This document shows, piece by piece, positions 1 to 64,000 of a DNA stretch of 64,000 nt. The DNA comes from Dehalococcoidia bacterium. GTDB lineage: Bacteria; Chloroflexota; Dehalococcoidia; Plut-88900. The notes under the pieces were generated by a model. It searched no databases and was not told where the DNA came from. It saw only the letters and a list, made by a program, of their open reading frames with translations. How positions within the stretch are numbered: position 1 is the stretch's first letter; every line of letters starts with the position of its first letter. The position numbers were made by a program, and so were the translations under genes. The stretch spans positions 224,001-288,000 of the forward strand of contig OZ240215.1 of the NCBI GenBank assembly GCA_965197585.1, written 5' to 3'.

Positions 1-497
1 GTGAGCCCCATGGTCTCGGCTACGGTCATACCTGAGAAGCAATAGGAACGAAATGTTGCGCTACTCGTGGGAGCCGGATCTGGAATCCATCTTAATGCGC
101 GATCAGCTGTTAGATTATAGTTCGAGCCCCCGTAGGTGGGGAGAAGGAGGTTCGGGTCGACAACGACCTCCTGTCCCGGATGACTGGCCATTACGTTGGC
201 AATGCGTGCCTCAGGGTTATTCCCCCGCCTATGGAATACTGTCCTCAACGTCATAGTCCATGCTACAGTCCAAAGTCATGCGTCGCACTGCCGCTTGGAT
301 GTCTGTTTCGGCGCGTGAGGACCCTTTTCAGCAGGAGACCTGGCCCAGCCCCGAGAATCCCGCCACGTTTGTAGACACTAGGCCGTCAGCGACAATCGAA
401 CGCTAGAGGGGGTAGAAAAACCCGAGAGATGCTCAAACACGCCGTAGCCGGTTCCGCCTCCGGCAAGCCCAACACGAAATAGGGGTAAACAACCGAA

Positions 498-1895
498 ATG
501 AGCGGATACGCAGAGAGAATACGCTGGCTCGCATTCGTGACAGTTCTGACCGTCTCGGTCGTCCTGAGCGCCTGCAGCGACAGTCCCGCGCCCACGTCAG
601 GGCCAACGGCAACCCCCACGCCCACCATGACACTCACTCAGACCCCGGTTCCCACCGCTACGCCCTCACCTGTTCCTTCAGCGACACCCTCTCAGACCCC
701 GGTTCCCACCGCCACGCCCTCACCTGTTCCTTCAGCGACACCCTCTCAGACTCCGACGCCTATCGCCGCGCCGACGCCGACCCAAACGGCAACCACCACT
801 CCCACCATGACACCCACTCAGACTCCGGTTCCCACCGCCACGCCCTCACCTGTTTCTACAGCGACACCAACTCAGACTCCGACGCCTATCGCCACGCTGA
901 CGCCGACACCCACACCCGTCACGGACTTTACGAAGCCACAAATATACAACGATAACGTGTACGTCATGCCGGTTACGGAGAATCTCGCAGGCGGCGAGCC
1001 ACCGCTAAAGGACTATGCGGTGCACTTCTACGAGCGCTTTGACGATGAGTTCGACTTCCTTATGTTCGTTTCGAATGTGGGCCCGGATCAGCATGAACCC
1101 GGCGCTTACGCGGGAGCGTACCACGTGGGTGTGCAGAACGATGTGAAGGGCATTGGCATGGAGACTTTTGCCAACAACGAAGACTGGGGATCGGCAGGTA
1201 GACTCCAGGGAGCAAGTTTCTTTGGGAGCTATTCGATCTATCACGACCACGATCTGAGCATCTTTGCCGAAGGGCCGACCTTACACGAGCTTATGCATCA
1301 ATGGGCAAACTTTGTCGTTCCGTCAGCCTGGGGTAGCCATTGGGGCTTCAGTAGCGCCGACGGCAACCTGGGAGGGTTTGACATTGCCGACCTCGTGAAC
1401 CATGGTGGCGGCCGGTACTCCGCTGGGGGGTTCACGGTGGCAGGCGCAGCTGACAACATCGTTCCCTACAGTCCTATCGAGCTTTACTTGGCGGGTTTCG
1501 CACCTCCGGACCAAGTCCCCGACCTTTGGGTTGCCGAAGATGGAGAGTGGCTGCTCGATGAGGAAGGCGAGCACGTCAGCGCCCCTGACGGGTCTTGGAT
1601 GTTCACCGCAAGTCATATCAGGACCTACACCATCGAGGAGATCATCGCCGAGCATGGCGCGCGCGTTCCCGACTCTTCGCAAGCTCAGACGGATTTTCGC
1701 GCGGCGGTGATTCTGTTGGTTGATCAAGATCACCCAGCCACCCGAGAAGTCTTGGAGACACTGAGCGCCGACGTTTCTTGGTTCAGCCGCCCCGGTGACG
1801 ACGAAACCTATCGATTCAACTTCTACGAAGCAACAGGTGGCCGGGGTACGATCATCATGGACAGCCTGTCGGAGTTCCTGAAAGATAGTGAATAG
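498..1895 (+). CDS. Lipoprotein with Pro/Thr-rich linker and C-terminal zinc metallopeptidase-like domain
   Basis: Lipobox VLSA-C, long PTATP/TPTP linker, HExxH motif (LHELMHQW) followed by SHWG and [10 protein letters not shown]. Confidence 0.75.
620..920 (+). repeat. Intragenic 54-bp tandem repeats encoding Pro/Thr linker
   Basis: ctcagacc/ctcagact unit starts at 637, 691, 745 and again at 817, 871 (54-bp period). Confidence 0.9.
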
Positions 1896-1977
1896 CAGGT
1901 GCAGTAGGCCGGGAGGTCGTATTGATCGACACCCGCTAGCGGGTACGCTCGCTATGTGTCCAGGGGTGACGAATCGC

Positions 1978-2215
1978 GAACTGGTTGTCGTGGAGCCACA
2001 GCAACGTCAGATTGGAAAGGTGGCCCCGCTCCGGCGGTATCTCCCCGCTCAACTCGTTGGCGCTGAGGAGCAGCCATTTAAGGTTGGAGAGGCTGCCCAG
2101 CTCTGGCGGAATCTCGCCCGTTTACTGTTTGGAGACGAGATCCAGACGAATAACTCAGCCGTTGCTATCCGTGGTGACGCCGTGCCACTCGCCAATGGGC
2201 CTGTCGCTCAGCCGT
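1978..2215 (-). pseudogene. Remnant of plant-type (extracellular) leucine-rich repeat protein
   Basis: Minus-strand translation LSDRPIGEWHGVTTDSNG*VIRLDLVSKQ*TGEIPPELGSLSNLKWLLLSANELSGEIPPERGHLSNLTLLWLHDNQF, with in-frame stops at 2155-2157 and 2122-2124. Confidence 0.85.
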
Positions 2216-2223
2216 CCGCCCGG

Positions 2224-2898
2224 TCAATCATCCAGCAGCCCGTTCTGCGCAGCCCACACCACGATCTCCTGCTTCGAGTCAACGCCCAGCTTTACCTGAA
2301 TGGTGTAGATGGCGTTTCGGATGGTGACCGCTTTGACTTCCCTCGCCGCCGCAATCGCAACGTATGACATGCCCCGGCAGAACGACACAAGTATCTCCTT
2401 CTCCCTCTGGGTCAGGTTGACCTCCTTTGATTTCGCTCCGCGCCGAATCCTGTCGAAGACCCGCCTCACCACCTCGGTAGGCAGACGCCCCTCGCCTGCA
2501 GCCGCGCTCTTCATCATGCCCAGGACCTGGTCCATTCCGGCCACCTTCTGAAGATAGCCGGCCGCACCGGCGGCCACCGCCTCTATCACGGCGTTCGCCT
2601 CCGTGGATGCGGTCAGCATGATGACCCGTGTCTTGGGCAGAGACTCCATGATCTCCCGGCACGCCTCCACGCCGTCCTTCCTGGGCATCATGACGTCCAT
2701 GACGATCAAGTCGGGCGACAGCTCGGAGGCCGCCTTCACCGCCTCCACTCCGTCCCTGGCCTGGCCCACCACCTCGAACTCCTCAGACCGCTCCAGAATC
2801 ACCTGAAGACCTTCCCGAGTGACCGCATGGTCGTCGGCGAGCAGCACCCTTATGCGACGAGACTCTGTTGACAATTTATCCCTCCTGTTGTCCGCCAC
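2224..2898 (-). CDS. NarL/LuxR-family response regulator
   Basis: Receiver motifs LADDH, MDVMMP, GYLQK; C-terminal LTQREKEIL...VTIRNAIYTIQVKLGV LuxR HTH. Confidence 0.95.
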   Translation of the reverse strand: MADNRRDKLSTESRRIRVLLADDHAVTREGLQVILERSEEFEVVGQARDGVEAVKAASELSPDLIVMDVMMPRKDGVEACREIMESLPKTRVIMLTASTEANAVIEAVAAGAAGYLQKVAGMDQVLGMMKSAAAGEGRLPTEVVRRVFDRIRRGAKSKEVNLTQREKEILVSFCRGMSYVAIAAAREVKAVTIRNAIYTIQVKLGVDSKQEIVVWAAQNGLLDD

Positions 2899-4138
2899 CG
2901 GACAATGGCATCACGCAGGTCACGCTGGCGCCCCCGGCCGGTCCCGTGGGCTCGACGATAAGGCGTCCGCTCAGACGCCCGGCGTACACCCGCATGTTTG
3001 CGAAGCCGTGGCCCCGCTCCTCGTAGTCGTCGGGAAGGCCCACCCCGTCGTCCGACACCGACAGCCTGAGCTCATCCCGTCCGAAGTCGAGATCGACCAG
3101 CACCCGGCTCGCCCCGGCATGGCGAAGGGCGTTGGCGAGGGCGTTGTGGGCTAAGGAGAACAGGAGGCTCCTGACCTCTACCGAGAGTGGCGGCTCCACA
3201 CCGTTCTGCGTCAGCTCCGCCGACACCGACGTGATGGACTTGAACGTCGCGACGTGCGAGTCCAGGGTCCAGCCCAACTCACCGCCCTCGAATATGCGGC
3301 CCATGTCAATCGGGTGTCTCAGCTGCCAGACGGCGGTCTTGGAAAGCCGTGAGGTGGCATCGAGCCGTGCGGTGAGCTCCTCGTTGGAGTCTCCGGCAAC
3401 CTGTTGGGCGGCGTCTATCCCCAGGCCGATCATGAAGGCGGTCTGGGCGGCCGTATCGTGAATGGCCTGGGAGAGCTCGATCCGCTCCCGCTGAAGCGTC
3501 CGCTCCCGCTCCACTGCGGCTCTCCACCTGCTCCGCTCGAAGTTGGAGATCAGGTTGACCGTTGCGGCCACCGCATACATGACGAAGATCCTGGCGAGCA
3601 GGGACTTCTCGTCCCTTGCCCCCATGTCGATTCCTTCCCCCACCGTGAGGCTTATCGCCAGATAGAGGACGGACACAACTGTCACACAGACCATGGTCAG
3701 CCTGAAGGAGGTGAGAACCAACGCATACCCGGCCAGCGGGGGGTAGTACAGCAGGTGCAAGAAGTAGTGGTCGAAGCCTCCCCCTATCACCGTGGCGACC
3801 GAGACCATTGTTACATCCATGGCCGCGAACGCAAGAATCCAGCGCCATGTGATGGGCCTTTTCGTCGCAAGCCGGTACTGCGTCATTCCATTGAACGCCA
3901 CTAGCAGAATGAATAGCGGCGCATACACGACGTAGCGCTCCGGCCAACCCACAGGCCGGTACGCCAGCTGCACCAAATTGAAGGCGACCACGAACCAGTG
4001 TGCCCAGACCAGTATGGTCGCTATGTATCTCAGCCCATCCGGGTCGAGCCGCATGAGCGTCGAGTTTTTAATTCGAAAGACGCCAGCGGCCTTACTGATT
4101 GGACGGAAGCCCCGGCTCTGCTGAGGTGCCTGAGACAT
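2876..4138 (-). CDS. Membrane sensor histidine kinase (NarX/DesK-like class)
   Basis: Several TM segments; H-box IHDTAAQ, N-box NALANALRHA, G1 DDGVG, G2 GHGFANM; overlaps the response regulator start. Confidence 0.92.
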   Translation of the reverse strand: MSQAPQQSRGFRPISKAAGVFRIKNSTLMRLDPDGLRYIATILVWAHWFVVAFNLVQLAYRPVGWPERYVVYAPLFILLVAFNGMTQYRLATKRPITWRWILAFAAMDVTMVSVATVIGGGFDHYFLHLLYYPPLAGYALVLTSFRLTMVCVTVVSVLYLAISLTVGEGIDMGARDEKSLLARIFVMYAVAATVNLISNFERSRWRAAVERERTLQRERIELSQAIHDTAAQTAFMIGLGIDAAQQVAGDSNEELTARLDATSRLSKTAVWQLRHPIDMGRIFEGGELGWTLDSHVATFKSITSVSAELTQNGVEPPLSVEVRSLLFSLAHNALANALRHAGASRVLVDLDFGRDELRLSVSDDGVGLPDDYEERGHGFANMRVYAGRLSGRLIVEPTGPAGGASVTCVMPLSGGGQQEG

Positions 4139-4289
4139 CTCCTCTCCTGTATGCGCGTGAAACCAAGGAATGTTTGGTGGTCACGACAGTGCGTAGGTGA
4201 CCGCTAATCTAGCCACTTTCGTTTATGTCCACAAGAGTGAAATGTTGCAGAAACACACTCTCTCAGAGCCAACACTATTGCTGTCCTAA

Positions 4290-4361
4290 GAGTGTGATTA
4301 GGCACTTACCAAACCGACGAAGAGGCTCTATTTTCCTTGCTGGTAGAAACCGGACGATAGT
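4290..4361 (+). promoter_or_regulatory. Putative operator (G/A)AGTG-N8-CACTT plus candidate sigma70-like promoter
   Basis: Inverted repeat at 4290-4307 (perfect AAGTG-N8-CACTT at 18951-18968 in copy 2); TTCCTT-N17-GATAGT, present as TTTCTT-N17-GATAGT in copy 2. Confidence 0.35.
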
Positions 4362-4364
4362 TGG

Positions 4365-4620
4365 GGTCACAGGCCGCCACGTCAGCTGTGGAAGTCGGAG
4401 GAGGTCGTAGGTTCCGCTGGCTTCGCCTGTGCCGGGGAGGCTCTCACGTGGTGCTCGACAGGCCAGTCCATCCACCTCGGACCGCGGACGGAACTGCGGC
4501 GCCCGCAGTCGCTGCGCCGCTCGCCCCTGGGGTTCGCCGCCTACGGCGAGCTAGCACAGACGTCCTCCCCGAATTTTCGGACTCGGCTAGCCGGGGGTAA
4601 GTTATGACCACCTCCCGGCG
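4365..4620 (+). ncRNA. Candidate structured cis-regulatory 5' leader RNA
   Basis: Long-range pairings GGAGGAgGTC/GACgTCCTCC, GTTCCG/CGGAAC, GCTGGCTT/AGGCCAGT, CTGTGC/GCACAG; RBS pairs with ACCTCCCGGC just inside the CDS. Confidence 0.4.
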
Positions 4621-7600
4621 TCTTGCGACGCTCCCACTGCTGCTCATCGGACTGGCGGTCATCGCCGCCCTGCTTCTCACTCCTGGGGCCCAGGCCCAGA
4701 GCCGGGACTCCGGCAGCGATTTCACCCTGGACGCCGCCAACGGCTACCCGACCGGCATCTGGTCGGACGGGACCACCATGTGGGTCGCGGACTTCGAGGA
4801 TCACAAGCTGTACGCCTACCGGATGTCGGACCGGAGCCGGGACTCGGGCAAGGACTTCACTCTGGACGCCGACAACGGCTCTCCGGTGGGCATCTGGTCG
4901 GACGGGACCACCATGTGGGCGTCGGACTTCACCGACGCCAAGCTGTACGCCTACCGGATGTCGGACCGGAGCCGGGACTCGGGCAAGGACTTCAACACGC
5001 TTTCTGCAGCCGGCAACCTCTTTCCCGAGGGCATCTGGTCGGACGGGACCACGATGTGGGTGGCGGACACCGGCAACGACACGGTGTTCGCCTACGACCT
5101 GTCGACCAGGGCCTGGGACTTCGAGAAGGACATCACGCTGGGCCCCGGCCACGGCTCTCCGATGGGCGTCTGGTCGAACGGATCCACGATGTGGGTTTCG
5201 GACTGGCGGGACACCAAGCTGTACGCCTACCGGATGTCGGACCAGACGCGGGACTCCGGCAAGGACTTCGCGCTGGACGCCGACGATGAATCTTACGAGG
5301 GCATCTGGTCGGTCGGGTCCACGATGTGGGTAGCGTCCCGCGACGACGACAGGCTCTACGCATACGACTGGAACAATCCTGCGACGGGAGCGCCGACGAT
5401 AACCGGCGCGGTCCGAGTGGGCCAGACGCTGGCGGCGGGCACCCGCTCCATCGCCGACGCGGACGGGCTGGACGCCGCCATCTTCGAATATCAATGGGTT
5501 TCGAACGGCGGGAACGCCGACACGGACATCGCGGGCGCTACCGATTCGACCTACACCATCGTCCCCGGCGACCGGGGCAGGGCCGTCAAGGTCAGGGTGT
5601 CCTTCACCGACGGCGCCGGCAACAGAGAGTCGTTGACCAGCGAGCCGACGGGTCAGGTCGGGACCCCGGGCATCTGCGACCGGACGCCTGCGGTGATGGC
5701 GGCCATCGTCGCCGGGATGACCGGCGTCGGCGACTGCTCCGAGGCTTCCGAAACGAGGCTCAGGACTTGGACCGGCTCTCAGCACTTCGGCCCCGGCGTC
5801 ACGCCCGGGCTGTACCTGCAGGGGAGGGGACTGTCGGCCCTGCAGGCCGGAGACTTCCGGGACCTGTACACGCTGCGCGCCCTGGACCTGAACCGGAACT
5901 TCCTCGAGACCGTCCCGGACGGGCTCTTCGAAGACCTACGCGCCGTGGACGAGCTCTATCTGTCGGGAAACTTCATAGACGAACTGCCGGACGGGGTGTT
6001 CGACGGTCCAGGGGAAGAACTGAGCCTGCTGGACCTGTCGGCGAACGGCCTTGAGACGCTGCCGGAGGGCGTGCTGCGAAATCTGGCCGGACTCGTCTCG
6101 CTGTCGCTCTCGGGCAACGGGCTCTCGGACCTTCCGGCGGGCCTTTTCGACGGCCTGGTCGAACTCGAGGAGCTGGACCTGTCCGCCAACTCGATAGACG
6201 AGCTGCCGGACGGGGTGTTTGACCGCAATCTCGAGCTGCGCGGCCTGGACCTGTCGATCAACGAGATCTCCGAGCTGCCGGAAGGGGTCTTCGGCGGTCT
6301 CGGCGACCTGCAGAGCCTCTCCCTCGCGGGGAACGACCTGAAGAGCCTGCCGGAGGACGTGTTCGCCGACCTCGGGAGTCTCGCTGAGCTGGACCTTTCG
6401 GGAAACAAGCTCAAGGACCTGCCTACCGGCCTCTTCGAAGGTCTGTCGGGGCTGACCGACCTCGACGCGAGCGACAATCCTGGCGCACCCTTCACGTTCA
6501 CCGCAGAGCTGGAGCGACGGGGAGACGATACGGTCGTGGTCCGATTGGCCGAGGGCGCGACGCCGTTTGATCTTCAGATCGAACTGTCGGCCCGTAACGG
6601 AGACCTGTCCGCCGAGACCGTCACCATCGCATCAGGCAGTTCCTATTCGGACGTTGTCGAGGTTCGTGCGCACGGGCATCATCCCGTCACGGTGGAGATC
6701 GACTCAGTTGCTTTCCTGTTGCCTTCCGGGGGTTCAGCGTCGGGAATCCACGCCGACCGCGGCAGCGCCATGCTTATGTGGGTCGGCAGACCATTGGTCC
6801 AAAGGGAATGGATCCAGGATGGACCCTTTGCCCTGCATCCGGAGAACGCGGACCCGAAGAGCATATGGTCGGACGGCGAGACGCTTTGGGTGGGCGACGA
6901 GAGTGCCCGGAAGGTCTTCGCCTACAAGCTGTGGGACAATCCCGGCACTGCAGTCAGCGAGTACGGGACCCGAGACCCCGGCAGGGACCTTCCGAGCCTC
7001 GGCGACGAGGACTTCTACGTCACCGGCCACGGCCTCCGATTGTACGTCGCCGAAGAGTCCCTTGACGGCGCCAGCCGGGACGTCTTCGGCTACGACCTGA
7101 CGAGTTTCACGCGTGCGGAGGACCGGGACTTCGTCTACGGGGGCTTGAACGTCGCGGGGGGCGTGTTCATAGTGCGCGGCACGGCTACGGACGGCCGTCA
7201 CATGTGGATCACGAACACCACGTCGCATGCGCACGCCTTCCGTCTGTTCGACGACCCTGAGACGCCGGAGGACGAATACGGGAAGCCGGACACGTCCCGG
7301 AAACTGACGATCCCCGGCTTGGGCCAGCTGAGCGGCCTCTTCACCGACGGGCGGACGATGTGGGGCGTCAGGTTCGCCTCGAACGACGCCTCGGTGCGGA
7401 GCGTGAAACTGTCCGACGGAACCGATGCGGGGTACGACTTTCCGCTCCACGAGGACAACGACCACGCCTACGGCATCTGGTCGAACGGGGAGACCTTCTA
7501 CGTCGTTGACGCCGACGATGACATGATCTACACCTATCATGGCGTCGGCGGCGTCGTACGGCCCTCCGTCGAAGACGCGGAGACCGCCGCCCCGCTGGTC

Positions 7601-10600
7601 GGCAACACGGGGCAGCCCGGCGACGCCGGCCATGACCTGGGCTTGGCCGGCGCAAAGAGGGCCCAGGCGTTCACCACCGGGACCAGCAGAGCCGGGTATT
7701 CGCTGGCGTCCGTCGGGATCGAGTTCGGCGACGTCTCGGACACGTCGTCCGCGCCGTCCGACCTCGAGGTGACGCTCAACGCGGACGGCGGCGGCGTCCC
7801 GGGCGACGCTCTCTGCACGCTGATCGCCCCGGCGAGCCTGTTCGAGCGGAGCGTGAACACCTTCGCCGCTCCGGCCTCGGGGACGACCTGCCCGGTTCTC
7901 GAGAAAGAGACGACCTACTTCGTGGTCGTCGAAAGGGTCCGCGTCACCGGTTCCGGCGCCATCGCTGTCAGTGGAACGGTGAGCGGCTCCGAAGACACGG
8001 GAGCCGCGGAGGGGTGGTCCATCGCGGACGGAAGCGCGACATATTCTCCTCAGGCCGCCGCTCAGGGATGGGTCTACGACGCGTTTTCCTACAAGATCGA
8101 GGTGCGCGGCTCCTTCATCAACAACCCGGCTACCGGCGAGCCGACGATCGCGGGCACGCCGCAGGTTAAGCGAACCCTCGCCGTGGCGGTCTCCGACGTG
8201 TCGGATGAGGACGGGCTGTCCAACGTTTCTTACAGCTACCAGTGGATTGCCGGAGGGTTGGACATCGCCGGAGCCACCGGCTCCAGCTACACGCTCACGT
8301 CCAACGAGCAGGGCAAGCGGATCAAGGTGCAGGTGGCGTTCGTCGACGACCGTGGCAATCATGAAACGCTGACCAGCGAGGCCACGCCATCGGTCCAGGC
8401 GCCGGATCGGCCCGGAACCGTTTCGCTCTTTCCGGCGCGGCCGAGGGTCGGGATGGTGGTCAGCGCCGCGCTGAGCGATCCCGACGGCCTCCAGGGCGGC
8501 GGTTCGGGCCCTGCGGCATCTTCGGGCGCGGTTTCGTGGAGCTGGGCCAGGTCTCCTGATGGAAACGACTGGACCCGCATCGAGGCCTACGGCGAAGGAG
8601 ACAGCTACGTTCCAACCGAAGAAGACGAAGGGATGCTGCTCAAGGCCGAGGCGTCGTACACCGACGGGCACGGCTCAGGCAAGTCCGCTCAGGCCGTTTC
8701 GTCCGCTGGCGTGGGTGCCCGCGAACCGGTTCCGGAGTTGACGGTGACGGTAATCGTCACGGGCCTGTCCCACCCCTGGGGCATCGATTTCACCCCCGAC
8801 GGGACGATGCTGTTCACCCAGCGCGCCGGCGTGCTGAACGCGAGGCTGACCGACGGCACCGTCAAGCGGGTCGACGCGGATCTCGGAGATCTGCTCGTCG
8901 ACGGGTTCGCCGGCCTGCAGGCGCTGGCCGTGGACCCGGACTTTACGACCAACCGGCGGTTCTACACGCTCCAGGGGCGCGCCGGACGCGAGATGCAGGT
9001 GATCGCCTGGACGATCGATGCGGACTACGACGAGGCCACACGCGTCGTCGATCCCCTGGTAAAGGGAATACCGATCGGGCCCGGGCCCTGGCACTCGGGA
9101 GGCCGGCTGCTATTCGGTCCGGAGGGATATCTATGGATCGCGACCGGCGACGGGCGGGTGGTAACGGGCGCGCAGGACCTGACGTCCCTGGGCGGCAAGG
9201 TCCTGCGCGTAGACCCGCGGACGGGCGCTGGGGCGCCTGGCAATCCGTTCGTATCTTCCGAACTGGTGTATGCCTACGGCTTCCGCAACCCCCAGGGCCT
9301 GGCTCTGCGCCCGGGCACGGACCAGATGTGGCTGGTGGAGCACGGCCCGAAACACGACGACGAGATCAACCTGCTGAAAGCAGGCGGCAACTTCGGCTGG
9401 GATCCGGACCCGGCCGGCGGATCGTCGGGCTCCTACCACGAGGCCGGCGTCCCCATGACCGACCTGGAGAAGTACCCATCCGCCCGCCAGGCCAGATGGT
9501 CCTCGGGATTCCCCACCCTGGCAACCAGCGGGGCCGTTTTCCTGGATGGCCCCCAATGGGGGGAGTGGGAAGGGCGACTCGCGGTGGCTACGCTCAATGC
9601 GAAGTCGCTGCGGGTCTTCGAGTTCACCGAACAGGGCGATTTCGCGGGTCAGATCGTCGTTCCGGAGCTCGATGGCAGCCACGGCCAGTTGCGGACCCCG
9701 GTGCTCGGCCCCGACGGGGCGCTGTACATCGCCACCTCCAACGCACCCGGCGTCGACAGGATTCTCAGGGTGGCCGCCAACAGTGCCGCGACGGGAGCGC
9801 CCGTCATCAGCGGCACCGTTGAAGTCGGCGAATCGCTGACGGCGGTCGTGTCCGGGATCGCCGACCCCGACGGGCTCGACGATGCTGCGTTCAGTTTCCA
9901 GTGGGCCCGCAGCCACTACGGGAGCAATTTCTCCGACATCGAAGGAGCGACGGCTTCGACCTACACCCTGGTTATGGCTGACCTTGGCAAGACTATCAAC
10001 GTGCGGGTGTCGTTCTATGACGACGGAGGCAGCCTGGAGGCGCTGACCAGTCAGAGGACGGTCAAGGTATCAGTCGTGGCATGTACGGTCGGCGAGCATG
10101 CCCCTGCGGCAACGGCGGTAGAGGTAGAAGCCGTTCCCGCTATCGTCGAGTCCACCACCGAGGAATACTTCGTGCTCTACGTGCGGCCCGCCCTGAGCTC
10201 CGAACGAGAGTTCCCGATCTCGGTGACCCTGGGCGAAGACGGCACAACAACGCTGACCGAGCAGCTGTCCCCGCTCCCCAAGGAGCATTACCGGGTGGAG
10301 AAGTTCCTCATCGCCGACCCGGCCGACATCGACAACGACTGCATCGACGACATCACCGAATTGGGGGACCCGGTGGGGATGAACCCGCTGAACCCCGCGC
10401 GGGCGGTCCCTTTTCGTGATGGCGCTGTGGCCATTCCAGACCGTGAGACATTCGAGGCGCTTTCCTACAAGGGCAGAGACGTTCCCTATCACCGTCATCT
10501 CCAGGACCTGGAGTTTGTCAAGTTCTACATTATCGGCTCGTCTGCCGAGAACATGGGTGTCTATTTCATTAACACCGAGACCCACCGAATACATCCCGAT

Positions 10601-13600
10601 TTCGGGGATGCAATCGGTCTCTGGAACGATCCGCTCTGGGGACAGGGGTACATGGGCGGCGAGATCATATACCATCCCAATGTGGTTGCTCCCGATGGTT
10701 CCCTGGGCGTCTACCGCTATCAGTTCCAGCCTATGGACGTATACTCCTTCGGCGCTGTGGCCCGTTCGTATGAGGCGCTTGCTGCCAGCATGCCGCTGCT
10801 TGATAACAACTTTGCCTACTATCCGATGCCGAGGAGAGCCCTGCCGCTCTATCACAGAGAACGGGCCCTCTACGATGATTCCCGGATCAATGTGGTGTTG
10901 AGAGAGGACATCCTGCCAGATGTTCCATTTATCCCCCTCAACGTTGGGGAGGGGTACGGTTTCCTCAGGCTCATGTCGTTGGAGGAACGCCCCGACCCGC
11001 GCGACGTGGTGATCTACGAGACTATCCCCAACGAGCTTTCCCGGGTCGTCGGCCTCATCACCACCGTACCCCAGACACCGCTTTCCCACGTCAACCTGCG
11101 GGCCGTCCAGGACGGTGTCCCCAACGCCTTCATTCGCGACGCTCTCGACGAGGGCGACATCAATGATCTCATCGGCAGATATGTCCACTACAGCATCACG
11201 GCGGACGGCTACTCCATCCGCGCCGCCACTCCCGCCGAAGTCGAGGCCTACTTCGCCGCTTCGCGCCCTCTCGGAACCCAGACGCCGGAACGGGACCTCA
11301 CAGTCACCCAGATCACCGACCTGGACGACATCGGCTTCGACGACTGGAACGCTTTCGGCGTAAAGGCGGCCAACGTGGCCGTGCTGCGGACGCTGGGTTT
11401 TCCTGACGGAACCGTCCCCCACGGGTTCGCGGTGCCCTTCTACTTCTACGACGAGTTCATGAAATACAACGGGTTCTATGACGACGTGGAGGAGATGCTG
11501 GCCGACCCGGAGTTCCAGTCGGACTATGACACCCAGGAGAAAGAACTCAAGAAACTGCGCAAGAAGATCAAGAAGGGGGAAACGCCCGACTGGATCATCA
11601 CAGCACTGGAGGAGATGCACGCCACCTACGCCGAAGGGCAATCCCTGCGCTACCGGTCGAGCACAAACAACGAGGATCTGCCGGGCTTCAGTGGCGCTGG
11701 GCTGTACGACTCAAAGACCCAGGACCCGGAGGAGACGGAGGAGGACGGTATCGACAAGTCCATCAAAGGGGTGTGGGCCAGCCTGTGGAACTTCCGGGCA
11801 TTCACTGAACGCGAGTTCCACCGCATCGACCACATAGAGACGGCCATGGGGGTCCTGGTGCATCCCAACTACTCGGACGAGCTGGCCAACGGCGTGGCCG
11901 TCAGCTTCGACCCTATCTACGGAACGGAGGGGAGCTACTACGTCAACACGCAACTCGGGGAGGACCTGGTCACCAATCCCGACGCACACTCGGTGCCCGA
12001 GGAAATCCTGTTGGACCTGTCCGGTTCATACACCACCCTGGTGACCTCCAACCAGGTGGCAGGAGGACAACTCCTCATGAGCGATGCTCAAATTGGCCAG
12101 TTGAGCCGGCATCTCCAGGACATCCATGACCATTTCGAGGGTCTGTACAACCCCGGACCCGACGAACCCTTTGCAATGGAGATCGAGTTCAAGATCACCA
12201 GCGACGACGTCCTGTCCATCAAACAGGCCCGCCCCTGGGTGTTTGACGCAACTAACGCCGGACCACCGCAGGAAGAGCCGATATGGTCCGCGACCCTTAC
12301 GGTGGGGACCGCAGAGAACTTCGCCGGCTACACGACATTCGTGGCCTCGCCGGAAACCAACACCCTGGGCGCACTCTCGTCGGACACCATCACTCTGGAT
12401 GGTGTCAGCTACACCGTGAAGGCCCTGGCGGTTCGGGACGGCGAGTTGATCCTCTCCGTGACGCCAAAGCTGGCTGCAGGTTTTGTGCTGGTTGCGGGGA
12501 CATCTGAATTCGCCTCCACCGATGCATCTACCCTGGAAACGGACTCTCTCTTGCAGTTCTACTGGAATAACCCAGGACTGGACTGGTCCGAGGAGGAAGA
12601 GGTCGCTGTCAGACTAACTGAGCCGAACGATAACGACCCGGCCACGGGAGCGCCCACGATCACTGGAACTTCGCAGGTGGACCAGACGTTGACGACGGAC
12701 ACCTGGGCCATTACCGACGAAGACGGGCTGACCAACGTTTCCTACAGCTACCAGTGGATCAGGAGCGACGGCAACACCGACACCGACATAGCGGGAGAGA
12801 CGGACTCGACCTACACGCTGGTCCGCGCCGACGAGGGCAAGACCATCAAGGTGCGGGTGAGCTTCACCGACGACGCCGACAATGCCGAGACGCTGACCAG
12901 CGCGGCGACGGGGGTGGTTGAGGCCAAGCCCAACACCCTGGCCACGGGAACGCCCACGATCACTGGAACGGCCCAGGTGGGAGAGACGCTGACGGTCCTC
13001 ACCAACGGGATCGCCGACGAAGACGGGCTGACCAATGTTCTCTACAGCTACCAGTGGATCAGGAGCGACGGCAACGCCGACACCGACATAGCGGGAGAGA
13101 CGGACTCGACCTATACGCTGGTCCGCGCCGACGAGGGCAAGACCATCAAGGTGGGGGTGAACTTCACCGACGACGCCGATAACGCCGAGACGCTGACCAG
13201 CGCAGCGACGGGGGTGGTTGAGGCCAAGCCCAACACCCCGGCGACGGGAGCGCCCACGATCACTGGAACTTCGCAGGTGGACCAGACGTTGACGGCGGAC
13301 ACCTGGGCCATTGCCGACGAAGACGGGCTGACCAACGTTTCCTACAGCTACCAGTGGATCAGGAGCGACGGCAACACCGACACCGACATAGCGGGAGAGA
13401 CGGACTCGACCTACACGCTGGTCCGCGCCGACGAGGGCAAGACCATCAAGGTAGGGGTGAGCTTCACCGACGACGCCGACAATGCCGAGACGCTGACCAG
13501 CGCGGCGACGGGGGTGGTTGAGGCCAAGCCCAACACCCTGGCCACGGGAACGCCCACGATCACTGGAACGGCCCAGGTGGGAGAGACGCTGACGGTCCTC

Positions 13601-16600
13601 ACCAACGGGATCGCCGACGAAGACGGGCTGACCAATGTTCTCTACAGCTACCAGTGGATCAGGAGCGACGGCAACGCCGACACCGACATAGCGGGAGAGA
13701 CGGACTCGACCTATACGCTGGTCCGCGCCGACGAGGGCAAGACCATCAAGGTGGGGGTGAACTTCACCGACGACGCCGATAACGCCGAGACGCTGATTAG
13801 CGCGGCGACGGGGGTGGCGTCCCGCTCCGACAAGCCGGTGGCGGATGGGTCGACCCCGGTGTGGTCGGCGGACATGTCTGTGGTGGATCTCGGTAACGGC
13901 TCCATTGGCGCCGTCAGCGCCAATCTCTTTTCGAACCAAGAAGGCAGTGCGGGTCTTCAGGCAAAGTGGCTGTGGTACTACAGCCCGGGGCGTTATATAC
14001 GCCTGTCATTTACGGATGTTGTACCCAGTGGGGAGGAACTGACGCTAGAGATCGGAGATGTGGCCCTGACGTTGCAGGCGGGAGATTCGGCCTTCACCTG
14101 GGAGGAGGTCGACGTCGATTGGGAGGACGGTCAGGTCATTCCAGTGCGCATCGTCCCGACGTCGGAGACAGCGGTGTCCCAGCCCAACACCCCGGCGACA
14201 GGAGGGCCGACCATCAGTGGAACGGCCCAGGTGGACCAGACGCTGTCCGTGGACACGTCTAACATCGCCGACCAGGACGGGCTGAACAACGTTTCCTACA
14301 GCTACCAGTGGATCAGGAGCGACGGCAACACCGACACCGACATAGCGGAAGAGACGGACCCGACCTACATCCTAGTCCCCGCCGACGAGGGCAAGACCAT
14401 CAAGGTGCGGGTGAGCTTCACCGACGAAGCAGACCACGAGGAGACGCTGACCGGCAATCCGACCAGGCCAGTGACTGCGGCACCCAACCGTCACGCGACG
14501 GGCAAGCCCACCATTGGCGGGACGCCCCAGGTGGACCAGACGCTGACCGCGGACACGTCTAACATCGCCGACCATGACGGGCTGAACAACGTCTCTTACA
14601 GCTACCAGTGGATCGCCGGAGGTACGGACATTGATGGGGCCACCGGGTCCACCTACACCCTGACTGCCAGTGAGCAGGGGCAGACCATCCGGGTTCGTGT
14701 GACGTTCACCGACGACCGGGACAACGCCGAGACCCTGACCAGCGTGGCGACTGTGGCCGTTGTTGCAGCGCCCAACCGCGAGGCCACGGGCCACCCCGCC
14801 ATCGGCGGGACGCCCCAGGTGGACCAGACGCTGACCGCGGACACGTCTAACATCGCCGACCAGGACGGGCTGAACAACGTCTCTTACAGCTACCAATGGA
14901 TGGCCGGAGGTTCGGACATTGATGGGGCCACCGGGTCCACCTACACCCTGACTGCCAGCGAGCAGGGGCAGACCGTACAGGTGAAGGTGACGTTCACTGA
15001 CGACCGGAACAACGCCGAGACCCTGACCAGCGTGGCGACTGTGGCCGTTGCTGTAGCGCCCAACCGAGAGGCCACGGGCCAGCCCACCATCGACGGGACG
15101 CCCCAGGTGGGAGAGACACTAACGGCGGATACGGCAAACATCGCCGACCAGGACGGGCTGAATAACGTGTCCTACAGCTACCAGTGGATCGCTGGAGGTA
15201 CGGACATCGTCGGGGCCACCGGCTCGAGCTACGAGCTTACGTCCAGCGAGCAGGGGCAGCCCATCCAGGTCCGGGTGACTTTCACCGACGATGCCGATAA
15301 CGAGGAGACGCTTATAAGCGCTGCAACGGAGGTGGTGCAGCAGGGTGGTAACGCCTGGTCCGCCACTATCACCGTGGGGACAAGAGATGGATACACAGGG
15401 TATTCGTACTGGGGCGATCCCGGCCTGGGGTCCCTGTCGGCCACCGAGGCCGAATGGGACGGCAAGACCCACTACGTCAGGTACATCTTTCTCAAGGATG
15501 GAGAGCTCTGGCTTGGCCTGAACAACGAGATGTTCTCCACCGGCTTCGTGCTGTCGGTTGGGGACGAGGAGTTCGGTTCGGCGGACGCCTTGGTGGATAG
15601 GAGTGGCGGTGCGTCCTACAGATTCCGGTGGGATGACCGGGGATTGGGCTGGTCGGATGGGGAGGAAGTGTCGGTGAACCTCCTGCAGTCCGACCAGAAT
15701 ACCCCGGCCCTGGGCGCGCCGACCATCAGCGGAACGGCACAGGTGGACGAGACACTGACTGCGGATACCTCTGGCGTTGAGGACGCGGACGGGTTGACCA
15801 ACGTGTCGTACAGCTACCAGTGGATGGCTGACGGCGTGGACATTCAGGACGCGACCAGTTCCACCCACAAGCTCGTATTCCCCGACCGGGGCAAGAGCAT
15901 CAAGGTGAAGGTGTCCTTCACCGACGACCGGGACAACGCCGATACCCTTACCAGCGCGGCGACTGTGGTCGTTGTTGCAGCGCCCAACCGCGAGGCCATG
16001 GGATATCCCACCATCACCGGAATGCCCCAGGTGGGACAGACCCTGACGGCGGACACTTCGCCAATCGCCGACCGCGACGGGCTGAACAACGTCTCTTACA
16101 GCTACCAGTGGATCGGCGGAGGGTCGGACATCGATGAGGCCACAGGCTCTAACTACGAGCTTGCGTCCAGCGAGCAGGGACAGACCATCCAGGTTCGGGT
16201 GACTTTCACCGACGACCGGGACAACGCCGAGACCCTTACCAGCGCGGCAACTGTGGCCGTTGTTGCAGCGCCCGACCGTCAGGCCACGGGCCTGCCCACC
16301 ATCAGCGGTACGCTCCAGGTAGGAGAGACCCTAATGGCGGGCACGTCGGGTATTACCGACGCCGACGGGCTCACCAACGTTTCCTTCGAGTACCAGTGGA
16401 TCAGGGGCGACAGCGGTGCCGGAGCGGACATAGACGGAGCGACGGACGCCACCTACACTCTGACCGCCGGCGACCAGGGGAAGACCATCAAGGTGAAGGT
16501 GTCCTTCACCGACGACGCAGACCACGAGGAGAAGCTGACCAGCGCGGCGACGGGAGTGGTTGCGGCCAAGCCCAACACTCCGGCCATGGGAGCGCCCACC

Positions 16601-18724
16601 ATTGATGGAACGGCCCAGGTGGGAGAGACGCTTACGGTCCTCACCAACGGCATCACCGACGAAGACGGGCTGACCAACCCAACGTACAGCTACCAGTGGA
16701 TTCGGAACGACGGAACCAATGACGCGCACATAGGAGGTAAGACAGGTTCGACCTACACCCTGAACGATGACGACGTGGGGAAGAGCATCAAGATGCGGGT
16801 GAGCTTCACCGACGACGCCGACCACGAGGAGACCCTGACCAGCGCGGCGACGGGGGTGGTTACAGCCAAGCCCAACTCTCCAGCCACGGGAGCGCCCACC
16901 ATTGATGGCACGGCCCAGGTGGGAGAGACGTTCACTGCCCTCACCAACGGCATCACCGACGAAGACGGGCTGACCAACCCAACGTACAGCTACCAGTGGA
17001 TCAGGAGCGACAACGGCACCGACGCCGATATAGCAGGGCAGACAGACTCCACCTACACGCTAGTGGCCGCCGACCAAGGCAAGACCATCATGGTGCGGGT
17101 GACCTTCACCGACGACGCCGATAACGAGGAGACCCTGACCAGCGCGGCAACGGAGGTGGTGCAGCAGGGTAGCAACGCTTGGTCCGCCACGATGACCGTG
17201 GGGACAAGAGATGGGTTCACCGGGTATTCGTACTGGAGCAATCCACACCTGGGGTCCCTGTCGGCCACCGAGGTCGAATGGGACGGCAAGACCCACTATG
17301 TCAGGTTCCTTTTTCTCAAGGACGGCGAGCTCCGGCTCGGCCTGAACGAAGAGATGTTCTCCACCGGCTTCGTGCTGTCGGTTGGGGACGAGGAGTTCGG
17401 CTCGGCGGACGCCATGGTGGATCATGGCGGTGCGTCCTACAGATTCCGGTGGGATGACCGGGGATTGGGCTGGTCGGATGGGAACGAGGTGTCGCTAAAC
17501 CTCGTGCTGTCCGACCAGAATACCCCGGCCCTGGGCGCGCCGACCATCAGCGGTACGGACCAAGTGGATGAGACGCTGACTGCGGACATCTCCGGTGTTG
17601 AGGACGCGGACGGGCTGGACAACGTGTTGTACAGCTACCAGTGGATGGCTGACGGCGTGGATATTCAGGACGCGACCAGTTCCACCTACAAGCCAGTATT
17701 CCCCGACCAGGGCAAGACCATCAAGGTGCGGGTGACCTTCACCGACGACCGGGACAACACCGAGACCCTTGGCAGCGAGGCGACGGGTGCAGTAGCGGCG
17801 GCGCCCAACCGTGATGCCACGGGAGCTCCCACCATCACAGAAATGCCCCAAGTGGGACAGACGCTGACGGCGGACACGTCTAACATCGCCGACCAGGACG
17901 GGCTGACCAACGTCTCTTACAGCTACCAGTGGATCGCCGGAGGGTCGGACATCGATGGGGCCACCAGCTTCAGCTACGAGCTCACGTCTAGCGAACAGGG
18001 TCGGACCATCCAGGTCCGGGTGACCTTCACCGACGACCGGGACAACGCCGAGACCCTTACCAGCGAGGCGACTGTGGCCGTTGTTGCAGCGCCCAACCGC
18101 GAGGCCACCGGCCTGCCGGCCATCAGCGGCACGCCGCAGGTGGGGGAGACCCTCACCGCATCAACCTCGTCCATAGCCGACGGGGACGGGCTGAACAACG
18201 TGTCCTACCGTTACCAGTGGATCGCCGGAGGTACGGACATCGATGGGGCCACCGGCTCCAGTTACGAGCTCACGTCCAGCGAGCAGGGGCAGACCATCCA
18301 GGTCCGTGTGACTTTCACAGACGACCGCGACAATGAGGAAACTCTGACCAGCGCGGCTACTGTCGAAGTGGCGGCGGCGCCAGTTCCGCTCACCGTCCGA
18401 CTGAAGGTCGCCGCCCCGACCTCCCACGACGGCTCGTCTGAGTTTACCTTCGAAATCGAGTTCAGCGAGGAGTTCGGCCTGAGCTACGTGACCCTGAAGA
18501 ACCATGCCTTCAATGCAGCCGGCGGATCCGTGGAGAGGGCGCAGAGAACGAACAAGCCCAGCAACATCTCCTGGAGCATCATGGTAAAGCCCACCTCCAC
18601 CGGGGACGTGACGATCGAACTCCGGGCAACCACGGACTGCGGAGCTACCGGAGCCATCTGCACCGGCGACGACAGGAAACTGTCCAACTCGCTGAGCTTC
18701 ACCGTCTTTGGGCCGGGGGGCTAG
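4604..18724 (+). CDS. Giant (4706 aa) secreted mosaic surface protein: GIWSDG propeller repeats, LRRs, PQQ-dependent sugar dehydrogenase domain, PPDK/PEP-synthase N-terminal ATP-grasp domain, ~19 Ig-like repeats, Cys-containing C-terminal domain
   Basis: Uninterrupted ORF with Sec signal ending AQA-Q. LPEGVFxGL LRRs at ~5810-6490. GLSHPWGIDF/HSGGRLLFGPEG/GFRNPQG/EHGP..DEIN at ~8735-9775. GVKAAN/RSSTNNEDLPGFSGAGLYDS/VWASLWN/EIEFK..QARP at ~11340-12245. Repeats NxPATGxPTIxG...YSYQW. Confidence 0.93.
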   Translation: MTTSRRLATLPLLLIGLAVIAALLLTPGAQAQSRDSGSDFTLDAANGYPTGIWSDGTTMWVADFEDHKLYAYRMSDRSRDSGKDFTLDADNGSPVGIWSDGTTMWASDFTDAKLYAYRMSDRSRDSGKDFNTLSAAGNLFPEGIWSDGTTMWVADTGNDTVFAYDLSTRAWDFEKDITLGPGHGSPMGVWSNGSTMWVSDWRDTKLYAYRMSDQTRDSGKDFALDADDESYEGIWSVGSTMWVASRDDDRLYAYDWNNPATGAPTITGAVRVGQTLAAGTRSIADADGLDAAIFEYQWVSNGGNADTDIAGATDSTYTIVPGDRGRAVKVRVSFTDGAGNRESLTSEPTGQVGTPGICDRTPAVMAAIVAGMTGVGDCSEASETRLRTWTGSQHFGPGVTPGLYLQGRGLSALQAGDFRDLYTLRALDLNRNFLETVPDGLFEDLRAVDELYLSGNFIDELPDGVFDGPGEELSLLDLSANGLETLPEGVLRNLAGLVSLSLSGNGLSDLPAGLFDGLVELEELDLSANSIDELPDGVFDRNLELRGLDLSINEISELPEGVFGGLGDLQSLSLAGNDLKSLPEDVFADLGSLAELDLSGNKLKDLPTGLFEGLSGLTDLDASDNPGAPFTFTAELERRGDDTVVVRLAEGATPFDLQIELSARNGDLSAETVTIASGSSYSDVVEVRAHGHHPVTVEIDSVAFLLPSGGSASGIHADRGSAMLMWVGRPLVQREWIQDGPFALHPENADPKSIWSDGETLWVGDESARKVFAYKLWDNPGTAVSEYGTRDPGRDLPSLGDEDFYVTGHGLRLYVAEESLDGASRDVFGYDLTSFTRAEDRDFVYGGLNVAGGVFIVRGTATDGRHMWITNTTSHAHAFRLFDDPETPEDEYGKPDTSRKLTIPGLGQLSGLFTDGRTMWGVRFASNDASVRSVKLSDGTDAGYDFPLHEDNDHAYGIWSNGETFYVVDADDDMIYTYHGVGGVVRPSVEDAETAAPLVGNTGQPGDAGHDLGLAGAKRAQAFTTGTSRAGYSLASVGIEFGDVSDTSSAPSDLEVTLNADGGGVPGDALCTLIAPASLFERSVNTFAAPASGTTCPVLEKETTYFVVVERVRVTGSGAIAVSGTVSGSEDTGAAEGWSIADGSATYSPQAAAQGWVYDAFSYKIEVRGSFINNPATGEPTIAGTPQVKRTLAVAVSDVSDEDGLSNVSYSYQWIAGGLDIAGATGSSYTLTSNEQGKRIKVQVAFVDDRGNHETLTSEATPSVQAPDRPGTVSLFPARPRVGMVVSAALSDPDGLQGGGSGPAASSGAVSWSWARSPDGNDWTRIEAYGEGDSYVPTEEDEGMLLKAEASYTDGHGSGKSAQAVSSAGVGAREPVPELTVTVIVTGLSHPWGIDFTPDGTMLFTQRAGVLNARLTDGTVKRVDADLGDLLVDGFAGLQALAVDPDFTTNRRFYTLQGRAGREMQVIAWTIDADYDEATRVVDPLVKGIPIGPGPWHSGGRLLFGPEGYLWIATGDGRVVTGAQDLTSLGGKVLRVDPRTGAGAPGNPFVSSELVYAYGFRNPQGLALRPGTDQMWLVEHGPKHDDEINLLKAGGNFGWDPDPAGGSSGSYHEAGVPMTDLEKYPSARQARWSSGFPTLATSGAVFLDGPQWGEWEGRLAVATLNAKSLRVFEFTEQGDFAGQIVVPELDGSHGQLRTPVLGPDGALYIATSNAPGVDRILRVAANSAATGAPVISGTVEVGESLTAVVSGIADPDGLDDAAFSFQWARSHYGSNFSDIEGATASTYTLVMADLGKTINVRVSFYDDGGSLEALTSQRTVKVSVVACTVGEHAPAATAVEVEAVPAIVESTTEEYFVLYVRPALSSEREFPISVTLGEDGTTTLTEQLSPLPKEHYRVEKFLIADPADIDNDCIDDITELGDPVGMNPLNPARAVPFRDGAVAIPDRETFEALSYKGRDVPYHRHLQDLEFVKFYIIGSSAENMGVYFINTETHRIHPDFGDAIGLWNDPLWGQGYMGGEIIYHPNVVAPDGSLGVYRYQFQPMDVYSFGAVARSYEALAASMPLLDNNFAYYPMPRRALPLYHRERALYDDSRINVVLREDILPDVPFIPLNVGEGYGFLRLMSLEERPDPRDVVIYETIPNELSRVVGLITTVPQTPLSHVNLRAVQDGVPNAFIRDALDEGDINDLIGRYVHYSITADGYSIRAATPAEVEAYFAASRPLGTQTPERDLTVTQITDLDDIGFDDWNAFGVKAANVAVLRTLGFPDGTVPHGFAVPFYFYDEFMKYNGFYDDVEEMLADPEFQSDYDTQEKELKKLRKKIKKGETPDWIITALEEMHATYAEGQSLRYRSSTNNEDLPGFSGAGLYDSKTQDPEETEEDGIDKSIKGVWASLWNFRAFTEREFHRIDHIETAMGVLVHPNYSDELANGVAVSFDPIYGTEGSYYVNTQLGEDLVTNPDAHSVPEEILLDLSGSYTTLVTSNQVAGGQLLMSDAQIGQLSRHLQDIHDHFEGLYNPGPDEPFAMEIEFKITSDDVLSIKQARPWVFDATNAGPPQEEPIWSATLTVGTAENFAGYTTFVASPETNTLGALSSDTITLDGVSYTVKALAVRDGELILSVTPKLAAGFVLVAGTSEFASTDASTLETDSLLQFYWNNPGLDWSEEEEVAVRLTEPNDNDPATGAPTITGTSQVDQTLTTDTWAITDEDGLTNVSYSYQWIRSDGNTDTDIAGETDSTYTLVRADEGKTIKVRVSFTDDADNAETLTSAATGVVEAKPNTLATGTPTITGTAQVGETLTVLTNGIADEDGLTNVLYSYQWIRSDGNADTDIAGETDSTYTLVRADEGKTIKVGVNFTDDADNAETLTSAATGVVEAKPNTPATGAPTITGTSQVDQTLTADTWAIADEDGLTNVSYSYQWIRSDGNTDTDIAGETDSTYTLVRADEGKTIKVGVSFTDDADNAETLTSAATGVVEAKPNTLATGTPTITGTAQVGETLTVLTNGIADEDGLTNVLYSYQWIRSDGNADTDIAGETDSTYTLVRADEGKTIKVGVNFTDDADNAETLISAATGVASRSDKPVADGSTPVWSADMSVVDLGNGSIGAVSANLFSNQEGSAGLQAKWLWYYSPGRYIRLSFTDVVPSGEELTLEIGDVALTLQAGDSAFTWEEVDVDWEDGQVIPVRIVPTSETAVSQPNTPATGGPTISGTAQVDQTLSVDTSNIADQDGLNNVSYSYQWIRSDGNTDTDIAEETDPTYILVPADEGKTIKVRVSFTDEADHEETLTGNPTRPVTAAPNRHATGKPTIGGTPQVDQTLTADTSNIADHDGLNNVSYSYQWIAGGTDIDGATGSTYTLTASEQGQTIRVRVTFTDDRDNAETLTSVATVAVVAAPNREATGHPAIGGTPQVDQTLTADTSNIADQDGLNNVSYSYQWMAGGSDIDGATGSTYTLTASEQGQTVQVKVTFTDDRNNAETLTSVATVAVAVAPNREATGQPTIDGTPQVGETLTADTANIADQDGLNNVSYSYQWIAGGTDIVGATGSSYELTSSEQGQPIQVRVTFTDDADNEETLISAATEVVQQGGNAWSATITVGTRDGYTGYSYWGDPGLGSLSATEAEWDGKTHYVRYIFLKDGELWLGLNNEMFSTGFVLSVGDEEFGSADALVDRSGGASYRFRWDDRGLGWSDGEEVSVNLLQSDQNTPALGAPTISGTAQVDETLTADTSGVEDADGLTNVSYSYQWMADGVDIQDATSSTHKLVFPDRGKSIKVKVSFTDDRDNADTLTSAATVVVVAAPNREAMGYPTITGMPQVGQTLTADTSPIADRDGLNNVSYSYQWIGGGSDIDEATGSNYELASSEQGQTIQVRVTFTDDRDNAETLTSAATVAVVAAPDRQATGLPTISGTLQVGETLMAGTSGITDADGLTNVSFEYQWIRGDSGAGADIDGATDATYTLTAGDQGKTIKVKVSFTDDADHEEKLTSAATGVVAAKPNTPAMGAPTIDGTAQVGETLTVLTNGITDEDGLTNPTYSYQWIRNDGTNDAHIGGKTGSTYTLNDDDVGKSIKMRVSFTDDADHEETLTSAATGVVTAKPNSPATGAPTIDGTAQVGETFTALTNGITDEDGLTNPTYSYQWIRSDNGTDADIAGQTDSTYTLVAADQGKTIMVRVTFTDDADNEETLTSAATEVVQQGSNAWSATMTVGTRDGFTGYSYWSNPHLGSLSATEVEWDGKTHYVRFLFLKDGELRLGLNEEMFSTGFVLSVGDEEFGSADAMVDHGGASYRFRWDDRGLGWSDGNEVSLNLVLSDQNTPALGAPTISGTDQVDETLTADISGVEDADGLDNVLYSYQWMADGVDIQDATSSTYKPVFPDQGKTIKVRVTFTDDRDNTETLGSEATGAVAAAPNRDATGAPTITEMPQVGQTLTADTSNIADQDGLTNVSYSYQWIAGGSDIDGATSFSYELTSSEQGRTIQVRVTFTDDRDNAETLTSEATVAVVAAPNREATGLPAISGTPQVGETLTASTSSIADGDGLNNVSYRYQWIAGGTDIDGATGSSYELTSSEQGQTIQVRVTFTDDRDNEETLTSAATVEVAAAPVPLTVRLKVAAPTSHDGSSEFTFEIEFSEEFGLSYVTLKNHAFNAAGGSVERAQRTNKPSNISWSIMVKPTSTGDVTIELRATTDCGATGAICTGDDRKLSNSLSFTVFGPGG
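4701..5370 (+). repeat. Five ~45-aa GIWSDGTTMWV repeats (135-bp period), beta-propeller-like
   Basis: gccgggactc recurs at 4701, 4836, 4971; first units near-identical at DNA level. Confidence 0.9.
12641..13815 (+). repeat. Near-perfect 600-bp tandem duplication (two Ig-like modules, ABAB)
   Basis: Lines 12961-13190 and 13561-13790 essentially identical; 12661 vs 13261 differ by a few SNPs. Confidence 0.95.
15280..17950 (+). repeat. Dispersed ~850-bp intragenic duplication (15280-16110 vs 17100-17935)
   Basis: WSATxTVGTRDG...GKTHYVR...SDQNTPALGAPT block occurs twice, ~1820 bp apart. Confidence 0.9.
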
Positions 18725-18875
18725 GAGCGGCGCTATAGAGGGTTCCGGGCCGAAAAGATAGACCGGGCAGTGCATAGCGCTTGTTTTTCCGGTCAACAAG
18801 AAAAGCCCGCGTATGCGGATGGCCGGAGGCCAGCGGCCTCTCCCGGCCCGGATGCGTACCGGTGGCGTGTGCCTG

Positions 18876-19366
18876 ACTTTCGTCGATACTAGCAAGAGCA
18901 AAACGTTGCAGAAACACTCTCTCTAAAAGCTAACGACATTGCTGCCGAGAAAGTGTGATTAGGCACTTACCAAATCGACGAAGAGGCTCTATTTTCTTGC
19001 TGGTAGAAACCGGACGATAGTTGGAGTCACAGGCCACCATATCGGCTGTGGAAGTCGGAGGAGGTCGTAGGTTCCGCTGGCTTCGCCTGTGCCGGGGAGG
19101 CTCTCACATGGTGCTCGACAGGCCAGTCCATCCACCTCCGACCGCGGACGGAACTGCGGCCCCCACAGTCGCTGCACCGCTCGCCCCTGGGTTCGCCGCC
19201 TACGGCGAGCCGGCACAGACGTCCTCCCGGAATTTTCGGACTCGGCTAGCCGGAGGTAAGTCATGACCACCTCCCGGCGTCTTGCGCCGCTCCCCACTGC
19301 TGCTCATTGGGCTGGCGGCCCTCTGCGCCGCCCTGGTGCTCATCCCCTGGGTTGTCCAGGCCCAGA
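18876..19366 (+). repeat. Copy 2 of promoter/leader/signal-peptide cassette
   Basis: Homologous to 4215-4700; similarity ends at the VQA-Q signal cleavage site. Confidence 0.95.
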
Positions 19367-19560
19367 ACCAGGAGGTGACCGCCACCGCGGCCGCCACCGG
19401 CGCCAACCCCCCGGCCCAGCCCACGAACCTCCAGGCCTCGGCGGTACACGATTCGGTCACCCTCACCTGGACGGCCTCGACGGACCAGACGGTCACCCAC
19501 TACGCCATCCTCCGCCGCAACCCGGACACCGACGCATCGCAGGTCTTCCACGTCATCCTC
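19263..19560 (+). pseudogene. Frameshifted, truncated secreted fibronectin type III protein (shares cassette with the giant gene)
   Basis: MTTSRRLA start; extra C at 19292-19295 relative to copy 1; then PPAQPTNLQASAVHDSVTLTWTASTDQTVTHYAILRR (Fn3), breaking off at ~19560. Confidence 0.8.
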
Positions 19561-19711
19561 CGACCGTCGAAGCGGTTCGGGGAGGCGGTAGGCTTTCTCG
19601 CGGCCAGTGTTGGATCTGTCCATCGAGACAGGTTTACACAGTTCGATGAAAACGGCAGCCATGACGATGAAGTATACGGTGAAGAGAAAACTAAAGTGCT
19701 AGGAGGAGATA

Positions 19712-19915
19712 ATGACGCCTGGACCGGAACAAGACCGATTTGGCGAGATGTTGGAACAGTTCAACAGGGGTCTTGATGACCTGGAGAGTAAGCGCCGACG
19801 ATGGGCTAGCACGGGAGATCATCCTTACCACGAGCTCTTTTCCAACTTATTGCGCTACCAGCTTGACATGATAGTTCTGCTCGAAAACCGGATGCGCAAG
19901 CTGGAAGACCAATAA
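19712..19915 (+). CDS. Small hypothetical helical protein
   Basis: Strong RBS AGGAGGAG before ATG; coiled-coil-like composition. Confidence 0.55.
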   Translation: MTPGPEQDRFGEMLEQFNRGLDDLESKRRRWASTGDHPYHELFSNLLRYQLDMIVLLENRMRKLEDQ

Positions 19916-21039
19916 GGAGAATGCCGTTCAGTCCAGGATAGACAACCTCGGCCATCCATCTGCTTACATCAGTGTGGAGACACGAGAGGAGTTATTGGCA
20001 TGCGACTCGTGATATCCCGGAATCGATAAGAAATTTATTGTCACCGGTATCAGCTCTGAACAGGCCTTACACCCGGCGGGTGCACTTAGGTTTTTTGGGC
20101 AAACGGCATTGAGCCGCAACCCCCTCAAGATGAAGGGTAGCCTCCGAAAATGCAGCTCAAGGTCACAGGAAGGGTGTGCCTCCCTGAAGTTAAGAAGAGA
20201 CAAATTAATCGATCCCAATGACACCCGGAATGTATGCATCGGGTTGGAGAAGCAAGAAGGATGGTCGAGATTCGGCTGCGGCCTTGGCGCAAGCTCACGG
20301 ATGGTCTTCAGAAATGGTATGAATCGGGCTGCGCCGGCTTGACTATCAATGCAAAAGAATGTGTGCCGAGGGTGGCAATATGCCGATGGACCTGATGTGG
20401 CATGAAGGGCTCCCCCAGACAGCGCACTCACGTATTCAAAGTAGGAACAAGGATAACCCTCACAAACAGACGCCGACCCGCCATTCCGTTTGCCACCCCA
20501 AGGAGTATTGCGTGCGGTGCAATTTCTGATATCGAACGACTTCTAACGACAACTGCTGTGTGTGTGATGTTTCCGACCTACGCCCGGTGCTCAAGAGATA
20601 GCCACAAACGATACGCCATCCCGGCTGAGATGGTGGAAGTCTATCGGGTTCAATGGCTAGTGACCCTTGTCGGAGTCTGCTGGCGGTTGAAGGATAGTCT
20701 TTCGGATAGTGACGTTGTCCGTCGCTGGGGCGAAGCGATACGAATGGGAGCGACAATATCTGATTCTTACTGACGATGGCCGTGGTTCGGTTTGGCGCAG
20801 CCTTCTCCTGTTCCGGGCAGGAGGGGGCTGCGCCAAACCCATCCGCCGAGGCTCCGGACTCCACGTCAAACACCTGGTCATGGCGCTGGTCATCATGTTC
20901 GTCTGCATACTACTCGCGAATATGATCCCGAACGGTCCCGTAGGCCATTTAGCGTATGCGCAGACGGCCGACTCTTCCCTTCTTCACCCTCCTGCTCGGC
21001 CCCAAGACCGCCGGCCAGGCCCAGGAGACCGTAGAGCGC

Positions 21040-21396
21040 CTCGCCCTTGATGCCATCGCTTTCCTGGTCCTTGGTCCTCAGCTCGGGCGTGGTGGGTTGG
21101 GACTTTTCCTGTTTCGCGTCGGTGAAGAAGTTCATCTCCTCCATCCGGCCCGGCCGAGTGGACAGCACAGGCACGTAGGGGTCCCAGAAAAGTTTGGGTT
21201 TCGCTCCGACACCGGAGCCCCCGCCAAATCCAAGCTGCTTGCCCCCGGCGAAACATTGCTCGCAGATCTCCGTGCCTTCCACGTGCGGCATCCGGTCCCT
21301 CAGGTGGTCCGGGGCGCTGGGGGTGAACAGGTCCGCGGGCAGCCACGGTATGTCCACGCGGCAGTCCCCAGAGATTACCTTCCCCGTGTAACCCAC
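21040..21396 (-). pseudogene. Degenerate amidohydrolase-family N-terminal fragment
   Basis: VISGDCRVDIPWLPADLF...LRDRMPHV resembles IISADSH..P..LF...RAPR of 60688-61803, but the metal His is lost and the rest is missing. Confidence 0.55.
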
Positions 21397-21662
21397 GGTG
21401 TTCCCCCGCAGAAAACTCTAAGTTATGCCGATGGGAGTGGCGCGGCATATGGGCTTGTCTGCGCAAAGTCCAACCTCTTCTTCCCCTCCCCGGACAAGTC
21501 CCTCCGCCTACCCAATGCCTTTGCCCTTCCTACCGTCTCGTCCACTATCCTCATCATGACACCATTCCAGGTGTCACCTGTCTTTCCGAACGAGAACGGA
21601 TGGTTGACAGGTTAAGACGGATGGAGCACGATACCAGTAAGACCCGTTAACAAGAGGTGCAC

Positions 21663-21920
21663 ATGCCACGTACGACCAAGACCATCACCTTCTCATTGCC
21701 ACCGGATATGGCCGATAGGGTGAACGAGGTGATGAAGCAGCAGGGGAGGTCGAGGAGTGAGTTCCTTCGGGAAGCGCTGCTCCGCTACATCGAAGAGTGT
21801 GAGTGGAGACAGCTGACGCAGTACGGGGAAAGGAAGGCCAGGGAACGGGGCATCGGCCCGGAGGACGTCGCTTCTCTGGTGGATGAGTACAGGGCGGAGA
21901 CCGGTTCGTCCTCGACATGA
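21663..21920 (+). CDS. CopG/ribbon-helix-helix antitoxin
   Basis: TKTITFSLPPDM...RSRSEFLREAL RHH signature; ATGA overlap with PIN gene. Confidence 0.85.
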   Translation: MPRTTKTITFSLPPDMADRVNEVMKQQGRSRSEFLREALLRYIEECEWRQLTQYGERKARERGIGPEDVASLVDEYRAETGSSST

Positions 21921-22080
21921 GGGTGGTCCTCGACACCAACGTCATCGTCTCCGGCCTGAACTTCCCGGGAAACGAGCGCCTCGTCCTGGAATTGGCTCTC
22001 AGGGGACGGTTCCAGATGTACCTGTCTCCCTTCATCCTTGAGGAAGTTGAGGGGGTGCTGGGGAGCAAGTTCGGCTGGAT
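21917..22080 (+). pseudogene. Truncated PIN-domain (VapC-like) toxin
   Basis: MRVVLDTNVIVSG...SPFILEE; only ~54 homologous codons before the junction with the convergent gene. Confidence 0.8.
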
Positions 22081-22229
22081 ACCAGGGCCGGGTCTAGGGG
22101 CTGGGACAGCTCTTTCGTAACCCGGGGAGGGAGGCTGTCCCAGAGAAGGTCCAGTTCCCTGTCACCCATCGGGGTGGTGTCGGGCCGGACGCCGTTCGTG
22201 CTGCCGTTCCTGTGCGTTCCGTTCGTCAT
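22073..22229 (-). pseudogene. Truncated Rad52/Rad22-like (Sak-type) ssDNA annealing protein N-terminus
   Basis: RBS AAGGAG, ATG at 22229; LWDSLPPRVTKELSQPLDPALVS resembles the start of Rad52/22-family proteins (recalled, not searched); cut at ~22075. Confidence 0.5.
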
Positions 22230-22512
22230 GATGTGTCTCCTTTGCGATGCTCTTCTGGCTCTTCCAATGGACCGGGGCGGGCCTGCGATGGGGTCCGTGA
22301 GCGGCGTCCGTACCGGTGTGGCCGGTACAGGCGCCGCCATGGCACGGGCATGGGGATTCCCGCGTGGGGGCGCGCAAGGGCGCGGGCCGAGAGGGGGTTG
22401 TGGGGGAGGGGCTATGGGAAGGGGTGGGATGGGGGTTGATGAGGGGGTGATTAAGCAGGTGGGGTTGGGGGAGGATTGGGGCCTTGGCACGGTGCGGGGT
22501 AGGGGTGGCCCC

Positions 22513-23554
22513 CTACCGGGCGGCTCTTGCCGCCCGCTCCAGCAGGCGCAGGAACAGGTCCCTTCCGGAGGCGTGGGCCGCAAGCTCGCCCACGTCGCCG
22601 ACGCCCTGGGGAAGGGTGACGGCGGCGGCCCTGCGTCCGAGCAGGTTACTGAGCCGCTCCGTCGCCACCCGGCCCGCGTCGTCTGAGTCGAAGGCGAGGA
22701 AGACCCGGTGACAACCCCGGAGGGCGGAGGCGACCCGCTCGACCCCCTGGGCGCCCAGGGCGGCCACCGCCGGAATGCCCCATCCTGTGAGGGCGAGCCA
22801 GTCGAACAGGCCTTCGGCCACGACGGCAAGGGGCGGAGCGGGGCCGAGTCTCCCGAGTCCGAGCACCGGCTTGGGGCCGGGAAGGGCCTGGAACCGGGGC
22901 CTCAGCTCCGGGTTCAGGGCCCGGCCCGCGAGCCATCGGACGAGGCCGCCGGCGACGTCGGGGACGACGACCATGCCGGCGAACCGCTCCCCGCCCCATG
23001 AGGAGCCCCGAGTCCTGGATGCGCTTATCCGGGAAGCCGCGGAACTCGAGGGCCCGCCGCAGCCCGCCGCCCGGCGAGTAGCCGAGGCATAGGCGGGCTG
23101 CGGCGGCCGGGCCCACGCCCCGGGAGGCCAGGTATTCCCGCCCCTCGGAGCGGTGGCGCAGCTGCCTGGCGTAGAACTGGGCGGCCTCCGTCAGCAGGGC
23201 GGGGTAGCGGGGAGGCAGAGCGGAGGAGCTGGGACGCCGCGTTCCGGCTGGACGGGATGCGGCCCCGGGCGCAGGACCCGGGCTGCCATCCAGACGGCGG
23301 ATCGCCTCCGGCAGCGTGAGACCCTCGGCCCGCTGGACGAAGTCCAGCACGTCCCCTCCGAGGCCGCAGCCGAAGCAGTAGAACCGCTCAGAGTCTGCGT
23401 AGACCGTGAAGCTGCCCTCGGCCTCATCGTGGAAGGGGCAGACGCCCTGCCGTACCCGGCCCCTTCCCCTGAGGCCTACGCCCGAGGCCTCCACCGTGTC
23501 ACCCAGCGGGTGCCGGGCTTTCAGCGCGGGGATGTCGACGCTGGCCGCGTCCAT
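22513..23554 (-). pseudogene. DnaG-like primase (CHC2 zinc finger + TOPRIM), frameshifted near 22990
   Basis: CPFHDE...FYCFGC, YLASRG, LGYSP; after the shift ERFAGMVVVP...AEGLFDWL...FDSDDAG; TGATG overlap with the upstream gene. Confidence 0.85.
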
Positions 23555-24021
23555 CACGCACCCCCTTTCGCCAGGGGCCGGAGGCCCCGCAGGCTGCGCC
23601 CCGAGACGACCTTGCCGGGCCGCCAGCGCATCCCCAGCACGGCCACGACCTCCATGGAGCCGTCGACCCGCGGCGCCAGAGCCGCGGCCCTGCCCGTGTC
23701 CTGGCTGTAGACCGCCACGTCGCGGCCCCCGAACCTCCGCCTGACCATCTGCTTCCACTCGGCGAAGGCCCACCGGGCCTCCCAGGGCGCCGCCCTCGCC
23801 GCGTCCACCCCGCCGAGCACCGTCAGTGCGGCGTCCACGTCCCCCGCCTGCCTGAGCCGCCTCGCCTCGTGGATGGTCCGCGTCGCGCTGGGCGCCGCCT
23901 CCACAGTCTCCTCCCCGAACAGCGCCGCTATTAGCCGGTCCACCAGCTCTTCGAGGCTCCGCCGGGGCCGCACCGCCGTCTCCATCGTCCGATTGCCAGC
24001 TGCCAATGTTGCCGTCGTCAC
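23554..24021 (-). CDS. ICE hypothetical protein
   Basis: RBS AAGGAGGT before GTG; translationally coupled to the primase. Confidence 0.7.
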   Translation of the reverse strand: MTTATLAAGNRTMETAVRPRRSLEELVDRLIAALFGEETVEAAPSATRTIHEARRLRQAGDVDAALTVLGGVDAARAAPWEARWAFAEWKQMVRRRFGGRDVAVYSQDTGRAAALAPRVDGSMEVVAVLGMRWRPGKVVSGRSLRGLRPLAKGGA

Positions 24022-24080
24022 GTTGCACCTCCTTAGTGCCTATGCCTTGTTTCCGTCGCCTCTAGCGCCCCCTTGGGGGC

Positions 24081-24117
24081 AAAGAAGAAGGGCCGCCTCC
24101 GGTGGGAGGCGACCCTT
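24081..24117 (-). terminator. Probable intrinsic terminator
   Basis: Minus strand AAGGGTCGCCTCC-CACC-GGAGGCGGCCCTT followed by CTTCTTT. Confidence 0.55.
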
Positions 24118-24146
24118 GCGTTGCATATGTTTCGGGACCCGAACCG

Positions 24147-24641
24147 TCAGCGCCTGGACCGCCGCACAGTGCGCCTAATGAGGAGCCGCCTGAGCAGCAG
24201 CGCGCCGATGCCCAGCCCGAGCAGATTGAGCGCCGCCTCCTCAAGTCCCAGGCCCAGCAGCAGCGGCGCCGCAATGACCAGCGCCGCAACCCCTGCCAGT
24301 GCGATCCGCCTCCTCGTCCACCGCTTCTTCCTGGGGGCGTTTGCCGCGGCGCCGCTCCCCGGTTCCCAGGCCGTTCGGATGGGCAGCCCGATGAGGGCCT
24401 CCAGCCGGGCGAGGATCACGCCGGGTATGCATCCCCCGGAGTGGCACCGTACGTCGATGCCGCCCCCGTCCGGCCTCTGCCTGAACGCCAGCCCGTCGGA
24501 GCGGCCGCCATGGCAGATGGCCGTGGTGGTCCGGAACCAGCCCCGCTCGATGCTTACCCGGTGGGGCACCAGCTCCGCTATCCGCGACGCGCTGGGTCCA
24601 ACGTACCGCCCCGTCCCGTCTACTGTCCGTGAATTGTTCAT
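24147..24641 (-). CDS. Zinc-ribbon (primase-like C-H...C-C) protein with C-terminal transmembrane hairpin
   Basis: RBS GAAGGAGGT, ATG at 24641; ICHGG...VRCHSGGC, then two hydrophobic segments flanked by Arg-rich stretches. Confidence 0.7.
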   Translation of the reverse strand: MNNSRTVDGTGRYVGPSASRIAELVPHRVSIERGWFRTTTAICHGGRSDGLAFRQRPDGGGIDVRCHSGGCIPGVILARLEALIGLPIRTAWEPGSGAAANAPRKKRWTRRRIALAGVAALVIAAPLLLGLGLEEAALNLLGLGIGALLLRRLLIRRTVRRSRR

Positions 24642-24685
24642 CCTTTCGCTACCTCCTTCGCTATGTGTCCTATTTCCATGTCCGA

Positions 24686-25066
24686 TTGCCGAAGACGCAG
24701 CTCGACCCGGTGCGGATTCAGTCCATCGGGGTGGCTGCAAGACGTGAAGCGGCCAGCCTGGCTCGCGGTGGCAGACCGGCGCGTGCAAGAGTTGCGGCCC
24801 GGCGGGGTTGCCGTCACGCCGCAGACGTGAGGATCCGGCCGGAGCGGCGTATGCACTTCGGCCTAGGGGTCGAGGACGAGGCGCCGGATGCGCTGCGTCC
24901 CTTGCGTCCAACGGCGTGAGCGAGTGAGCCCAACCGCAAGAGCGTGCCCGGCGAAAGAAACGACCAACTGCGAACGCCGGACTGGACCGAGGACGAAGGG
25001 ATTCATCGACTCCGTCGTTACGGCCCGCGCTGCTTGCGGAGAACCAGGTCGAATCCGCAGCGGCAG
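24686..25066 (+). other. Long nested stem-loop element (candidate ssDNA promoter/single-strand origin or ncRNA)
   Basis: Seven nested stems listed in findings; G-T pairs favour folding of the + strand. Confidence 0.6.
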
Positions 25067-25080
25067 CATTCCCTCGTGGG

Positions 25081-26136
25081 CTACCAGTCAGGAGAGCGAA
25101 TCATCCTCTGGTCGGACCCGGGCAACAGGGATCGCGCCCCCAGGTTTCTGTGGCGGGAAACCTTGGTTGAAAGCCAAACATCGAGAATATGATCGCTGAG
25201 CGTGGTCACGCGGGTAAGGGCCTGCAGGACCCCCCTCGAAAAGTGTTCACAAAAGTTCACAGCGAATGGCGGGCGCCCCGGGTACCGCCACCACAGTCCG
25301 AAGGTGCAGACCCGCCTGACCCGCCGGAGGAGCTCGCGTCTGGCCCTCGCTCTCCGCGTGTCCGACAGCGCGGTCCTCCGCCAGTTGACCTGGCCGTTGC
25401 GGTCGAAGCCCCGCAGAGGAAACTTCGCCGGGGGAAGCGTCAGGCCGTGCTCCTCCAACAGGGTCAGCTCTGCCGTCAGGAACCGCTCCTCGGCCAGCAG
25501 CCACTGAAGGCCCCTGCCACTGTTGGGATGGGTCGCCTTCAGCTCCCGCCACTCGACGATCAGCGGCCATGCGTCGCCGAAGGCCTCCTCGTCGCCCGGG
25601 GCCGGCTCAAGGGTCACCAGATCGGGGTACTCACGCCGCAGGGGAGCCTTCCCCTCAGGCTGCACCCCGCCGTCCCTCCCGCTCGTGTCGTTCGGCCCGC
25701 CATCGGCGGCGCCCTGCGCCTTCAGGCCGGCCATCGCCCGCTCCATCACCCGGTGCGCCTGGGAATGCTCCTCCCGGACGGCACTCGTCGCCTCCTCGCA
25801 GGCCCTGCGTCCGGCGCTCGTCTCATTGGCGACCATCTCGATGCGGCTCTCCAGGTCGTCCAGCCGGTCTGACAGCTTGTCGTTGCGGTCCCGTTGCTCT
25901 GCGGCTGCCGAGCCCAGCCCGTACTGAAGGGCCTTGTCCAACGCACCCCGGATGCGCCTCGACAGCACGCCCTCGTCCAGGCTGGCGTCCAGCGTCCGGC
26001 GGTCGACGCCCAGGAGTGCAGCCGCTTTCTTGCGCCCGTGGTCGCGCTCAAGCTCCTGCAGCAGCGCCATGAACCGCAGGTGTTGCATGTCCCTTACGCT
26101 CCTGCTCTTCTCGAACACGTCGTTCTTCGTATCCAT
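25081..26136 (-). CDS. ICE hypothetical protein, N-terminal HTH-like segment plus coiled coil
   Basis: RBS GGAGG; GRKKAAALLGVDRRTL HTH-like; coding quality drops after FGLWWR (~25285), so the C-terminal ~65 aa may be read-through. Confidence 0.7.
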   Translation of the reverse strand: MDTKNDVFEKSRSVRDMQHLRFMALLQELERDHGRKKAAALLGVDRRTLDASLDEGVLSRRIRGALDKALQYGLGSAAAEQRDRNDKLSDRLDDLESRIEMVANETSAGRRACEEATSAVREEHSQAHRVMERAMAGLKAQGAADGGPNDTSGRDGGVQPEGKAPLRREYPDLVTLEPAPGDEEAFGDAWPLIVEWRELKATHPNSGRGLQWLLAEERFLTAELTLLEEHGLTLPPAKFPLRGFDRNGQVNWRRTALSDTRRARARRELLRRVRRVCTFGLWWRYPGRPPFAVNFCEHFSRGVLQALTRVTTLSDHILDVWLSTKVSRHRNLGARSLLPGSDQRMIRSPDW

Positions 26137-26589
26137 CAGCCCTCCTGCTCCTCACCGGCCACAGTCCAGTGCCCCGCCCACTCCGCCGGACCGCATTGCC
26201 ACCGGCTGCCTCATGTGGACCACCTGTAGGGGGTCTTGCACGATTTAGGCCCGCTGGGCGGTTTCGCCATGTGGCCCACCAGGGCCTGCGATGTATCGCC
26301 GGGCCGGAATGGGGACTTGCGCCAAAGTGTTCACAACTTTTGTTCCTTTTCGCCGTCATTTGTTCCTCTTTCAGCTTGTCCACGACAGGACCTAAAACTG
26401 TGCAACTAAAGTCGAATTCCAGTACACCCCCATTACTTCATAAGAGGCGCCGTCTGAACAGGTGGCAAATGGGGGAACGCAAATGTAGGAGCCGCCATAG
26501 GAGGTTATTTAGAACTTTTCGCTTGTTCACACTCTTTTGCAGACGCTGCGATTCCATGAATCGTACAAAACCGCAGGGAGGTGAATGCG

Positions 26590-27183
26590 TTGGCGCTGAA
26601 ATCGAGATATCGGTCGGTCAGGCAACTTTTGCCGCTGGTAAGCACCCTGCTTTTGGCGGCGCTTCTGGCAATTGCATCAAGTGGCATCGTTCTGGCCCAG
26701 GCCCCCGGCCTCACCTTCGTCAACGAGGACCGTGAGGTTGTGGAACGAAAGAAGGACGGCAGGTTCATTGCCCGTCCCGTCTTCAGCCGGGAGCTGGACG
26801 TCCTCTACTACGCCGTCCGCGATGCGGACAACGGCGACTGGTTGACCCTGATGTATCGGGTGCAGGGCGGCGAGAAGAAGCTGAAGGACGGCTGGGAGTA
26901 TTCCTGGGAGTACCCGGCCCTGTCCGAGCAGCCCGACCTGGACCCCGGGAAGGCCTACCTGCTGGTGATCGGCGTCCCCGCCGACGCCCAGGGCGGCCCC
27001 TACGTCTTCCACGCCCTTGTACCCGTGTACCAGCCCAGCGGGATTTTCGACCGGATCCTGGCGGCCCTCAACCCCGCCAGGTGGGCAAAGGCCTTCGCCC
27101 GCTGGGTGATAGAGGGCGTCCACGGCGGCCTGTGTGGGGTCGTTGAGCGGGCCACAAGGACCGAGATCGACAACTGCGGCTAA
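26590..27183 (+). CDS. Exported ICE protein, first gene of transfer operon
   Basis: GGAGG then TTG at 26590; signal peptide ending VLA-Q. Confidence 0.75.
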   Translation: MALKSRYRSVRQLLPLVSTLLLAALLAIASSGIVLAQAPGLTFVNEDREVVERKKDGRFIARPVFSRELDVLYYAVRDADNGDWLTLMYRVQGGEKKLKDGWEYSWEYPALSEQPDLDPGKAYLLVIGVPADAQGGPYVFHALVPVYQPSGIFDRILAALNPARWAKAFARWVIEGVHGGLCGVVERATRTEIDNCG

Positions 27184-27197
27184 GGACTCTATATGCC

Positions 27198-28184
27198 ATG
27201 AACGACATCCTCACCGGAACTCCCCCCGAGCTGACCTACCTGCACCCCATGGTGCGGGAGGCCTGGATGGTGGTCTGGGGCATCACCTCCGGGGCCCTCA
27301 TCGTCATCCTGGGCTGGATGGGCCTGAGCCTCATCATGCAGAACCTCCTGGGCCATACCAGCACCGGATGGCGGGAGACGGTCCCCCGGCTGGTGCTGGG
27401 CCTTGTGGCCGCCGCCACCTCCTACTGGTGGTGCGCCCTGGTCATCGACGTGGCCCACGTCGTCTCCAAGTACATCGCCGCGGAACTGGACGTAACCCCC
27501 GGCGACCTGCTGAGAGCGCCCCTGGAGACGTTCCTCAGGACGGTGGAGGCGGGGAGCGTGGGCATGGCCCAGTTGGTGGCCCTGCTCTACGTGGTCTACG
27601 GGTTCTTCGTCCTCTACGTCCTGGTGCAGCTGGTCTTGAGGCTGGCCCTTATCGACATCCTGCTGGCCCTTGCGCCCATAGCGTTGGGCCTCTGGATACT
27701 GCCCCATACGGCGGGCTGGGGACGTCACTGGCTGAAGCTCTTCCTGACCACGGTGTTCCAGCAGTCGATCCAGCTGATAGCCCTGGCCCTGGGGTTTGGG
27801 TTCCTGAGGCAGTACGCCGCCATAGAGGCCTTCGAGCCGGCCCAGGACCTGGTGTGGAAGCTGCTGATGTCGGTGGCCTTCGTCTACATGGCGACGAGAG
27901 TGCCCTCGATCCTGGGCAACGCCGGTACCTTCGACTCCTGGGTGAGCACCCTCTACTTCGGCCTCAACCTGCCGGGGACCCTGATGCGCTCTGCCAAGAC
28001 GATTGGGCTGCTCTCCGGGGGAATGGGTGGGGGGCCTGCAGGAGCAGCAGTGGGGGCGGTGGCTGCCACGGCGGCGGGGACCGGCGCGGGTGCGGCCTCG
28101 GGCCTTCGCTCGGCTGCGGAAGGTGCAACCGCCGGTGGAGATGCGACCGGGGCCGGGCCTGCCCCGAGGAGCAGCGGCGAGTGA
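27198..28184 (+). CDS. VirB6/TrbL-like polytopic conjugation membrane protein
   Basis: Multiple TMs; LRLALIDILLALAPIAL...ILPHT...W; Gly/Ala-rich tail. Confidence 0.8.
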   Translation: MNDILTGTPPELTYLHPMVREAWMVVWGITSGALIVILGWMGLSLIMQNLLGHTSTGWRETVPRLVLGLVAAATSYWWCALVIDVAHVVSKYIAAELDVTPGDLLRAPLETFLRTVEAGSVGMAQLVALLYVVYGFFVLYVLVQLVLRLALIDILLALAPIALGLWILPHTAGWGRHWLKLFLTTVFQQSIQLIALALGFGFLRQYAAIEAFEPAQDLVWKLLMSVAFVYMATRVPSILGNAGTFDSWVSTLYFGLNLPGTLMRSAKTIGLLSGGMGGGPAGAAVGAVAATAAGTGAGAASGLRSAAEGATAGGDATGAGPAPRSSGE

Positions 28185-28349
28185 GCCCACTTATTTCGAT
28201 AGACGGGACTTCGACAGATACACGAAACGAACAGATAGACGAGAAGGCACGAGGAGGTCAAGAGATGTGCAGCTAGGCAAGCGAGAACGACGCGACCCCT
28301 GGACCAGGGATAAAGACTCCCAAACAGCAACGGAAACAGGAGAAAGCGA

Positions 28350-28643
28350 ATGGAACAGTTGACCCAGACCATATCGAACATCGTGGGGATCATGATGGGG
28401 GTGGTGGGTGCGGTGGGCGTGGCCTACTTCGTCTACGGGGCCTTCCTGTACATGACGGCAGGCGGCGGGCCGCAGCAGATGGACCGGGGGAAGAGCGCCA
28501 TGCTCACCTCCCTGGCGGGTGTCGTGCTGGCGCTGCTGGCCTACGTGGTCGTTGAGGTGGTGACCGGTGCAATCGTCGCCCCGGGCGTCGATGTGGATAT
28601 CCCCGAGCCCGGCACCCCCACGCCAACACCAGACGGGGGATAG
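28350..28643 (+). CDS. VirB2/TrbC-like pilin
   Basis: Two TMs around YMTAGGGPQQMDRGKSAM motif. Confidence 0.75.
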   Translation: MEQLTQTISNIVGIMMGVVGAVGVAYFVYGAFLYMTAGGGPQQMDRGKSAMLTSLAGVVLALLAYVVVEVVTGAIVAPGVDVDIPEPGTPTPTPDGG

Positions 28644-28668
28644 GCAAAGCAGAAGTGGAGGAAGAGTC

Positions 28669-30344
28669 ATGAGAGAACACGAGGTGCCAACCCACCTGCA
28701 GGCCGAGGACCGGGTGCTGCTGTGGTTCACCTTCCAACAGCTGGTGGCCATCACCGCCGTGGCCGCCCTGTCCTACGGGGCGTACCGCTACGCACCCGTG
28801 GGCCCCTCCGAGGTGAGGATAGTGCTGGCCGTCCTCCTGGGGCTGGCGGGAATGACGATGATCGTGGGAAAGGTGGGAGGCCGGCGGCTGCCCCTGGTGG
28901 CCGCCGACCTCCTCCGGTTCCGGCTGGGTCCCCGGCGCTACGCCGGACCCCTGCCCAGCTGGTGCGCCCCGAAGCGCCGACGCCGGTCAGGACTGCGCCG
29001 AGCCCTCTAACCCTATTGGTCAGGAAGGCCAGACGGATCATCATGCGCCGCCGCAACGGTAGGATGCCCCTCCGTCCCCGCGGCCGTTCCGGCAAGGACC
29101 GCCGCAGGCGCCGGGGGAAGCGCAAGTACCCAAAGCAGGACAGGAAGAAGACCGGGAGAAGCAGGGGCCGGAGGAACCTGCTGGCCGTCCTGGCCGTCGC
29201 CCTTACGGCGGCGGCCGGGGCGGTGTCCCCCGTTGCCCTGGCTGACGACCATCATCCCGAGGGGATCGGCTTCGAGCTGAGGGAGCCCGTCCCCGGAAGA
29301 AGGATATACGTCGAGAGATTGCATGTGTCGGGCGACTCCGCCGGGGTAACCGTCAGGGCCGCCGCTGACATCGACCTGCAGGTGAGAGGCTACGGCGGAC
29401 CCGAGGGCCGGATATCCGTGTTCCGGGCGACGGCCAGGCTGCAGGGGGGAGAGACCAGGAGCTACACATTCCCACTCTCCGGTGACTCGCCTTCCCTCAC
29501 CCTCTCCTGGCGGGACGGGCTGGGGCAGGCGGGCGCTCTCAGCCTGAAGGGAGACCAGATCCCGCACCCCCTGCCCTTTGTTGAGGGAGAGCTTTGCGAC
29601 CTGGAGCTCGATTACCTGCTTTGGACGCCCGGACGGGTGGATGGAGCCATAGATTCCAGCTGCGAGGACTCCGTCGAAGAACCGGTGGCCCTTACGACGG
29701 TGTCCGGGCACGAGAGCGTGACGGTGACGGCGCTGATGGATGCGGATGTCACTGCAGTTGCCGGGACCGTAATAGTCACCGTCGGCGGGGCCCAGGGACC
29801 AGTCCCCTTCGTTCCGAACGGGTTCACTGACTTCCGGGTCAATGTGCCCGCTGGCGAGGCGGTCCACAAGGTCACCTTGCAAGCCGCCCTGGAAGGGGCC
29901 CTGCGGATCGATCTCCCTCCCCTGGTTGCCCTGACCCACCACCCCAAGAGGGACGAGGAGATAACCACGAGAGTCAAGCTGTACCGTCCCGGAACTAGCA
30001 GGACGGTCTCCGAGACGGTGACTGTCTCCCACCCCGACGGGACAACCACCCAGCACGTCATCTCGGCCACCCTGTCCGTACGCGGCACAACGGTGGCCAG
30101 GGACGTGACCGTCACCGTGGAACATGAGGAGCACGTGAGGGCTGAGGTCATGGAACGGGCGCCCCTGGCCCGAACGAGGATAGAGGCCCTGGACATGGCG
30201 TCGACCATCGGCGCCGACGACAGCTTCGAGCTCCTCACCCTGCCCGAGCCGGAGCCCACCCCCGAGCCCGCCGAGCAGACCCCGGCGGACACCGAAGAGC
30301 TGAGGCGCCTGTTCGAGCTGCTGGGCTGGAGGTGGCCGTGGTGA
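28669..30344 (+). CDS. PrgI/VirB3-like protein fused to a large extracytoplasmic beta-rich domain (frameshift at ~28950)
   Basis: MREHEVPTHLQAEDRVLLWFTFQQL PrgI-like start; adding one C in CCCC 28948-28951 joins it to the 28722-30344 frame. Confidence 0.7.
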
Positions 30345-30655
30345 TACGCGTTCTGTGGGTAGTCTTAATGGTGGGTGCGGCGTTTGCCTCCTTGGGCGCG
30401 GGGACAGACATCGAGAAGGGGAACATGCTGCTCAAGTTCGTCGAGGTGGTGGACGCGATGGCCTATGCCGCGGTGGAACTCTGCCTATTTGCCGTCGTCT
30501 GGGCCGGGTTCCTTCTCATGGCCGAGGGAGCCGAAGAGCGGAGCTCGGGCAGGGCCAGGAGCGCAGTGGCCCTGGCTATCACGGGCCTAGTCCTCACGCT
30601 CTCGGCCAAAGGGATAGCCCTGGCCTTGCTGAAGGTCACCCCAACGCTCCCATAG
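30332..30655 (+). CDS. Second pilin-like small membrane protein
   Basis: WAGFLLM...SGRARSAVALAITGLVL pattern like VirB2 pilins. Confidence 0.6.
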   Translation: MAVVIRVLWVVLMVGAAFASLGAGTDIEKGNMLLKFVEVVDAMAYAAVELCLFAVVWAGFLLMAEGAEERSSGRARSAVALAITGLVLTLSAKGIALALLKVTPTLP

Positions 30656-30676
30656 CGGCAAGAAAAGGACAACGAT

Positions 30677-32949
30677 TTGAAATCTATATTTAAGAGATTC
30701 AACAGGACGATTCCCATGCACGGGAGAACGGGGGCCACTGCGGCCCCGAAGAAGAATGCCGCCCCGGCCAAACCGCCCGTCCCCTTGCCATCGTTCTACA
30801 TGCTGTCCCACCTGGAGGAGGAAGGTCCCGTGAGGCTGGACGGGGTCAAGCTGGGCGTCTGCGAGGTGATGGGCCTGGAGCTGGACGAGCCGAGGCTCGG
30901 CTCCTTCGCCGGGGCCCTGAACGCTCTGGACTTCCCCGTCCAGCTTCTTGTCAGGCAGCACCCGCCGGTGCTGGACAGCTTGAGGGAGACCCTCAGGGAG
31001 GCCCAGCCGGAGGACCTGCCGCCGAAGACCGAAGAAGCCGCAAATTCCCTCAGGGGCCTGCTCAGGGACCTCGAGACCCGGGAGGGGGTGCTGGACCGGC
31101 GGTTCTACGTAGTCTGCAAACACGACCGGGCCGACGACGTGGCGTCTCTCCTCTCGCGAGTCGGCCTCTTCGTCCAGCCCCTCAGTGGCCGGACCCTCAG
31201 GATGTTCATCCTCGCATGCGCACTTGGCGGCTCTCCCAGGGACATGGACGAGGACAAGCCGGTGGAGGTGGAGATCAACCGTCGGGAACTGCGCATCGGC
31301 GACAGGCTCACCCGCTCCCTCCACCTGGGCCGCTGGCCCCGCACCCTTGTTCCCGGGTTCCTGCAGGCCCTCATGAACTCGGGCATCCCCATGGACATAT
31401 CCGTCCACCTCGCTCCCATCACGGCTGACCAGGCGGCCCGCACACTGGAGTGGCAGAAGGTGCGCTTCGAATCGGCCCGCTCCATGTCCTTCCGCAAGGG
31501 CCGCAGCCTCTCCCCGGAGGCGGAGATAGCCCTGGAGGACGTCACCCGCCTCAGAGACGACGTTCAGCGGGGCAGGGAGCGTCTCTTCCACTCCTCCCTT
31601 TCCCTGACCCTTCATGCAGACGATCAGAAGAGCTTGAAGGAGATGACCCAGAGGACCAGGGCCCACTTCGCCGCCACCCTGGGCAAGCTGGACACCCTCC
31701 CCTTCCGCCAGAGGGAGGGGCTCCTCTCAACGCTGCCCATCAACCTCAACGCCGTGGCAATGTGGAGGAACCTGGACACCTCCTCCCTGGCCCGGCTGTT
31801 CCCCTTCTCTCCCCCCGACATGGACACCCGCAGCGGCACTCTCTACGGCCTGGACCTGAGGGCCCGGGCGCCCATCGTCTACGACCCGTGGGACGGCACC
31901 CATCTGAACGCCAACACCGCCGTCCTGGCCCGCTCGGGCAGCGGAAAATCCTTCGCCACCAAGCTGGGAGTATTGCGGGGTATATGCCGGGGCATCACCG
32001 CCTACGTCATAGACCCCGAGGGGGAGTACGCCGACATGGCCAGGGCCGCAGGGGGCAGGGTGCTGTCGCCGGGCGTACCGGGCCAGGGCATGAACCCCTT
32101 CGTAATGGACCGGAGGGACTCGGAGGAGCTGCTCCGGCGCATCGGCAGCCTGAGGAGGCTGATAGAGGTGATGGTGGGTGAGAAGCTCGGTGCGGAGCGT
32201 CGCGCTGACCTGGACCACGCCCTGGCCGGCTACTACGCCGAGCCCCGGGAGCGCACCGGGTTCCGTGACTTCTACGGCTATCTGCAGAGCGGGGAGAACG
32301 ATGAGGCCGACCTCGACTCGGGGCAGGCCTTGGCCAGGCTGCTGCGGCCCTTCGCCACGGGCAGCCTCCGCCACATACTCTCCGACGAGGGCGACGACCT
32401 GCTGCACAACGAGGCCCTGGTCACGGTGTTCGACCTGAGGCTCCTTGAGCCCGAGCTCCGGCCCGCCGCCGCCATGGTCTGCACCGAGACGGTGTGGGCC
32501 GCTGCCGCACAGGACCCCAAGCCGAGACTGCTGGTGGTGGACGAGGTGTGGAGCGTCATGCAGCACCCCGAGGGAGCGGCGTTCATGGTCTCCATGGCCA
32601 AGAGGGCCCGCAAGCACCGGCTGGGACTCCAGTTCATAACCCAAGACGTCCAGGACCTGCTCAGCGAGGACACCTCCCGCACCATCACCGGTCACTCGGG
32701 CAGGGCGCTGCTGCAGAACGCCGCCTTCAAGCTGCTGCTCCAGCAGGACGCCGCGGCCATATCCACGGTGGGTGAGGCCTTCGACCTGCCCCAGGACCTT
32801 CAGAAATGGCTTCTGTCCTGTCCCAGGGTGACGGGCTCCTGCTGGCCAGGGGCAACCGGTTCCCGGTGCGCATAGAGGCAACGGCGGAGGAGGCGGAGAT
32901 CATCGAGTGGAGGCCAGGACGCCACCAGAGAAAGGACCATCATCTATGA
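30677..32949 (+). CDS. VirB4-like conjugation ATPase (frameshift at ~32826)
   Basis: Walker A ARSGSGKS, IDPEGEY, Walker B LVVDEVW, RARKH, ITQD; one extra G gives CPRGDGLLLARGNRFPVRIEA ending in an ATGA overlap with the next gene. Confidence 0.9.
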
Positions 32950-35444
32950 GACTGAAACCGAAGAAAATCCCGTTTGAGAACGCCAAAGACGAGAAAGGCC
33001 CCATCCTGCTGGCGGTGACGCCGCCTCGCACTGGTGAGCGCACCCTGCTGGGTGTTGAGAACCTGCTCCAGTCCATCGCCGTTCCCGAGCCCTTCTCGCT
33101 GGAACTGGCGGGGGACATGGACGGCGTGACGCTTATGGCCCGCTGCTTCGATGACCAGGTGGTGCGCGGTCAACTGTCCGCCCACTATCCCCAGGCCCGC
33201 ATCCGGAATGTGCACACCGGCGACGACCCGCTGCACCTCAACGAGGGGGAGCAGGCGTGGTCGATCACGCTGCGGGCCAACGGCCCCGAATACCTCCCGC
33301 TGCGCACCTTCCGCGACGACGACCTGCTCGACCCCGGCTCCGATCCCCTGATAGCCCTGATGGGCGCTCTCTCCGAGTTGGAGCACGGGGAGCGCGTAGT
33401 GGCGCGTCTATTGCTGCGGTCCCTCGGACCCGACTGGTCGCAGGCCCACATGGACAAGGCCCAAAATAAGCCCGGCTACGGGCCGAGGGAGTCCTCCCAG
33501 ACCTATCAGGGCGGAACGTTGCAGATCGACGGCGTGACGATGGCCTTCCTGAGCATCGGCGCGCTAGCCGCCCTCAAGGGTTACATGTGGGTGCAGGACG
33601 GCGAGATATGGAAGACCGCGCTCCTGGGCGTCGGCACGGTCCTGGGGATGGCCGCAGGTGGCTGGGCGTGGCAGCGGTGGAAGAAAGCACGAAGCGGCGC
33701 CGATGACCCGACCCTGGTAAGGGAGAAGGTCTCCCGAATCGCCTTCGAGGCGGAACTGCAGATCGTCGCCGTGCTGCCCGAGGACACCCGGGCCCAGCGG
33801 GCGAAAGAGCTCCTTGGGCCGGTGGCCGCCGCCTACCGCCACTTCGACAACCCCGCAGGAGCGCGGTTCAAGGTCGGCAAGGTCAGGCCCTCGATACCCG
33901 ACACGGCGACACTGCATCCGGCGGGCCCCGGCCTGCTCGGCAGGCGCAGCGTCCTGGGCGTCCGCGAAGTGGCTTGCCTGTGGCACCCGCCCGGGGCAGG
34001 GGACGAGACGCCCCTGGTGGAGCGATCCGGCGCCAGGGCGCTCCTGCCATCGGCCAAGGGCGTCAGGGGCGGCGCTCTAGTTGGGGACACCACGGCCGGC
34101 AAGCCCAGGCCCATCCGCTTCCCCGACGACCTGCTGAGGCGTCACCACCTCTACGTGGCGAGAACGCGCATGGGCAAGTCCACTCTCATGCACCACATCG
34201 TCGTCCATAAGATGCGGGAGAAGGCCGAGGGCAGGGACGGCGACGCCATAGTTGTCGTAGATCCCCACGCCGACCTGGTGGCGGGGCTGATGGAGCACGT
34301 CCCGGAGTCTCTCATTGACCGCGTGCGACTCATCGACCTTGCCGACTACACGAGGGTGCCGGGCATCAATCTGCTGGACACCCGCATCTTCTCCGACCGC
34401 GACCGCACCGCCGACTCGGTGGTGCGGGTTGCGAGAGGCCTGTGGGAGCAGTGGGGGCCGAGGATGCAGTCCATCCTCGAGCAGACCGTCAAGACCCTGC
34501 ACGAGGCCAACGAGCACCCCTCAACCGACGTGGGCAGCCAGCACACCGTCCTCGACGGGCTGAAGCTCCTGTCCGATAGGAAGTTCCGGTCCGAGGTCCT
34601 CAAGAAGGTCGAGGATCCGTACCTGCTTGAGTGGTGGGCCAGGGACTTTGGAAGCTGGCACCACCAGTACCGTGCCGAGGCCCTTGCCCCGGTCCAGACC
34701 AGGCTCTCCTACTACGCAACCTCCAAGCGGGCGCGAGCCATCCTCGGGCAGCGCCGCTCAACCATCGACATGCGGGAGACTATCCTGAACGGCGGTGTCC
34801 TGCTGGTGTCCACCGCTCAGGGTGTGGTGGGCAAGGATGTGGCGGCCCTGGTGGGCGCGTCCCTTCTCAATCTGGTCGATTCGGTCATCCGCGAACAAGG
34901 AGGCATAGCCATCAGGGAGCGGCGGGGAGCGCTGGTGGTCGTCGACGAGATGCAGTCGATGCCCGGCGTGGACTACGAGTCGATGCTCAGCGAGCTGGGC
35001 AAGTTCGGGGCTTCCTTCATCCTGGCCACCCAGAGCCTGGCCAAGCTGGACGACCTTTCCCGCACCATGCAGGACACCCTTCTGGCCAACGTCGGCTGTC
35101 TGGCCGTCTTCCAGGTGGCAGGCAACGACGCACGCCAGCTGGTGTGGGAGCTGGACAAGGACCGCGTGTCCGAGGGCGACATCGTGTCCTTGCCGGTGCA
35201 CCACTGCTACGTGCGCGCCACCGTCGGCAAGGAGCGGATGCCCGCCTTCTCGATGATGGTCAGAAAGCCGGAGCCGGGAGAGCCCGGCGTCGCACTCCGT
35301 ATCCGCGAGGCGGTGGCCGCCTACACCCTGTCTGCCCAGGACATCCATTTCACCGAAGCCCCCGCCCAGAAGAAGGTGCGGGACTTCAGGGACCGGGCCG
35401 AGGACCTGGAGAGCAACGAGGCGGAGCAGGAGGTGGAACAGTGA
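32946..35444 (+). CDS. VirD4/TraD-like type IV coupling protein
   Basis: HLYVARTRMGKS, VVDPHAD, VVVDEMQ, LATQSLA, NVGCLAVFQ; two TMs. Confidence 0.88.
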   Translation: MRLKPKKIPFENAKDEKGPILLAVTPPRTGERTLLGVENLLQSIAVPEPFSLELAGDMDGVTLMARCFDDQVVRGQLSAHYPQARIRNVHTGDDPLHLNEGEQAWSITLRANGPEYLPLRTFRDDDLLDPGSDPLIALMGALSELEHGERVVARLLLRSLGPDWSQAHMDKAQNKPGYGPRESSQTYQGGTLQIDGVTMAFLSIGALAALKGYMWVQDGEIWKTALLGVGTVLGMAAGGWAWQRWKKARSGADDPTLVREKVSRIAFEAELQIVAVLPEDTRAQRAKELLGPVAAAYRHFDNPAGARFKVGKVRPSIPDTATLHPAGPGLLGRRSVLGVREVACLWHPPGAGDETPLVERSGARALLPSAKGVRGGALVGDTTAGKPRPIRFPDDLLRRHHLYVARTRMGKSTLMHHIVVHKMREKAEGRDGDAIVVVDPHADLVAGLMEHVPESLIDRVRLIDLADYTRVPGINLLDTRIFSDRDRTADSVVRVARGLWEQWGPRMQSILEQTVKTLHEANEHPSTDVGSQHTVLDGLKLLSDRKFRSEVLKKVEDPYLLEWWARDFGSWHHQYRAEALAPVQTRLSYYATSKRARAILGQRRSTIDMRETILNGGVLLVSTAQGVVGKDVAALVGASLLNLVDSVIREQGGIAIRERRGALVVVDEMQSMPGVDYESMLSELGKFGASFILATQSLAKLDDLSRTMQDTLLANVGCLAVFQVAGNDARQLVWELDKDRVSEGDIVSLPVHHCYVRATVGKERMPAFSMMVRKPEPGEPGVALRIREAVAAYTLSAQDIHFTEAPAQKKVRDFRDRAEDLESNEAEQEVEQ

Positions 35445-37090
35445 GAACCGAAGGATGTGAGGCCGACCTGCTCCGCGCCCTAGCGTCGATGCCCTTCCTG
35501 GACCGGACGGAGATGGTTGCCGTCTCCGGCTGGTCTAGGGGGGCGGTCTACGAAGCCGTGGAAAAGCTGGATAGGGGCGGCTTCTGCGACGCCGTGACTC
35601 ACACCGCCGACTTCTCTTCCCCGACCGAGAGGTACTACCTCACGGCAGAGGGGTTGAAGCGGCTCGCCGGGGAAGAGGACATGTCTCTCGATGAAATCCT
35701 GCGCTCCCGCCCTGTCTCTGCGCAGTGGCGGCGCAGCCTGATGGAGCGTCTCGACGCCCTGGCAACCGTTTACCTTCTGGCCGGCGCCCTCGCCGCAGTC
35801 GCATATCCCATACGGTTCCGCTGGTACCGGTCCTCGTCCCTCGACGCTGCGGTCGCCCTTCCGGATGGGCGCACCGTCGGAATCGTCCGGCGAGGAAACA
35901 CGTCCGACAGGTCGGCATTCTCCAATCGCATGTGGAGGCTGCGCGGTACTGCACTTCCAGGAGCCGTGCTGATCCTCATGCCCGACCCCGTGCGGCTGAG
36001 ACACTCCCGCAGGATGCTGGAGGGCTTCCCCGTGCCAGCCTTCCTCGCCGTGGAGAGCGAGGTGGTGGCGGCGCCGGACGGACCGGTGTGGAGCCCCCAC
36101 GCCGTGCGGGCCGACATCGACCTGCGCTCGGCCCTGGAAGGGATAGATAAGATGGGGCCCCTTCCGGAAGAGGCAGCGGTGGAGCGGGCATCGCTACCCT
36201 CTGACTTCAACGTCCAGGGGCGGGGATGGGACATATCCGACTACATGCTGCCAGTCATACTAAAGGCCACCGAGAAGCGGGCCGTCGAGCTGGTGGCCGA
36301 CTGGCCCTGGATCGCTCTCTCGGAACTCGCCGGGCTGATGGGTGTCTCCCATCAGAGGGCCTCCCAGCTTGTTATCCCCCTGGAATTCTACAAGCTTGTG
36401 GTCCGCCCACGCGATGCGGGCGGACGCCTGGCCCCTACCGACCGGGGACTGGCCCTCCTAGCCCGCAGAGACCGCACCTCCGTCGGCCTGGCCAAGAGGC
36501 GGTGGAGCGCCGCCCCTCTGTTCACCGCCGACAGTTATGAGTGGACAGGCGTCACCGGCAGAAGGACACGCCAACTGCTCTGGAACATCGAACACACTGC
36601 CGCCGTCCACGACTTCCTTGCCCACCTCACAGCCCAGGCGGCTTTGTTAGGCTGGCAGGCCTCCCAGCTCGACCCACCCAAGAGGGCCTCCCGCTACTTC
36701 AAGCACGGCGACGGGATCCGCTCGGTACATCCGGATGCCTTCGGCATCCTCAGAAAAGGAGAGACAACCTGGTCTTTCTTCCTGGAGTGGGAGAGGCGAG
36801 CCGTGCGCCCGACAACCATGTCGGAGCGGCTCGCCCCCTATCTGCGCTACTACTCATCTCACAGGCCCACCGACGACCACGGCACTCGGCCCGACGTCCT
36901 GGTTGTCTTCGACGACGAGATCGCAGCGACCCACTTCCTGCGCGTGGCAAGGGAGGAGATGCAGGCGAAAGGTACGACCGTACCCCTTTGGGTCTCCCAC
37001 AGGGTCGCCACAGAGGAGCTGGGGCCGCTGGGATGCGCCTGGCGTGCCCCCGGTGACTGGGACTCACCCAGGGCCATGCCGCCGCAGTGA
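35441..37090 (+). CDS. Replication-relaxation (Replic_Relax/MOBC-like) relaxase, tandem two-module form
   Basis: GGAGG + GTG overlapping the VirD4 stop; EHTAAVHDF, HPDAFG, FFLEWER, YLRYY motifs. Confidence 0.75.
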   Translation: MRTEGCEADLLRALASMPFLDRTEMVAVSGWSRGAVYEAVEKLDRGGFCDAVTHTADFSSPTERYYLTAEGLKRLAGEEDMSLDEILRSRPVSAQWRRSLMERLDALATVYLLAGALAAVAYPIRFRWYRSSSLDAAVALPDGRTVGIVRRGNTSDRSAFSNRMWRLRGTALPGAVLILMPDPVRLRHSRRMLEGFPVPAFLAVESEVVAAPDGPVWSPHAVRADIDLRSALEGIDKMGPLPEEAAVERASLPSDFNVQGRGWDISDYMLPVILKATEKRAVELVADWPWIALSELAGLMGVSHQRASQLVIPLEFYKLVVRPRDAGGRLAPTDRGLALLARRDRTSVGLAKRRWSAAPLFTADSYEWTGVTGRRTRQLLWNIEHTAAVHDFLAHLTAQAALLGWQASQLDPPKRASRYFKHGDGIRSVHPDAFGILRKGETTWSFFLEWERRAVRPTTMSERLAPYLRYYSSHRPTDDHGTRPDVLVVFDDEIAATHFLRVAREEMQAKGTTVPLWVSHRVATEELGPLGCAWRAPGDWDSPRAMPPQ

Positions 37091-37158
37091 CCAATTAGTG
37101 ACGGAGGAGAATGTCGTATAGTCCTGCGCCCTCGTTCTGCGAGGGCGAGGGAATAGCC

Positions 37159-37440
37159 ATGCGTTCGCGAAACACCGACAAGCGAAAAAGTCCCCGGAAG
37201 CGTGGAGGACGGACTGTTGTCCGGCTCGATACGGCGGCCCTCTGGAGGCGGCTCACCCTGTTGAACCGTTCCCAGAACTGGCTCGCCAGGGAGGTCGGGG
37301 TCAGCCCCGGATACATGTCGATGCTGGTCAATGGGGGGCGCTCACCCTCCGGGCGCATCCGCCGCCGGATGCAAATGGCTCTCGGCGTGAACGACTTCAA
37401 CCAACTGTTTACTTTGGAGGTGACGGATGAACAGCTCTAA
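37159..37440 (+). CDS. XRE-family HTH regulator
   Basis: SQNWLAREVGVSPGYMSMLVNGGRSPS. Confidence 0.85.
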   Translation: MRSRNTDKRKSPRKRGGRTVVRLDTAALWRRLTLLNRSQNWLAREVGVSPGYMSMLVNGGRSPSGRIRRRMQMALGVNDFNQLFTLEVTDEQL

Positions 37441-37759
37441 CACAAAATTATGCTTCGATGGCCACACGCACCGAAGCGCCGCTGATGGCAGCGACCTGTC
37501 CTACCTGGGCGGCGTTCTGCCTCAGGACTTCCCGGAGCGCCTCGAAGGACTAAAGGAGGCCAGCGGCCTCTCCTGGGGTGCGATGGCCAGGTCCATCGGA
37601 GTGGACCGCAAGCAGCTGATGAGGTGGCGCAAGAAGGGCACTGAACCGTGCGGAGGGGCGATGCACGCCATCTTCCGCTTCGCAATCCGGATGCCCGACG
37701 GCCTGGCCATCCTCATGAGCGAGAGATTCGAGAAAACCCTCTTTAGGGAGGGACGCTAG
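37427..37759 (+). CDS. XRE-like HTH protein
   Basis: LKEASGLSWGAMARSIGVDRKQLMRWRKKGTEP; RBS GGAGG. Confidence 0.75.
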   Translation: MNSSNTKLCFDGHTHRSAADGSDLSYLGGVLPQDFPERLEGLKEASGLSWGAMARSIGVDRKQLMRWRKKGTEPCGGAMHAIFRFAIRMPDGLAILMSERFEKTLFREGR

Positions 37760-37944
37760 ATGCACGGCCCTGCCGGGCGCATGGCGCAACGGCGGCACGG
37801 CGGGGCCGGTTAGAGACGGCTACCGGGCATTCACCCCATCCGTCGGTGCCCGGGGCCAAGCACAGACTTTTGACCTGGGCCAAAGGCCTGACGAGTTACT
37901 AAAAGACCAATACTTTGCTACCACGAATCGGAGGACATGAAGAA

Positions 37945-38178
37945 ATGATGACAATACATGACAGACTGCTGAGGCGTCGACAGGTTGAGGAAATCACGGG
38001 CATGAGCCGCTCGTCGATCTATCGGCTGATGCAGGACGGTGAATTCCCCCGGCCCGTAAGGATCGGCCCTGCCGCCGTCAGGTGGAGGTCGAGCGATATC
38101 ACGGCATGGTTGGAGTCACGGCCGGTTACCAGGAGTGAATTTGACCCGCCGAATTCGGCCTGGAAGCGGCCTTCATAA
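37945..38178 (+). CDS. alpA: AlpA-family excisionase/regulator
   Basis: LLRRRQVEEITGMSRSSIYRLMQDGEFPRPVRIG..VRW. Confidence 0.92.
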   Translation: MMTIHDRLLRRRQVEEITGMSRSSIYRLMQDGEFPRPVRIGPAAVRWRSSDITAWLESRPVTRSEFDPPNSAWKRPS

Positions 38179-38220
38179 CCGAATACCCAGTTTGGCAGAG
38201 ATGCTCCGGTGTTCTTGAGA

Positions 38221-39369
38221 TCAGCCGGCGAGGTAGTCCGCCCACATTTGCATCAGCGCTCGACGGCGTTCGAACAGATCTGACCTCGCGTAGGCCTGCT
38301 CGGTCGAGTTACCCAGGCTGTGGGCAAGAGCTGCCTCGGATACGACCCAGGGGGTGTCCGTTTGCTCCAGCGTCCAGTTCTTGAAGCTGCTGCGGAACCC
38401 GTGTACGGTGGCATGCTCCGCCAGGCCGACGGAACGGAGGATCTTGGTCAGCGTCATGTCGGACATCGGAGCTCCCTGTTTCAGCGGTGAAGGGAACACC
38501 ACACCTGAGTCCTCCCGCAGAGCAGATGCTTCTCCGAGAGCTTCGAGGGCTTGGTCACTAAGAGGCACCCGGTGTTCCACTCCCGCTTTCATCCGATCAG
38601 CGGGAATCCGCCACACCAGGTCCCCGGGGTCGATCTCGTCCCAGGTAGCGCCCCTGGCTTCACCGGAGCGCGCCGCCGTGAGAACCAGGAATCGGAAGCA
38701 CAACTTGGCGGACATTGAGGCCTGGGATGCCGCAACCGTCTCAAGTGCTGACCCGACTTCCTGATAGGGCAACGCCCTGAAGTGTGCCTTCACCTTTGGC
38801 ATAGGAGGCAAGGCGCCGTCGATGGCTTCGCCCGCCGGATTGGAATCAATGAAGCCGTGCGCCATAGCCCACCTGAAGACGGTCCTCATCCGTTGACGGA
38901 CCCGACGGGCCGTCTCCGGCCGGGTCGTCCATATCGGGGTGAGGACCTGCAGCACATCTCCGCGGCCTATCCGATCCAAGGATGTGTTGTTCAACGACGG
39001 CATAGCGTGACGTTCCAAAGTCTGAATCCAGCCTGCAGCGTGCCTGGGATTGTGCCAGCGGGGTTTGTTAGCCTCATGGACGGTATATGCGGCTTCCCTG
39101 AAGGTCGGCATCGCGGGCGCGTGCTTTTCGGCCACGGGGTCCCGTCCCTCTTTGAAAGCTGTTCGATATTCCGCTGCCTTTTCCCGGGCTCGAGCCAGGC
39201 TCACGGACGGGTATCCTCCCAGGCCAATATCTCGTCGTCGGCCGTCAACGGTGATGCGCAGCACCCACGATTTTCGCCCCGCTTTACTGATGAAGAGGTG
39301 GAGCCCACCACCATCGGAGTACCGCCCCGGTGCGTTCAGTGCCTTGACCCGTGTTGCCGAAAGTGTCAA
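38221..39369 (-). CDS. int: P4-type tyrosine integrase
   Basis: Arm-binding N-terminus (YSDGGGLHL, IGLGGYPSVSLARAR); catalytic R (ARSGE), HGFR, LAH, Y (AYARSD). Confidence 0.96.
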   Translation of the reverse strand: MTLSATRVKALNAPGRYSDGGGLHLFISKAGRKSWVLRITVDGRRRDIGLGGYPSVSLARAREKAAEYRTAFKEGRDPVAEKHAPAMPTFREAAYTVHEANKPRWHNPRHAAGWIQTLERHAMPSLNNTSLDRIGRGDVLQVLTPIWTTRPETARRVRQRMRTVFRWAMAHGFIDSNPAGEAIDGALPPMPKVKAHFRALPYQEVGSALETVAASQASMSAKLCFRFLVLTAARSGEARGATWDEIDPGDLVWRIPADRMKAGVEHRVPLSDQALEALGEASALREDSGVVFPSPLKQGAPMSDMTLTKILRSVGLAEHATVHGFRSSFKNWTLEQTDTPWVVSEAALAHSLGNSTEQAYARSDLFERRRALMQMWADYLAG

Positions 39370-39389
39370 ATATGCCTCCGTTTCTCATT

Positions 39390-39413
39390 AAATGTTCCCA
39401 CAAATATTACCAC
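39390..39413. promoter_or_regulatory. Probable integrase arm-type binding sites
   Basis: Tandem 12-mers AAATGTTCCCAC / AAATATTACCAC between integrase and tRNA. Confidence 0.5.
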
Positions 39414-39528
39414 ACTTGAGGCGAGACACCAAAGGAAAAATGCGGTGTTACTGGGTACCTGAAAGGTGCATATTAGCTACGATACAGGTGGGATATGGGT
39501 AAACTGGGGTCAAGCATATAAGTGATAT

Positions 39529-39618
39529 TGGCGGAGGGAGTGGGATTCGAACCCACGGTACGCTGACGCGCACGCCGGTTTTCAAGACCGGTGCCTTAAA
39601 CCACTCGACCATCCCTCC
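39529..39618 (-). tRNA. tRNA-Ser (TGA)
   Basis: GGAGGGA...TCCCTCC-G-CCA acceptor stem, anticodon loop CTTGAAA, long variable arm, GGTTCGAATCC. Confidence 0.97.
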
Positions 39619-39663
39619 GGCAACGCATGGACTATATGATACGCCGTTTTGGATGGGTCAGGG

Positions 39664-41019
39664 CTATCGGACCCATTCTTGAAAGTAGTTCTCGAACTTC
39701 TCTTCAAGCGAGTAACGATTCTCGTCGAGCCATTTCTCGTCGAGGAAGACGGCAGTTTGTAGAGCTTGAGGCGAGTTAGGGAGAGCGGAGAACTTATTTG
39801 GCGGAATGGTTTGTTGGACGATGGGGATGGCGAGCCGGTTCAGAGGACCGAAGGCAGTGAACTCGGCAATGCGGGCGTTAATGTGCGGATACCCAGTCTA
39901 GGCGATGAACAGCTCAGCGAGCTCCTTGTCGTAGATGCCCTGAGGTATAGTGAAAACACTTGTCTGGATTATATGGCCGCACTCGTAACAATAGTGAATA
40001 GACTCTCCGACGACTTCCTGTTGGGCGTTCCAAATCCGGTGGTTCCACGTTGCACAGATATCTAGTTCGCCACTAATGAGCATCTTGGGACACTCATCGA
40101 CGGTATTCTGCCAAATATCGATGTCAGTGGAGATTTCTTCTAGCTTGGCGAAGGATTGGTCTATCTGTTCTTCGCCTAGGCTTGCGTAGGCCTGGCGAGA
40201 CTCAGGAGTGGCTAGGATATCGGGGTTGAGAGCGAACTGGGCGAAGAAAAGAGCCTCATCTCCACCGGAGCGCAAGTCAAGGCTTCGGTTTCCGGGGAAT
40301 CGGTCGATGTTCCAGAAGTCGGCCCAAGAAGAGGGCTTTTGGCCGTCCCAGAGGTCGTCGATAGCGCCGAGGTTGTAAGCGAGTCCGGTGGAATAGACAA
40401 TGCCGCCCCCGCCGCTCCAAGAGTTCCTGGCAACTTCCGGGAAGCCTAATATGTATCCGTTGTGGATGGCAGGGTTGAGTTCTTCTATGTCCCCTTTGTT
40501 ACCATGCTGGTGAATATATTCTCCTCCAGGCTCCGTAAAGTGGTAGGGTGTGGGGGTAGGTCTAGGCGTGATTCCGGCCCGCGGAATGTATTCGTTGATA
40601 GTTATTCGAAACTTCTCCTGGAAGGGGAGGAAGTAGGCTTGACGTTGAGCGCGGCCGTAGGAACCGCCCCACGCCAAATAGGTTAGGCTCTCCCCTCGAT
40701 ATTTCCCCAAAGCCAGCTCTATCTCCTCAAAGGTAGCAGGGTTCTTCGCCGTCCATTGGGGAATGTCCCGTGGTACAGGAGTGGGAGTAGGTGTGGGAAT
40801 GGGAACGGGTGTGGGGAGCGGGTCAGTTGCAGTGGGAACGGGTGTGGGGAATGGGACAGTTGGAGTGGGGGCAACGGTGTTTGTGGAAGGTAGCGGAGTT
40901 GGATTGGGTTCCTCTGTGCAGGACACGGCTATAAATAGCGCAGCGACCACGATGAGTCCTGCCATGATCCAGCGCCCGGCACGGTGCGGCCTGGGCCAAT
41001 TCATGCTTGGAATATGCAA
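39664..41019 (-). pseudogene. PotD/PotF-like ABC substrate-binding lipoprotein with internal TAG
   Basis: Lipobox AVS-C, PT linker, WGGSY, PSSWADFWN..FPG.R; after TAG (39898-39900) the frame continues 77 codons TGYPHINAR...FQEWVR to a stop at 39664. Confidence 0.8.
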
Positions 41020-41121
41020 CCTTCCCTCTCAGCTAGGTTAACGAAAAAGTCGAGCATTGGATATGTCAGGGAAGAAGGAAGATGCCGTTGGGACGGCGGA
41101 ATGACGAAGGATGGGAAGGGG

Positions 41122-42390
41122 TTAGGGAATAGGGATAATGTCGAACCCAGTGTAAGACTGCAACACCTCTGGTATACGCACCGACCCGTCAGCCTGCTGG
41201 TAAGTCTCGAGCACCGAGATCAACACTCTCGGCAGCCCCAGCCCCGAGCCGTTGAGTGTGTGCACGTACCGGGGCCGTGCCCCCTCCTTCGGTCGGTAGC
41301 GGATATTGGCTCTGCGGGCCTGGAAATCGAGACAGTTGCTGCATGAACTGACCTCCAGCCACTCTTCGCAGCCCGGCGCCCACACCTCCACGTCATAAGA
41401 CTTGGCGGAGTGGAACCCGAGGTCGCCTGTGCAGAGTTCAAGGACGCGGTGGGAGAGACCAAGTGCCTGGGCGACACCCTCGGCGTGGGAGAGCATGGAC
41501 TGGAGTGCCTCTTCGGAGTCCTCAGGTGCGACGTACTTGTACATCTCCACCTTGTCGAACTGATGGCCTCGCTTGATGCCTCTAGTATCCCTGCCCGCCG
41601 ACATCTTCTCCCGGCGGAAGCAGGGCGTGTAGGCAACGTAGTTGATGGGTAGATCGGTAGCGTCGAGAATTTCGTCCCTGTGCATGTTGGTCAGCGGCAC
41701 CTCAGCAGTGGGGACTAACCAAAGGTCGTCCTGCTCGTCGTGGTAGACGTTATCGGCGAACTTTGGCAGCTGAGCGCTCCCGACCAGCGCCTCCCGTTTG
41801 ACCACGAAGGGCGGGTAGATCTCCGTGTACCCGTTCTGGGACTGGTGAAAGTCCACCATCCAGGAAATGAGCGCCCTTTGGAGCCGAGCCCCGCGCCCCT
41901 TGAGGACATAAAATCGGGAGCCTGATATCTTCACTCCCCTCTCAAAGTCCAGGATGCCCAGGTTCTCGCCGATCTCCCAGTGCGGCCGAGGTTGAAAGTT
42001 GAAAGTCGGTGCCGTTCCCACGGTCTTTATGAGCACGTTGCCGCTCTCGTCGACGCCCGAAGGCACATCCTGTAGGGGTATGTTCGGTATTTGGAGCAGT
42101 AGCAGATCTAGCTCTTCATCCAGCTCCTTGAGGTCGGTTTCGAGCGTCTTTATCTCCGACCCGACCTGACGCATCTCCCCTATCACCTCAGGCGGCTTTT
42201 CCTTCATCTTGGACAGCTCTTTGCTTACCTGGTTGCGGCGTGCCCGAAGGGCCTCCGACGAGGAGAGAATCACTCGACGTCTTTCGTCGAGTTCGATGAT
42301 TCGGTCAAGGGGCGCATGGTCCTCGTCCCGGCGGTCCAGGGCCTCCCGGACGACGTTCGGGTTTTCGCGTATTAGGTTGATGGACAACAT
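41122..42390 (-). CDS. serS: Serine--tRNA ligase
   Basis: PTAEVP, FRRE, HQFDKVE, EVSSCSNC, HTLNGSG. Confidence 0.98.
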   Translation of the reverse strand: MLSINLIRENPNVVREALDRRDEDHAPLDRIIELDERRRVILSSSEALRARRNQVSKELSKMKEKPPEVIGEMRQVGSEIKTLETDLKELDEELDLLLLQIPNIPLQDVPSGVDESGNVLIKTVGTAPTFNFQPRPHWEIGENLGILDFERGVKISGSRFYVLKGRGARLQRALISWMVDFHQSQNGYTEIYPPFVVKREALVGSAQLPKFADNVYHDEQDDLWLVPTAEVPLTNMHRDEILDATDLPINYVAYTPCFRREKMSAGRDTRGIKRGHQFDKVEMYKYVAPEDSEEALQSMLSHAEGVAQALGLSHRVLELCTGDLGFHSAKSYDVEVWAPGCEEWLEVSSCSNCLDFQARRANIRYRPKEGARPRYVHTLNGSGLGLPRVLISVLETYQQADGSVRIPEVLQSYTGFDIIPIP

Positions 42391-42463
42391 GAATGGAACT
42401 CTCGGCTCTGGATGTTTCGGAACAGTATAAGACAGTGAGAACGAGGGTGGAGCTTGGGGAGGA

Positions 42464-43966
42464 TCATTGCGGGTCGCGACGCTCGACGGAGCGTAGCTGC
42501 GGGAACAGTATGACCTCCCGGATGGACTGCTGGTCCGTTAGCAGCATCACCAGCCGGTCGATGCCCATGCCGAGTCCGCCGGTCGGCGGCATCCCGTGCT
42601 CCATGGCCAGAAGGAAGTCTTCGTCCAGCCGGTCGACCTCCTCGTCTCCGAATTCAAACCTGAACTTCTCCTGCTCGGCGAAGCGTTCTCGCTGGTCTAT
42701 CGGGTCGTTAAGTTCCGTGAAGGCATTGGCGATTTCCATCCCCGCGGCAAACCCCTCGAACCTCTCGACAAAACGGGGATCGTCGGGCTTGCGCTTCGAT
42801 AGAGGAGACATCTCGACCGGATGGTCGATGACGTAAGTAGGCTGGACGATGTATGGTTCGACGAAGGTGGAGAGCAGCTTGTCATAAAGTTGTGCAGGAC
42901 TGAGCCCCTCGACTCGCTGGCCCACGGCCTCCGCATCCTTTCGTAATACGTTGATGTCGGAGTACTTTGGGTCGGCAATGTCCAGACCGCTCCGCCCGAG
43001 GATCGCATCCCGGACGGAAACCCGGGGCCAGGGTGGCGTGAAATCCAGCGTGTGACCGGCGTACTGGACCGTCCGGGTCCCGAGAACCTCCTGCGTGATA
43101 TAGGCCAACATATCCTCAACCATGCGCATAACGTCGTTGTAGTCGGCGTAGGCCTCGTAGCTCTCCATGGTTGTGAACTCGGGGTTGTGCTTGGTGTCGA
43201 TCCCCTCGTTGCGGAATATCCGCCCGATCTCGTACACCTTGTCGATACCTCCGACTATGAGGCGCTTCAGATACAGTTCCGTGGCGATTCGCAGGTAGAG
43301 CGTACGCTCCAGGGCGTTGTGCTCGGTCACGAAGGGCCGAGCCATGGCCCCTGCGGCTACGGGGAGCAGGATGGGCGTCTCTACTTCGGCGAAGCCCCGG
43401 TCGTCCATGAAGCGGCGCATGGATGAGATGAACCGGGCGCGAATGTCGAAGATTCGACGAGCGTCGTCGTTGGATATAAGGTCCAGGTAGCGGTGCCGGT
43501 GCCGCTTCTCGACGTCCGTGAGACCATGCCATTTTTCAGGCAGTGGACGGAGCGCCTTGGTGAGCAGGGTTAGGGACTGGGCACGGACTGAAATCTCGCC
43601 GGTACGGGTGCGGAACATGGGCCCCTCGGCAGCGATGGAATCCCCGGTGTCCAACTCCGACAGTACGATCTGCTGCTCGGGCTGCAGGTCCGATCCTCGG
43701 ATGAAGAGCTGGACAGACCCCGTGCCGTCCCGGATGTCGGCGAAGGAGACCCGGCCCATGCCCCGGAGAGCCATAAGCCTCCCAGCCACCGCAACCGAGC
43801 GCCGCGGCACGCGCCCCGAATCTTCGATTGCTCTGAAGTAGGCTAAGGCGTCGGCTACGGTGTGGGTGCGGTTGAGACGGGCGGGATAAGGGTCGATGCC
43901 CTGGGCGCGTAGACGCTCAACTTTGGAGAGCCGTTGCTGGAAAAGGTCTTCGCCTCTATCGGCCAT
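42464..43966 (-). CDS. lysS: Lysine--tRNA ligase (class II)
   Basis: PLPEKWHGL, LRIATELYLKRL, HNPEFT, GMPPTGGLGMGIDRL. Confidence 0.98.
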   Translation of the reverse strand: MADRGEDLFQQRLSKVERLRAQGIDPYPARLNRTHTVADALAYFRAIEDSGRVPRRSVAVAGRLMALRGMGRVSFADIRDGTGSVQLFIRGSDLQPEQQIVLSELDTGDSIAAEGPMFRTRTGEISVRAQSLTLLTKALRPLPEKWHGLTDVEKRHRHRYLDLISNDDARRIFDIRARFISSMRRFMDDRGFAEVETPILLPVAAGAMARPFVTEHNALERTLYLRIATELYLKRLIVGGIDKVYEIGRIFRNEGIDTKHNPEFTTMESYEAYADYNDVMRMVEDMLAYITQEVLGTRTVQYAGHTLDFTPPWPRVSVRDAILGRSGLDIADPKYSDINVLRKDAEAVGQRVEGLSPAQLYDKLLSTFVEPYIVQPTYVIDHPVEMSPLSKRKPDDPRFVERFEGFAAGMEIANAFTELNDPIDQRERFAEQEKFRFEFGDEEVDRLDEDFLLAMEHGMPPTGGLGMGIDRLVMLLTDQQSIREVILFPQLRSVERRDPQ

Positions 43967-44004
43967 GCGAAAAAGATTGAGGGCCTAATGGAAGGTCCCT
44001 CTGG

Positions 44005-44475
44005 CTATTCAATGCTCTTGATGGTCAGCTTTAGGACTCTGGCCGGCGCTATTACCCGGACGTCGTCACCGACTTTGCTGCCGAGGAGCGCCTTGCCCAC
44101 GGGGCTTTCGTTGGAGATTTTGCCGGCCTTGGGGTCCGCTTCGTCGCTGCCTACTATCAGGTAATTCATGGTGCGCCCCGACTCGTTCTGAACGGTCACC
44201 TTGGCCCCAATGTCTACAAAGGCTGACTTCCGGTGCTCGTCGGGGATTACGGTGGCATTGTGCAGCATATTGTCCAGGGTCATGATCCGCCCCTCGATGA
44301 ACGCCTGCTCATTCTTGGCGTCGTCGAACTCGGCGTTGTCGTCGGTGCCGCCGAAGTCCTTGGCATGGAGTATGCGGTCGGCTATCTTGTGGCGCTTTTC
44401 AGTGCGGAGTTGGTGAAGCTCCAGCTTAAGCTCCTCAAATCGCCTGTGTGTAAGGTATGTCTTCTTAAGGGCCAT
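44005..44475 (-). CDS. greA: Transcription elongation factor GreA
   Basis: NAEFDDAKNEQAFIEGRI, ISNESPVGKALLG; start at MALKKTYLT. Confidence 0.95.
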   Translation of the reverse strand: MALKKTYLTHRRFEELKLELHQLRTEKRHKIADRILHAKDFGGTDDNAEFDDAKNEQAFIEGRIMTLDNMLHNATVIPDEHRKSAFVDIGAKVTVQNESGRTMNYLIVGSDEADPKAGKISNESPVGKALLGSKVGDDVRVIAPARVLKLTIKSIE

Positions 44476-44536
44476 GGCGTTGGCAAGGAGGAGAATAAAA
44501 AGACCCCTTGGGAGAAGGAGTGGGAACGAGGTCATT

Positions 44537-45070
44537 TTATGTTGTGCTGAGAGATTTGTAAAGTAGGATGGCCGTGGCCGACTTCGCATCGCCGATTTGG
44601 CTGGCGTTTACCATGTCCACGGCCTCGGAAAGCGTGACGGGCACTAGAGAGATATCCTCGTCGGCGTCGGGCTCAAGCGGATCGTAAGAGAGGCCCGTGG
44701 CCAGGAAGAGGTGGTTGAACTCGGTGCAGAATCCGGGAGAGCTGTAGACCGATCCGAGTAGCCTGAAGTTTTCGGCCCGGTAGCCGGTCTCCTCCCTGAG
44801 CTCGCGCTGAGCGGCGGCCTCGATATCCTCGCCGGGCTCTATGCCGCCGGCTGGTGTCTCCAATAGCTCCATACCTGCCGCGGCCCGGTACTGCCTCACC
44901 AATAGTAGGTTGCCATCATCGTCGACCGGCAGGATATGCACCACATCCACATGCTCGACTATTTCCATTCTGGCTTCCCTGCCATCTGGGAGATGGAAAG
45001 CGTCTATGCGGAGGTTGACCACCTTGCCGTCGTAGATGCGGGTGCTCTTTGTTTCGGGTTTGTCGTTCAT
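44537..45070 (-). CDS. NUDIX hydrolase (ADP-ribose pyrophosphatase-like)
   Basis: PAGGIEPGE...AQRELREETG, SPGF. Confidence 0.92.
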   Translation of the reverse strand: MNDKPETKSTRIYDGKVVNLRIDAFHLPDGREARMEIVEHVDVVHILPVDDDGNLLLVRQYRAAAGMELLETPAGGIEPGEDIEAAAQRELREETGYRAENFRLLGSVYSSPGFCTEFNHLFLATGLSYDPLEPDADEDISLVPVTLSEAVDMVNASQIGDAKSATAILLYKSLSTT

Positions 45071-45083
45071 GAGGGGATGGGGC

Positions 45084-45953
45084 TTATTCCATTCTGGTCA
45101 GCCTTTCGGTAACCGTGGAATAGAAGCGGCCGGGGGGTTGGAATCGCAGGAAGCGGGCGGAGTTTGGGCTTATGGTAGCGGAGACGGTGTAACCGTCCTC
45201 GAGGTCGGCTTCTATCTGGCCGTCTACGCTCATTATCACCTCGTGGTCCGTGCTCACGGTGAGGTCTATCACGGATGTTGGCGGCAGTACTAGGGCGTTG
45301 GATATAGTGAGATGAGAAGTCACGGGGTTAAGTACGAACTCGTCTGTAAGAGGATTGAGAATCGGGCCGCCCGCAGCCATGGAATAGCTGGTACTGCCAG
45401 TGGCCGTGGCGATAATGACACCGTCACCCTTGTAGACGGTGAAGAGATCACCATCGATACGGGCCTCGATGCGTATGACCCGAGCCACGCGCCCCCGCGC
45501 TACAACTACGTCGTTCAGTGCGAAGTAAGTCCTGCGCCCCGCGCCCTCACCATCGGCTGTCGTGGCGGGAGGCACGACCTCAGCCTGGAGCGTGGCCCGA
45601 CGCTCGATCCTCCCCCCGTCAGCAAGGAGCTGCGGGAGGTCTTGGAGGGCCTCGGCGGGGTTGAGTTCGTTCATAAACCCCACTTTACCCATGTTGATGC
45701 CAAGGACGGGGATCTCGGAGGACAGGGCAAGATGGGACACCCGCAGCATGGTGCCGTCCCCCCCAACGCTGATCAGCAGGTCCCGGTCGCCGACACTGTC
45801 TGAGGTTATCTCTTCGTCCCACGCCGAACGCGCCCATCCCCTGACGCCGGTTTTGCCGAGGATGTCCAGCAGGTCATCGGCGAGGACCCGGGCTGCGGGG
45901 AGCCGCGGATGGTAGAATACGGCTACCCGTCTTATGTTTTGATCTTCGGACAA
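45084..45953 (-). CDS. nadK: NAD kinase
   Basis: GGDGTML, GINMGKVGF, LND, GDGVIIATATGSTSYSMAAGG; likely TTG start at 45953. Confidence 0.93.
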   Translation of the reverse strand: MSEDQNIRRVAVFYHPRLPAARVLADDLLDILGKTGVRGWARSAWDEEITSDSVGDRDLLISVGGDGTMLRVSHLALSSEIPVLGINMGKVGFMNELNPAEALQDLPQLLADGGRIERRATLQAEVVPPATTADGEGAGRRTYFALNDVVVARGRVARVIRIEARIDGDLFTVYKGDGVIIATATGSTSYSMAAGGPILNPLTDEFVLNPVTSHLTISNALVLPPTSVIDLTVSTDHEVIMSVDGQIEADLEDGYTVSATISPNSARFLRFQPPGRFYSTVTERLTRME

Positions 45954-46097
45954 GTTGGCCTCTCTCGGGTCTCGGGCCTGTGGGAAGGTACGCTGTTGAA
46001 GGCGCAAGTATAAAACGCAGCCGGAATCCAAGTCGAGACTCCCACTGCTGATGGACGGTCTGATATTGCCGAGATTAGGTCTGATGGAGGTACGCAG

Positions 46098-47015
46098 GTG
46101 AGAATAATTGTCATAGGTCAAGCGCCCTTTGGGGCCGGAGTCCTGGAAAAGCTCGTGGAACGGGGAGATGATGAGGTGGTGGGAGTCTTCGCACCCCCGG
46201 AGAGGCGCGGTAGACCTGACCCCCTGTCTGCGAAGGCGGAGGAGCTTGGCATCCCCCTGATAACGGTAACGTCCATGAAGACCGACGAGATCTACGACAC
46301 TATCGCGGGAATGAAGCCCGACATCGGGGTTATGGCCTTCGTGACGCTTCTCGTGCCGGAGAGGGTATTGAATGCGCCGACTCTGGGCACCATCCAGTAC
46401 CACCCGTCCCTGCTGCCGAAACACCGGGGCGCGAGCGCCATCAACTGGGCCATCATCAACGGAGATGACAAGACGGGCCTTACGATCTTCTGGCCCGACA
46501 AAGGCCTGGACACGGGCCCCGTCCTTATGCAGAAGGAAGCGGCTATCGGACCCGACGACACCGTCGGCTCCGTCTACTTCAACCACCTCTTCCCGGATGG
46601 CGTAGCCGCTATGTTAGAGTCGGTGGACCTGGTGAAGGCCGGCAATGCCCCGAGAATCGTGCAGGACGAGTCTCAGGCCACCTACGAAGGTATCTGCCGC
46701 CCCGAAAACGCGGAGGTTGACTGGCAGAAGGACGCCCAGACCGTATACAACCTCATTCGGGGCACTAACCCTCAGCCTGGCGCATGGGGAGTCCTGAAGG
46801 GCCAGAAAGTCAAGGTCTTCGATTCGGAGTTGAGCTCTGATTCCGGGGCTGCAGGTGAAGTGCTGGCCATAGCAGAGGACGGTTTCGCGGTGGGCACCGG
46901 GGGTGGGGGCTCGGTGAAGATAAAGCGAGTGCAGCCACCCGAGTCCCGGAAGATACCCGCAGCCGAATACATCGAACAATCGGGCCTGGCGGTCGGAGAC
47001 CGGTTCGGGGCGTAG
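46098..47015 (+). CDS. Methionyl-tRNA formyltransferase-family protein
   Basis: YHPSLLPKHRGASAINW, GLDTGP, IRGTNPQPGAW. Confidence 0.88.
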   Translation: MRIIVIGQAPFGAGVLEKLVERGDDEVVGVFAPPERRGRPDPLSAKAEELGIPLITVTSMKTDEIYDTIAGMKPDIGVMAFVTLLVPERVLNAPTLGTIQYHPSLLPKHRGASAINWAIINGDDKTGLTIFWPDKGLDTGPVLMQKEAAIGPDDTVGSVYFNHLFPDGVAAMLESVDLVKAGNAPRIVQDESQATYEGICRPENAEVDWQKDAQTVYNLIRGTNPQPGAWGVLKGQKVKVFDSELSSDSGAAGEVLAIAEDGFAVGTGGGGSVKIKRVQPPESRKIPAAEYIEQSGLAVGDRFGA

Positions 47016-47110
47016 AGTCCTCTATTAGGGTACTGCCTTAGCGCAGTCTTGGATAATCGAATTTACCACGCGATCTTGCTACAGCCGCCTCAATGGTGTA
47101 TGCTTGGTGT

Positions 47111-47314
47111 ATGACACGTACCAACATAGATATAGATGATCGGGTGGTCGCCGAAGTGATGGCACGCTACCGTATTACAACCAAGCGCGAGGCGGTTAAC
47201 TTCGCCCTCCGAATGGTTGCGGCTGAGTCATTGTCCCTGGACGAGGCCCGTGCCCTCCGCGGCGCCGGCTGGGACGGTGACCTTGAGGCAATGCGCTCCG
47301 GCCGTTCGTTGTGA
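47111..47314 (+). CDS. vapB: VapB antitoxin
   Basis: MTRTNIDIDD...TTKREAVNFALR...GWDGDL. Confidence 0.9.
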   Translation: MTRTNIDIDDRVVAEVMARYRITTKREAVNFALRMVAAESLSLDEARALRGAGWDGDLEAMRSGRSL

Positions 47315-47721
47315 TCCTAATCGACACTTCGGCCTGGATAGAATTCCTTCGCGACACCGGCTCTCCGGTCTGCCTTCTCGTAGATGAACTGCTGTCGGAA
47401 GAAATCGCCGTATGCGACGCCGTGCGTATGGAAGTGCTGGCCGGTGCCCGAGACGAATTCCATTTATTGGACCTGCGCAGACTCCTGGCCCGTGCGGTGA
47501 TGCTTCCGACCGACCCTACTGACTACGAGGATGCGGCTGCCCTATACCGCCGTTGCCGTCGAAATGGAGAAACCGTCCGCAAGCTCATCGACTGCCTCAT
47601 CGCCTCAGTAGCCATAAGCGCGGGGGCCTCAGTTCTACACCAAGACGCCGATTTTGACGCGCTCGCGCGCCACACTGGTTTGCTGACATACAGAACTGAA
47701 GGGCGTCAGGCGCTCTATTAG
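47311..47721 (+). CDS. vapC: VapC PIN ribonuclease toxin
   Basis: ILIDTSAW, EVLAGA, IDCLIA, HQDADF. Confidence 0.93.
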   Translation: MILIDTSAWIEFLRDTGSPVCLLVDELLSEEIAVCDAVRMEVLAGARDEFHLLDLRRLLARAVMLPTDPTDYEDAAALYRRCRRNGETVRKLIDCLIASVAISAGASVLHQDADFDALARHTGLLTYRTEGRQALY

Positions 47722-47741
47722 ACCGAACAGCCGAGGCTGAA

Positions 47742-49208
47742 TCAGCCCAGCGTCGTCACCGCAGTCCCCACCAGGTCCATAACGTAGTTGGGCACTATTC
47801 CCATGAACAGCACCCCGAGTACCGTTATGGCCATAGCGGCATTCAGGGGCAATGTAGTGGGGACGGGCTCTTCCCTCCGGGAGGGGGCCAGGTACATCGC
47901 CTTTATCACCCGGAGGTAGAAGTAGGCCGAGATGACGCTGTTTACCATCCCGACCACCGCCAGCCACACCAGGTCGGTCTCGACGGCGGCTTTGAAGACG
48001 TTCAGTTTGGCCCAGAAGCCGGCGGTTGGCGGGATTCCCATGAGGGATATGAGGGATATTGCCATACCCAGTGCCAACACCGGGTTCCGGCGTGCGAGCC
48101 CCGCGTAGTCCTGAATTAGCTCGCTCTTGATGACACCGGATATGGCGATCACCCCAAAGAATGCAGCCAGATTGGTAGCCGCATAGGCGACCAGGTAGAA
48201 CATCAGGCTCTCGACCCCCGGGCCGAGGGCCGAGCCGTCCTTCCCGATGGCCGCCAGCCCCACCATGATGAACCCGGCATGGGCGATAGTGCTGTAGCCC
48301 AGCATCCGCTTGATATTCGACTGGGCTATGGCTACCAGGTTTCCGATAAACATCGATACGGCTGCCAGGATGGCGAATAGCAGCGCCCACTCCTCGGTGA
48401 CTGAGCCGAAGGCCAGGAAGAAGACCCGGACTATGACGGCAAACCCTGCTGCCTTACTGGCCACTGAGAGGTAAGCCGCCACGGGCGTAGGTGCCCCTTC
48501 GTACACGTCTGGCACCCACATCTGGAAGGGTACCGAGGAGATCTTGAACCCGAACCCGGCGACGATGAAGATGACTCCGAGTAACAGGGCTGGCTGCTCG
48601 ATTAGCTGGCTGAAGGGCGTCAGCCTGTCGGCGATGTCCAAGAGCCTAGTGCGGCCCGTGAGCCCGAGGATCATGGCAAACCCGAACAGCATTATTCCCG
48701 AGCTGATAGCGCTCAGCACCAGGAACTTCAGGGCAGCCTCCGTGGAGCGATTGTCCTTGTTGAGAGCTATCAGGGCCACGGTAGCCAGTGCGCTCAACTC
48801 CAGGGATACGTAGATGGATATCAACTCGGTGGAAGCGGCCAGGAGCATCAGGCCCCCGGAGGCCATCATAATCAGGGCGAAATACTCGGCTCGATAGGCC
48901 CGCAAGCCTGTGGCGCTATGGGAGGCCATTATGACTAAGGCAGTCGCGCCGAGGATCAGGAACTTGAAGAACAGCGCATAGTGGTCTACGACAAGGAAGC
49001 CGTTGAACCCGGTCAATGCGTTGGACTCTAACCCGTCGACCTTGAGCCAGAGCACCAGGGATAGGGCCGCCGAAGCGGCAATACCTGCCAGGCTCAGGGG
49101 AGCCAGTACATCCTTCTTCTTGAGAACCAGGTCCAGAAGGATGATGATGCCCGCGGCCCCGCCCAGGACCAGCTCGGGCATTAGGAGATATAGGTCGTCA
49201 GGATACAT
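47742..49208 (-). CDS. nuoN: NADH-quinone oxidoreductase subunit N
   Basis: FKISSVPFQMWVPDVYEGAPT, KRMLGYSTIAH. Confidence 0.96.
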   Translation of the reverse strand: MYPDDLYLLMPELVLGGAAGIIILLDLVLKKKDVLAPLSLAGIAASAALSLVLWLKVDGLESNALTGFNGFLVVDHYALFFKFLILGATALVIMASHSATGLRAYRAEYFALIMMASGGLMLLAASTELISIYVSLELSALATVALIALNKDNRSTEAALKFLVLSAISSGIMLFGFAMILGLTGRTRLLDIADRLTPFSQLIEQPALLLGVIFIVAGFGFKISSVPFQMWVPDVYEGAPTPVAAYLSVASKAAGFAVIVRVFFLAFGSVTEEWALLFAILAAVSMFIGNLVAIAQSNIKRMLGYSTIAHAGFIMVGLAAIGKDGSALGPGVESLMFYLVAYAATNLAAFFGVIAISGVIKSELIQDYAGLARRNPVLALGMAISLISLMGIPPTAGFWAKLNVFKAAVETDLVWLAVVGMVNSVISAYFYLRVIKAMYLAPSRREEPVPTTLPLNAAMAITVLGVLFMGIVPNYVMDLVGTAVTTLG

Positions 49209-49223
49209 TAGCGTGTGCCTGGA

Positions 49224-50696
49224 CTAGCCGCCGTATAGGGCGCTGATAGGCGCTACTCCTTCCCTGAGCATGTCGGTGATAAAGGACGGATAGACCCCGA
49301 CTATCAGAATCGGGGCGATTAGCAGAATGGCTCCGGCCTTGTCCACAATCCCCGCATCCCCGACGTGCTGGAACCGAGTCGTTGGGGTTCCGTACATGGT
49401 GCGTTGCAGGGTCCACAGAATATAGCCCGCTGAGAGAAAGATTCCGAGCACACCAAGGACCGTGGCTGTTCGCCATTCCTGGAAAGTGCCTAAGAATATT
49501 GTCAGCTCTGCCACAAAACCGCTGGTTGCCGGAAGACCCAGAGACGCCAATCCTCCGATGAGGAAGGCCGCAGCTATGAATGGCATTCGGTTCGCCAACC
49601 CCCCGAGGTCCGGGATGTGCCGAGTGTGGACCCGGTCGTATACAAGACCAACGAGGAAGAAGAGGAGGCCGGTAATCGTGCCGTGGGTGAACATCTGCAG
49701 CGCGGCTCCGGTCAGGCCAACCTCGTCCAGGGAGGCGACGCCCAACAGCACGAATCCCATGTGGCTGACACTACTGAACGCCACTAGCCGCTTCAGGTCG
49801 GTCTGCTGGAACGTTACGAAGGCTCCGTACAGAATGTTGACTACCCCCAGGACCGCCAGCCAGATTGCCAGCTTATCTGTGACTTCGGGGAAGAGGCTGA
49901 TGGAGATGCGGAGGATGCCGTAGCCCCCCATCTTGAGTAGCACACCGGCCAGCATAACGCTGACAGCGGTTGGGGCGTCGGTGTGGGCATCGGGGAGCCA
50001 CGTATGGAAAGGCCAGATGGGTAGCTTAACGGCGAATGCGGCCATTATCAGAAGGAACGCGAGCTCGGCGGAGATGAACAGGTTTGGTATCCAGTCCGAC
50101 CCCGTCTTGGCCAACTCGATCATGTTGAACGAACCTGCCGCAAACCCGACCGCCAGAATCCCGACCAGCATCAGCGCACTCGCCCCAACCGTGTAGATCA
50201 GGAACTTCATCGCCGAGTACTCTCGCCGGCCGCTTCCCCAGATGGAAATGAGCAGGTACATTGGGACCAGTTCCACTTCCCAGAACAGGAAGAACTGGAC
50301 AAGGTCCAGAGACGTGAACACCCCCATGACGCCCGTTTCCAGGACGAGCATCCAGATGAAGTACTCCTTGGTCCGATAGTTGATCTTCCAGGAAGCCAAA
50401 ATCGCCGCAACGGAAAGGAGGGCGGTCAGGACCACCATCGGCATCGATAGGCCGTCCACGCCGAAGAAGTACTCGACGTTGATAAACGGGATCCACTGGT
50501 ACTGCTCGACAAACTGTGGATCGGAGATGGAGGTGTCGAAGCGAATCGCAGTGATGATAGCCAGTACGAGGGTGGCCAAGGTTACGCCAAGGGCCACTTG
50601 GCGGCTTCGCCCTCCCTCGGCCCGAGGTAGCAGGAGAATCACCACCACCCCGGCCAGGGGCAGGAACACTATTAAGCTGAGTATGCCGGTAAACAA
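49224..50696 (-). CDS. nuoM: NADH-quinone oxidoreductase subunit M
   Basis: HTWLPDAHTDAPT, LLKMGGYG, KRLVAFSSVSH. Confidence 0.96.
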   Translation of the reverse strand: MFTGILSLIVFLPLAGVVVILLLPRAEGGRSRQVALGVTLATLVLAIITAIRFDTSISDPQFVEQYQWIPFINVEYFFGVDGLSMPMVVLTALLSVAAILASWKINYRTKEYFIWMLVLETGVMGVFTSLDLVQFFLFWEVELVPMYLLISIWGSGRREYSAMKFLIYTVGASALMLVGILAVGFAAGSFNMIELAKTGSDWIPNLFISAELAFLLIMAAFAVKLPIWPFHTWLPDAHTDAPTAVSVMLAGVLLKMGGYGILRISISLFPEVTDKLAIWLAVLGVVNILYGAFVTFQQTDLKRLVAFSSVSHMGFVLLGVASLDEVGLTGAALQMFTHGTITGLLFFLVGLVYDRVHTRHIPDLGGLANRMPFIAAAFLIGGLASLGLPATSGFVAELTIFLGTFQEWRTATVLGVLGIFLSAGYILWTLQRTMYGTPTTRFQHVGDAGIVDKAGAILLIAPILIVGVYPSFITDMLREGVAPISALYGG

Positions 50697-50700
50697 AGCT

Positions 50701-52620
50701 TTACAGCCCGGTCGCGAACCAGAATATGGCCATAATGACTATCAGACCGACAAATATGCCGACCCCGTAGGCCTGCACCTGGCCCGTCTGCAGCTTGGCA
50801 ATGCCGCCCCCGAAGTTTCGGCCCAGGGAACCCACTACGTTGACGATACGGTCCACTACGTTCCTGTCGAATATGTCCCCACCCCGTGCCACGATACCCA
50901 GGCCCACCTTGCGTACAATCCCCGTCTCGTAGATCTCGTCCATGTAGTACTTCCGGGCGAGAATCTGGTGGATGGGACTGAAGGTGGCCATGATCTTCTC
51001 GGGGGAGATGATGCGCCGGACATAGATGGCATAGGCCACGCCAATGCCTAGCGCAGCAACGAGCGAGGACGAGATCGCGATGCCCGTGGGAAAAGGCTCC
51101 CCGTGGCCCGTGAGCAAATCGGACATCCAGCTCTCGGGGATGCCCAGAATCGAGAAGCCGGGAAGGTTGGCGAGCCCCGCGGCAATCGCCCCCGCAGCGA
51201 GAATGAGCATTGGAACAACCATGATGACAGGGGACTCGTGGGGTTCGTCTGGTACGTGTTCGCCGTGCTGCGGGGCCTCGCCGCCGCGGTATTTGCCCAG
51301 GAATGTGATGAAGATAAGCCTGAATATGTAGACTGAGGTAAGAAAGGCGGCAAGGATGCCGAGAATATAGACCCCTTTATCCCCGTGCCACGCGGCGGCC
51401 AATATCTCGTCCTTGCTCCAGAACCCTGAGAAGGGAGGTATGCCGGCTATGGAGAGTCCCCCTATGGCGAAGGTGGCAAATGTCCAGGGCATCGGCTTTG
51501 CCAGCCCACCCATGCGCCGTATGTCATAGGTCCCCGTGGCATGGTTGACGCTCCCCGAGCCCAGGAAGAGCAAAGCCTTGAAAAACGCGTGGGTGAACAG
51601 GTGGAAAATGGCCGCTGGCACCGCCCCGACTCCCAGGGCGAACATCATGAACCCCAGTTGGCTCACCGTTGAATAGGCGAGCACCCTCTTGATGTCCGTC
51701 ATCACCAAACCCATGGTGGCCGCGAACAGGGCGGTCCCCGCCCCGATGTAAGCAACGGTGGTCATTGCCGTGGTGGAGGCCTCGAAGAGGGGGAACATTC
51801 GGGCGACCAGGAATACCCCGGCGGCCACCATTGTGGCAGCATGAATAAGGGCGCTGACCGGGGTCGGGCCTTCCATCGCGTCTGGAAGCCAGGTGTGAAG
51901 GGGGAACTGCCCCGACTTCCCGACCGCACCCGAGAAAATGCCCAGAGCAACCAGCGTGAGGGCTATGCCTGCTAGTGGGCCTCCTGCGGCATCGTTCAAG
52001 AAGGCGATGTCCAGCCCATCGGCGCCGAGGGTCATGTACACGCCCAGGATGGCAATTAGGAAACCCAGGTCGCCGAATCGAGTCACGATAAACGCCTTCT
52101 TGGCGGCGGCCGCCGCGCTTGGTCTATCGTGCCAGAAGCCTATCAACAGGTAGGAGGATAGGCCCACCAGCTCCCAGAATACGAAGAGCATTATCAGGTT
52201 GTCGGCCATAACCAGCCCGAGCATCGAGCACGTGAACAGCGACATGTATGCGAAGAACCGGGCTATCGAGGCATCGTGCTTCATGTAGCCCAATGAATAC
52301 AGCTGCACCATGAGGCTAACGCCCGTAACCACAATGAGCATGATCGCTGTCAGGGAGTCCATCAGGATTCCCATCTTGATCTGCAAGACGCCTATATCCA
52401 TCCATCCATGGCTCGAATAGTCCTGCAGATGGCCCGGCGTATCGATAACCGATGCCAGGGCCCAGATGGACAGTACAAAAGATCCGCCGATAGATAGTAC
52501 GGCCACGAAGCCAGCCACAATGGCCGCAGACCCGAACAGGGGACGCACAACAAAGACAATTAGAAGGAACGAGATCAGGGGAAGGAATAGGATCAGCCAG
52601 CTTGCCGCTTCGGGGATCAT
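50701..52620 (-). CDS. nuoL: NADH-quinone oxidoreductase subunit L
   Basis: WLPDAMEGPTPVSALIHAATMV, HAFFKALLF. Confidence 0.97.
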   Translation of the reverse strand: MIPEAASWLILFLPLISFLLIVFVVRPLFGSAAIVAGFVAVLSIGGSFVLSIWALASVIDTPGHLQDYSSHGWMDIGVLQIKMGILMDSLTAIMLIVVTGVSLMVQLYSLGYMKHDASIARFFAYMSLFTCSMLGLVMADNLIMLFVFWELVGLSSYLLIGFWHDRPSAAAAAKKAFIVTRFGDLGFLIAILGVYMTLGADGLDIAFLNDAAGGPLAGIALTLVALGIFSGAVGKSGQFPLHTWLPDAMEGPTPVSALIHAATMVAAGVFLVARMFPLFEASTTAMTTVAYIGAGTALFAATMGLVMTDIKRVLAYSTVSQLGFMMFALGVGAVPAAIFHLFTHAFFKALLFLGSGSVNHATGTYDIRRMGGLAKPMPWTFATFAIGGLSIAGIPPFSGFWSKDEILAAAWHGDKGVYILGILAAFLTSVYIFRLIFITFLGKYRGGEAPQHGEHVPDEPHESPVIMVVPMLILAAGAIAAGLANLPGFSILGIPESWMSDLLTGHGEPFPTGIAISSSLVAALGIGVAYAIYVRRIISPEKIMATFSPIHQILARKYYMDEIYETGIVRKVGLGIVARGGDIFDRNVVDRIVNVVGSLGRNFGGGIAKLQTGQVQAYGVGIFVGLIVIMAIFWFATGL

Positions 52621-52818
52621 CTATATCTTCCTGAGAATCTCATCGGCGACATGCTCGCGGCCCTTTGGAACGTAGACTATGAACGGCACGCCCTCAGCCC
52701 AGGAGAGGATATCGCCCTCGGGGAGAATGCGGGTGGGAAGTCCCTCGCCCTCGAATAGGTCTTTCCACATCTCGGCGACCATGAGAGTTGGGACTCGTTT
52801 GAATTCCATCCAGCTCAT
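52621..52818 (-). CDS. Small DUF2007-like (PII-like fold) protein embedded in nuo operon
   Basis: AEMWKDLFEGEGLP...VYVP..A.EIL pattern; its stop abuts the nuoL ATG. Confidence 0.7.
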   Translation of the reverse strand: MSWMEFKRVPTLMVAEMWKDLFEGEGLPTRILPEGDILSWAEGVPFIVYVPKGREHVADEILRKI

Positions 52819-52832
52819 AAGTGTAGTGGAGC

Positions 52833-53141
52833 CTAGCCTTTCAGTATCCCTACCTCGCCGACCTCAACGGTCTGTCGGCTTCGGAATACGGCAATGACAA
52901 TGGCCAGCCCGAGCGACACCTCGGCGGCAGCGACGGCAATAACGAAGATTGCGAACACGTGGCCCGTCAATAACGTCGGGGAATTGTATCGCGAGAAAGC
53001 TATGAAGGCGATGTTCACCCCATTGAACATAATCTCGATGCACATCAGGATCGCGACGATGTTCCGCTTGGAGAGTGCCCCCCAAAGGCCGATACAGAAC
53101 ATGATGGCCGACAGGACCAGGAAGTGTTCAAGGTTAATCAT
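52833..53141 (-). CDS. nuoK: NADH-quinone oxidoreductase subunit K
   Basis: MCIEIMFN, AVAAAEVSLGLAI. Confidence 0.96.
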   Translation of the reverse strand: MINLEHFLVLSAIMFCIGLWGALSKRNIVAILMCIEIMFNGVNIAFIAFSRYNSPTLLTGHVFAIFVIAVAAAEVSLGLAIVIAVFRSRQTVEVGEVGILKG

Positions 53142-53640
53142 TGCCGTCGGCCTCTTTCGGTCGGGCGATGACTATCGCTCCGATCATGGCGGCCAATAGC
53201 AAAACGGAAGCAACCTCGAAGGGGAGGACGAAACGGTTGAACAGGGCGTCGGCAAGGAGGTTGGTCGTCGAGTCGGGTGGGGTCTCCGACGATAAAGGCC
53301 AGTCGGTCGTGAAGATGGCGACGATGATGGCTGAGAAGATAACTCCGGCTAGGAAAGCCCCGGGCGCCGAGAGCCGGTTGGATGGATTGCCCTGCTGTGT
53401 GTCCCTGGTAAGCATGATGGCGAATATCAGAAGCACCGATATCGCGCCGACATATATCAGGACTTGGGCAACTGCCAGGAAGTCGGCCTGCAGGATTATG
53501 TATATGCCTGCAACTGCCAGGAAGGACAATATGAGGAATAGGGACGCACGGAAGATATCCCGCAGAAGGACCACCGCTGCAGAGGAAATCACCGCAAGGG
53601 AGGCGAGAATCCAGAAGGCTATGGCTATGCCGACTTCCAT
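53134..53640 (-). CDS. nuoJ: NADH-quinone oxidoreductase subunit J
   Basis: QVLIYVGAI, PFEVASVLLLAAMIGAI. Confidence 0.96.
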   Translation of the reverse strand: MEVGIAIAFWILASLAVISSAAVVLLRDIFRASLFLILSFLAVAGIYIILQADFLAVAQVLIYVGAISVLLIFAIMLTRDTQQGNPSNRLSAPGAFLAGVIFSAIIVAIFTTDWPLSSETPPDSTTNLLADALFNRFVLPFEVASVLLLAAMIGAIVIARPKEADGND

Positions 53641-53652
53641 GCGCTGGCTTCT

Positions 53653-54210
53653 CTATCTCTCTCCGCTTTCGGGGGATTGGGGTGTGGGCTCACCGTCGTT
53701 GGCCCAGCGGCCCTTCCAGGAGCGCCCTGCGCCGTCGGAAGGGAGGGAATACTCTGGCAGATATCGGGTGCCGTCCAGGTTGGGACGGAAGAAAGCGCTT
53801 GGCCTTTTGTCTCGTTCTCGTAGATCGTCCACGTGGACTACCATGTCGGTGCGGGTGTAGACGGCCCGCTCGAACCCCGAGCCCATGAACAGGGCGTCGT
53901 AGGGGCACGCCTCGACGCACAACCCGCAAAACATGCAGCGTCCGGTGTCTATGTCGAAAACGTCTATAGCGTAGTCCAGACCCTGCTTCCGATCACCCTC
54001 GGGGTGAGTCACTATCTTGATGGTGCCCAATGGGCAGTATTTGGCACAAGAAGCGCAGCCTGTGCAGCGGTCTTCGTACCAGGTGAACTCGTATCCGCGG
54101 AACCGGGTGCCGCGCGTGACCATCTCTTCGGGGTACTGGACGGTGAAGGGCTTCCTGAAGAGGTGCTTGAAGGTAACGATCATCCCTTTTGCAATTCCCA
54201 AGCCGTACAT
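53653..54210 (-). CDS. nuoI: NADH-quinone oxidoreductase subunit I
   Basis: TVQYPE; two CxxCxxCxxxCP motifs. Confidence 0.96.
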   Translation of the reverse strand: MYGLGIAKGMIVTFKHLFRKPFTVQYPEEMVTRGTRFRGYEFTWYEDRCTGCASCAKYCPLGTIKIVTHPEGDRKQGLDYAIDVFDIDTGRCMFCGLCVEACPYDALFMGSGFERAVYTRTDMVVHVDDLRERDKRPSAFFRPNLDGTRYLPEYSLPSDGAGRSWKGRWANDGEPTPQSPESGER

Positions 54211-55418
54211 TATTCACTACCTCCGGCTACAGGCCTGGACAGGGCTGCGAGCCGTTCGGAGCCTCCGGACACTACCTGGCGAGTCTGGCCTTGGAAGCCG
54301 ATGAGCTTGTGCAGCATTGCGACCAGGCCTATCGCAATGACAATGTTCACTGGTATTAGCCACGGGGGAAGGCCGTCCGACCAGACGACCACCTGCACCG
54401 CAGTAATGGCCGCGTTAAGCAGGGCGAGTGGGAACAGGAACTTCCATGCGAAGGTCATAACCTGGTCTACTCGGAGTCTCGGCAGCGTGGCCCGAGTCCA
54501 TACGAAGATGCCGAATATGAAGAATATCTTGACCAGCAGCCAGAGGTACCCCGGCAGACCCGGCCCCTCCCAGCCGCTCAGGTATAACGTGGCCATCACA
54601 GCGGAGTAACCGACAAGGGAGATGCCCTCTGCAGTCAGGAACATGACGAACTTCACGCCACTGTACTCGGTGTGAATCCCCGCTATGATTTCCGACTCGG
54701 CCTCCATCAGGTCGAACGGCGAGCGGTTGAGCTCGGCGGAGACCGCCATGAAGAAGATGATGAATCCCAGCGGTTGGAACAGAATGAGCGGCCAACTGCT
54801 CTGGACTCCAACGATGTCGTTTAGCGCCATGGAACCGGCGATGAGCACGACTCCCATGACGGAGATGACCAGCGGAATTTCGTAGCTGACCAGTTGGGCC
54901 ACAGCCCGCATCGCTCCAAAGAGGGCGTATTTGTTGTTCGATGCCCACCCGGCCATGAAGACCCCTATGGTTTCCATGGCCGTTACGGCGACTATAAAAA
55001 GAATGCCGACATTCAGATTGGTGAGATAGGTCTCCCCGCCGAACGGTATTACGGTGAACATGAGCAGGGCAGGTACCATCACGGCCACGGGAGCGAGGGT
55101 GAATACCAGCTTATCCGCCCCCCTGGGGATGATGTCCTCTTTGGTCATGATCTTTATGGCGTCGGCTATGGGCTGTAGAACGCCAAATGGCCCGACTCGG
55201 TTGGGCCCGACCCGGTTTTGGAACCTGCCAAGTAGGCGCCTCTCCAGAAAGATGAGAATGGGGACGAGCACCATCGGAATGTTGACGAGCACCAATATGC
55301 TGAGCAGCCCGAGCACCAGGTAGGTAACCCAGCCCTCCGCTGATTCGGGCACGACGGCCTCGATCCACCCGCGAATTACTTCGCCCAGCTCTCTCCAGAA
55401 CTCGTAGAACCAGTCCAC
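54210..55418 (-). CDS. nuoH: NADH-quinone oxidoreductase subunit H
   Basis: RVGPNRVGPFG, PFDLMEAESE, PRLRVDQ. Confidence 0.97.
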   Translation of the reverse strand: MDWFYEFWRELGEVIRGWIEAVVPESAEGWVTYLVLGLLSILVLVNIPMVLVPILIFLERRLLGRFQNRVGPNRVGPFGVLQPIADAIKIMTKEDIIPRGADKLVFTLAPVAVMVPALLMFTVIPFGGETYLTNLNVGILFIVAVTAMETIGVFMAGWASNNKYALFGAMRAVAQLVSYEIPLVISVMGVVLIAGSMALNDIVGVQSSWPLILFQPLGFIIFFMAVSAELNRSPFDLMEAESEIIAGIHTEYSGVKFVMFLTAEGISLVGYSAVMATLYLSGWEGPGLPGYLWLLVKIFFIFGIFVWTRATLPRLRVDQVMTFAWKFLFPLALLNAAITAVQVVVWSDGLPPWLIPVNIVIAIGLVAMLHKLIGFQGQTRQVVSGGSERLAALSRPVAGGSE

Positions 55419-56521
55419 TAGCGGTCCACCTCGCCCATGTTGATATCTATGCTGCCAAGGATGACGATGAGGTCGGCCAGTTTCCAGCCTATTGATAATT
55501 CTCGCAGGACGGTTAGGTTAATGAAAGAAGGGGCCCTGATCTTGCAGCGATATGGGGAGATTGCACCGTCGCTCACTAGGTAAAACCCGAGCTCACCCTT
55601 GGGGGCTTCCACGTGGGCGTAGGCCTCGCCGACCGGAGGTCTGATTAGAGCCGGGGCCGTTGCCCGGAACCTGCCCCCGGGTATCTGCTCCATCGCCTGC
55701 TTCACGATGCGAACGCTCTCCCGCATCTCCTCCAACCGGACGAGGAAACGATCGTAGGTGTCTCCGGTAGCGCCTACGGGCACGTCGAAGTCGAAACGGT
55801 CGTAGACTTCATACGGATCGGATTTGCGGAGGTCCCAGTTCACCCCCGAGGCCCGCAGCATCGGCCCCGAGATCGAGGAGTTGATTGCCAGTTCTGGTGG
55901 GAGGATGGCTATGTCCTTGGTTCGGGAGACGATAATCTCGTTCTCCCGCAAAAGGGCCTCGTACTCGTCGATATATCCCGGCATCTCGTTGATGAACTTC
56001 GTGAGCGCGGGCGTGAACTCCGGTGGGAGGTCCCCGCTGACCCCGCCGATGCGCATGTAAGAGTAGGTTATCCGTGCCCCGCATACCATCTCAAAGAGGT
56101 CCAGAATCTTCTCCCGCTCCCGGAACATGTACATCAAGGGTGTCGCTAGAGCCCCGAGATCGTTGATGAAGAAACCGAGGGCCATGCAATGGCTGGCGAT
56201 ACGCATCAGCTCTGCCATGATGACCCGGATGTACATCGCCCGTTCCGGCGGCTCGATGCCCGCAAGCTTTTCGGCTGCCAGGACGTATGCGAGGTTGTTA
56301 GACATGGAGGCCAGGTAGTCCAGCCTATCGGTTAGGGTGATTATCTGGGTGTAGGTGCGCTCCTCGGCCAGCTTCTCGGTGCCGCGGTGCAGGTACCCGA
56401 ATACGGGCTCCAGGTCGGTAACTACCTCGCCGTCGAAGGTGACACGCATCCTGAACACACCGTGGGTGCTCGGGTGCTGCGGCCCGATGTTGACCATCAC
56501 CTCTTCGGTCTTAAGGGTCAC
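55418..56521 (-). CDS. nuoD: NADH-quinone oxidoreductase subunit D
   Basis: [24 protein letters not shown]. Confidence 0.97.
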
Positions 56522-56579
56522 CGTGTCCTCAATTCATTCATGGTGGTTGGAACCATCACCGCCGACAGAAATATTGCGG

Positions 56580-57026
56580 CTATGCGTTGGTAAAGTCCTT
56601 GCGGTGAGGATGGCCCGGGAAGCCCTCCCACAGCATTATACGTTTCAGATCGGGATGTCCTTCGAAAGCGATGCCCATCAGGTCGTAAACTTCCCGCTCC
56701 TGGAGCAGGGCGCCGTGCCAGATGTCTGTCACCGAAGGCACGGACGGTGACTCCCTCGTAAAGGCCCGAGTCTTCAGGACAACCGAGTGATTGTGCTTTA
56801 TCGATAAGAGATGGTACACGACCTCGAAGTGGTCTATGTAGTCCACCCCCGTGACGCCAACAAGGAAATCGAATGCCAGATCGGGGTCCTCATAACAGTG
56901 ACGGGCCACCTTGGCGAGGGTGTCGGTGGATACGACCAGCGCGTTCCCGCCAGCTTCCATCACCGAGCCGGGGAAACGGTCCTGAATACTCCGGGCGAGG
57001 TCTTGGGCATTAAGCTCGGTGGTCAC
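56580..57026 (-). CDS. nuoC: NADH-quinone oxidoreductase subunit C
   Basis: EREVYDLMGIAFEGHPDLKRI, GHPHRKDF. Confidence 0.96.
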   Translation of the reverse strand: MTTELNAQDLARSIQDRFPGSVMEAGGNALVVSTDTLAKVARHCYEDPDLAFDFLVGVTGVDYIDHFEVVYHLLSIKHNHSVVLKTRAFTRESPSVPSVTDIWHGALLQEREVYDLMGIAFEGHPDLKRIMLWEGFPGHPHRKDFTNA

Positions 57027-57032
57027 TTTAGG

Positions 57033-57647
57033 CTAGCTCTTCGTCTTGGCAATGCTATATTTCTTGATCTTTGCCTGCAGCTGCATCAGGCCGTACAGGA
57101 GGGCGTCCGGGCGGGGTGGACAGCCGGGTACATAGACGTCCACCGGGACAATGCGGTTGACTCCGGGCACCACCGAATAGGACTCGTAGTAGGGCCCGCC
57201 TGAGGTGGCGCACACGCCCATGGATATGACCCACTTGGGATCGGCCATCTGCTCGTATATGCGCTTGACGGGAACTGCCATCTTCCAAGTGAGGGTGCCC
57301 GCGACGATCATGAGATCGGCCTGCCGAGGCGTCGCCCGGAAAGCCTCCGACCCGAAACGTGCGATGTCATATCGGGACATGGCCGCGCCGATCATTTCGA
57401 AAGAGCAGCACGCAAGACCAAAAGTGAGAGGCCAAACGGCGTTTCGCCGACCCCAGTTCAGTATGTAATCGACGCTCGTGACAAGTATGCTGCGCTTCAG
57501 GTCGGCCGGCACCTCAATCACAGGGTCCGGGTTCGGGAACTGAGACGCCGCCTTGAGGGCGTTGACCTCTTCGCCTTCAGCAAGATCAAGGGCCTGAACG
57601 TCGATTGAGGTGCCTAGAATGGGAAGATTCCCCTTGTTGCCTTGCAT
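57033..57647 (-). CDS. nuoB: NADH-quinone oxidoreductase subunit B
   Basis: [22 protein letters not shown]. Confidence 0.97.
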
Positions 57648-57651
57648 GACT

Positions 57652-58023
57652 TTAGCTCCACTCCAGGGCTTTCTTCCGCCATGCGTAGGCGTAGCCGATA
57701 AGCAGGATGACGATGAAAATTCCCATCTCTATGAGTCCGAATACCTTCAGCTGGTCAAGGTGGACAGCCCAGGGGAATAAAAAGATAACCTCCACGTCGA
57801 ATATGACGAAGAGAAGAGCGATGAAGTAGTAACGGAAGTTGAACCGGATCCAGGATCCCCCGACCGTCCGCATCCCCGACTCATAGGTATCGAGCTTCAC
57901 GGGGGTCGGATTGCTAGGTCTGATCCTGACCAGGGACAATGCCCAGGGCAACAGGATCATCGAGATTGGGATAAAGGTTGCTAGAAGAAGGAAGAGACCT
58001 ATATAGCCGTAGTCGGCCAGCAC
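57652..58023 (-). CDS. nuoA: NADH-quinone oxidoreductase subunit A
   Basis: [26 protein letters not shown]. Confidence 0.96.
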
Positions 58024-58206
58024 CTAAAGCCTCCCCGGAAAAGTTGGCCCGAATATAGCATAGGGGCCATGTCGGTGCAAGTGAAAAGCCGCACAATAGC
58101 CTATTACCTCAGGGGTCGGGAACACATAATCAGGTAGCTGTTGACTACCCCCCGACCCACCAGTTAGATTGACCCCCAATCCCGCACAAAGGAGCCGCCT
58201 TAAGCA

Positions 58207-58824
58207 ATGATCCTCAGAGTCGTGGTGGTCGGGCCATACCAGGAGAACACCTACATAATCGGGTCGGACGAGACCCAGGAAGCCGCAATCGTAGATGCGG
58301 GCGCCGAGTGGCGTTCGATTATGAGTGCCGTGGAGGACTCGGGGCTGAAGGTTAAATACCTTCTCACCACCCACGGCCACGAGGACCACATCGGCGCCGT
58401 GGCCGACATGGTGGACGCCACCAACGCTCCCTTCGCCATCCACGAAAATGACGTCTACATGCTCGAAAAGCCCCCCGACTCCGCCTCCATAATTCCCGGC
58501 TTCCGCAACCCGCCCGAACCCGACCTCTACCTGAAAGAAGGCGACACAGTCGAGATTGGAGACCTCTCCTTTTCGGTAATCGAGACTCACGGGCATACTC
58601 CTGGGGGGATTTCGTACTACGGTCACGGGTTGGTCTTCACCGGCGACACCCTGTTCAGGGGCAGCGTCGGTCGCACCGACTTCGAAGGGGGAGATTGGGA
58701 GCAGCTGATCGAGAGTATAAAGACAAAGCTGTTGACCCTTCCTCCGGACACAGTAGTCCTTCCCGGCCACGGGCCCCACTCGAGCGTCGGAGCGGAGGCC
58801 GAGTGGAACCCATTCTTGAAATAG
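58207..58824 (+). CDS. MBL-fold metallohydrolase (glyoxalase II-like)
   Basis: THGHEDH, GHTPG, TGDTLF, PGHG. Confidence 0.93.
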   Translation: MILRVVVVGPYQENTYIIGSDETQEAAIVDAGAEWRSIMSAVEDSGLKVKYLLTTHGHEDHIGAVADMVDATNAPFAIHENDVYMLEKPPDSASIIPGFRNPPEPDLYLKEGDTVEIGDLSFSVIETHGHTPGGISYYGHGLVFTGDTLFRGSVGRTDFEGGDWEQLIESIKTKLLTLPPDTVVLPGHGPHSSVGAEAEWNPFLK

Positions 58825-58867
58825 GCCCCAAATCCCCCAACCCCAAGGGTGCAGTGGGGAGTCCCGT

Positions 58868-58928
58868 CCCCTCTCCCTCGATGGGAGAGGGCTAGGGCCG
58901 TAGGCTCGCCTAGGTGAGTGAGGGTGAT
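58868..58928 (+). repeat. REP-like palindromic intergenic repeat
   Basis: CCCTCTCCC-TCGAT-GGGAGAGGG-CTAGGGCCGTAGGCTCGC..GAGTGAGGGTGAT; second copy at 63178-63403. Confidence 0.8.
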
Positions 58929-58990
58929 AGTAGTTCGCTAAAATACATGACGCACAGTTATCCAACGCTCTCTGGCACGGGAGAAACAGA

Positions 58991-59992
58991 ATGGAATTTG
59001 GCTTAAACCTCAGAAACTTCATGGCCGACCCCAATCGGCCTATGCACGATCAGATCGAAGAGACCGCCAAGCTGCTGAGCCTTGGAGAGGAGCTAGGCTT
59101 CTGGGGTGCCTACGCCCCCGAGCATTGGGTCTCCCACCCGACCAGGTGGGTCTCTCCCATGCCTCTACTGGGTCGGCTGGCTGCCGCCGGATCCAAGATC
59201 AGGCTGATCACCGGTGTGCTCCTTATGCCCCTCCACAACCCCGTCGATATCGCAGAACAGACCATAGCGTTGGACCAGATTTCCAACGGGAGATTCATCC
59301 TAGGCCTGGGGCTCGGGTACCGGGAGAAGGAGCTTGAGATAGTCGGCTCTAACCGCTCGGAGAGAGTAGGCAGGCTCGAAGAATCCATAGAACTGATGAA
59401 GATGCTGTGGTCGGGGGAAGAGGTGACGTATCGCGGGCGCTATTTCAGGGCGACGGGTGCTCAAATGGGAATAAGGCCCGTGCATTCTCCGCGCCCGCCC
59501 ATCTGGCTGGCTTGCCAGGGCCGCCGAGCCGCGAGCAGAGCGGCCCGCATCGCCGACGCCTGTCTTGTCGGTCCCTACGTCAGCTGGGCCGACCACGAGT
59601 CCCTCGCCACCATATACTGGGAGGAACTTCAGCAGCAGGGAAAAGAAGCCGATGGGTTCTATGCCGGTCACCGTTGTATCAGCTTCGACTCAGACCGTGA
59701 GTCGGCTATCAGGTCTGCGAAAGAATCGGCGGAGGCAACGGCGGCGGTCTACGGAGGCTGGGGAATGCAGGAGCGCACCGCCGTAGACCTCGGCTTGGAC
59801 AAGATGCGCAACCTCGATGAGTGGGCCATAGTCGGCAATGCCGAGCAGTGTGCAGAGCAGATCGCCGAACATCGAGACAAGTCCTGCTCAGGCTACATGG
59901 CCTTCACATTCCTGAACCTGCCCGCAGACCTTCCTGCTCGGCGTGAATATCTGCAGAGGGCATGGGAAGAAGTGCTGCAAGACCTGACCTAG
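58991..59992 (+). CDS. LLM-class (luciferase-like) flavin-dependent oxidoreductase
   Basis: APEHW, PLHNPVDIAEQ..LDQISNGRFILGLGLGY, PPIW. Confidence 0.92.
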   Translation: MEFGLNLRNFMADPNRPMHDQIEETAKLLSLGEELGFWGAYAPEHWVSHPTRWVSPMPLLGRLAAAGSKIRLITGVLLMPLHNPVDIAEQTIALDQISNGRFILGLGLGYREKELEIVGSNRSERVGRLEESIELMKMLWSGEEVTYRGRYFRATGAQMGIRPVHSPRPPIWLACQGRRAASRAARIADACLVGPYVSWADHESLATIYWEELQQQGKEADGFYAGHRCISFDSDRESAIRSAKESAEATAAVYGGWGMQERTAVDLGLDKMRNLDEWAIVGNAEQCAEQIAEHRDKSCSGYMAFTFLNLPADLPARREYLQRAWEEVLQDLT

Positions 59993-60003
59993 AAGGGACA
60001 TCC

Positions 60004-60657
60004 TCAACTTCCCAATGCATTCACAATTTGACGAGCCACAAGATATATGTCTCCTGTTGGTTCATGGATGATCTTTTGGTCAATTCCAACTGGAATCCTC
60101 TGCCCAACCCAATACCGATGTCCGGCTGAAAGGAGCATGGGGATGTCCCCGCTCGAATCCCCCACGGCGGCCACGTTCCTCATATTAACGCCGAGATTGT
60201 CAGCCAGTCTTGCCAGCCAATGCGCCTTGTCTTTAGGCCAGAATGGGGTTACCAGCCCGCTAGATGAAAGCCCTGTCCCAACTGAAAAATCCGCTCCAAA
60301 CTTGTCGGCAAACCACTCCACTGCGAACTCCCACGTGAGCGACACAATGGCTATCTTGAAGCCTCGGTCACGGAGCAAAGTAAAACTCTCAACTACTCCG
60401 GGCGCAACGCGGATTGTGGGGAGATGCTTGCGCAGATCATCGAACGAGAACTGGGAATACCATTCTGCAATCTCCTCCCTCGCCGCCGTTATCTCCTCAA
60501 CCTGCTCGGAAGTCAACTGCTCTAATTCGCGCATCCGCTGGATACGTCCAATGCCCTTTGCGATGGCCTCGCAGACGGTCTGTCCCCATAGCAAAGTTCC
60601 ATCCAGATCAAAGGCTGCCAGCCTTATGGGGCGATTTTCTTCCACGGCGTCGGTCAT
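60004..60657 (-). CDS. HAD-family hydrolase (SerB-like)
   Basis: FDLDGT, IVS, K, VGDSSGD. Confidence 0.88.
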   Translation of the reverse strand: MTDAVEENRPIRLAAFDLDGTLLWGQTVCEAIAKGIGRIQRMRELEQLTSEQVEEITAAREEIAEWYSQFSFDDLRKHLPTIRVAPGVVESFTLLRDRGFKIAIVSLTWEFAVEWFADKFGADFSVGTGLSSSGLVTPFWPKDKAHWLARLADNLGVNMRNVAAVGDSSGDIPMLLSAGHRYWVGQRIPVGIDQKIIHEPTGDIYLVARQIVNALGS

Positions 60658-60687
60658 GAGTTTCCTGGGCGCTTAACTACTGTTTAC

Positions 60688-61803
60688 CTAACTCATCGGA
60701 AACCCGTACAGCTTTGCCGCGTTCTCCCCGACAATCTTCCGCGTCTCTTCCTCCGGCAGCTCACTGAATGTCCGATCTATAACTTCCCTGGAATGCGGGA
60801 AGGTTCCTTCGTCGTGGGGATAGTCGCTGCCCCACATCAGGCAGTCCACCCCGGTAATGTCCCGGTTCCTCAAACCAACCTCATCATCCCCGAACGTCAC
60901 GTATCCTTGCCTCTTCCAATACTCACTCGGCTTCAGAGACAGTTTGGGCTGCTGCCACATGTGCCTCTTGTCGTAGAGTTCATCCAGCACGTTTAGGTAC
61001 CACGCCAGCCAGCCTATCCCACACTCAACCAGTACGAAATTCAATTCTGGATGCCTCTCCAGCACCCCCGATGCCGTTAGCATTGTCAACGGAGCCATCG
61101 CTACCGTCATCCCCAGTCCTATGTAGATCAGGCCCGCCCCGTGGGAGTTCTCCTCCCCCATGTCCTCCGGTATCGGGTCTGTCCCGGTAAATACGTGAAA
61201 GCTCAGGGGGACTTTCACGTCGTCCATCGCATCCCAGAACTTTTCGTAGTCGGGCCTGTTGTATGGCAGGTTGGACAGAAGCACCGGCAGGGAGAACGAC
61301 CTGTATCCGAGCTTGGCCGTGCGCCGTGCTTCCTTCACGGATCCTTCAATGTCTCCCATGGGAATCATCGCGGAGGGTACGAACCTGTTCATGTTGTCGG
61401 CGAAGACCTCGTGGTACCAATCGTTGTAGAGGCGGCTGAATGCCACCTGGTACCCGGGGTCCGGAGAGGCCAGGGCATTGAATATGCCATTGGGATATAT
61501 GACCTCCGCACTCACCCCGTCCTCTTCCAGGTCGGCTATCCTCAGCGGCAGATCGGTGCCCGCCTCCCTCCCCTGCCCCGCCCCTTCATCGCTCCTGAAC
61601 TCCCGCCGCTTGTCTTCCTCGGTGAGCTGTGATATTGCGATGTCCTGCCTTAGCGGCCTTTGCCCGTCCTGGATATAGTAAATGCCTCCGTTCCTCTCCT
61701 CCGTCCGGGGCGCGCGCCTTCGGTACTCCTCCGGCAGCTGCTCGAACAGGCTTGACGGCTCCGATGCATGTGAGTCCGCCGAAATTATCATCAGGTCCGA
61801 CAT
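60688..61803 (-). CDS. Amidohydrolase_2 family protein
   Basis: ISADSH, LSFH, VECGIGW, WGSDYPH. Confidence 0.92.
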   Translation of the reverse strand: MSDLMIISADSHASEPSSLFEQLPEEYRRRAPRTEERNGGIYYIQDGQRPLRQDIAISQLTEEDKRREFRSDEGAGQGREAGTDLPLRIADLEEDGVSAEVIYPNGIFNALASPDPGYQVAFSRLYNDWYHEVFADNMNRFVPSAMIPMGDIEGSVKEARRTAKLGYRSFSLPVLLSNLPYNRPDYEKFWDAMDDVKVPLSFHVFTGTDPIPEDMGEENSHGAGLIYIGLGMTVAMAPLTMLTASGVLERHPELNFVLVECGIGWLAWYLNVLDELYDKRHMWQQPKLSLKPSEYWKRQGYVTFGDDEVGLRNRDITGVDCLMWGSDYPHDEGTFPHSREVIDRTFSELPEEETRKIVGENAAKLYGFPMS

Positions 61804-62026
61804 GTGGATCTCCCCCTTGAATTACCTGGTCCCGTGAGTATCTCATATTACCGAATACAGGTGCGCATTGCAGGTTAATTGTATACGCCGAGGCATAGCT
61901 GGTAGCAGCGCACGCAACCTTTCCGTACCTGCCTCCTGATTCTTGTACAATGCCGGAGACGACTGCGTTCAAGCCTCAGCGCATCCCGACTCTGCTCAGT
62001 AAGCACTAATAAAGAGGGCCTGATAC

Positions 62027-63163
62027 ATGAAGGTGGAACTGATCAATCCCCCCGGACTCGACACGTCGGGCGCCCTCTCCCAAGGCACGAGAGCCGGTGA
62101 CTGGATATTCGTCTCGGGGCAAAGGGCCCGGGACACGAATGGAAACACCGTCGGGATTGGTGATTTCGAAGCCCAGGCCGACCGTGCATTTCAATGTGTG
62201 GCTCAAGTCCTGGCGGAAGCCGGTGGCGACCTTTCCGACGTAGTCAAACTCACGGCCTACCTGGTCAATCCCCTCCATGTCCAGACCTTCCACAATATGT
62301 GCGCCCGCATGTTCCCCACCCATCCCCGCTCCGGCACTACGGCGGTTGTCGCATCCCTCTCCTCCCCCGATGCCCTGATCGAAATCGAAGCATGCGCCCG
62401 ACTCGGCCAAAATACCGAACGACTGCCACAGAGGACCGGACCTTTTGCTGCAGGGGTGAAGTCCGGCAACACCATCTTCATCTCGGGCCAAACCGCGGCA
62501 TGTCGGCAGGGCCAGGAACCTCCAACCGACTTCCCCTCCCAACTCCACGCCGTCTATCAAAACCTTGATGCCTCTCTCACCGACTTCGGAGCGGGCTTTA
62601 GCGACCTCGTGAAGATCAACTACTTCATCTCCAATCCCCTCTACTACCGAGAGCTGTATCGCATTCGAGAGGGGGGCTTCGAAGTGGACTGGCCCGGCGA
62701 CTCCGTGGTCTCCATCCGTGCCCTCGATGACCCTCATGCCCTTGTCGAAACCGACGCTGTTGCCCTCGCCCCCCCGTCGAAGGCCGAGTTCGTAAACTCC
62801 CCTGAACTGCCGCCTCCCTTCAACTTCAGCAACGTGGTCGTCGCCGACGGACTGGCCTATGTATCCGGCCAGGTGGCCCGGGACAAGGACAAAAACCTGG
62901 TACTTCCGGGAGACTTTGACGCCCAGTTTCGACAGGCCCTCAAGAACGTTGAAATAGCTCTCAACTCCGTAGGATGTAGCTTCGCGAATGCAGTGAAAGT
63001 CTCCTGCTTCATCAGTCACGCCGGTTACTTCGAACAATCGCTGGCAATAAGGAGTGAGGTCTTCCAGGGTCGACCCCCGGCGGTAACGAGCGTGGCCGTC
63101 GACAGCATGGGAGGCTTCCCCGAAGCCCTCTGCGAAATAGACGCCATCGCCGCTATTCCCTGA
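62027..63163 (+). CDS. Triple RidA/YjgF-domain protein
   Basis: Three repeats of (I/V)SGQ...VK...E(I/T)(E/D)A. Confidence 0.88.
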   Translation: MKVELINPPGLDTSGALSQGTRAGDWIFVSGQRARDTNGNTVGIGDFEAQADRAFQCVAQVLAEAGGDLSDVVKLTAYLVNPLHVQTFHNMCARMFPTHPRSGTTAVVASLSSPDALIEIEACARLGQNTERLPQRTGPFAAGVKSGNTIFISGQTAACRQGQEPPTDFPSQLHAVYQNLDASLTDFGAGFSDLVKINYFISNPLYYRELYRIREGGFEVDWPGDSVVSIRALDDPHALVETDAVALAPPSKAEFVNSPELPPPFNFSNVVVADGLAYVSGQVARDKDKNLVLPGDFDAQFRQALKNVEIALNSVGCSFANAVKVSCFISHAGYFEQSLAIRSEVFQGRPPAVTSVAVDSMGGFPEALCEIDAIAAIP

Positions 63164-63177
63164 CCTAAAAACTACTA

Positions 63178-63403
63178 CCCCATCTCCCTAGATGAACCCT
63201 TTGCATCACCGCCATTCCTGTGTAAGCAAACTAACGAAATATGGCACATCCATCCCCAAGGGCGGGGCATTCCGCTCGCCCTGAGCTTAGTCGAAGGGTC
63301 TCAAGAGCGGAATGGGGGTCCCGACCCCTGCCCGGAGTTACGCAAAGGTCTCTCGAAGGGGGAGGGCTAGGGCCGTAGGCTCGCTGAGGAGAGTGAGGGT
63401 GAT
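63178..63403 (+). repeat. REP-like repeat interrupted by a ~159-bp MITE-like insert (63194-63352)
   Basis: Left arm CCCCATCTCCC-TAGAT; right part TCGAA-GGGGGAGGGCTAGGGCCGTAGGCTCGC; insert ends GAACCCTTTGCATCAC / GTTACGCAAAGGTCTC (12/16 inverted match). Confidence 0.6.
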
Positions 63404-63445
63404 TCTGTCGGGAAGTTCCGGGAAAATGTCACCTCAATAAACCGC

Positions 63446-64000
63446 ATGGACTGGATAGCCCACTACAATGAAAGCGCCGTGTCACCCGAGGAGGCCGTCC
63501 GCATCGTCAACTCCGGAGACCGAGTCTACTTAGACCCGGCAGTAAACAACTTTATCCCCAACGCTCTGGCCGCAAGGAGCACCGAGCTTTCAGACGTGAG
63601 GATAATGTTCCAGGGCCCCTTCGAGTACCAGGACTGGTTGGGTGGGGGATATCAGGACAGCTTCAATCTGGTCGCCCATTTCTATCTTGGCGCCTTCTCC
63701 CGTCCTGCCCACGACAAGAAGTTGATCGACTACTACCCCATGGTCCTCTCCCACGAGTTCAAACCGTACCATGAGAAGCGCGAGCCCCGATTCGTGGCAG
63801 ACGTCGCTATTGTTCGGATGTCTACCCCGAATGAACTTGGTTACTGCAGCTTCGGGGCGGGCATGTGGGACAACCGGAGTTGGGCCAAAGGCGCAAGGAA
63901 AGTCATCGCCCAGCACGATCCGACCTTCATACGCACCTACGGGGACAACTACATCCACCTTTCGGAAATCGACAGGTCGGTGCACTACACCCCACCCGAG
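63446..64000 (+). CDS. Acetyl-CoA hydrolase/4-hydroxybutyrate CoA-transferase family protein (partial, runs off window)
   Basis: Manual translation MDWIAHY..VSPEEAVRIVNSGDRV...GYCSFG...RTYGDNYIHLSEID, open to the window end. Confidence 0.85.
   Translation, partial: MDWIAHYNESAVSPEEAVRIVNSGDRVYLDPAVNNFIPNALAARSTELSDVRIMFQGPFEYQDWLGGGYQDSFNLVAHFYLGAFSRPAHDKKLIDYYPMVLSHEFKPYHEKREPRFVADVAIVRMSTPNELGYCSFGAGMWDNRSWAKGARKVIAQHDPTFIRTYGDNYIHLSEIDRSVHYTPPE

Follow-up and report, generated by a model that had tools for sequence, protein, structure and literature searches.

A modular 5' head with a leader reading frame and a variable poly-C tract ahead of giant exported proteins in sponge-associated Dehalococcoidia

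The described systems that come closest to this locus are familiar ones. The Mycoplasma vlp genes form one of several families of variable surface lipoproteins, the poly-C of Bordetella fim is a simple-sequence contingency locus, and in leaders of the mgtL/mgtP type ribosome pausing at prolines can decide downstream expression. It is thought that sponge symbionts rely on eukaryote-like surface proteins in their dealings with the host, and we know of no work on the control of such surface-protein genes in uncultured Chloroflexota. To our knowledge, simple-sequence contingency loci have been described neither for Chloroflexota nor for beneficial animal symbionts.

The first comparison is with the Mycoplasma vpma, vsp, vsa and vlp genes. 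These are multigene families of surface proteins in which a shared 5' UTR and signal peptide lead into mature parts that diverge, with recombination at the shared 5' region and with a homopolymer tract in the regulatory region, all of which has a counterpart here. The vpma genes are clustered, with a single promoter and an adjacent tyrosine recombinase (Xer1), and inversion takes place at sites -1 to -72 (PMC2268961). Here, in contrast, the copies are dispersed on the chromosome, each with its own upstream module, no adjacent recombinase is seen among the ORFs scanned from 1 to 24 kb, the products are giant Sec substrates and not lipoproteins, and the tract lies within an upstream ORF (uORF) instead of a promoter spacer. 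This does not match a recombinase-driven locus of the Vpma/Vsp/Vsa type, the genes being neither clustered nor under a single promoter and the ORFs scanned including no adjacent recombinase.

The leader ORFs of mgtL-mgtA and mgtP (PMC5021804, PMC11552253) share with our case proline codons, a long leader and a two-component-regulated promoter. The present leader has no sequence similarity to them; its prolines come from a homopolymer of hypervariable length that reaches 51 C, its uORF ends on the main start codon, alternative hairpins lack support, and giant surface-protein genes lie downstream. The poly-G/C contingency loci of Neisseria, Helicobacter and Campylobacter (PMC5084427, PMC2823697) likewise have a long tract at surface-protein genes with frame-shifting length differences. 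In our case the tract sits in an upstream ORF and not in the main coding sequence or a promoter spacer, stops in all frames mostly buffer the shift, length variation is known between assemblies only, and the organism is an animal symbiont of Chloroflexota. Finally, uORF-ppe2 of Mycobacterium tuberculosis (PMC11260477), a uORF of the mgtA region (PMC8092293) and a survey of uRBS (PMC13285730) provide translated uORFs that end at or near the downstream start and control access to its ribosome-binding site; ours shows no sequence relationship to them, recurs ahead of many paralogous genes and contains a homopolymer. By sequence the leader element belongs to none of these systems, and it differs from each in a defining feature; our literature searches turned up no description of it.

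The window analysed here (the whole stretch of 64,000 nucleotides, positions 224001-288000 of a single-contig genome of 3.43 Mb, G000) contains two direct repeats, 4215-4700 and 18876-19366, which a first-pass annotation had placed about 14.66 kb apart. This is borne out: MAFFT, a repeat finder and BLASTN concur on a spacing of 14,659-14,661 nt, and BLASTN aligns copies 1 and 2 at 89.4% identity over 483 nt (E 4.6e-179). The 121 nt at the start (4215-4335 and 18876-18996) are 81% identical, the following 200 nt (4332-4531 and 18992-19191) 95%, and the 111 nt after those (4525-4635 and 19184-19294) 93%. The same annotation had the homology run through the leader and start codon and stop exactly at the signal-peptidase site. 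The likeness does span both start codons (ATG 4604 and ATG 19263), fades within the signal peptide and ends at AQA-Q versus VQA-Q (about 4696 and 19362). The leader, which had been put at about 240 nt, has to be revised, the conserved block 5' of the main ATG measuring 389 nt. The repeats are a modular 5' head common to giant Sec-exported multidomain proteins of sponge-associated Dehalococcoidia. The parts of the copy 1 locus are as follows.

2224..2898, minus strand: response regulator with receiver and GerE/LuxR helix-turn-helix (Pfam Response_reg 1.5e-27, GerE 4e-8), reading away from the giant gene
2876..4138, minus strand: histidine kinase with HisKA_3 and HATPase_c (Pfam), its start about 310 nt upstream of the copy 1 uORF
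4215..4335, plus strand: upstream module, candidate promoter/operator
4336..4433, plus strand: variable leader module, between upstream module and core
4434..4440, plus strand: Shine-Dalgarno-like GGGGAGG, spaced 7 nt from the start of the uORF
4448..4600, plus strand: uORF, GTG start, 50 codons, TAA at 4598-4600, ending 3 nt short of the main ATG
4564..4570, plus strand: C-rich tract CCTCCCC, at the site of the poly-C/poly-Pro tract of other copies
4588..4607, plus strand: stop-codon cluster around the main ribosome-binding site, one stop per frame (TAG 4588-4590, Shine-Dalgarno GGGGG 4593-4597, TAA 4598-4600, main ATG 4604-4606, TGA 4605-4607)
4604..4696, plus strand: signal peptide MTTSRRLATLPLLLIGLAVIAALLLTPGAQA followed by Q (from the translation), the putative cleavage site being placed by the n/h/c-region pattern
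4604..18724, plus strand: giant secreted protein of 4706 aa (ORF, Pfam, internal repeats)

The 4706-aa protein has N-terminal repeats of about 45 aa, LRR, a glucose/sorbosone-dehydrogenase propeller, a PPDK_N-like domain and many Ig-like repeats. The upstream module of copy 1 carries a conserved GTGTGATTAGGCACTTACCAAA box and an inverted repeat, CACACTCT...AGAGTGTG, and is also found at three further places in the genome (c3, C and D below); lying beside a divergent kinase and LuxR-type regulator, it is presumably a regulated promoter. A promoter and terminator scan of 3900-4800, sigma-70-like promoters included, returned no site. The variable leader module exists in one version in copies 1 and 2 and in another in C, D and their relatives; metagenome contigs carry the latter from 4330 on, where they switch.

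Searches of this genome by BLASTN and with an nhmmer profile yield six copies of the leader core of about 200 nt (E 1e-45 to 1e-51), four of them with a full head. These cores are dispersed, at 228, 243, 318, 472, 2597 and 2605 kb, every full copy being accompanied by an upstream module of its own. Two further places hold other parts of the head.

Copy 1 (A), 228 kb: full head, 4706-aa protein
Copy 2 (B), 243 kb: full head, Fn3 remnant
Copy D, 318 kb, minus strand: full head, 2824-aa protein
Copy c3, 468.8 kb: upstream module only, LRR and Cache genes
Copy C, 472 kb: full head, 4167-aa protein with the same kinds of domain in another order
Copy E, 782.7 kb: ribosome-binding site and signal peptide only, 1729-aa sulfatase protein
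Copy F, 2.597 Mb: core only, 1445-aa cadherin protein
Copy H, 2.605 Mb: core only, 289-aa ORF

Beyond this genome, a fixed IUPAC core motif matched 34 stretches in 23 records of a collection of 185,579 species, all of them Dehalococcoidia MAGs. A sequence-only covariance model found the core in 4 of 12 genomes of the family and 5 of 151 of the class, only a fraction of the candidates being scored; within the genus it was found in 0-1 of 8 genomes, where each genome offered more than 1000 candidates and no more than 150 (or 22) of them were scored. We do not trust this absence within the genus, since the scan of the genome collection had turned up a near relative (L082) whose leader is 98% identical to that of copy D. 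Two patterns searched against JGI metagenome contigs gave no match to the core, and the public runs with the best matches include four sponge metatranscriptomes.

What follows the head varies. The 29 heads with a family-type signal peptide and an adjacent leader fall into 9 clusters of mature N-termini, one of which is the frameshifted reading of copy 2 and belongs with its Fn3-type relative L081, so that about 8 are real: the copy 1 repeat type (10 heads), the D type (5), the C type (4), an 'AEAQTVSRILV' type (3), a 'QTPANQSATGKP' type and a sulfatase-protein type (2 each), the Fn3 type and one more. By inspection, the shared sequence breaks at the AxA-Q motif in every cargo type. Pfam architectures after the head differ between copies, and LRR, Fn3, cadherin, Ig-like, propeller and sulfatase domains occur in proteins of the family. 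This is thus a gene family in which 5' UTR and signal peptide are conserved and the mature parts diverge, and the idea of a standard regulatory and export head joined to differing cargoes, already put forward in the first-pass annotation, is supported: there are more than two copies, the N-terminal domain behind them is not constant, and the breakpoint coincides with the cleavage site.

Inside the leader are a uORF and a variable poly-C tract which are new here, the earlier reading having missed them. The core opens with GGGAGG, and the uORF start codon follows 7 nt further on; GGGAGG or GGAGG stands at equal spacing from this start in nearly all copies. The uORF has the general form MALDRPVHAPETADG..APAVAAP..G.AA.GGLAQMFT-Pro(n)-tail, its frame reading M-A-L-D-R-P-V-H-A-P-E-T-A-D-G-T-T-A-P-A-V-A-A-P-x-A-x-G-x-A-A-x-G-G-L-A-Q-M-F-T, then prolines, then the tail, and diverged copies with weak nucleotide matches still keep LAFDRPI..ET..AQMFTPPPP. 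A short ORF with its own ribosome-binding site is therefore conserved among homologous leaders. At the 34 newly found loci its start is ATG (17), TTG (7) or GTG (1), that is a canonical codon in 25; the other 9 have ATA (6), ATC, GGG or AGG at this position. It should be kept in mind that the motif which selected these loci spans uORF codons 3-14, so that these codons are not independent evidence, and that the leader copies share descent, so that counts among them are not independent either.

For codons 2-27 in 12 copies, pN/pS is 0.57, the two remaining forward frames giving 1.12 and 1.33; for codons 15-27, which lie outside the search motif, it is 0.67 versus 1.25 and 0.92 in 37 unique sequences (from the 41 of 57 kept at an ungapped identity of at least 60%), both tests being only partly free of the selection bias at codons 3-14. 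Mismatches by codon position number 71/71/110, which favours the uORF frame. The pN/pS values are, however, no more than moderately below 1, one antisense frame is also low (0.62), and third positions are themselves unusually conserved, so that a constraint at the nucleotide level is at work as well. There are P<->R changes in the middle of the peptide, and 2 of the first 15 copies have frame-breaking indels within the conserved part; in copy 1 itself an additional G at 4529, absent from other strains, puts the C-terminal half out of the family frame. The coding signal, as read from these comparisons, is suggestive, not conclusive.

Indeed, one can ask whether the leader core acts as nucleic acid only, either as a structured RNA or as a site to which a regulator, an sRNA or an antitermination factor binds, with the open frame being incidental in GC-rich DNA. 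The very high conservation of third codon positions across families, the 9 of 34 loci without a canonical start, a pN/pS of just 0.57-0.67 and a palindrome in the leader, GACGGC-N4-GCCGTC, whose stem is kept while its loop varies, all agree with such a role. The searches for a structure do not: Rfam gives no match at gathering score (the best at E<=10 is noise, sR38, E 1.6), and RNAalifold finds almost no consensus structure or covariation, with -8.0 kcal/mol and 2 compensated pairs for 15 sequences, -7.6 kcal/mol and 1 pair for 14, and 0 kcal/mol and no pair for 56. A known structured RNA or riboswitch was rejected on these grounds, as was an antitermination leader of the ops/RfaH type, the ops core motif GGCGGTAG being present in 0 of 57 leaders. 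Moreover, a purely nucleic-acid role leaves unexplained the interchange of ATG, TTG and GTG at one position, the Shine-Dalgarno spacing, the peptide motif kept in diverged copies and the all-frame stop cluster described next. We regard it as possible, if rather doubtful.

Among the 26 distinct leaders that have an adjacent main ORF, 22 have a uORF whose end is no more than 15 nt away from the main ATG. Its stop is the TGA of an overlapping ATGA (+4) in 11 leaders, a TAA just before the ATG (-3) in 4, a stop at -13 to -15 in 7, and lies elsewhere in 4. The conserved arrangement GGCTAGCC-GGRGG-TAAGTC-ATGA gives one stop per frame (TAG, TAA and the TGA of ATGA), each no further than about 20 nt from the main ATG. 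Stops in all frames within -24..+4 are found in 11 of the 26 leaders; of the genome's 2058 long ORFs, 98 (4.8%) show the same.

The proline run of the uORF corresponds to a C tract between ..CAGATGTTCA and GATTTT, which ranges from 4 to 51 nt; the longest tracts measure 51, 25, 25, 20, 19, 16, 15, 15, 14, 13, 12 and 11 nt, and those of copies 1 and 2 are merely CCTCCCC and CCTCCC. The two longest C/G runs of the 3.43-Mb genome (13 and 12) both lie at this position of a leader. Five D-type orthologues together display all three classes of uORF termination.

Locus D: C13, uORF reads through
Locus L066: C16, uORF reads through
Locus L082: C12, TAA at -3
Locus L078: C51, TAA at -3
Locus L064: C19, ATGA overlap

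At D-type loci TGG replaces the TAG, so that one frame crosses the main start. Although the leaders of D and L082 are 98% identical, they have C13 and C12, a single-base difference of the sort that an assembly error in long-read homopolymers might also produce. Within clusters of small proteins at 90% identity, members vary in the number of prolines (2-8) and in which of three tails they carry. Compared between assemblies, then, tract length and frame vary among close relatives and orthologous loci, and we have here a long homopolymer able to shift the frame, with length polymorphism among close relatives. The notion that the tract acts as an anti-Shine-Dalgarno was rejected: 5 of the 11 leaders folded do show it paired with the main Shine-Dalgarno site at minimum energy, but its mean pairing probability (0.89, n=20) is no better than that of shuffled leaders (0.90).

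Putting these features together, we lean, on balance, towards a uORF that would be translated and would couple or gate the translation of the giant gene, perhaps also its transcription via Rho, with the C tract as a modulator. The head would consist of the upstream module beside the divergent HisKA_3 kinase and LuxR-type regulator, as the presumed regulated promoter; of a leader of about 270 nt whose core holds the Shine-Dalgarno site and the short ORF; and of the main ribosome-binding site, the ATG and the signal peptide up to AxA-Q. Ribosomes would translate the uORF, pause at the proline run and terminate on or beside the main start, which would make translation of the giant gene dependent on that of the uORF, and might in addition shield transcription from Rho acting on C-rich RNA; the genome encodes both Rho and EF-P. 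Slippage of the poly-C would shift the point where the uORF ends, and at D-type loci without the TAG the one frame that crosses the main start could make a stochastic switch. RNA-library contigs cover the core (4393-4585 in X11, 4414-4583 in X12), which is no proof of transcription; depth dips in the leader in the DNA run too.

A bolder version of this proposal, which we put forward tentatively and consider somewhat improbable as a whole, is that of a new contingency switch in an animal symbiont, in which the length of a hypermutable poly-C/poly-proline tract in a translated leader ORF would set where ribosomes stop relative to the giant-gene start and would tune or switch synthesis by coupling, EF-P pausing or Rho shielding, the head serving at the same time as a recombination handle that shuffles cargo between two-component-regulated sites. 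If the tract does switch expression, contingency loci would extend to a new phylum, to the lifestyle of a beneficial animal symbiont and to a place, within a uORF, that is new for them. In any case, the leader is a candidate for a compact control element common to the largest genes of these genomes.

It might be argued instead that the product of the uORF is a free-standing small protein working together with the giant proteins, for instance in export or anchoring. Gene callers do predict it: among 5.8 billion proteins, 84 unnamed small proteins (or clusters of them) of 38-87 aa carry the uORF sequence, and the N-terminal 40 residues are conserved; four long cluster members (626, 293, 443 and 557 aa) are unrelated and were left out. 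The peptide is nevertheless Ala/Pro-rich and lacks a hydrophobic segment, even near-identical copies differ freely in the frame of its C-terminus, its proline run goes from 2 to 17 residues and no Pfam family matched any of the 84, and we consider this explanation highly improbable.

The kinase/LuxR-type regulator pair at the C locus is paralogous to that of copy 1 (66% and 93% identical), and half a regulator gene adjoins the D head. Orthologues of the copy 1 kinase (HK_A) can be told apart, being at least 85.6% identical to it and at most 63% to the paralogue, and in other genomes they stand before four types of cargo, the A type (L070), the D type (L082), the C type (L077) and a further one, the 'QITNQDATG' type (L086); kinases of the C locus type (HK_C, 86-91%) similarly stand before C-type cargo, copy 1 (A) cargo (L083, L055) and other cargo (L060). 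Copies 1 and 2 share 94% identity in their leaders; the figure is 72-73% for copy 1 against its cargo orthologues and 67% for copy 2 against L081. For the signal-peptide parts, every one of these comparisons gives 79-82% identity. Leaders more alike within the genome than with their orthologues (94% versus 67-73%), together with varied cargo behind orthologous kinases, point to gene conversion and to cargo exchange. These comparisons thus support recombination at the heads, with gene conversion and with cargo moved between expression sites, and the head appears to have been swapped between genes. Heads that are alike would be substrates for homologous recombination, by which leaders could be homogenised within a genome and cargo moved between loci, and exchange of cargo behind orthologous sensor loci would provide a mechanism for rapid turnover of the surface-protein repertoire.

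The same excess of identity between copies 1 and 2 may be read more simply as ordinary paralogy, that is a recent intragenomic event (duplication or gene conversion of a 5' end) in which the leader is a plain 5' UTR with a signal peptide, and the fact that copy 2 is non-functional (see below) fits in with this. Against it stand the core, in which several families of the class retain 70-80% nucleotide identity ahead of unrelated cargoes, and the ordered series of Shine-Dalgarno site, start codon, conserved N-terminal peptide, tract and stop cluster, so that we think it unlikely. The parts of copy 2 are the following.

18876..19262, plus strand: upstream module and leader
19108..19266, plus strand: uORF, ATG start, 52 codons, its TGA overlapping the main ATG as ATGA
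19263..19557, plus strand: remnant of an Fn3 surface-protein gene, with start codon, signal peptide and about half an Fn3 domain

Copy 2 had been taken to continue into an Fn3 domain; it does not hold a whole one, and a role as a working alternative cargo is not supported. An additional C after codon 10, which could be a homopolymer assembly error, turns the frame of ATG 19263 into a nonsense ORF of 128 aa; the signal peptide lies in a frame that does not open before TTG 19282 and forms an ORF of 164 aa ending at 19776. The product matches no Pfam family at E<=0.01, and its likeness to Fn3 repeats is confined to residues 46-93 (48 residues). The nearest relative, L081, which has the same head and a main ORF of at least 1902 aa, is 80.4% identical to copy 2 over 469 nt; this likeness ends at 19557, residue 92 of the copy 2 ORF, and the G+C content drops beyond. 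Judged from its sequence, copy 2 is a truncated remnant of such an Fn3 orthologue, a dead end cut off beside an integrative conjugative element.

This bears on the suggestion of a programmed surface variation in which copies 1 and 2 recombine with each other and the 14-kb gene is thereby deleted or amplified. The repeats are direct, with 480 nt at 89-95% identity, and heads do seem to recombine on evolutionary time scales; the product of a deletion would nonetheless be a head before the 164-aa remnant and not an alternative surface protein, and the ORFs examined from 1 to 24 kb include no recombinase gene. We find such a switch very unlikely.

In the neighbourhood of copy 2, no att repeat of the tRNA-Ser was found within 18700-24000, and the promoter and terminator scan of 18500-20200 gave 3 terminator-like sites versus 1.8 expected. 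The roughly 20 kb after copy 2 encode an RHH/PIN pair, a primase-like protein, TraG/VirB4-like and coupling proteins, a relaxase and an integrase, which jointly make up an integrative conjugative element; the integrase (38221-39369), the only one found and part of this element, abuts the tRNA-Ser.

The 2824-aa protein that follows the full head (the repeated 5' unit of upstream module, leader and signal peptide) at genome 318 kb and its orthologues have main ORFs that open with a duplicated start region (L009, genome 318138-318327; L064, L066, L078 and L082). The N-terminus reads MTxxRRL..PLLASLLRT..RRLTSSRFSPSGKSLPSSPLVL and is followed by a second, intact signal-peptide-like segment; this duplication is kept in five genomes, and either start may be the one used. 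In the window, the copies of the head at 4215-4700 (copy 1) and 18876-19366 (copy 2) each carry a single-base homopolymer difference, namely an extra G at 4529 in the uORF of copy 1, which is absent from contigs of other strains, and, in copy 2, one additional C within the signal-peptide sequence (19294 region). Each of the two could be a true frameshift or an error of assembly.

The upstream module also occurs without the rest of the head, in a second copy in the L008:2785-5609 region (genome 468785-471609) that is 86% identical to window 4100-4330. It is followed by genes for an LRR protein (421 aa) and a Cache-domain protein (366 aa), which are flanked by the kinase on one side and by the 4167-aa gene's full head on the other. 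Two more HisKA_3 kinase/regulator pairs (genome 194848-196709 and 341068-342763), 45-53% identical to the window's pair, are immediately upstream of other large secreted proteins:

196842-205910, 3022-aa CARDB/subtilase protein
345768-350009, 1413-aa Fn3/PPC protein

Beside copy 2, an integrative conjugative element spans window ~19560-39618 and includes, together with coupling protein and relaxase genes:

21657-22120, RHH/PIN pair
22646-24028, minus strand, primase-like gene in a stretch of 75% G+C
30677-32875, TraG/VirB4-like ATPase
38221-39369, integrase, adjoining the tRNA
39529-39618, tRNA-Ser

Its left end has no defined position, because no att repeat of the tRNA-Ser was found at window 18700-24000.

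Among other repeats, ORF 498-1895 (465 aa, no Pfam family) contains tandem repeats of 54-nt period (window 586-897), and a 55-nt direct repeat, 89% identical, lies at window 58874-58928 and 63349-63403 (spacing 4475 nt). Four poly-G runs of 9-10 nt (genome 1713513, 2166407, 2920365 and 3344464), preceded by ...GAAGTATGAGC or, in one of the four, by ATATATGAGC, all lie inside a repeated GTGCTGAG... element, which is an unrelated family of repeats that has a homopolymer of its own.

Follow-up and report, generated by a model that had tools for sequence, protein, structure and literature searches.

The promoter and leader that stand before a giant-protein gene in this Dehalococcoidia genome form a cassette that is a real, previously uncatalogued cis element, and the mechanism that we regard as most likely, with a probability of roughly 40%, is translational control in which the start region of an upstream open reading frame (uORF), a pair of hairpins and masking of the main Shine-Dalgarno sequence take part. 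The expression cassette consists of a conserved promoter, a leader about 260 nt long, a ribosome-binding site and a signal-peptide start, and in sponge-associated Dehalococcoidia it precedes genes whose products are large proteins, secreted or on the surface. Of the literature that searches brought up, one set is general work on sponge symbionts, and in the other the word Dehalococcoidia does not occur. The window (the whole 64,000-nt stretch of DNA that was analysed) holds two copies of the cassette, and the anatomy of copy 1, together with the gene behind it and with copy 2, is as follows.

4233..4307, forward strand: promoter-proximal repeats, AAGAGTG 4233-4239, inverted CACTCTC 4256-4262, AAGAGTG 4288-4294 and CACTT 4303-4307
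4306..4334, forward strand: deduced sigma-70-type promoter, -35 TTACCA 4306-4311, 17-nt spacer, -10 TATTTT 4329-4334
4341..4603, forward strand: predicted untranslated 5' leader, some 263 nt long, reckoned from the deduced promoter
4363..4431, forward strand: 5' domain, with a GGAATCAC-type start, purine-rich GGAGGAGG and a GTCGTAGG loop (alignment A6)
4434..4450, forward strand: Shine-Dalgarno-like sequence and start of the uORF, GGGGAGG 4434-4440, 7-nt spacer, GTG 4448-4450
4448..4600, forward strand: uORF, 50 codons long, closed by TAA at 4598-4600 with a single codon left before the main ATG
4454..4482, forward strand: most conserved block, CTCGACAG..GTCCAT.CACCT...AC, beginning after the first two codons of the uORF, with invariant columns in alignment A3
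4493..4509, forward strand: hairpin He, ACTGCGG/CCGCAGT in copy 1, CGACGGC-CCCT-GCCGTCG in most copies
4531..4552, forward strand: hairpin Hf, GGTTCGCCG-CCTA-CGGCGAGCT in copy 1, the same as the TCGCCG/CGGCGA hairpin of the initial annotation
4564..4570, forward strand: C-rich tract, CCTCCCC in copy 1, 5 to 19 C in other copies
4591..4618, forward strand: main translation start, CCGGGGG, Shine-Dalgarno GGGGG 4593-4597, ATG 4604-4606, complementary codons 3-5 CCTCCCGG 4611-4618
4604..18724, forward strand: gene behind copy 1, for a 4706-aa protein with GSDH, LRR, PPDK_N and Ig-like domains
18876..19294, forward strand: copy 2, with promoter, leader and signal-peptide start, ATG at 19264, followed only by short open frames

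The initial annotation, made from the letters of the window alone, had described a long conserved 5' leader in two copies, and on both points it was right: the leader is common to many genes and genomes, and copy 1 (4215-4635) and copy 2 (18876-19294) form a repeat of about 420 nt with 81-95% identity by segment (81% for 4215-4335 against 18876-18996, 95% for 4332-4531 against 18992-19191 and 93% for 4525-4635 against 19184-19294). The signal-peptide frame of copy 2 (19282-19776) has one extra C by comparison with copy 1 and is thereby shifted. The two copies have private features in common despite their different genes, a pattern that points to gene conversion between them; to these features belongs the 8-bp GCTGGCTT/AGGCCAGT pairing. 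The window's genome (3.43 Mb in one contig) has six matching places, among them further copies that are 70-73% identical and partial ones. After removal of duplicates, the collection drawn from the window's genome and from no fewer than 20 further Dehalococcoidia records comprises at least 46 promoter modules, of which at least 33 have the leader core behind them. A DNA search of 61 related genomes gave matches in five, the window's genome and one weak match included, and in none of the eight genomes of the same genus. The block adjoining the -35 hexamer is invariant in the first four copies and served as a search pattern, with which a scan of species-representative genomes yielded at least 119 loci; by nhmmer, 37 of the 119 matches listed, that is at least 37, are true relatives. 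All confirmed loci whose titles were shown lie in at least 20 records titled Dehalococcoidia bacterium, and the remaining promoter-block matches listed are chance hits in other phyla. A metagenome scan with the core motif returned 121 loci, none of which is related (nhmmer, E up to 10) except for short chance alignments. Both the RNA and the DNA runs that contain the stretch are labelled sponge metagenome.

Within the 46 modules TAnnnT follows TTACCA at a distance of exactly 17 nt in 43. A consensus promoter scan gave no promoter at its threshold, TTACCA/TATTTT having 8 of 12 matches, and the transcription start near 4341 is thus a prediction. A CACTCT-like motif occurs upstream in 36 of the 46 modules and an AAGAGTG-like motif adjoins the -35 hexamer in 28, and the repeats at 4233-4307 are a candidate operator for a transcription factor. 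These repeats lie upstream of the coordinates covered by the initial annotation. Contigs from RNA libraries, in four sponge metatranscriptome runs of one study, cover 4396-4583, and one contig (4417-4650) bridges the leader and the coding region; the loose ends of the contigs are diverged sister leaders that stand before the same ribosome-binding region. Cover starts at 4396-4417 in the four runs and is absent from 4166-4395, an uncovered part that proves nothing, as such contigs are blind to RNA ends and may include carried-over DNA, and they were used neither for nor against a start near 4341.

Conservation along the leader is strongly uneven, and sequence comparison indicates that the leader is a mosaic in which the 5' half is deletable and the core of about 140 nt (4434-4570) is also found behind other promoters. 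The 5' domain is absent in L017, L073 and L106 and partly absent in L018 and L022, which are natural deletion variants. A covariance model of the core (R1) matched 7 of the 151 genomes of the class that were scanned, in two cases weakly, and it brought to light a diverged core copy in G084 and, in the window's genome, two more (C1:2596836 and C1:2605222); the sequence upstream of each of the three is different and richer in A+T, and behind them lie other genes for secreted proteins or lipoproteins. The core is preceded by other upstream sequence in L286, L287 and L283, and it appears that the leader core can travel without the family promoter. In L014, L053 and L145 there is a break inside the leader, after which comes unrelated or coding sequence, and in L019 and L048 the conserved block is absent though the genes look intact. 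The genes behind the leader have, as judged by eye, signal-peptide-like or lipoprotein-like starts, and the 4706-aa protein behind copy 1 has a signal-peptide-like N-terminus by the same measure. Their products are diverse (GSDH/LRR/Ig-like, cadherin-like, FN3-like by eye, and one lipoprotein) and have no common metabolic theme.

The Shine-Dalgarno sequence and the start codon of the uORF are conserved, and translation of the uORF is likely. A GGAGG-type motif stands 7 nt before the uORF start in most of 27 copies, the exceptions in our own reading being L073 and L106 (both GTGGC), L084 (GGAAAAGC) and, with a weaker motif, L010 (GAGGAAGC). Among 39 distinct sequences the first start column holds A in 30, T in 7 and G in 2, and never C; the second is T in 38 and the third G in 36, an NTG start (ATG, TTG or GTG) being present in 36 of the 39, and three copies have ATA. 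Alternatively, this GGAGG could form one side of a long-range helix whose other side is the C-rich tract; in that helix the pair columns 11/161 hold AU 15 times, GC 4 times and other combinations 11 times. From its start the uORF is open for at least 43 codons in all 27 copies, and for 43-57 codons in most; an open frame of 50 codons is not rare at about 70% G+C. A main start was recognised in 19 copies, and among these the uORF ends in an ATGA overlap in nine, 3 nt before the start in three (copy 1 among them, with its TAA at 4598-4600), 13-15 nt before it in two and past it in five. The proportion that overlap the main start or end at most 15 nt from it (14/19) is near chance, because stops stand beside the main start in two of the three frames anyway (about 2 in 3 expected). 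In L287 the uORF extends over 119 open codons, leaving 25 nt to the main ATG, and in L283 the distance from its end to the main start is 14 nt.

A conserved uORF protein was considered and rejected. There is no coding signature in the uORF, variants at the three codon positions of codons 2-17 numbering 75, 47 and 55 with no excess at the third, and the excess of synonymous alleles is not significant, either over codons 2-13 (17 of 51, or 33%, against 27% expected, p = 0.19) or over codons 2-24 (39 of 111, or 35%, against 29% expected, p = 0.09). Frame-breaking indels of 1, 8 and 20 nt occur past codon 12-17 in otherwise intact copies. The length of the C-run sets the frame in which the uORF meets the main start, and the run is read by the uORF as at least two consecutive prolines in about nine of the 27 copies.

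The initial annotation had gone further and proposed a riboswitch-like aptamer with mutually exclusive folds. The complementary segments on which it drew are all present in copy 1, where their coordinates were checked, as follows.

4368-4372 and 4386-4390, copy 1: CACAG/CTGTG
4397-4406 and 4559-4568, copy 1: GGAGGAgGTC/GACgTCCTCC
4411-4416 and 4489-4494, copy 1: GTTCCG/CGGAAC
4416-4423 and 4460-4467, copy 1: GCTGGCTT/AGGCCAGT
4534-4539 and 4544-4549, copy 1: TCGCCG/CGGCGA
4591-4597 and 4611-4618, copy 1: CCGGGGG/CCTCCCGG

The proposed aptamer is not supported: of the three outcomes that the initial annotation had named as refuting it, two came about, namely a stability no better than that of shuffled sequence and stems that show no significant covariation in diverged homologues. 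In the folding check against dinucleotide shuffles pairing was not above chance, since the minimum free energy of 4345-4620 has a z of -1.10 and is equalled or bettered by 26 of 200 shuffles, and over 12 leaders the mean folding z is -0.45 (range -3.1 to +1.6). Among 14 diverged leaders, in an alignment that was not fitted to a model, 7 of 40 pairs in the annotated stems were changed on both sides, a score that 309 of 500 shuffles reach; 72% of cells in these stems are paired, against 33-43% for slid partners, a difference that arises because the sequence is conserved. The CACAG/CTGTG and GCTGGCTT/AGGCCAGT stems are broken in most other copies, single pairs being open in 8-12 of the 14. It had also been stated that most differences between the two copies fall in the CACAG/CTGTG loop, which is overstated: in our own reading about four of some 16 differences within 4365-4620 lie there. 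The competing pairings CGTAGG/CCTACG and GCCTGT/ACAGGC show no compensatory change in any of 12 pairs (500 of 500 shuffles reach that). A likeness to an interrupted tRNA T-arm finds no support in a search of 4150-4700, which has no tRNA-clan match, and the only tRNA of the window, at 39532-39618, is also all that a window-wide gathering search found, in agreement with the initial annotation, in which no known Rfam family was recognised; with Rfam 15 and E up to 10, the sole match in 4150-4700 was one of 13 bits to sR38 on the opposite strand. Two recent GC-rich copies may thus suggest an elaborate fold that fails on diverged homologues, which is a caution for RNA discovery.

The sequestration of the ribosome-binding site, another part of the original proposal, has fared better. 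The complement in the early codons exists, and occlusion is plausible, in that for 17 of 20 leaders the Shine-Dalgarno sequence, modelled on native sequences only, has a predicted probability of being unpaired no higher than 0.28; the particular pairing with the early codons, however, has 65% of its cells paired in 14 leaders and no compensatory change. The C-rich tract can, by prediction, pair with G-rich segments and with the Shine-Dalgarno sequence.

Global consensus folding was tried and given up: RNAalifold gave -6.9 for 19 leaders and -9.2 for 22 cores, the structure conservation index was 0.03-0.28, and with column-shuffle z values of +1.63, +0.63, -1.31 and +1.45 the consensus fold was no better than that of column-shuffled alignments. 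Local RNA structure is nonetheless suggested by single segments, for which the copies, being related, are not independent trials: the mean segment z is -2.17 for He (19 copies) and -1.84 for Hf (20 copies), the only two that are consistently predicted to be more stable than shuffles, +0.41 for Hg (19 copies) and +0.47 for the block region around the uORF start (20 copies), the last as is expected of a translation start region. He provides the best single support for structure. About 89% of its cells are paired, and it has compensatory variants in L272/L279, L283 and L274, with two pairs compensatorily changed in L272/L279 and all seven kept through several changes in L283. The stem sequence and register of Hf vary among copies. 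Other helices were discarded, namely CAUGG/CCAUG around the uORF start, where start-codon variants are uncompensated in the alignments by our own reading, and the small stems CUC/GAG, GAC/GUC and Hg, which are nearly invariant or not above shuffles and therefore uninformative. There is no terminator-like site (a G+C-rich hairpin with a T-run) in 4100-4700.

Covariation for a model of the core, composed of the long-range G-rich/C-rich helix, He, Hg, Hf and two 3-bp stems, is weak and dependent on the alignment. In 20 unfitted sequences 3 of 32 pairs are changed on both sides, which 195 of 500 shuffles reach. When 31 strong matches are fitted to R1 the figure is 11 of 32 pairs, which 5 of 500 shuffles match, with 24 cells in which both partners have changed, where shuffles average 9.1 and none of 500 attains 24, and with a covariation score of 0.157 against 0.04-0.07 for slid partners; such an alignment leans to the model, a slide of +3 also gives 11 pairs, and related sequences can beat every shuffle. 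Addition of weak, decayed matches raises the count to 21 of 32 pairs, on rows deemed untrustworthy. The 5' domain, in 21 unfitted sequences, shows no covariation: the count is 2 of 16 pairs, and 442 of 500 shuffles do at least as well. G-U pairs exceed A-C mismatches by 99 to 46 overall and by 41 to 30 outside the long-range helix, and as the latter excess is so small there is no clear strand-specific signal of the RNA type.

Taken as translational control, the leader would act in cis on translation and without binding a metabolite. The strong Shine-Dalgarno sequence and NTG start would open the short uORF, which would pass through the unstructured block, the two stable hairpins and the C-rich tract and stop at or beside the main start, in many copies in an ATGA overlap with it. 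Ribosomes on the uORF might then unmask the main Shine-Dalgarno sequence by opening its pairing, or might re-initiate at the main start, and expression of the big gene would in either case depend on translation of the uORF. In Salmonella, leaders of mgtA and mgtCBR are reported in which translation of a small ORF (mgtL, mgtP) opens a sequestered ribosome-binding site, and they offer a precedent for proline codons in these leader ORFs (PMC8092293, PMC6460261, PMC5299641). The Dehalococcoidia leader resembles them in its length, in a short ORF with its own Shine-Dalgarno sequence, in a main ribosome-binding site that is predicted to be paired, and in the prolines of about a third of its copies (9/27). 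It differs in that there is no sequence relation, the uORF is longer (43-57 codons) and often ends in an ATGA overlap, copies 1 and 2 are without a proline run, there is no coding signature, and the genes encode giant secreted proteins and not transporters.

The alternative that survives best, which we consider unlikely but seriously to be reckoned with, is that the leader has no function at the RNA level: the copies would go back to shared ancestry, to horizontal transfer and to gene conversion of a cassette of promoter and signal-peptide start, any control would act at the DNA level through the operator-like repeats, and in a multigene family that recombines fast the GC-rich hairpins would be by-products of composition. 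Between orthologous downstream genes of different genera or families 4-19% of four-fold degenerate sites differ, and their leaders differ by 7-34%, from which it appears that the genes have moved recently between symbionts and that leaders have been exchanged or homogenised. As the leader is thus no better conserved than the synonymous positions in the orthologous genes next to it, its conservation alone is no proof of constraint. The private features of copies 1 and 2, the many copies that are truncated, fused to coding sequence or frameshifted, the lack of excess folding energy, the low structure conservation index and the near balance of G-U and A-C outside the long-range helix all agree with this explanation. 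It accounts poorly, however, for a core that is kept with different promoters and genes, for conservation that is uneven along the leader, for the stability of He and Hf above shuffles in most copies, for the pairing of He that survives multiple changes in the diverged L283 and L272/L279, and for covariation in the R1-fitted alignment that beats the shuffles.

A function in RNA of a different sort, and a doubtful one, would be a docking site, in which an RNA-binding protein or small RNA settles on the block at 4454-4482, between hairpins, and co-regulates the translation or stability of mRNAs for secreted proteins. No other part of the leader is as conserved as the block, whichever of the three codon positions is considered; the block is predicted to be single-stranded and is followed downstream by two hairpins that are more stable than random, the same core is found behind three kinds of promoter, and its presence before many unrelated genes is regulon-like. 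However, no partner was found for it: CsrA (PF02599) has no match in the window's genome, which is 92% complete, with the control positive in 3 of 14 named genomes, and neither the block nor its complement occurs anywhere else in the genome beyond the six leaders, other matches needing 4 mismatches in 18. The two intact-looking genes whose leaders lack the block (L019, L048) likewise speak against docking.

The preferred translational reading has an extended form, which is a long shot, in which the coupled uORF and a hypermutable polyproline C-run would together make a translational gate that tunes giant surface proteins gene by gene. The C-run would set the frame and transit speed of the uORF, switching would come about by slippage or through EF-P or proline supply, and the cassette would spread horizontally between co-resident sponge symbionts. 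Contingency loci with homopolymeric tracts underlie phase variation of the Neisseria and Haemophilus type, to which the leader is similar in that several copies have a C-run of 9 to 19 in the leader and uORF whose length sets the uORF frame; it is dissimilar in that copies 1 and 2 have only the interrupted CCTCCCC, and long-read homopolymer errors could mimic the variation in the C-run. Families of the Mycoplasma vsp/vlp type combine conserved 5' expression regions with variable surface proteins, and here too promoter, leader and signal-peptide start are near-identical whilst the protein bodies differ, with traces of gene conversion and with copies that are truncated or have become pseudogenes. 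By comparison the leader is of unusual length, its core travels without the promoter, and no inversion or recombinase was noticed beside the copies in an unsystematic look.

A riboswitch that binds a metabolite or second messenger and opens or closes the ribosome-binding site by alternative folds is very improbable: the leader does resemble riboswitches that sequester the Shine-Dalgarno sequence in its 5' position, its length and lack of an Rfam match, its conserved core with some helices and its possible occlusion of the ribosome-binding site, and in subfamily B (L003, L013, L072, L101) GUGCUGGG may pair either with upstream CCUAGCAC or with codons 3-6, but it differs from them in having no supported aptamer fold, no excess stability, no covariation in the annotated stems or the 5' domain, large natural deletions, a most conserved block that is predicted to be unpaired, no terminator-like site, and diverse giant secreted repeat proteins downstream, a gene set with no metabolic or transport theme that would point to a ligand.

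Sponge symbionts are uncultured, and their giant eukaryotic-like and adhesin-like proteins are thought to mediate contact with the host. The shared promoter and leader cassette defines a co-regulated set of such genes that can be found by sequence alone, and within it the core of about 140 nt with its uORF start is a concrete element that can be put to the test. The very low synonymous divergence of the cassette and its genes between genera points to recent horizontal exchange of surface-protein genes.

The promoter and the leader do not always travel together. Among the 46 promoter modules collected, 13 are without this leader and the promoter is followed by other sequence; one of these lies in the window's own genome (G000, whose single contig is C1), the remaining handles denoting copies at other loci or in other genomes. 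In that genome, searches with the promoter and the leader gave no match in the region about 1.11-1.14 Mb past the end of the window.

Leaderless promoter modules include: L005 (G000:C1:468986), L021, L023/L094, L025, L046, L050, L057, L081, L093

Kinase or kinase-like genes are found divergent from, and upstream of, two leader copies, that preceding the 4706-aa gene (copy 1) and L287, at G000:C1:2605222.

2876-4138, minus strand: histidine kinase gene with HisKA_3 and HATPase_c domains, upstream of copy 1
L287 1-1341, minus strand: kinase-like gene, identified by eye on the strength of an H-box motif, upstream of the leader at G000:C1:2605222

It is possible that a two-component system is linked to the operator-like repeats (AAGAGTG / CACTCT) that adjoin the -35 element or lie upstream of it.

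Within the leader of L004, L087, L101, L107, L073 and others, at the equivalent of window position 4564-4570 between the hairpin (4531..4552 in copy 1) and the ribosome-binding site, there is a run of 9 to 19 C residues that varies in length from copy to copy. Similar runs of several lengths occur in the loose ends of RNA contigs. In copy 2 (18876-19294) an extra C within a C-run places the ATG at 19264 and the signal-peptide/mature frame at 19282-19776 (164 aa) in different frames, and no long open frame was found 3' of the latter up to about position 24000 of the window. The gene downstream of copy 2 looks broken, and could be either a pseudogene or the product of an assembly error in the homopolymer; its orthologues at L073 and L106 are likewise readable only in the frame of the upstream reading frame inside the leader.

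The 4706-aa gene carries, at 12600-18300, long arrays of tandem repeats of 288-300 nt that are 60-99% identical. Two sets of giant-protein orthologues, L001/L010/L018/L084 and L003/L013/L072/L101, were compared over the initial 400-900 nt of their coding sequence. Between different genera or families just 4-19% of four-fold degenerate sites differ, and protein identity is 89-97%. Such limited divergence across these taxonomic distances suggests that the giant-protein genes have been exchanged horizontally, and recently, between co-resident symbionts.

What the first reader, a model, noticed from the sequence alone, without database searches (positions are those of the whole stretch)
4604..18724. 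4706-aa secreted mosaic protein combining adhesin repeats, eukaryote-like LRRs and two enzyme modules
Seen: signal peptide, 5 GIWSDG repeats, Ig-like unit, Cys-capped ~9 LRRs (LPEGVFxGL type, like animal LRR proteins), second propeller, AQAFTTG domain, Ig units, PQQ sugar dehydrogenase domain, Ig unit, PPDK-like module, 16 further Ig-like units with spacer domains, and a C-terminal domain with DC...IC. The major modules are separated by the same ~96-100-aa NxPATGxPTI unit. Inference: the Ig-like units act as recombination joints for module shuffling, building a multi-enzyme host-interaction scaffold.
Basis: partly seen in the sequence, partly recalled or inferred. Interest (0 to 1): 0.75.

Follow-up and report, generated by a model that had tools for sequence, protein, structure and literature searches.

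The report
Giant mosaic exported protein, module-swapping family
A real 4,706-residue exported protein of an uncultured Dehalococcoidia bacterium carries binding domains and two enzyme-like modules on Ig-like repeats, and belongs to a large family that swaps such modules and is shared among distant microbial lineages, several of them known from sponges.

Summary
The ORF (4604-18724, +) is intact and its anatomy is largely as described: signal peptide, 5 GIWSDG-type repeats, 9-10 LRRs, a second repeat domain, an AQAFTTG domain, a PQQ sugar-dehydrogenase module, a PPDK_N-containing module, 19 canonical plus 1 degenerate Ig-like units, 4 spacer domains and a two-Cys C-terminal domain.

It is not an assembly chimera. 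Of the 120 best homologues, 72 share the same 2,560-residue head at 77-93% identity.

The module-shuffling idea is partly right:
- Tails vary from 1 to 16 Ig units.
- The dikinase cassette is absent in 10 relatives, and the change of sequence context falls across one Ig unit.
- The cassette occurs in 86 distinct architectures among those 120 proteins.
- In this gene, however, the three inter-module Ig units share at most 20 nt of exact identity with any other unit, and the head order is fixed.

The "PPDK-like" part is one conserved ~720-residue module. It has an intact ATP-grasp domain preceded by an invariant His motif, in the domain order of glucan-water dikinase. The module family is very large, mostly signal-peptide-bearing and uncharacterised. 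Relatives at 56-76% identity occur in five further bacterial phyla and in a Cenarchaeum archaeon.

Host interaction and catalysis remain untested.

The parts
4604..4696 (+). Signal-peptide-like N-terminus (aa 1-31; h-region aa 7-25, then AQA/Q)
   Evidence: It is the only strongly hydrophobic stretch in 4,706 aa.
4697..5374 (+). Repeat domain 1 (PROP1): five ~45-47-aa GIWSDG-type repeats. Propeller fold assumed, not tested
   Evidence: (D7). No Pfam family fits and there is no PDB hit. dN/dS is 0.31.
5372..5659 (+). Ig-like unit 1 (joint between PROP1 and LRR)
   Evidence: SCAB-Ig/IG_AIR9/ZirU family hits.
5669..6523 (+). N-terminal two-Cys cap (C358, C378) plus 9-10 typical 24-aa LRRs
   Evidence: LRR_8, 1.4e-40. 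Best solved relatives are LGR5, ALS and LRRC15. DNA repeat family D10.
6524..6808 (+). Post-LRR domain (PL), no known family. It always travels with the LRR in relatives
   Evidence: No Pfam hit. LRR-PL adjacency.
6809..7573 (+). Repeat domain 2 (PROP2): about five diverged repeats of the same type
   Evidence: dN/dS is 0.21.
7574..8119 (+). AQAFTTG domain (AQ) with Cys1071/Cys1096. Possibly a lectin-like beta-sandwich (lead only)
   Evidence: No Pfam hit. The nearest named Atlas clusters are Lectin_like (0.91) and DUF4082 (0.90), which are leads only.
8120..8731 (+). Ig-like unit 2 and a degenerate Ig-like unit 3 (24% identity to unit 1)
8735..9769 (+). PQQ-type soluble glucose/sorbosone dehydrogenase module. 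WHSGGRL (aa 1496-1502), FRNPQG (1560-1565) and the Arg of QLRTPVLGPDG are kept
   Evidence: Pfam GSDH, 2.2e-64, profile positions 1-328 of 332. Solved relatives 2ism (6.4e-40), 7cdy and 2g8s. dN/dS is 0.31.
9779..10066 (+). Ig-like unit 4, the joint at which relatives gain or lose the dikinase cassette
10079..12268 (+). PPN-PPDK cassette, one conserved ~720-aa module. It comprises an N-terminal beta-sandwich, a DxDxDxxxD loop (aa 1908-1916), an alpha/beta domain, a His-bearing domain (QTPLSHVNLRA, aa 2157-2167, His2162) and an ATP-grasp domain (aa 2236-2550)
   Evidence: Relatives align over the module as one stretch, residues 2-725. Invariant motifs. AF2 model pLDDT 87.7. The ATP-grasp part matches RPH, PEP synthase and PPDK folds. 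dN/dS is 0.29 for PPN and 0.15 for PPDK.
12281..12637 (+). Spacer domain 1 (WSAT...TVG type), no known family
12632..13819 (+). Ig-like units 5-8, an A-B-A-B duplication (12785-13084 and 13385-13684 are 99% identical)
   Evidence: exact matches of 139 and 265 nt.
13835..14191 (+). Spacer domain 2 (the most diverged copy, 28% identity to spacer 1)
14186..15349 (+). Ig-like units 9-12
15365..15703 (+). Spacer domain 3
   Evidence: Part of a ~1.8-kb super-repeat shared with spacer 4 (D8/D9).
15698..17161 (+). Ig-like units 13-17
17180..17524 (+). Spacer domain 4
17519..18382 (+). Ig-like units 18-20
18389..18721 (+). C-terminal domain (CT) with Cys4679/Cys4686. It is the last domain in 64 of 72 same-head homologues and is internal in some paralogues
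   Evidence: No Pfam, PDB or Atlas relative.
2224..4138 (-). Divergently transcribed two-component pair: NarL/LuxR-type response regulator (2224-2898) and HisKA_3 sensor kinase (2876-4138)
   Evidence: Pfam and NCBIfam. The same pair lies upstream in 9 of 18 orthologous loci and beside 8 paralogous giant genes.

Best explanation
This is a genuine, intact gene for a Sec-exported, very acidic, 4,706-residue extracellular or cell-surface protein of an uncultured Dehalococcoidia (Chloroflexota) bacterium. It is one orthologue of a large family of mosaic giant proteins.

It has two parts:
- A conserved 2,560-residue head. Its ligand-binding modules are two GIWSDG-repeat domains, an LRR solenoid with its own post-LRR domain, and a Cys-paired AQAFTTG domain. 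Its two catalytic-type modules are a PQQ-type aldose/sorbosone dehydrogenase and a ~720-residue dikinase-like cassette.
- A variable tail of 16 Ig-like units, 4 spacer domains and a small terminal domain. The tail most likely serves as an extended stalk.

The cassette is not a pyruvate phosphate dikinase. Its order is substrate-side domains, then a His-bearing domain, then a C-terminal ATP-grasp domain. That is the order of alpha-glucan water dikinase. The inferred chemistry is therefore: ATP is cleaved to AMP and phosphate, the beta-phosphate passes to His2162, and from there to a hydroxyl of a bound polymer or small molecule.

The Ig-like units are structural linkers. As DNA repeats they are also the places where relatives differ. 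Tail units are similar enough to recombine now, which explains the copy-number variation. Cassettes have been gained or lost across an Ig unit in the past.

Shown here: gene integrity, domain identities, conservation of the head, variation of the tail, the cassette's presence or absence at an Ig unit, motif conservation, purifying selection, and the wide taxonomic spread of the cassette.

Inferred: export, stalk function, catalytic activity, substrates, and a role in life within an animal host.
For: Gene and domains.

Export:
- Single N-terminal hydrophobic stretch, four intramodule Cys pairs, 703 D+E against 292 K+R.
- At least 11 of 16 short cassette-family members start with a signal-like stretch.
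- Among 30 family members, 5 carry T9SS tails, 4 carry CW_binding_2 and 2 carry SLH anchors. Of 6 stand-alone forms, 3 have a T9SS sorting domain.

Not a chimera:
- 72 of 120 listed homologues share the head order at 77-93% identity. So do 15 of 79 species-level loci, many titled 'chromosome'.

Cassette:
- Relatives align over it as one stretch, residues 2-725; 4,957 representative clusters match at E<=1e-3 and 1,269 at E<=1e-30.
- Invariant or nearly invariant in 30 sequences: GxKAAN, RSSxNxED, ExE, QxR, QTPLSHVNLRA and DxDxDxxxD.
- AF2 pLDDT 87.7. The ATP-grasp part matches rifampin phosphotransferase at 1.4e-15, and also PEP synthase and PPDK (sequence level).
- The His region is modelled as 7 strands plus 3 helices with the His at the start of a 9-residue helix. 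The published StGWD1 His domain is described the same way, sitting before a C-terminal ATP-binding domain (passages of PMC13553574).

Selection (dN/dS against 9 orthologues): PPDK 0.15, PPN 0.29, GSDH 0.31, Ig linkers 0.50-0.72.

Recombination signals.
Against: - No activity, localisation or expression data exist.
- An ATP-dependent enzyme and a PQQ enzyme outside the cell both need a cofactor supply that I cannot show.
- The His domain is not established. Pfam GWD1_pHisD is sub-threshold (E 0.18 and 0.049; 5 of 31 members). A profile of the region finds nothing in PDB sequences at E<=10. The fold search with the PPN-only model (pLDDT 78) gave 0 hits at E<=1e-3.
- No PEP/pyruvate-binding domain and no starch-binding CBM is present. 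All NCBIfam dikinase models score far below their cut-offs.
- No cell-wall anchor, transmembrane helix or sorting signal was found, so 'surface-attached' versus 'released' is open.
- The junction Ig unit of cassette-less relatives is only ~50-65% identical to either parental unit over its first two thirds. A crossover inside the unit is therefore consistent with the data but not proven.
- The habitat of this organism is not stated in any record I saw.
Confidence: 0.7

Rival explanations
1. The two enzyme-like modules are pseudo-enzymes reused as binding modules. The GSDH propeller would act as a ligand or glycan binder. The ATP-grasp cassette would act as a nucleotide or polyanion binder. The whole protein would then be purely an adhesin or matrix-binding fibre.
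For: ATP and PQQ are not obviously available outside the cell (general knowledge). The rest of the protein consists of binding and spacer domains. The His domain could not be confirmed by profile or fold search.
Against: The catalytic-type motifs are kept. For GSDH these are the His of WHSGGRL and the Arg-Asn of FRNPQG. For the cassette they are GxKAAN, RSSxNxED, ExE and QxR, with an 11-residue motif around the His that is invariant or nearly so in 30-31 sequences at 41-94% identity. dN/dS is lowest in the ATP-grasp part, at 0.15.
Confidence: 0.2
2. It is mainly an extracellular nutrient-processing scaffold that oxidises, phosphorylates or hydrolyses dissolved or matrix glycans. It is not a host-recognition device, and the LRR and repeat domains only hold substrates.
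For: Relatives carry other catalytic cassettes in the same frame: GH20 hexosaminidase domains in P0095, and metallophosphatase or purple-acid-phosphatase domains in P0101, P0105, P0112 and P0116 (precomputed Pfam). Sponge-associated Chloroflexi are discussed as degraders of dissolved organic matter (passages of PMC6306507).
Against: Nothing here separates this reading from host interaction, and the two are not exclusive. LRR, fn3, cadherin and Calx-beta domains are reported as enriched in symbiotic versus free-living relatives in another phylum (passages of PMC11706023).
Confidence: 0.3
3. The ORF is an assembly artefact: a chimera joined across near-identical repeats.
For: The tail holds 300-nt units that are 99% identical with exact matches up to 265 nt. 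Such repeats can be collapsed or expanded by assemblers.
Against: The head order recurs in 72 of 120 independent homologues and in 15 of 79 species-level loci. The protein's own contig is 3.43 Mb. The closest relative (P0003, 93%) has the same four-block tail with 4/3/4/3 rather than 4/4/5/3 Ig units. Only the exact tail copy number is open.
Confidence: 0.03
4. It is a polymorphic toxin or contact-dependent competition protein, with the payload in its small C-terminal domain.
For: Giant size, repeats, and a variable region before a small terminal domain. A comparative-genomics paper on polymorphic toxin systems surfaced in my search (listing and start of its abstract only).
Against: The CT domain is conserved rather than polymorphic: it ends 64 of 72 same-head homologues. 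It also occurs internally in paralogues. It has no toxin, PDB or Atlas match. No immunity-like small ORF was identified downstream, although ORFs 18989-20431 have no Pfam hit.
Confidence: 0.03

Closest known systems
Eukaryotic-like-domain proteins of sponge symbionts (LRR, fn3, cadherin, Calx-beta, NHL/WD40 classes)
   Same: It has typical 24-aa LRRs and repeat domains in an exported protein. Relatives of its cassette carry fn3, cadherin, PKD and Calx-beta domains. Cassette relatives also occur in Poriferisodalis and Aldehydirespiratoraceae genomes, families that include sponge-symbiotic lineages (PMC11706023 passages).
   Different: The published classes are counted domain by domain. I found no description of this fixed 2,560-residue head, of a GSDH module, or of a dikinase-like cassette in such proteins. 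The habitat of this genome is inferred, not stated.
Alpha-glucan, water dikinase (StGWD1) and other His-dependent dikinases (PEP synthase, PPDK, rifampin phosphotransferase)
   Same: The ATP-grasp domain is shared (Pfam PPDK_N; fold match to 5hv1, 2ols, 1kbl). As in GWD1, a His-bearing domain of 7 strands and 3 helices, with the His at the start of a short helix, sits directly before a C-terminal ATP-binding domain.
   Different: It has no CBM45 and no PEP/pyruvate domain. It is exported, with an invariant Cys pair and a DxDxDxxxD loop, and is embedded in a giant protein. The His-domain relationship is only sub-threshold. The substrate is unknown.
Soluble PQQ aldose/glucose dehydrogenases (E. 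coli YliI/Asd 2g8s, Thermus 2ism, Acinetobacter sGDH 1c9u)
   Same: Full-length GSDH match, with the His and Arg-Asn motifs kept.
   Different: Here it is an internal module flanked by Ig-like units. It scores below the TIGR03606 cut-off (85 against 434.55 bits). No pqq genes lie in the window.
Giant repeat adhesins with tandem Ig-like extender arrays (large RTX/Bap-type adhesins; recalled, not searched)
   Same: A long tandem array of ~96-100-aa Ig-like units whose copy number varies between close relatives.
   Different: It has a Sec-type signal peptide and no RTX/T1SS signal or LPXTG. Enzyme modules are embedded in the chain, and the organism is a Chloroflexota member.
ZirU/ZirS-type and AIR9/SCAB Ig-like domain families
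   Same: The Ig-like unit scores above the cut-offs of these models (ZirU_fam 425.7 bits in 16 stretches; IG_AIR9 83.8; SCAB-Ig 58.2).
   Different: The match concerns the single repeat unit only. A profile of the 20 units finds no convincing solved structure.

Membership tests
Pfam GSDH (soluble PQQ glucose/sorbosone dehydrogenase) | Full-length match to the family model above its curated cut-off | tested here: met
   218.3 bits against a cut-off of 25; profile positions 1-328 of 332.
Pfam GSDH (soluble PQQ glucose/sorbosone dehydrogenase) | Catalytic His and PQQ-contacting Arg-Asn (residue roles recalled from sGDH and Asd literature) | tested here: met
   WHSGGRL and FRNPQG align with the HxGG[RK] and HRNPQG motifs of 2ism and 7cdy.
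Pfam GSDH (soluble PQQ glucose/sorbosone dehydrogenase) | PQQ binding and sugar oxidation | not testable with these tools
   This needs protein. The NCBIfam subfamily TIGR03606 cut-off is not reached (85.1 against 434.55 bits).
His-dependent dikinases (PPDK / PEP synthase / RPH / GWD) | ATP-grasp nucleotide-binding domain | tested here: met
   PPDK_N at 97-101 bits against a cut-off of 27. PDB sequence hit 9dae at 1.8e-9. Foldseek hit 5hv1 at 1.4e-15 over 337 columns.
His-dependent dikinases (PPDK / PEP synthase / RPH / GWD) | Nucleotide/Mg-binding residues (Lys of GGKxxN, RSSxxxED, ExE, QxR; mapping partly recalled) | tested here: met
   GVKAANV, RSSTNNEDL, MEIEF and KQARP are invariant or at least 90% conserved in 30 sequences. 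RSSxxxED aligns with PEP synthase.
His-dependent dikinases (PPDK / PEP synthase / RPH / GWD) | Swivelling phosphohistidine domain with a conserved catalytic His | tested here: inconclusive
   For: His2162 lies in a motif that is invariant or nearly so, and the secondary-structure count and His position match the published GWD1 His domain. Against: GWD1_pHisD is sub-threshold (5 of 31 members, best E 0.049), there is no PDB profile hit, and there is no fold hit.
PPDK / PEP synthase proper | C-terminal PEP/pyruvate-binding TIM-barrel domain; equivalog score | tested here: not met
   No such Pfam domain occurs in the protein or in the 30 family members. NCBIfam equivalogs score 75-78 bits against cut-offs of 598-740.
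Alpha-glucan water dikinase | N-terminal CBM45/CBM20 starch-binding modules | tested here: not met
   No CBM hit appears in the 415 residues before the ATP-grasp domain or in family members. Only the domain order is shared.
Typical (animal-type) LRR ectodomains | 24-residue LxxLxLxxNxL repeats | tested here: met
   LRR_8 in 5 stretches. 347 solved chains match at E<=1e-5, led by LGR5.
Typical (animal-type) LRR ectodomains | Four-Cys LRRNT and LRRCT capping modules | tested here: not met
   Only Cys358 and Cys378 precede the repeats, and no Cys follows them before aa 1071.
Beta-propeller (for the two GIWSDG repeat domains) | Blade-forming repeats closing into a propeller fold | not tested
   Only the repeats are shown. 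There is no significant PDB sequence hit (best E 0.1).
Known surface-anchoring or sorting systems (LPXTG, SLH, CWB2, T9SS tail, TM anchor) | A recognisable anchor or sorting domain | tested here: not met
   None is found in this protein, although cassette relatives elsewhere have them.
Polymorphic toxin systems | Variable C-terminal toxin domain | tested here: not met
   CT is conserved in 64 of 72 same-head homologues and has no toxin-family, PDB or Atlas match.

The most novel reading that the evidence does not exclude
The ~720-residue PPN-PPDK cassette defines a large, uncharacterised family of exported His-dependent dikinases. These would be enzymes that use extracellular ATP to phosphorylate a polymer or metabolite outside the cell, or that drain extracellular ATP. 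In communities of animal-associated microbes the cassette, framed by Ig-like repeats, would pass between distant bacterial phyla and into an archaeon as a plug-in module of giant surface proteins.
Probability: 0.3. Interest if true: 0.8.

Novelty: new variant of a known kind. Interest (0 to 1): 0.62.

Why it matters
Giant repeat-rich proteins with eukaryote-like domains are a known hallmark of symbionts of sponges, but they are usually only counted by domain. This locus gives a fully resolved example and a large comparative series, so module gain, loss and repeat expansion can be read directly.

The locus also points to an exported, ATP-grasp-plus-His cassette family. The family has thousands of members and only a generic database name. 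If it is active outside the cell, that would be an unusual place for a dikinase. It would also give a concrete, testable activity for how such microbes modify their surroundings or a host matrix.

Cassette copies at 56-76% identity occur in five bacterial phyla beyond Chloroflexota and in a Cenarchaeum chromosome, where the gene is flanked by transposases. This makes the cassette a good marker for gene flow within such communities.

Tried and rejected
Source names therefore come only, which gave one generic name.
- The Atlas search on the AQ domain gave only unnamed clusters, with Lectin_like and DUF4082 as leads. On the CT domain nothing reached 0.9.
- PDB sequence or profile searches gave nothing useful for PROP1, the Ig-unit profile (best hit an Ara h 8 allergen at 8e-4, judged chance), CT and the His-region profile.
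- The fold search with the PPN-only model gave no hit at E<=1e-3. The substrate-side domains therefore stay without a structural relative in the PDB. No AlphaFold-DB library was available.
- Per-module GC3 ranges from 0.70 to 0.93, against 0.75-0.80 in housekeeping genes. It is uneven (PROP1 0.93, PPN 0.75, PL 0.70) but not decisive for foreign origin.
- I looked for att-type direct repeats of the neighbouring island at tRNA-Ser and found none.
- Consensus promoter scans upstream found nothing. Only a weak terminator-like site follows the stop codon.
- Pfam hits to Ribosomal_S28e, DUF3491 and NCH3 have no stretch that passes on its own. I treat them as repeat artefacts.
- Literature searches for Poriferisodalis plus sponge, PF01326 plus signal peptide, sponge symbiont plus sorbosone dehydrogenase and bacterial extracellular dikinases found nothing relevant. 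The library lacks most subscription journals, and I read no supplements.
Full report
OBSERVATION

The window holds one uninterrupted ORF from 4604 to 18724 on the + strand, 4,706 aa.

- The N-terminus (MTTSRRLATLPLLLIGLAVIAALLLTPGAQAQ) is the only strongly hydrophobic stretch in the protein.
- Five ~45-47-aa repeats follow, three with exact GIWSDG.
- Pfam finds LRR_8 (1.4e-40), GSDH (2.2e-64, full length) and PPDK_N (1.4e-27).
- The repeated ~96-100-aa unit scores above the cut-offs of three Ig-like families: IG_AIR9, SCAB-Ig, and ZirU_fam in 16 stretches.
- A motif scan and an alignment give 19 canonical units plus one degenerate unit. Exactly 16 lie after the PPDK module.
- Four WSAT-type spacer domains and a C-terminal domain with two Cys complete it.

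Corrections:
- The LRR cap has two Cys, on the N-terminal side only.
- Only three head junctions carry an Ig unit.
- 'Propeller' is an untested guess for both repeat domains.

Six segments have no Pfam family: the post-LRR domain, AQ, the first 415 aa of the cassette, the spacers, the degenerate Ig unit and CT.

IS IT REAL?

A search restricted to proteins of 2,588-8,236 aa found 548 relatives, of which the best 120 were listed. I built HMMs of each module from this protein and wrote an architecture string for all 120:
- 72 share the complete head order PROP1-Ig-LRR-PL-PROP2-AQ-Ig-(degenerate Ig)-GSDH-Ig-PPN-PPDK, at 77-93% identity.
- 10 have the head without PPN-PPDK.
- 10 are N-terminally shorter.
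- 28 are other combinations.

In one-genome-per-species contigs, 15 of 79 loci encode the full head and 3 more encode part of it. Most of these records are titled 'Dehalococcoidia bacterium ... chromosome'. The protein's own contig is 3.43 Mb. A chimeric misassembly of the head is therefore excluded. Only the exact tail copy number is open, because units 5-8 form an A-B-A-B duplication with 99% identity and exact matches up to 265 nt.

THE JOINT HYPOTHESIS

For it:
- Tails of the 72 same-head proteins hold 1 to 16 Ig units in 34 distinct arrangements. This protein sits at the long extreme. Its closest relative (P0003, 93%) differs by Ig counts per block, 4/3/4/3 against 4/4/5/3.
- Cassette-less relatives are collinear with this protein up to aa 1822, the end of Ig unit 4. 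They then continue with sequence that matches its Ig17-spacer 4 region.
- In all four such relatives examined, identity to the GSDH/IG4 context is 20-21 of 23 just before the unit. The unit's last third is 27-29 of 33 identical to Ig17. The next 27 columns are 23-25 identical to spacer 4.
- P0095 has about 1,013 aa with GH20 domains in the same slot.
- An Ig unit is the upstream neighbour of the cassette in 120 of 129 occurrences in the proteins and in 38 of 80 in the loci.

Against it, for this gene now:
- Ig units 1, 2 and 4 share only 10-20 nt of exact identity with any other unit.
- The head order is fixed in the orthologues.
- The first two thirds of the junction unit resemble neither parental unit closely, so a crossover inside the unit is consistent with the data but not proven.

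I therefore rate the interpretation as partly supported. The Ig array is a recombining tail and a historical joint. It is not an active shuffling device in the head.

THE 'PPDK-LIKE' MODULE

An exhaustive profile-free search of 1.84 billion representatives with aa 1826-2555 gave 4,957 hits at E<=1e-3 and 1,269 at E<=1e-30. Relatives align over residues 2-725 as a single stretch, and stand-alone forms of ~825-850 aa exist. The 415 residues before PPDK_N therefore belong to the same evolutionary unit.

In 30 sequences at 41-70% identity to the query, these are invariant or at least 90% conserved:
- a Cys pair (module positions 2 and 88);
- DxDxDxxxD;
- QTPLSHVNLRA;
- the ATP-grasp motifs GxKAAN, RSSxNxED, ExE and QxR.

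The AF2 model is confident (pLDDT 87.7, pTM 0.74). Its C-terminal half matches rifampin phosphotransferase, PEP synthase, HpeI and PPDK (sequence level).

The His-bearing region is modelled as 7 strands and 3 helices, with the His at the first position of a 9-residue helix. A 2026 paper on potato GWD1 (passages read) describes its His domain in the same terms. It also gives the same order: central domain, His domain, C-terminal ATP-binding domain.

The link is not proven, however:
- GWD1_pHisD is the most frequent Pfam hit of the region but stays sub-threshold (5 of 31 members, best E 0.049).
- A profile of the region finds no PDB sequence.
- The PPN-only model finds no fold at E<=1e-3.
- There is no PEP/pyruvate domain and no CBM.

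My conclusion is that the module works like a GWD-type dikinase but is not a member of PPDK, PEP synthase or GWD proper.

The cassette family appears to be exported in general:
- At least 11 of 16 short members start with a signal-like stretch.
- Members carry T9SS tails, CW_binding_2, SLH, PKD, cadherin and fn3 domains.
- The only source name I saw is 'PEP/pyruvate-binding domain-containing protein'.
- NCBIfam has no model for it.

OTHER MODULES

- The GSDH module aligns end to end with solved PQQ sugar dehydrogenases (2ism at 6.4e-40, 7cdy, 2g8s). It keeps the His and Arg-Asn motifs.
- The best solved relatives of the LRRs are animal ectodomains. The PDB is biased towards these, and this does not show an animal origin.
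- Eight Cys form four intramodule pairs, and the protein is very acidic. Both fit an extracellular, Ca-rich setting.
- dN/dS against nine orthologues is lowest in the ATP-grasp part (0.15). It is 0.21-0.38 in the other head modules and 0.50-0.72 in the Ig linkers and AQ. For Ig2 the best BLAST hit may be a paralogous unit.

DISTRIBUTION

The genome scan with the cassette found 585 relatives, and the best 80 were kept as 79 loci. Besides Dehalococcoidia, record titles name:
- Anaerolineales and Tepidiformaceae;
- Acidimicrobiia, including Candidatus Poriferisodalis and Aldehydirespirator(aceae);
- Acidobacteriota, Latescibacterota, Thermodesulfobacteriota and Planctomycetota;
- one Cenarchaeum chromosome.

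Identities to the query are 56-76% outside the orthologue group.

I built a quick ML tree of 78 loci plus the window. L017 was dropped by my domain-pair filter. The tree interleaves phyla: starred branches force at least 8 label changes each for Chloroflexota and Actinomycetota. Cenarchaeum sits among bacterial copies, on a branch with 90% SH-aLRT support that is not starred. Paralogy is extensive, with several genomes holding two loci. The tree alone is therefore no proof of transfer, but identities this high between domains of life are hard to explain otherwise.

The Cenarchaeum gene (2,160 aa; DUF285 x4, PPDK_N, PKD, fn3) is flanked by a DDE transposase and an IS110 transposase.

Passages of PMC11706023 state that Poriferisodalaceae and Aldehydirespiratoraceae include sponge-symbiotic lineages. 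They also state that LRR, cadherin, fn3 and Calx-beta domains are enriched in the symbionts. Passages of PMC6306507 describe sponge-associated SAR202 with 57-66% GC and eukaryote-like repeat proteins. That this window comes from such a habitat is my inference; no record says so.

CONTEXT

- Upstream and divergent lie a NarL-type response regulator and a HisKA_3 kinase.
- The same pair sits upstream in 9 of 18 orthologous loci and next to 8 paralogous giant genes. The regulator is far better conserved (80-95%) than the kinase (59-87%).
- Downstream lies a GC-rich island, about 22-39.4 kb, 65-74% GC. It holds a primase-type Zn ribbon, a TraG-like ATPase, a replication-relaxation protein and an integrase next to tRNA-Ser.
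- The giant gene lies outside the island, and the orthologous loci lack it.

VERDICT

The kind, a giant exported protein with eukaryote-like domains in a symbiont-type lineage, is known. What goes beyond a routine member:
- the resolved architecture series;
- the Ig-unit junction;
- above all, the exported dikinase-like cassette family and its spread.

Catalysis, substrate, attachment and any host role remain open.

Noticed in passing
window 22000-39618: A GC-rich island (65-74% against 58-61% in flanking housekeeping genes). It holds a DnaG-type Zn-ribbon protein (22646-24028, -), a TraG-like ATPase (30677-32875, +), a replication-relaxation protein (34631-37090, +) and a tyrosine integrase (38221-39369, -) abutting tRNA-Ser(TGA) (39529-39618, -). 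It looks like an integrative conjugative element of the actinomycete type. No att repeat was found and its left border is unresolved.
   Followed up: partly
window 2224-4138 (-); L001, L002, L003, L005, L008, L009, L015, L016, L018, L020, L026, L027, L031, L032, L044, L064, L077: A NarL-type regulator and a HisKA_3 kinase lie next to the giant gene in 9 of 18 orthologous loci and beside 8 paralogous giant genes. The regulator is 80-95% identical and the kinase only 59-87%. This suggests a dedicated sensor whose input side diverges quickly.
   Followed up: partly
L046 2416-3381 and 15377-16510: In the Cenarchaeum chromosome, the cassette-bearing gene (8558-15040) is bracketed by a DDE transposase and an IS110-family transposase. 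A second giant fn3/propeller-type ORF follows at 17218-22104.
   Followed up: partly
window 4604-12637 compared with 9 orthologous loci: Synonymous divergence differs about five-fold between modules of the same gene pairs (dS 0.07 in Ig1, 0.09 in AQ, 0.11 in PROP1, against 0.26 in LRR, 0.31 in PL and 0.36 in Ig2). This hints at gene conversion or exchange of segments among orthologues.
   Followed up: no
window 12785-13084 and 13385-13684: Two 300-nt stretches are 99% identical within a 600-nt-period A-B-A-B duplication of Ig units 5-8. It is a very recent duplication and the place where an assembler is most likely to miscount.
   Followed up: partly
P0062, P0092, P0097, P0100, L077: Some relatives carry the CT domain internally, directly after a PPDK module, or hold two cassettes. 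P0062 reads like two family genes fused head to tail. Either CT is an ordinary module or some of these are read-through gene calls.
   Followed up: no
window 498-1895 (+): A 465-aa ORF with no Pfam family (weak sub-cutoff GltJ similarity only). It is conserved at 91-93% upstream of the orthologous loci L003 and L015.
   Followed up: no
homologues P0004, P0005, P0006, P0083, L011, L032 and many others: Relatives carry further unassigned tail inserts of about 246 aa (before CT in many) and about 606 aa that are absent from this protein. Precomputed Pfam lists suggest fn3 and SWM_repeat for some of them.
   Followed up: no
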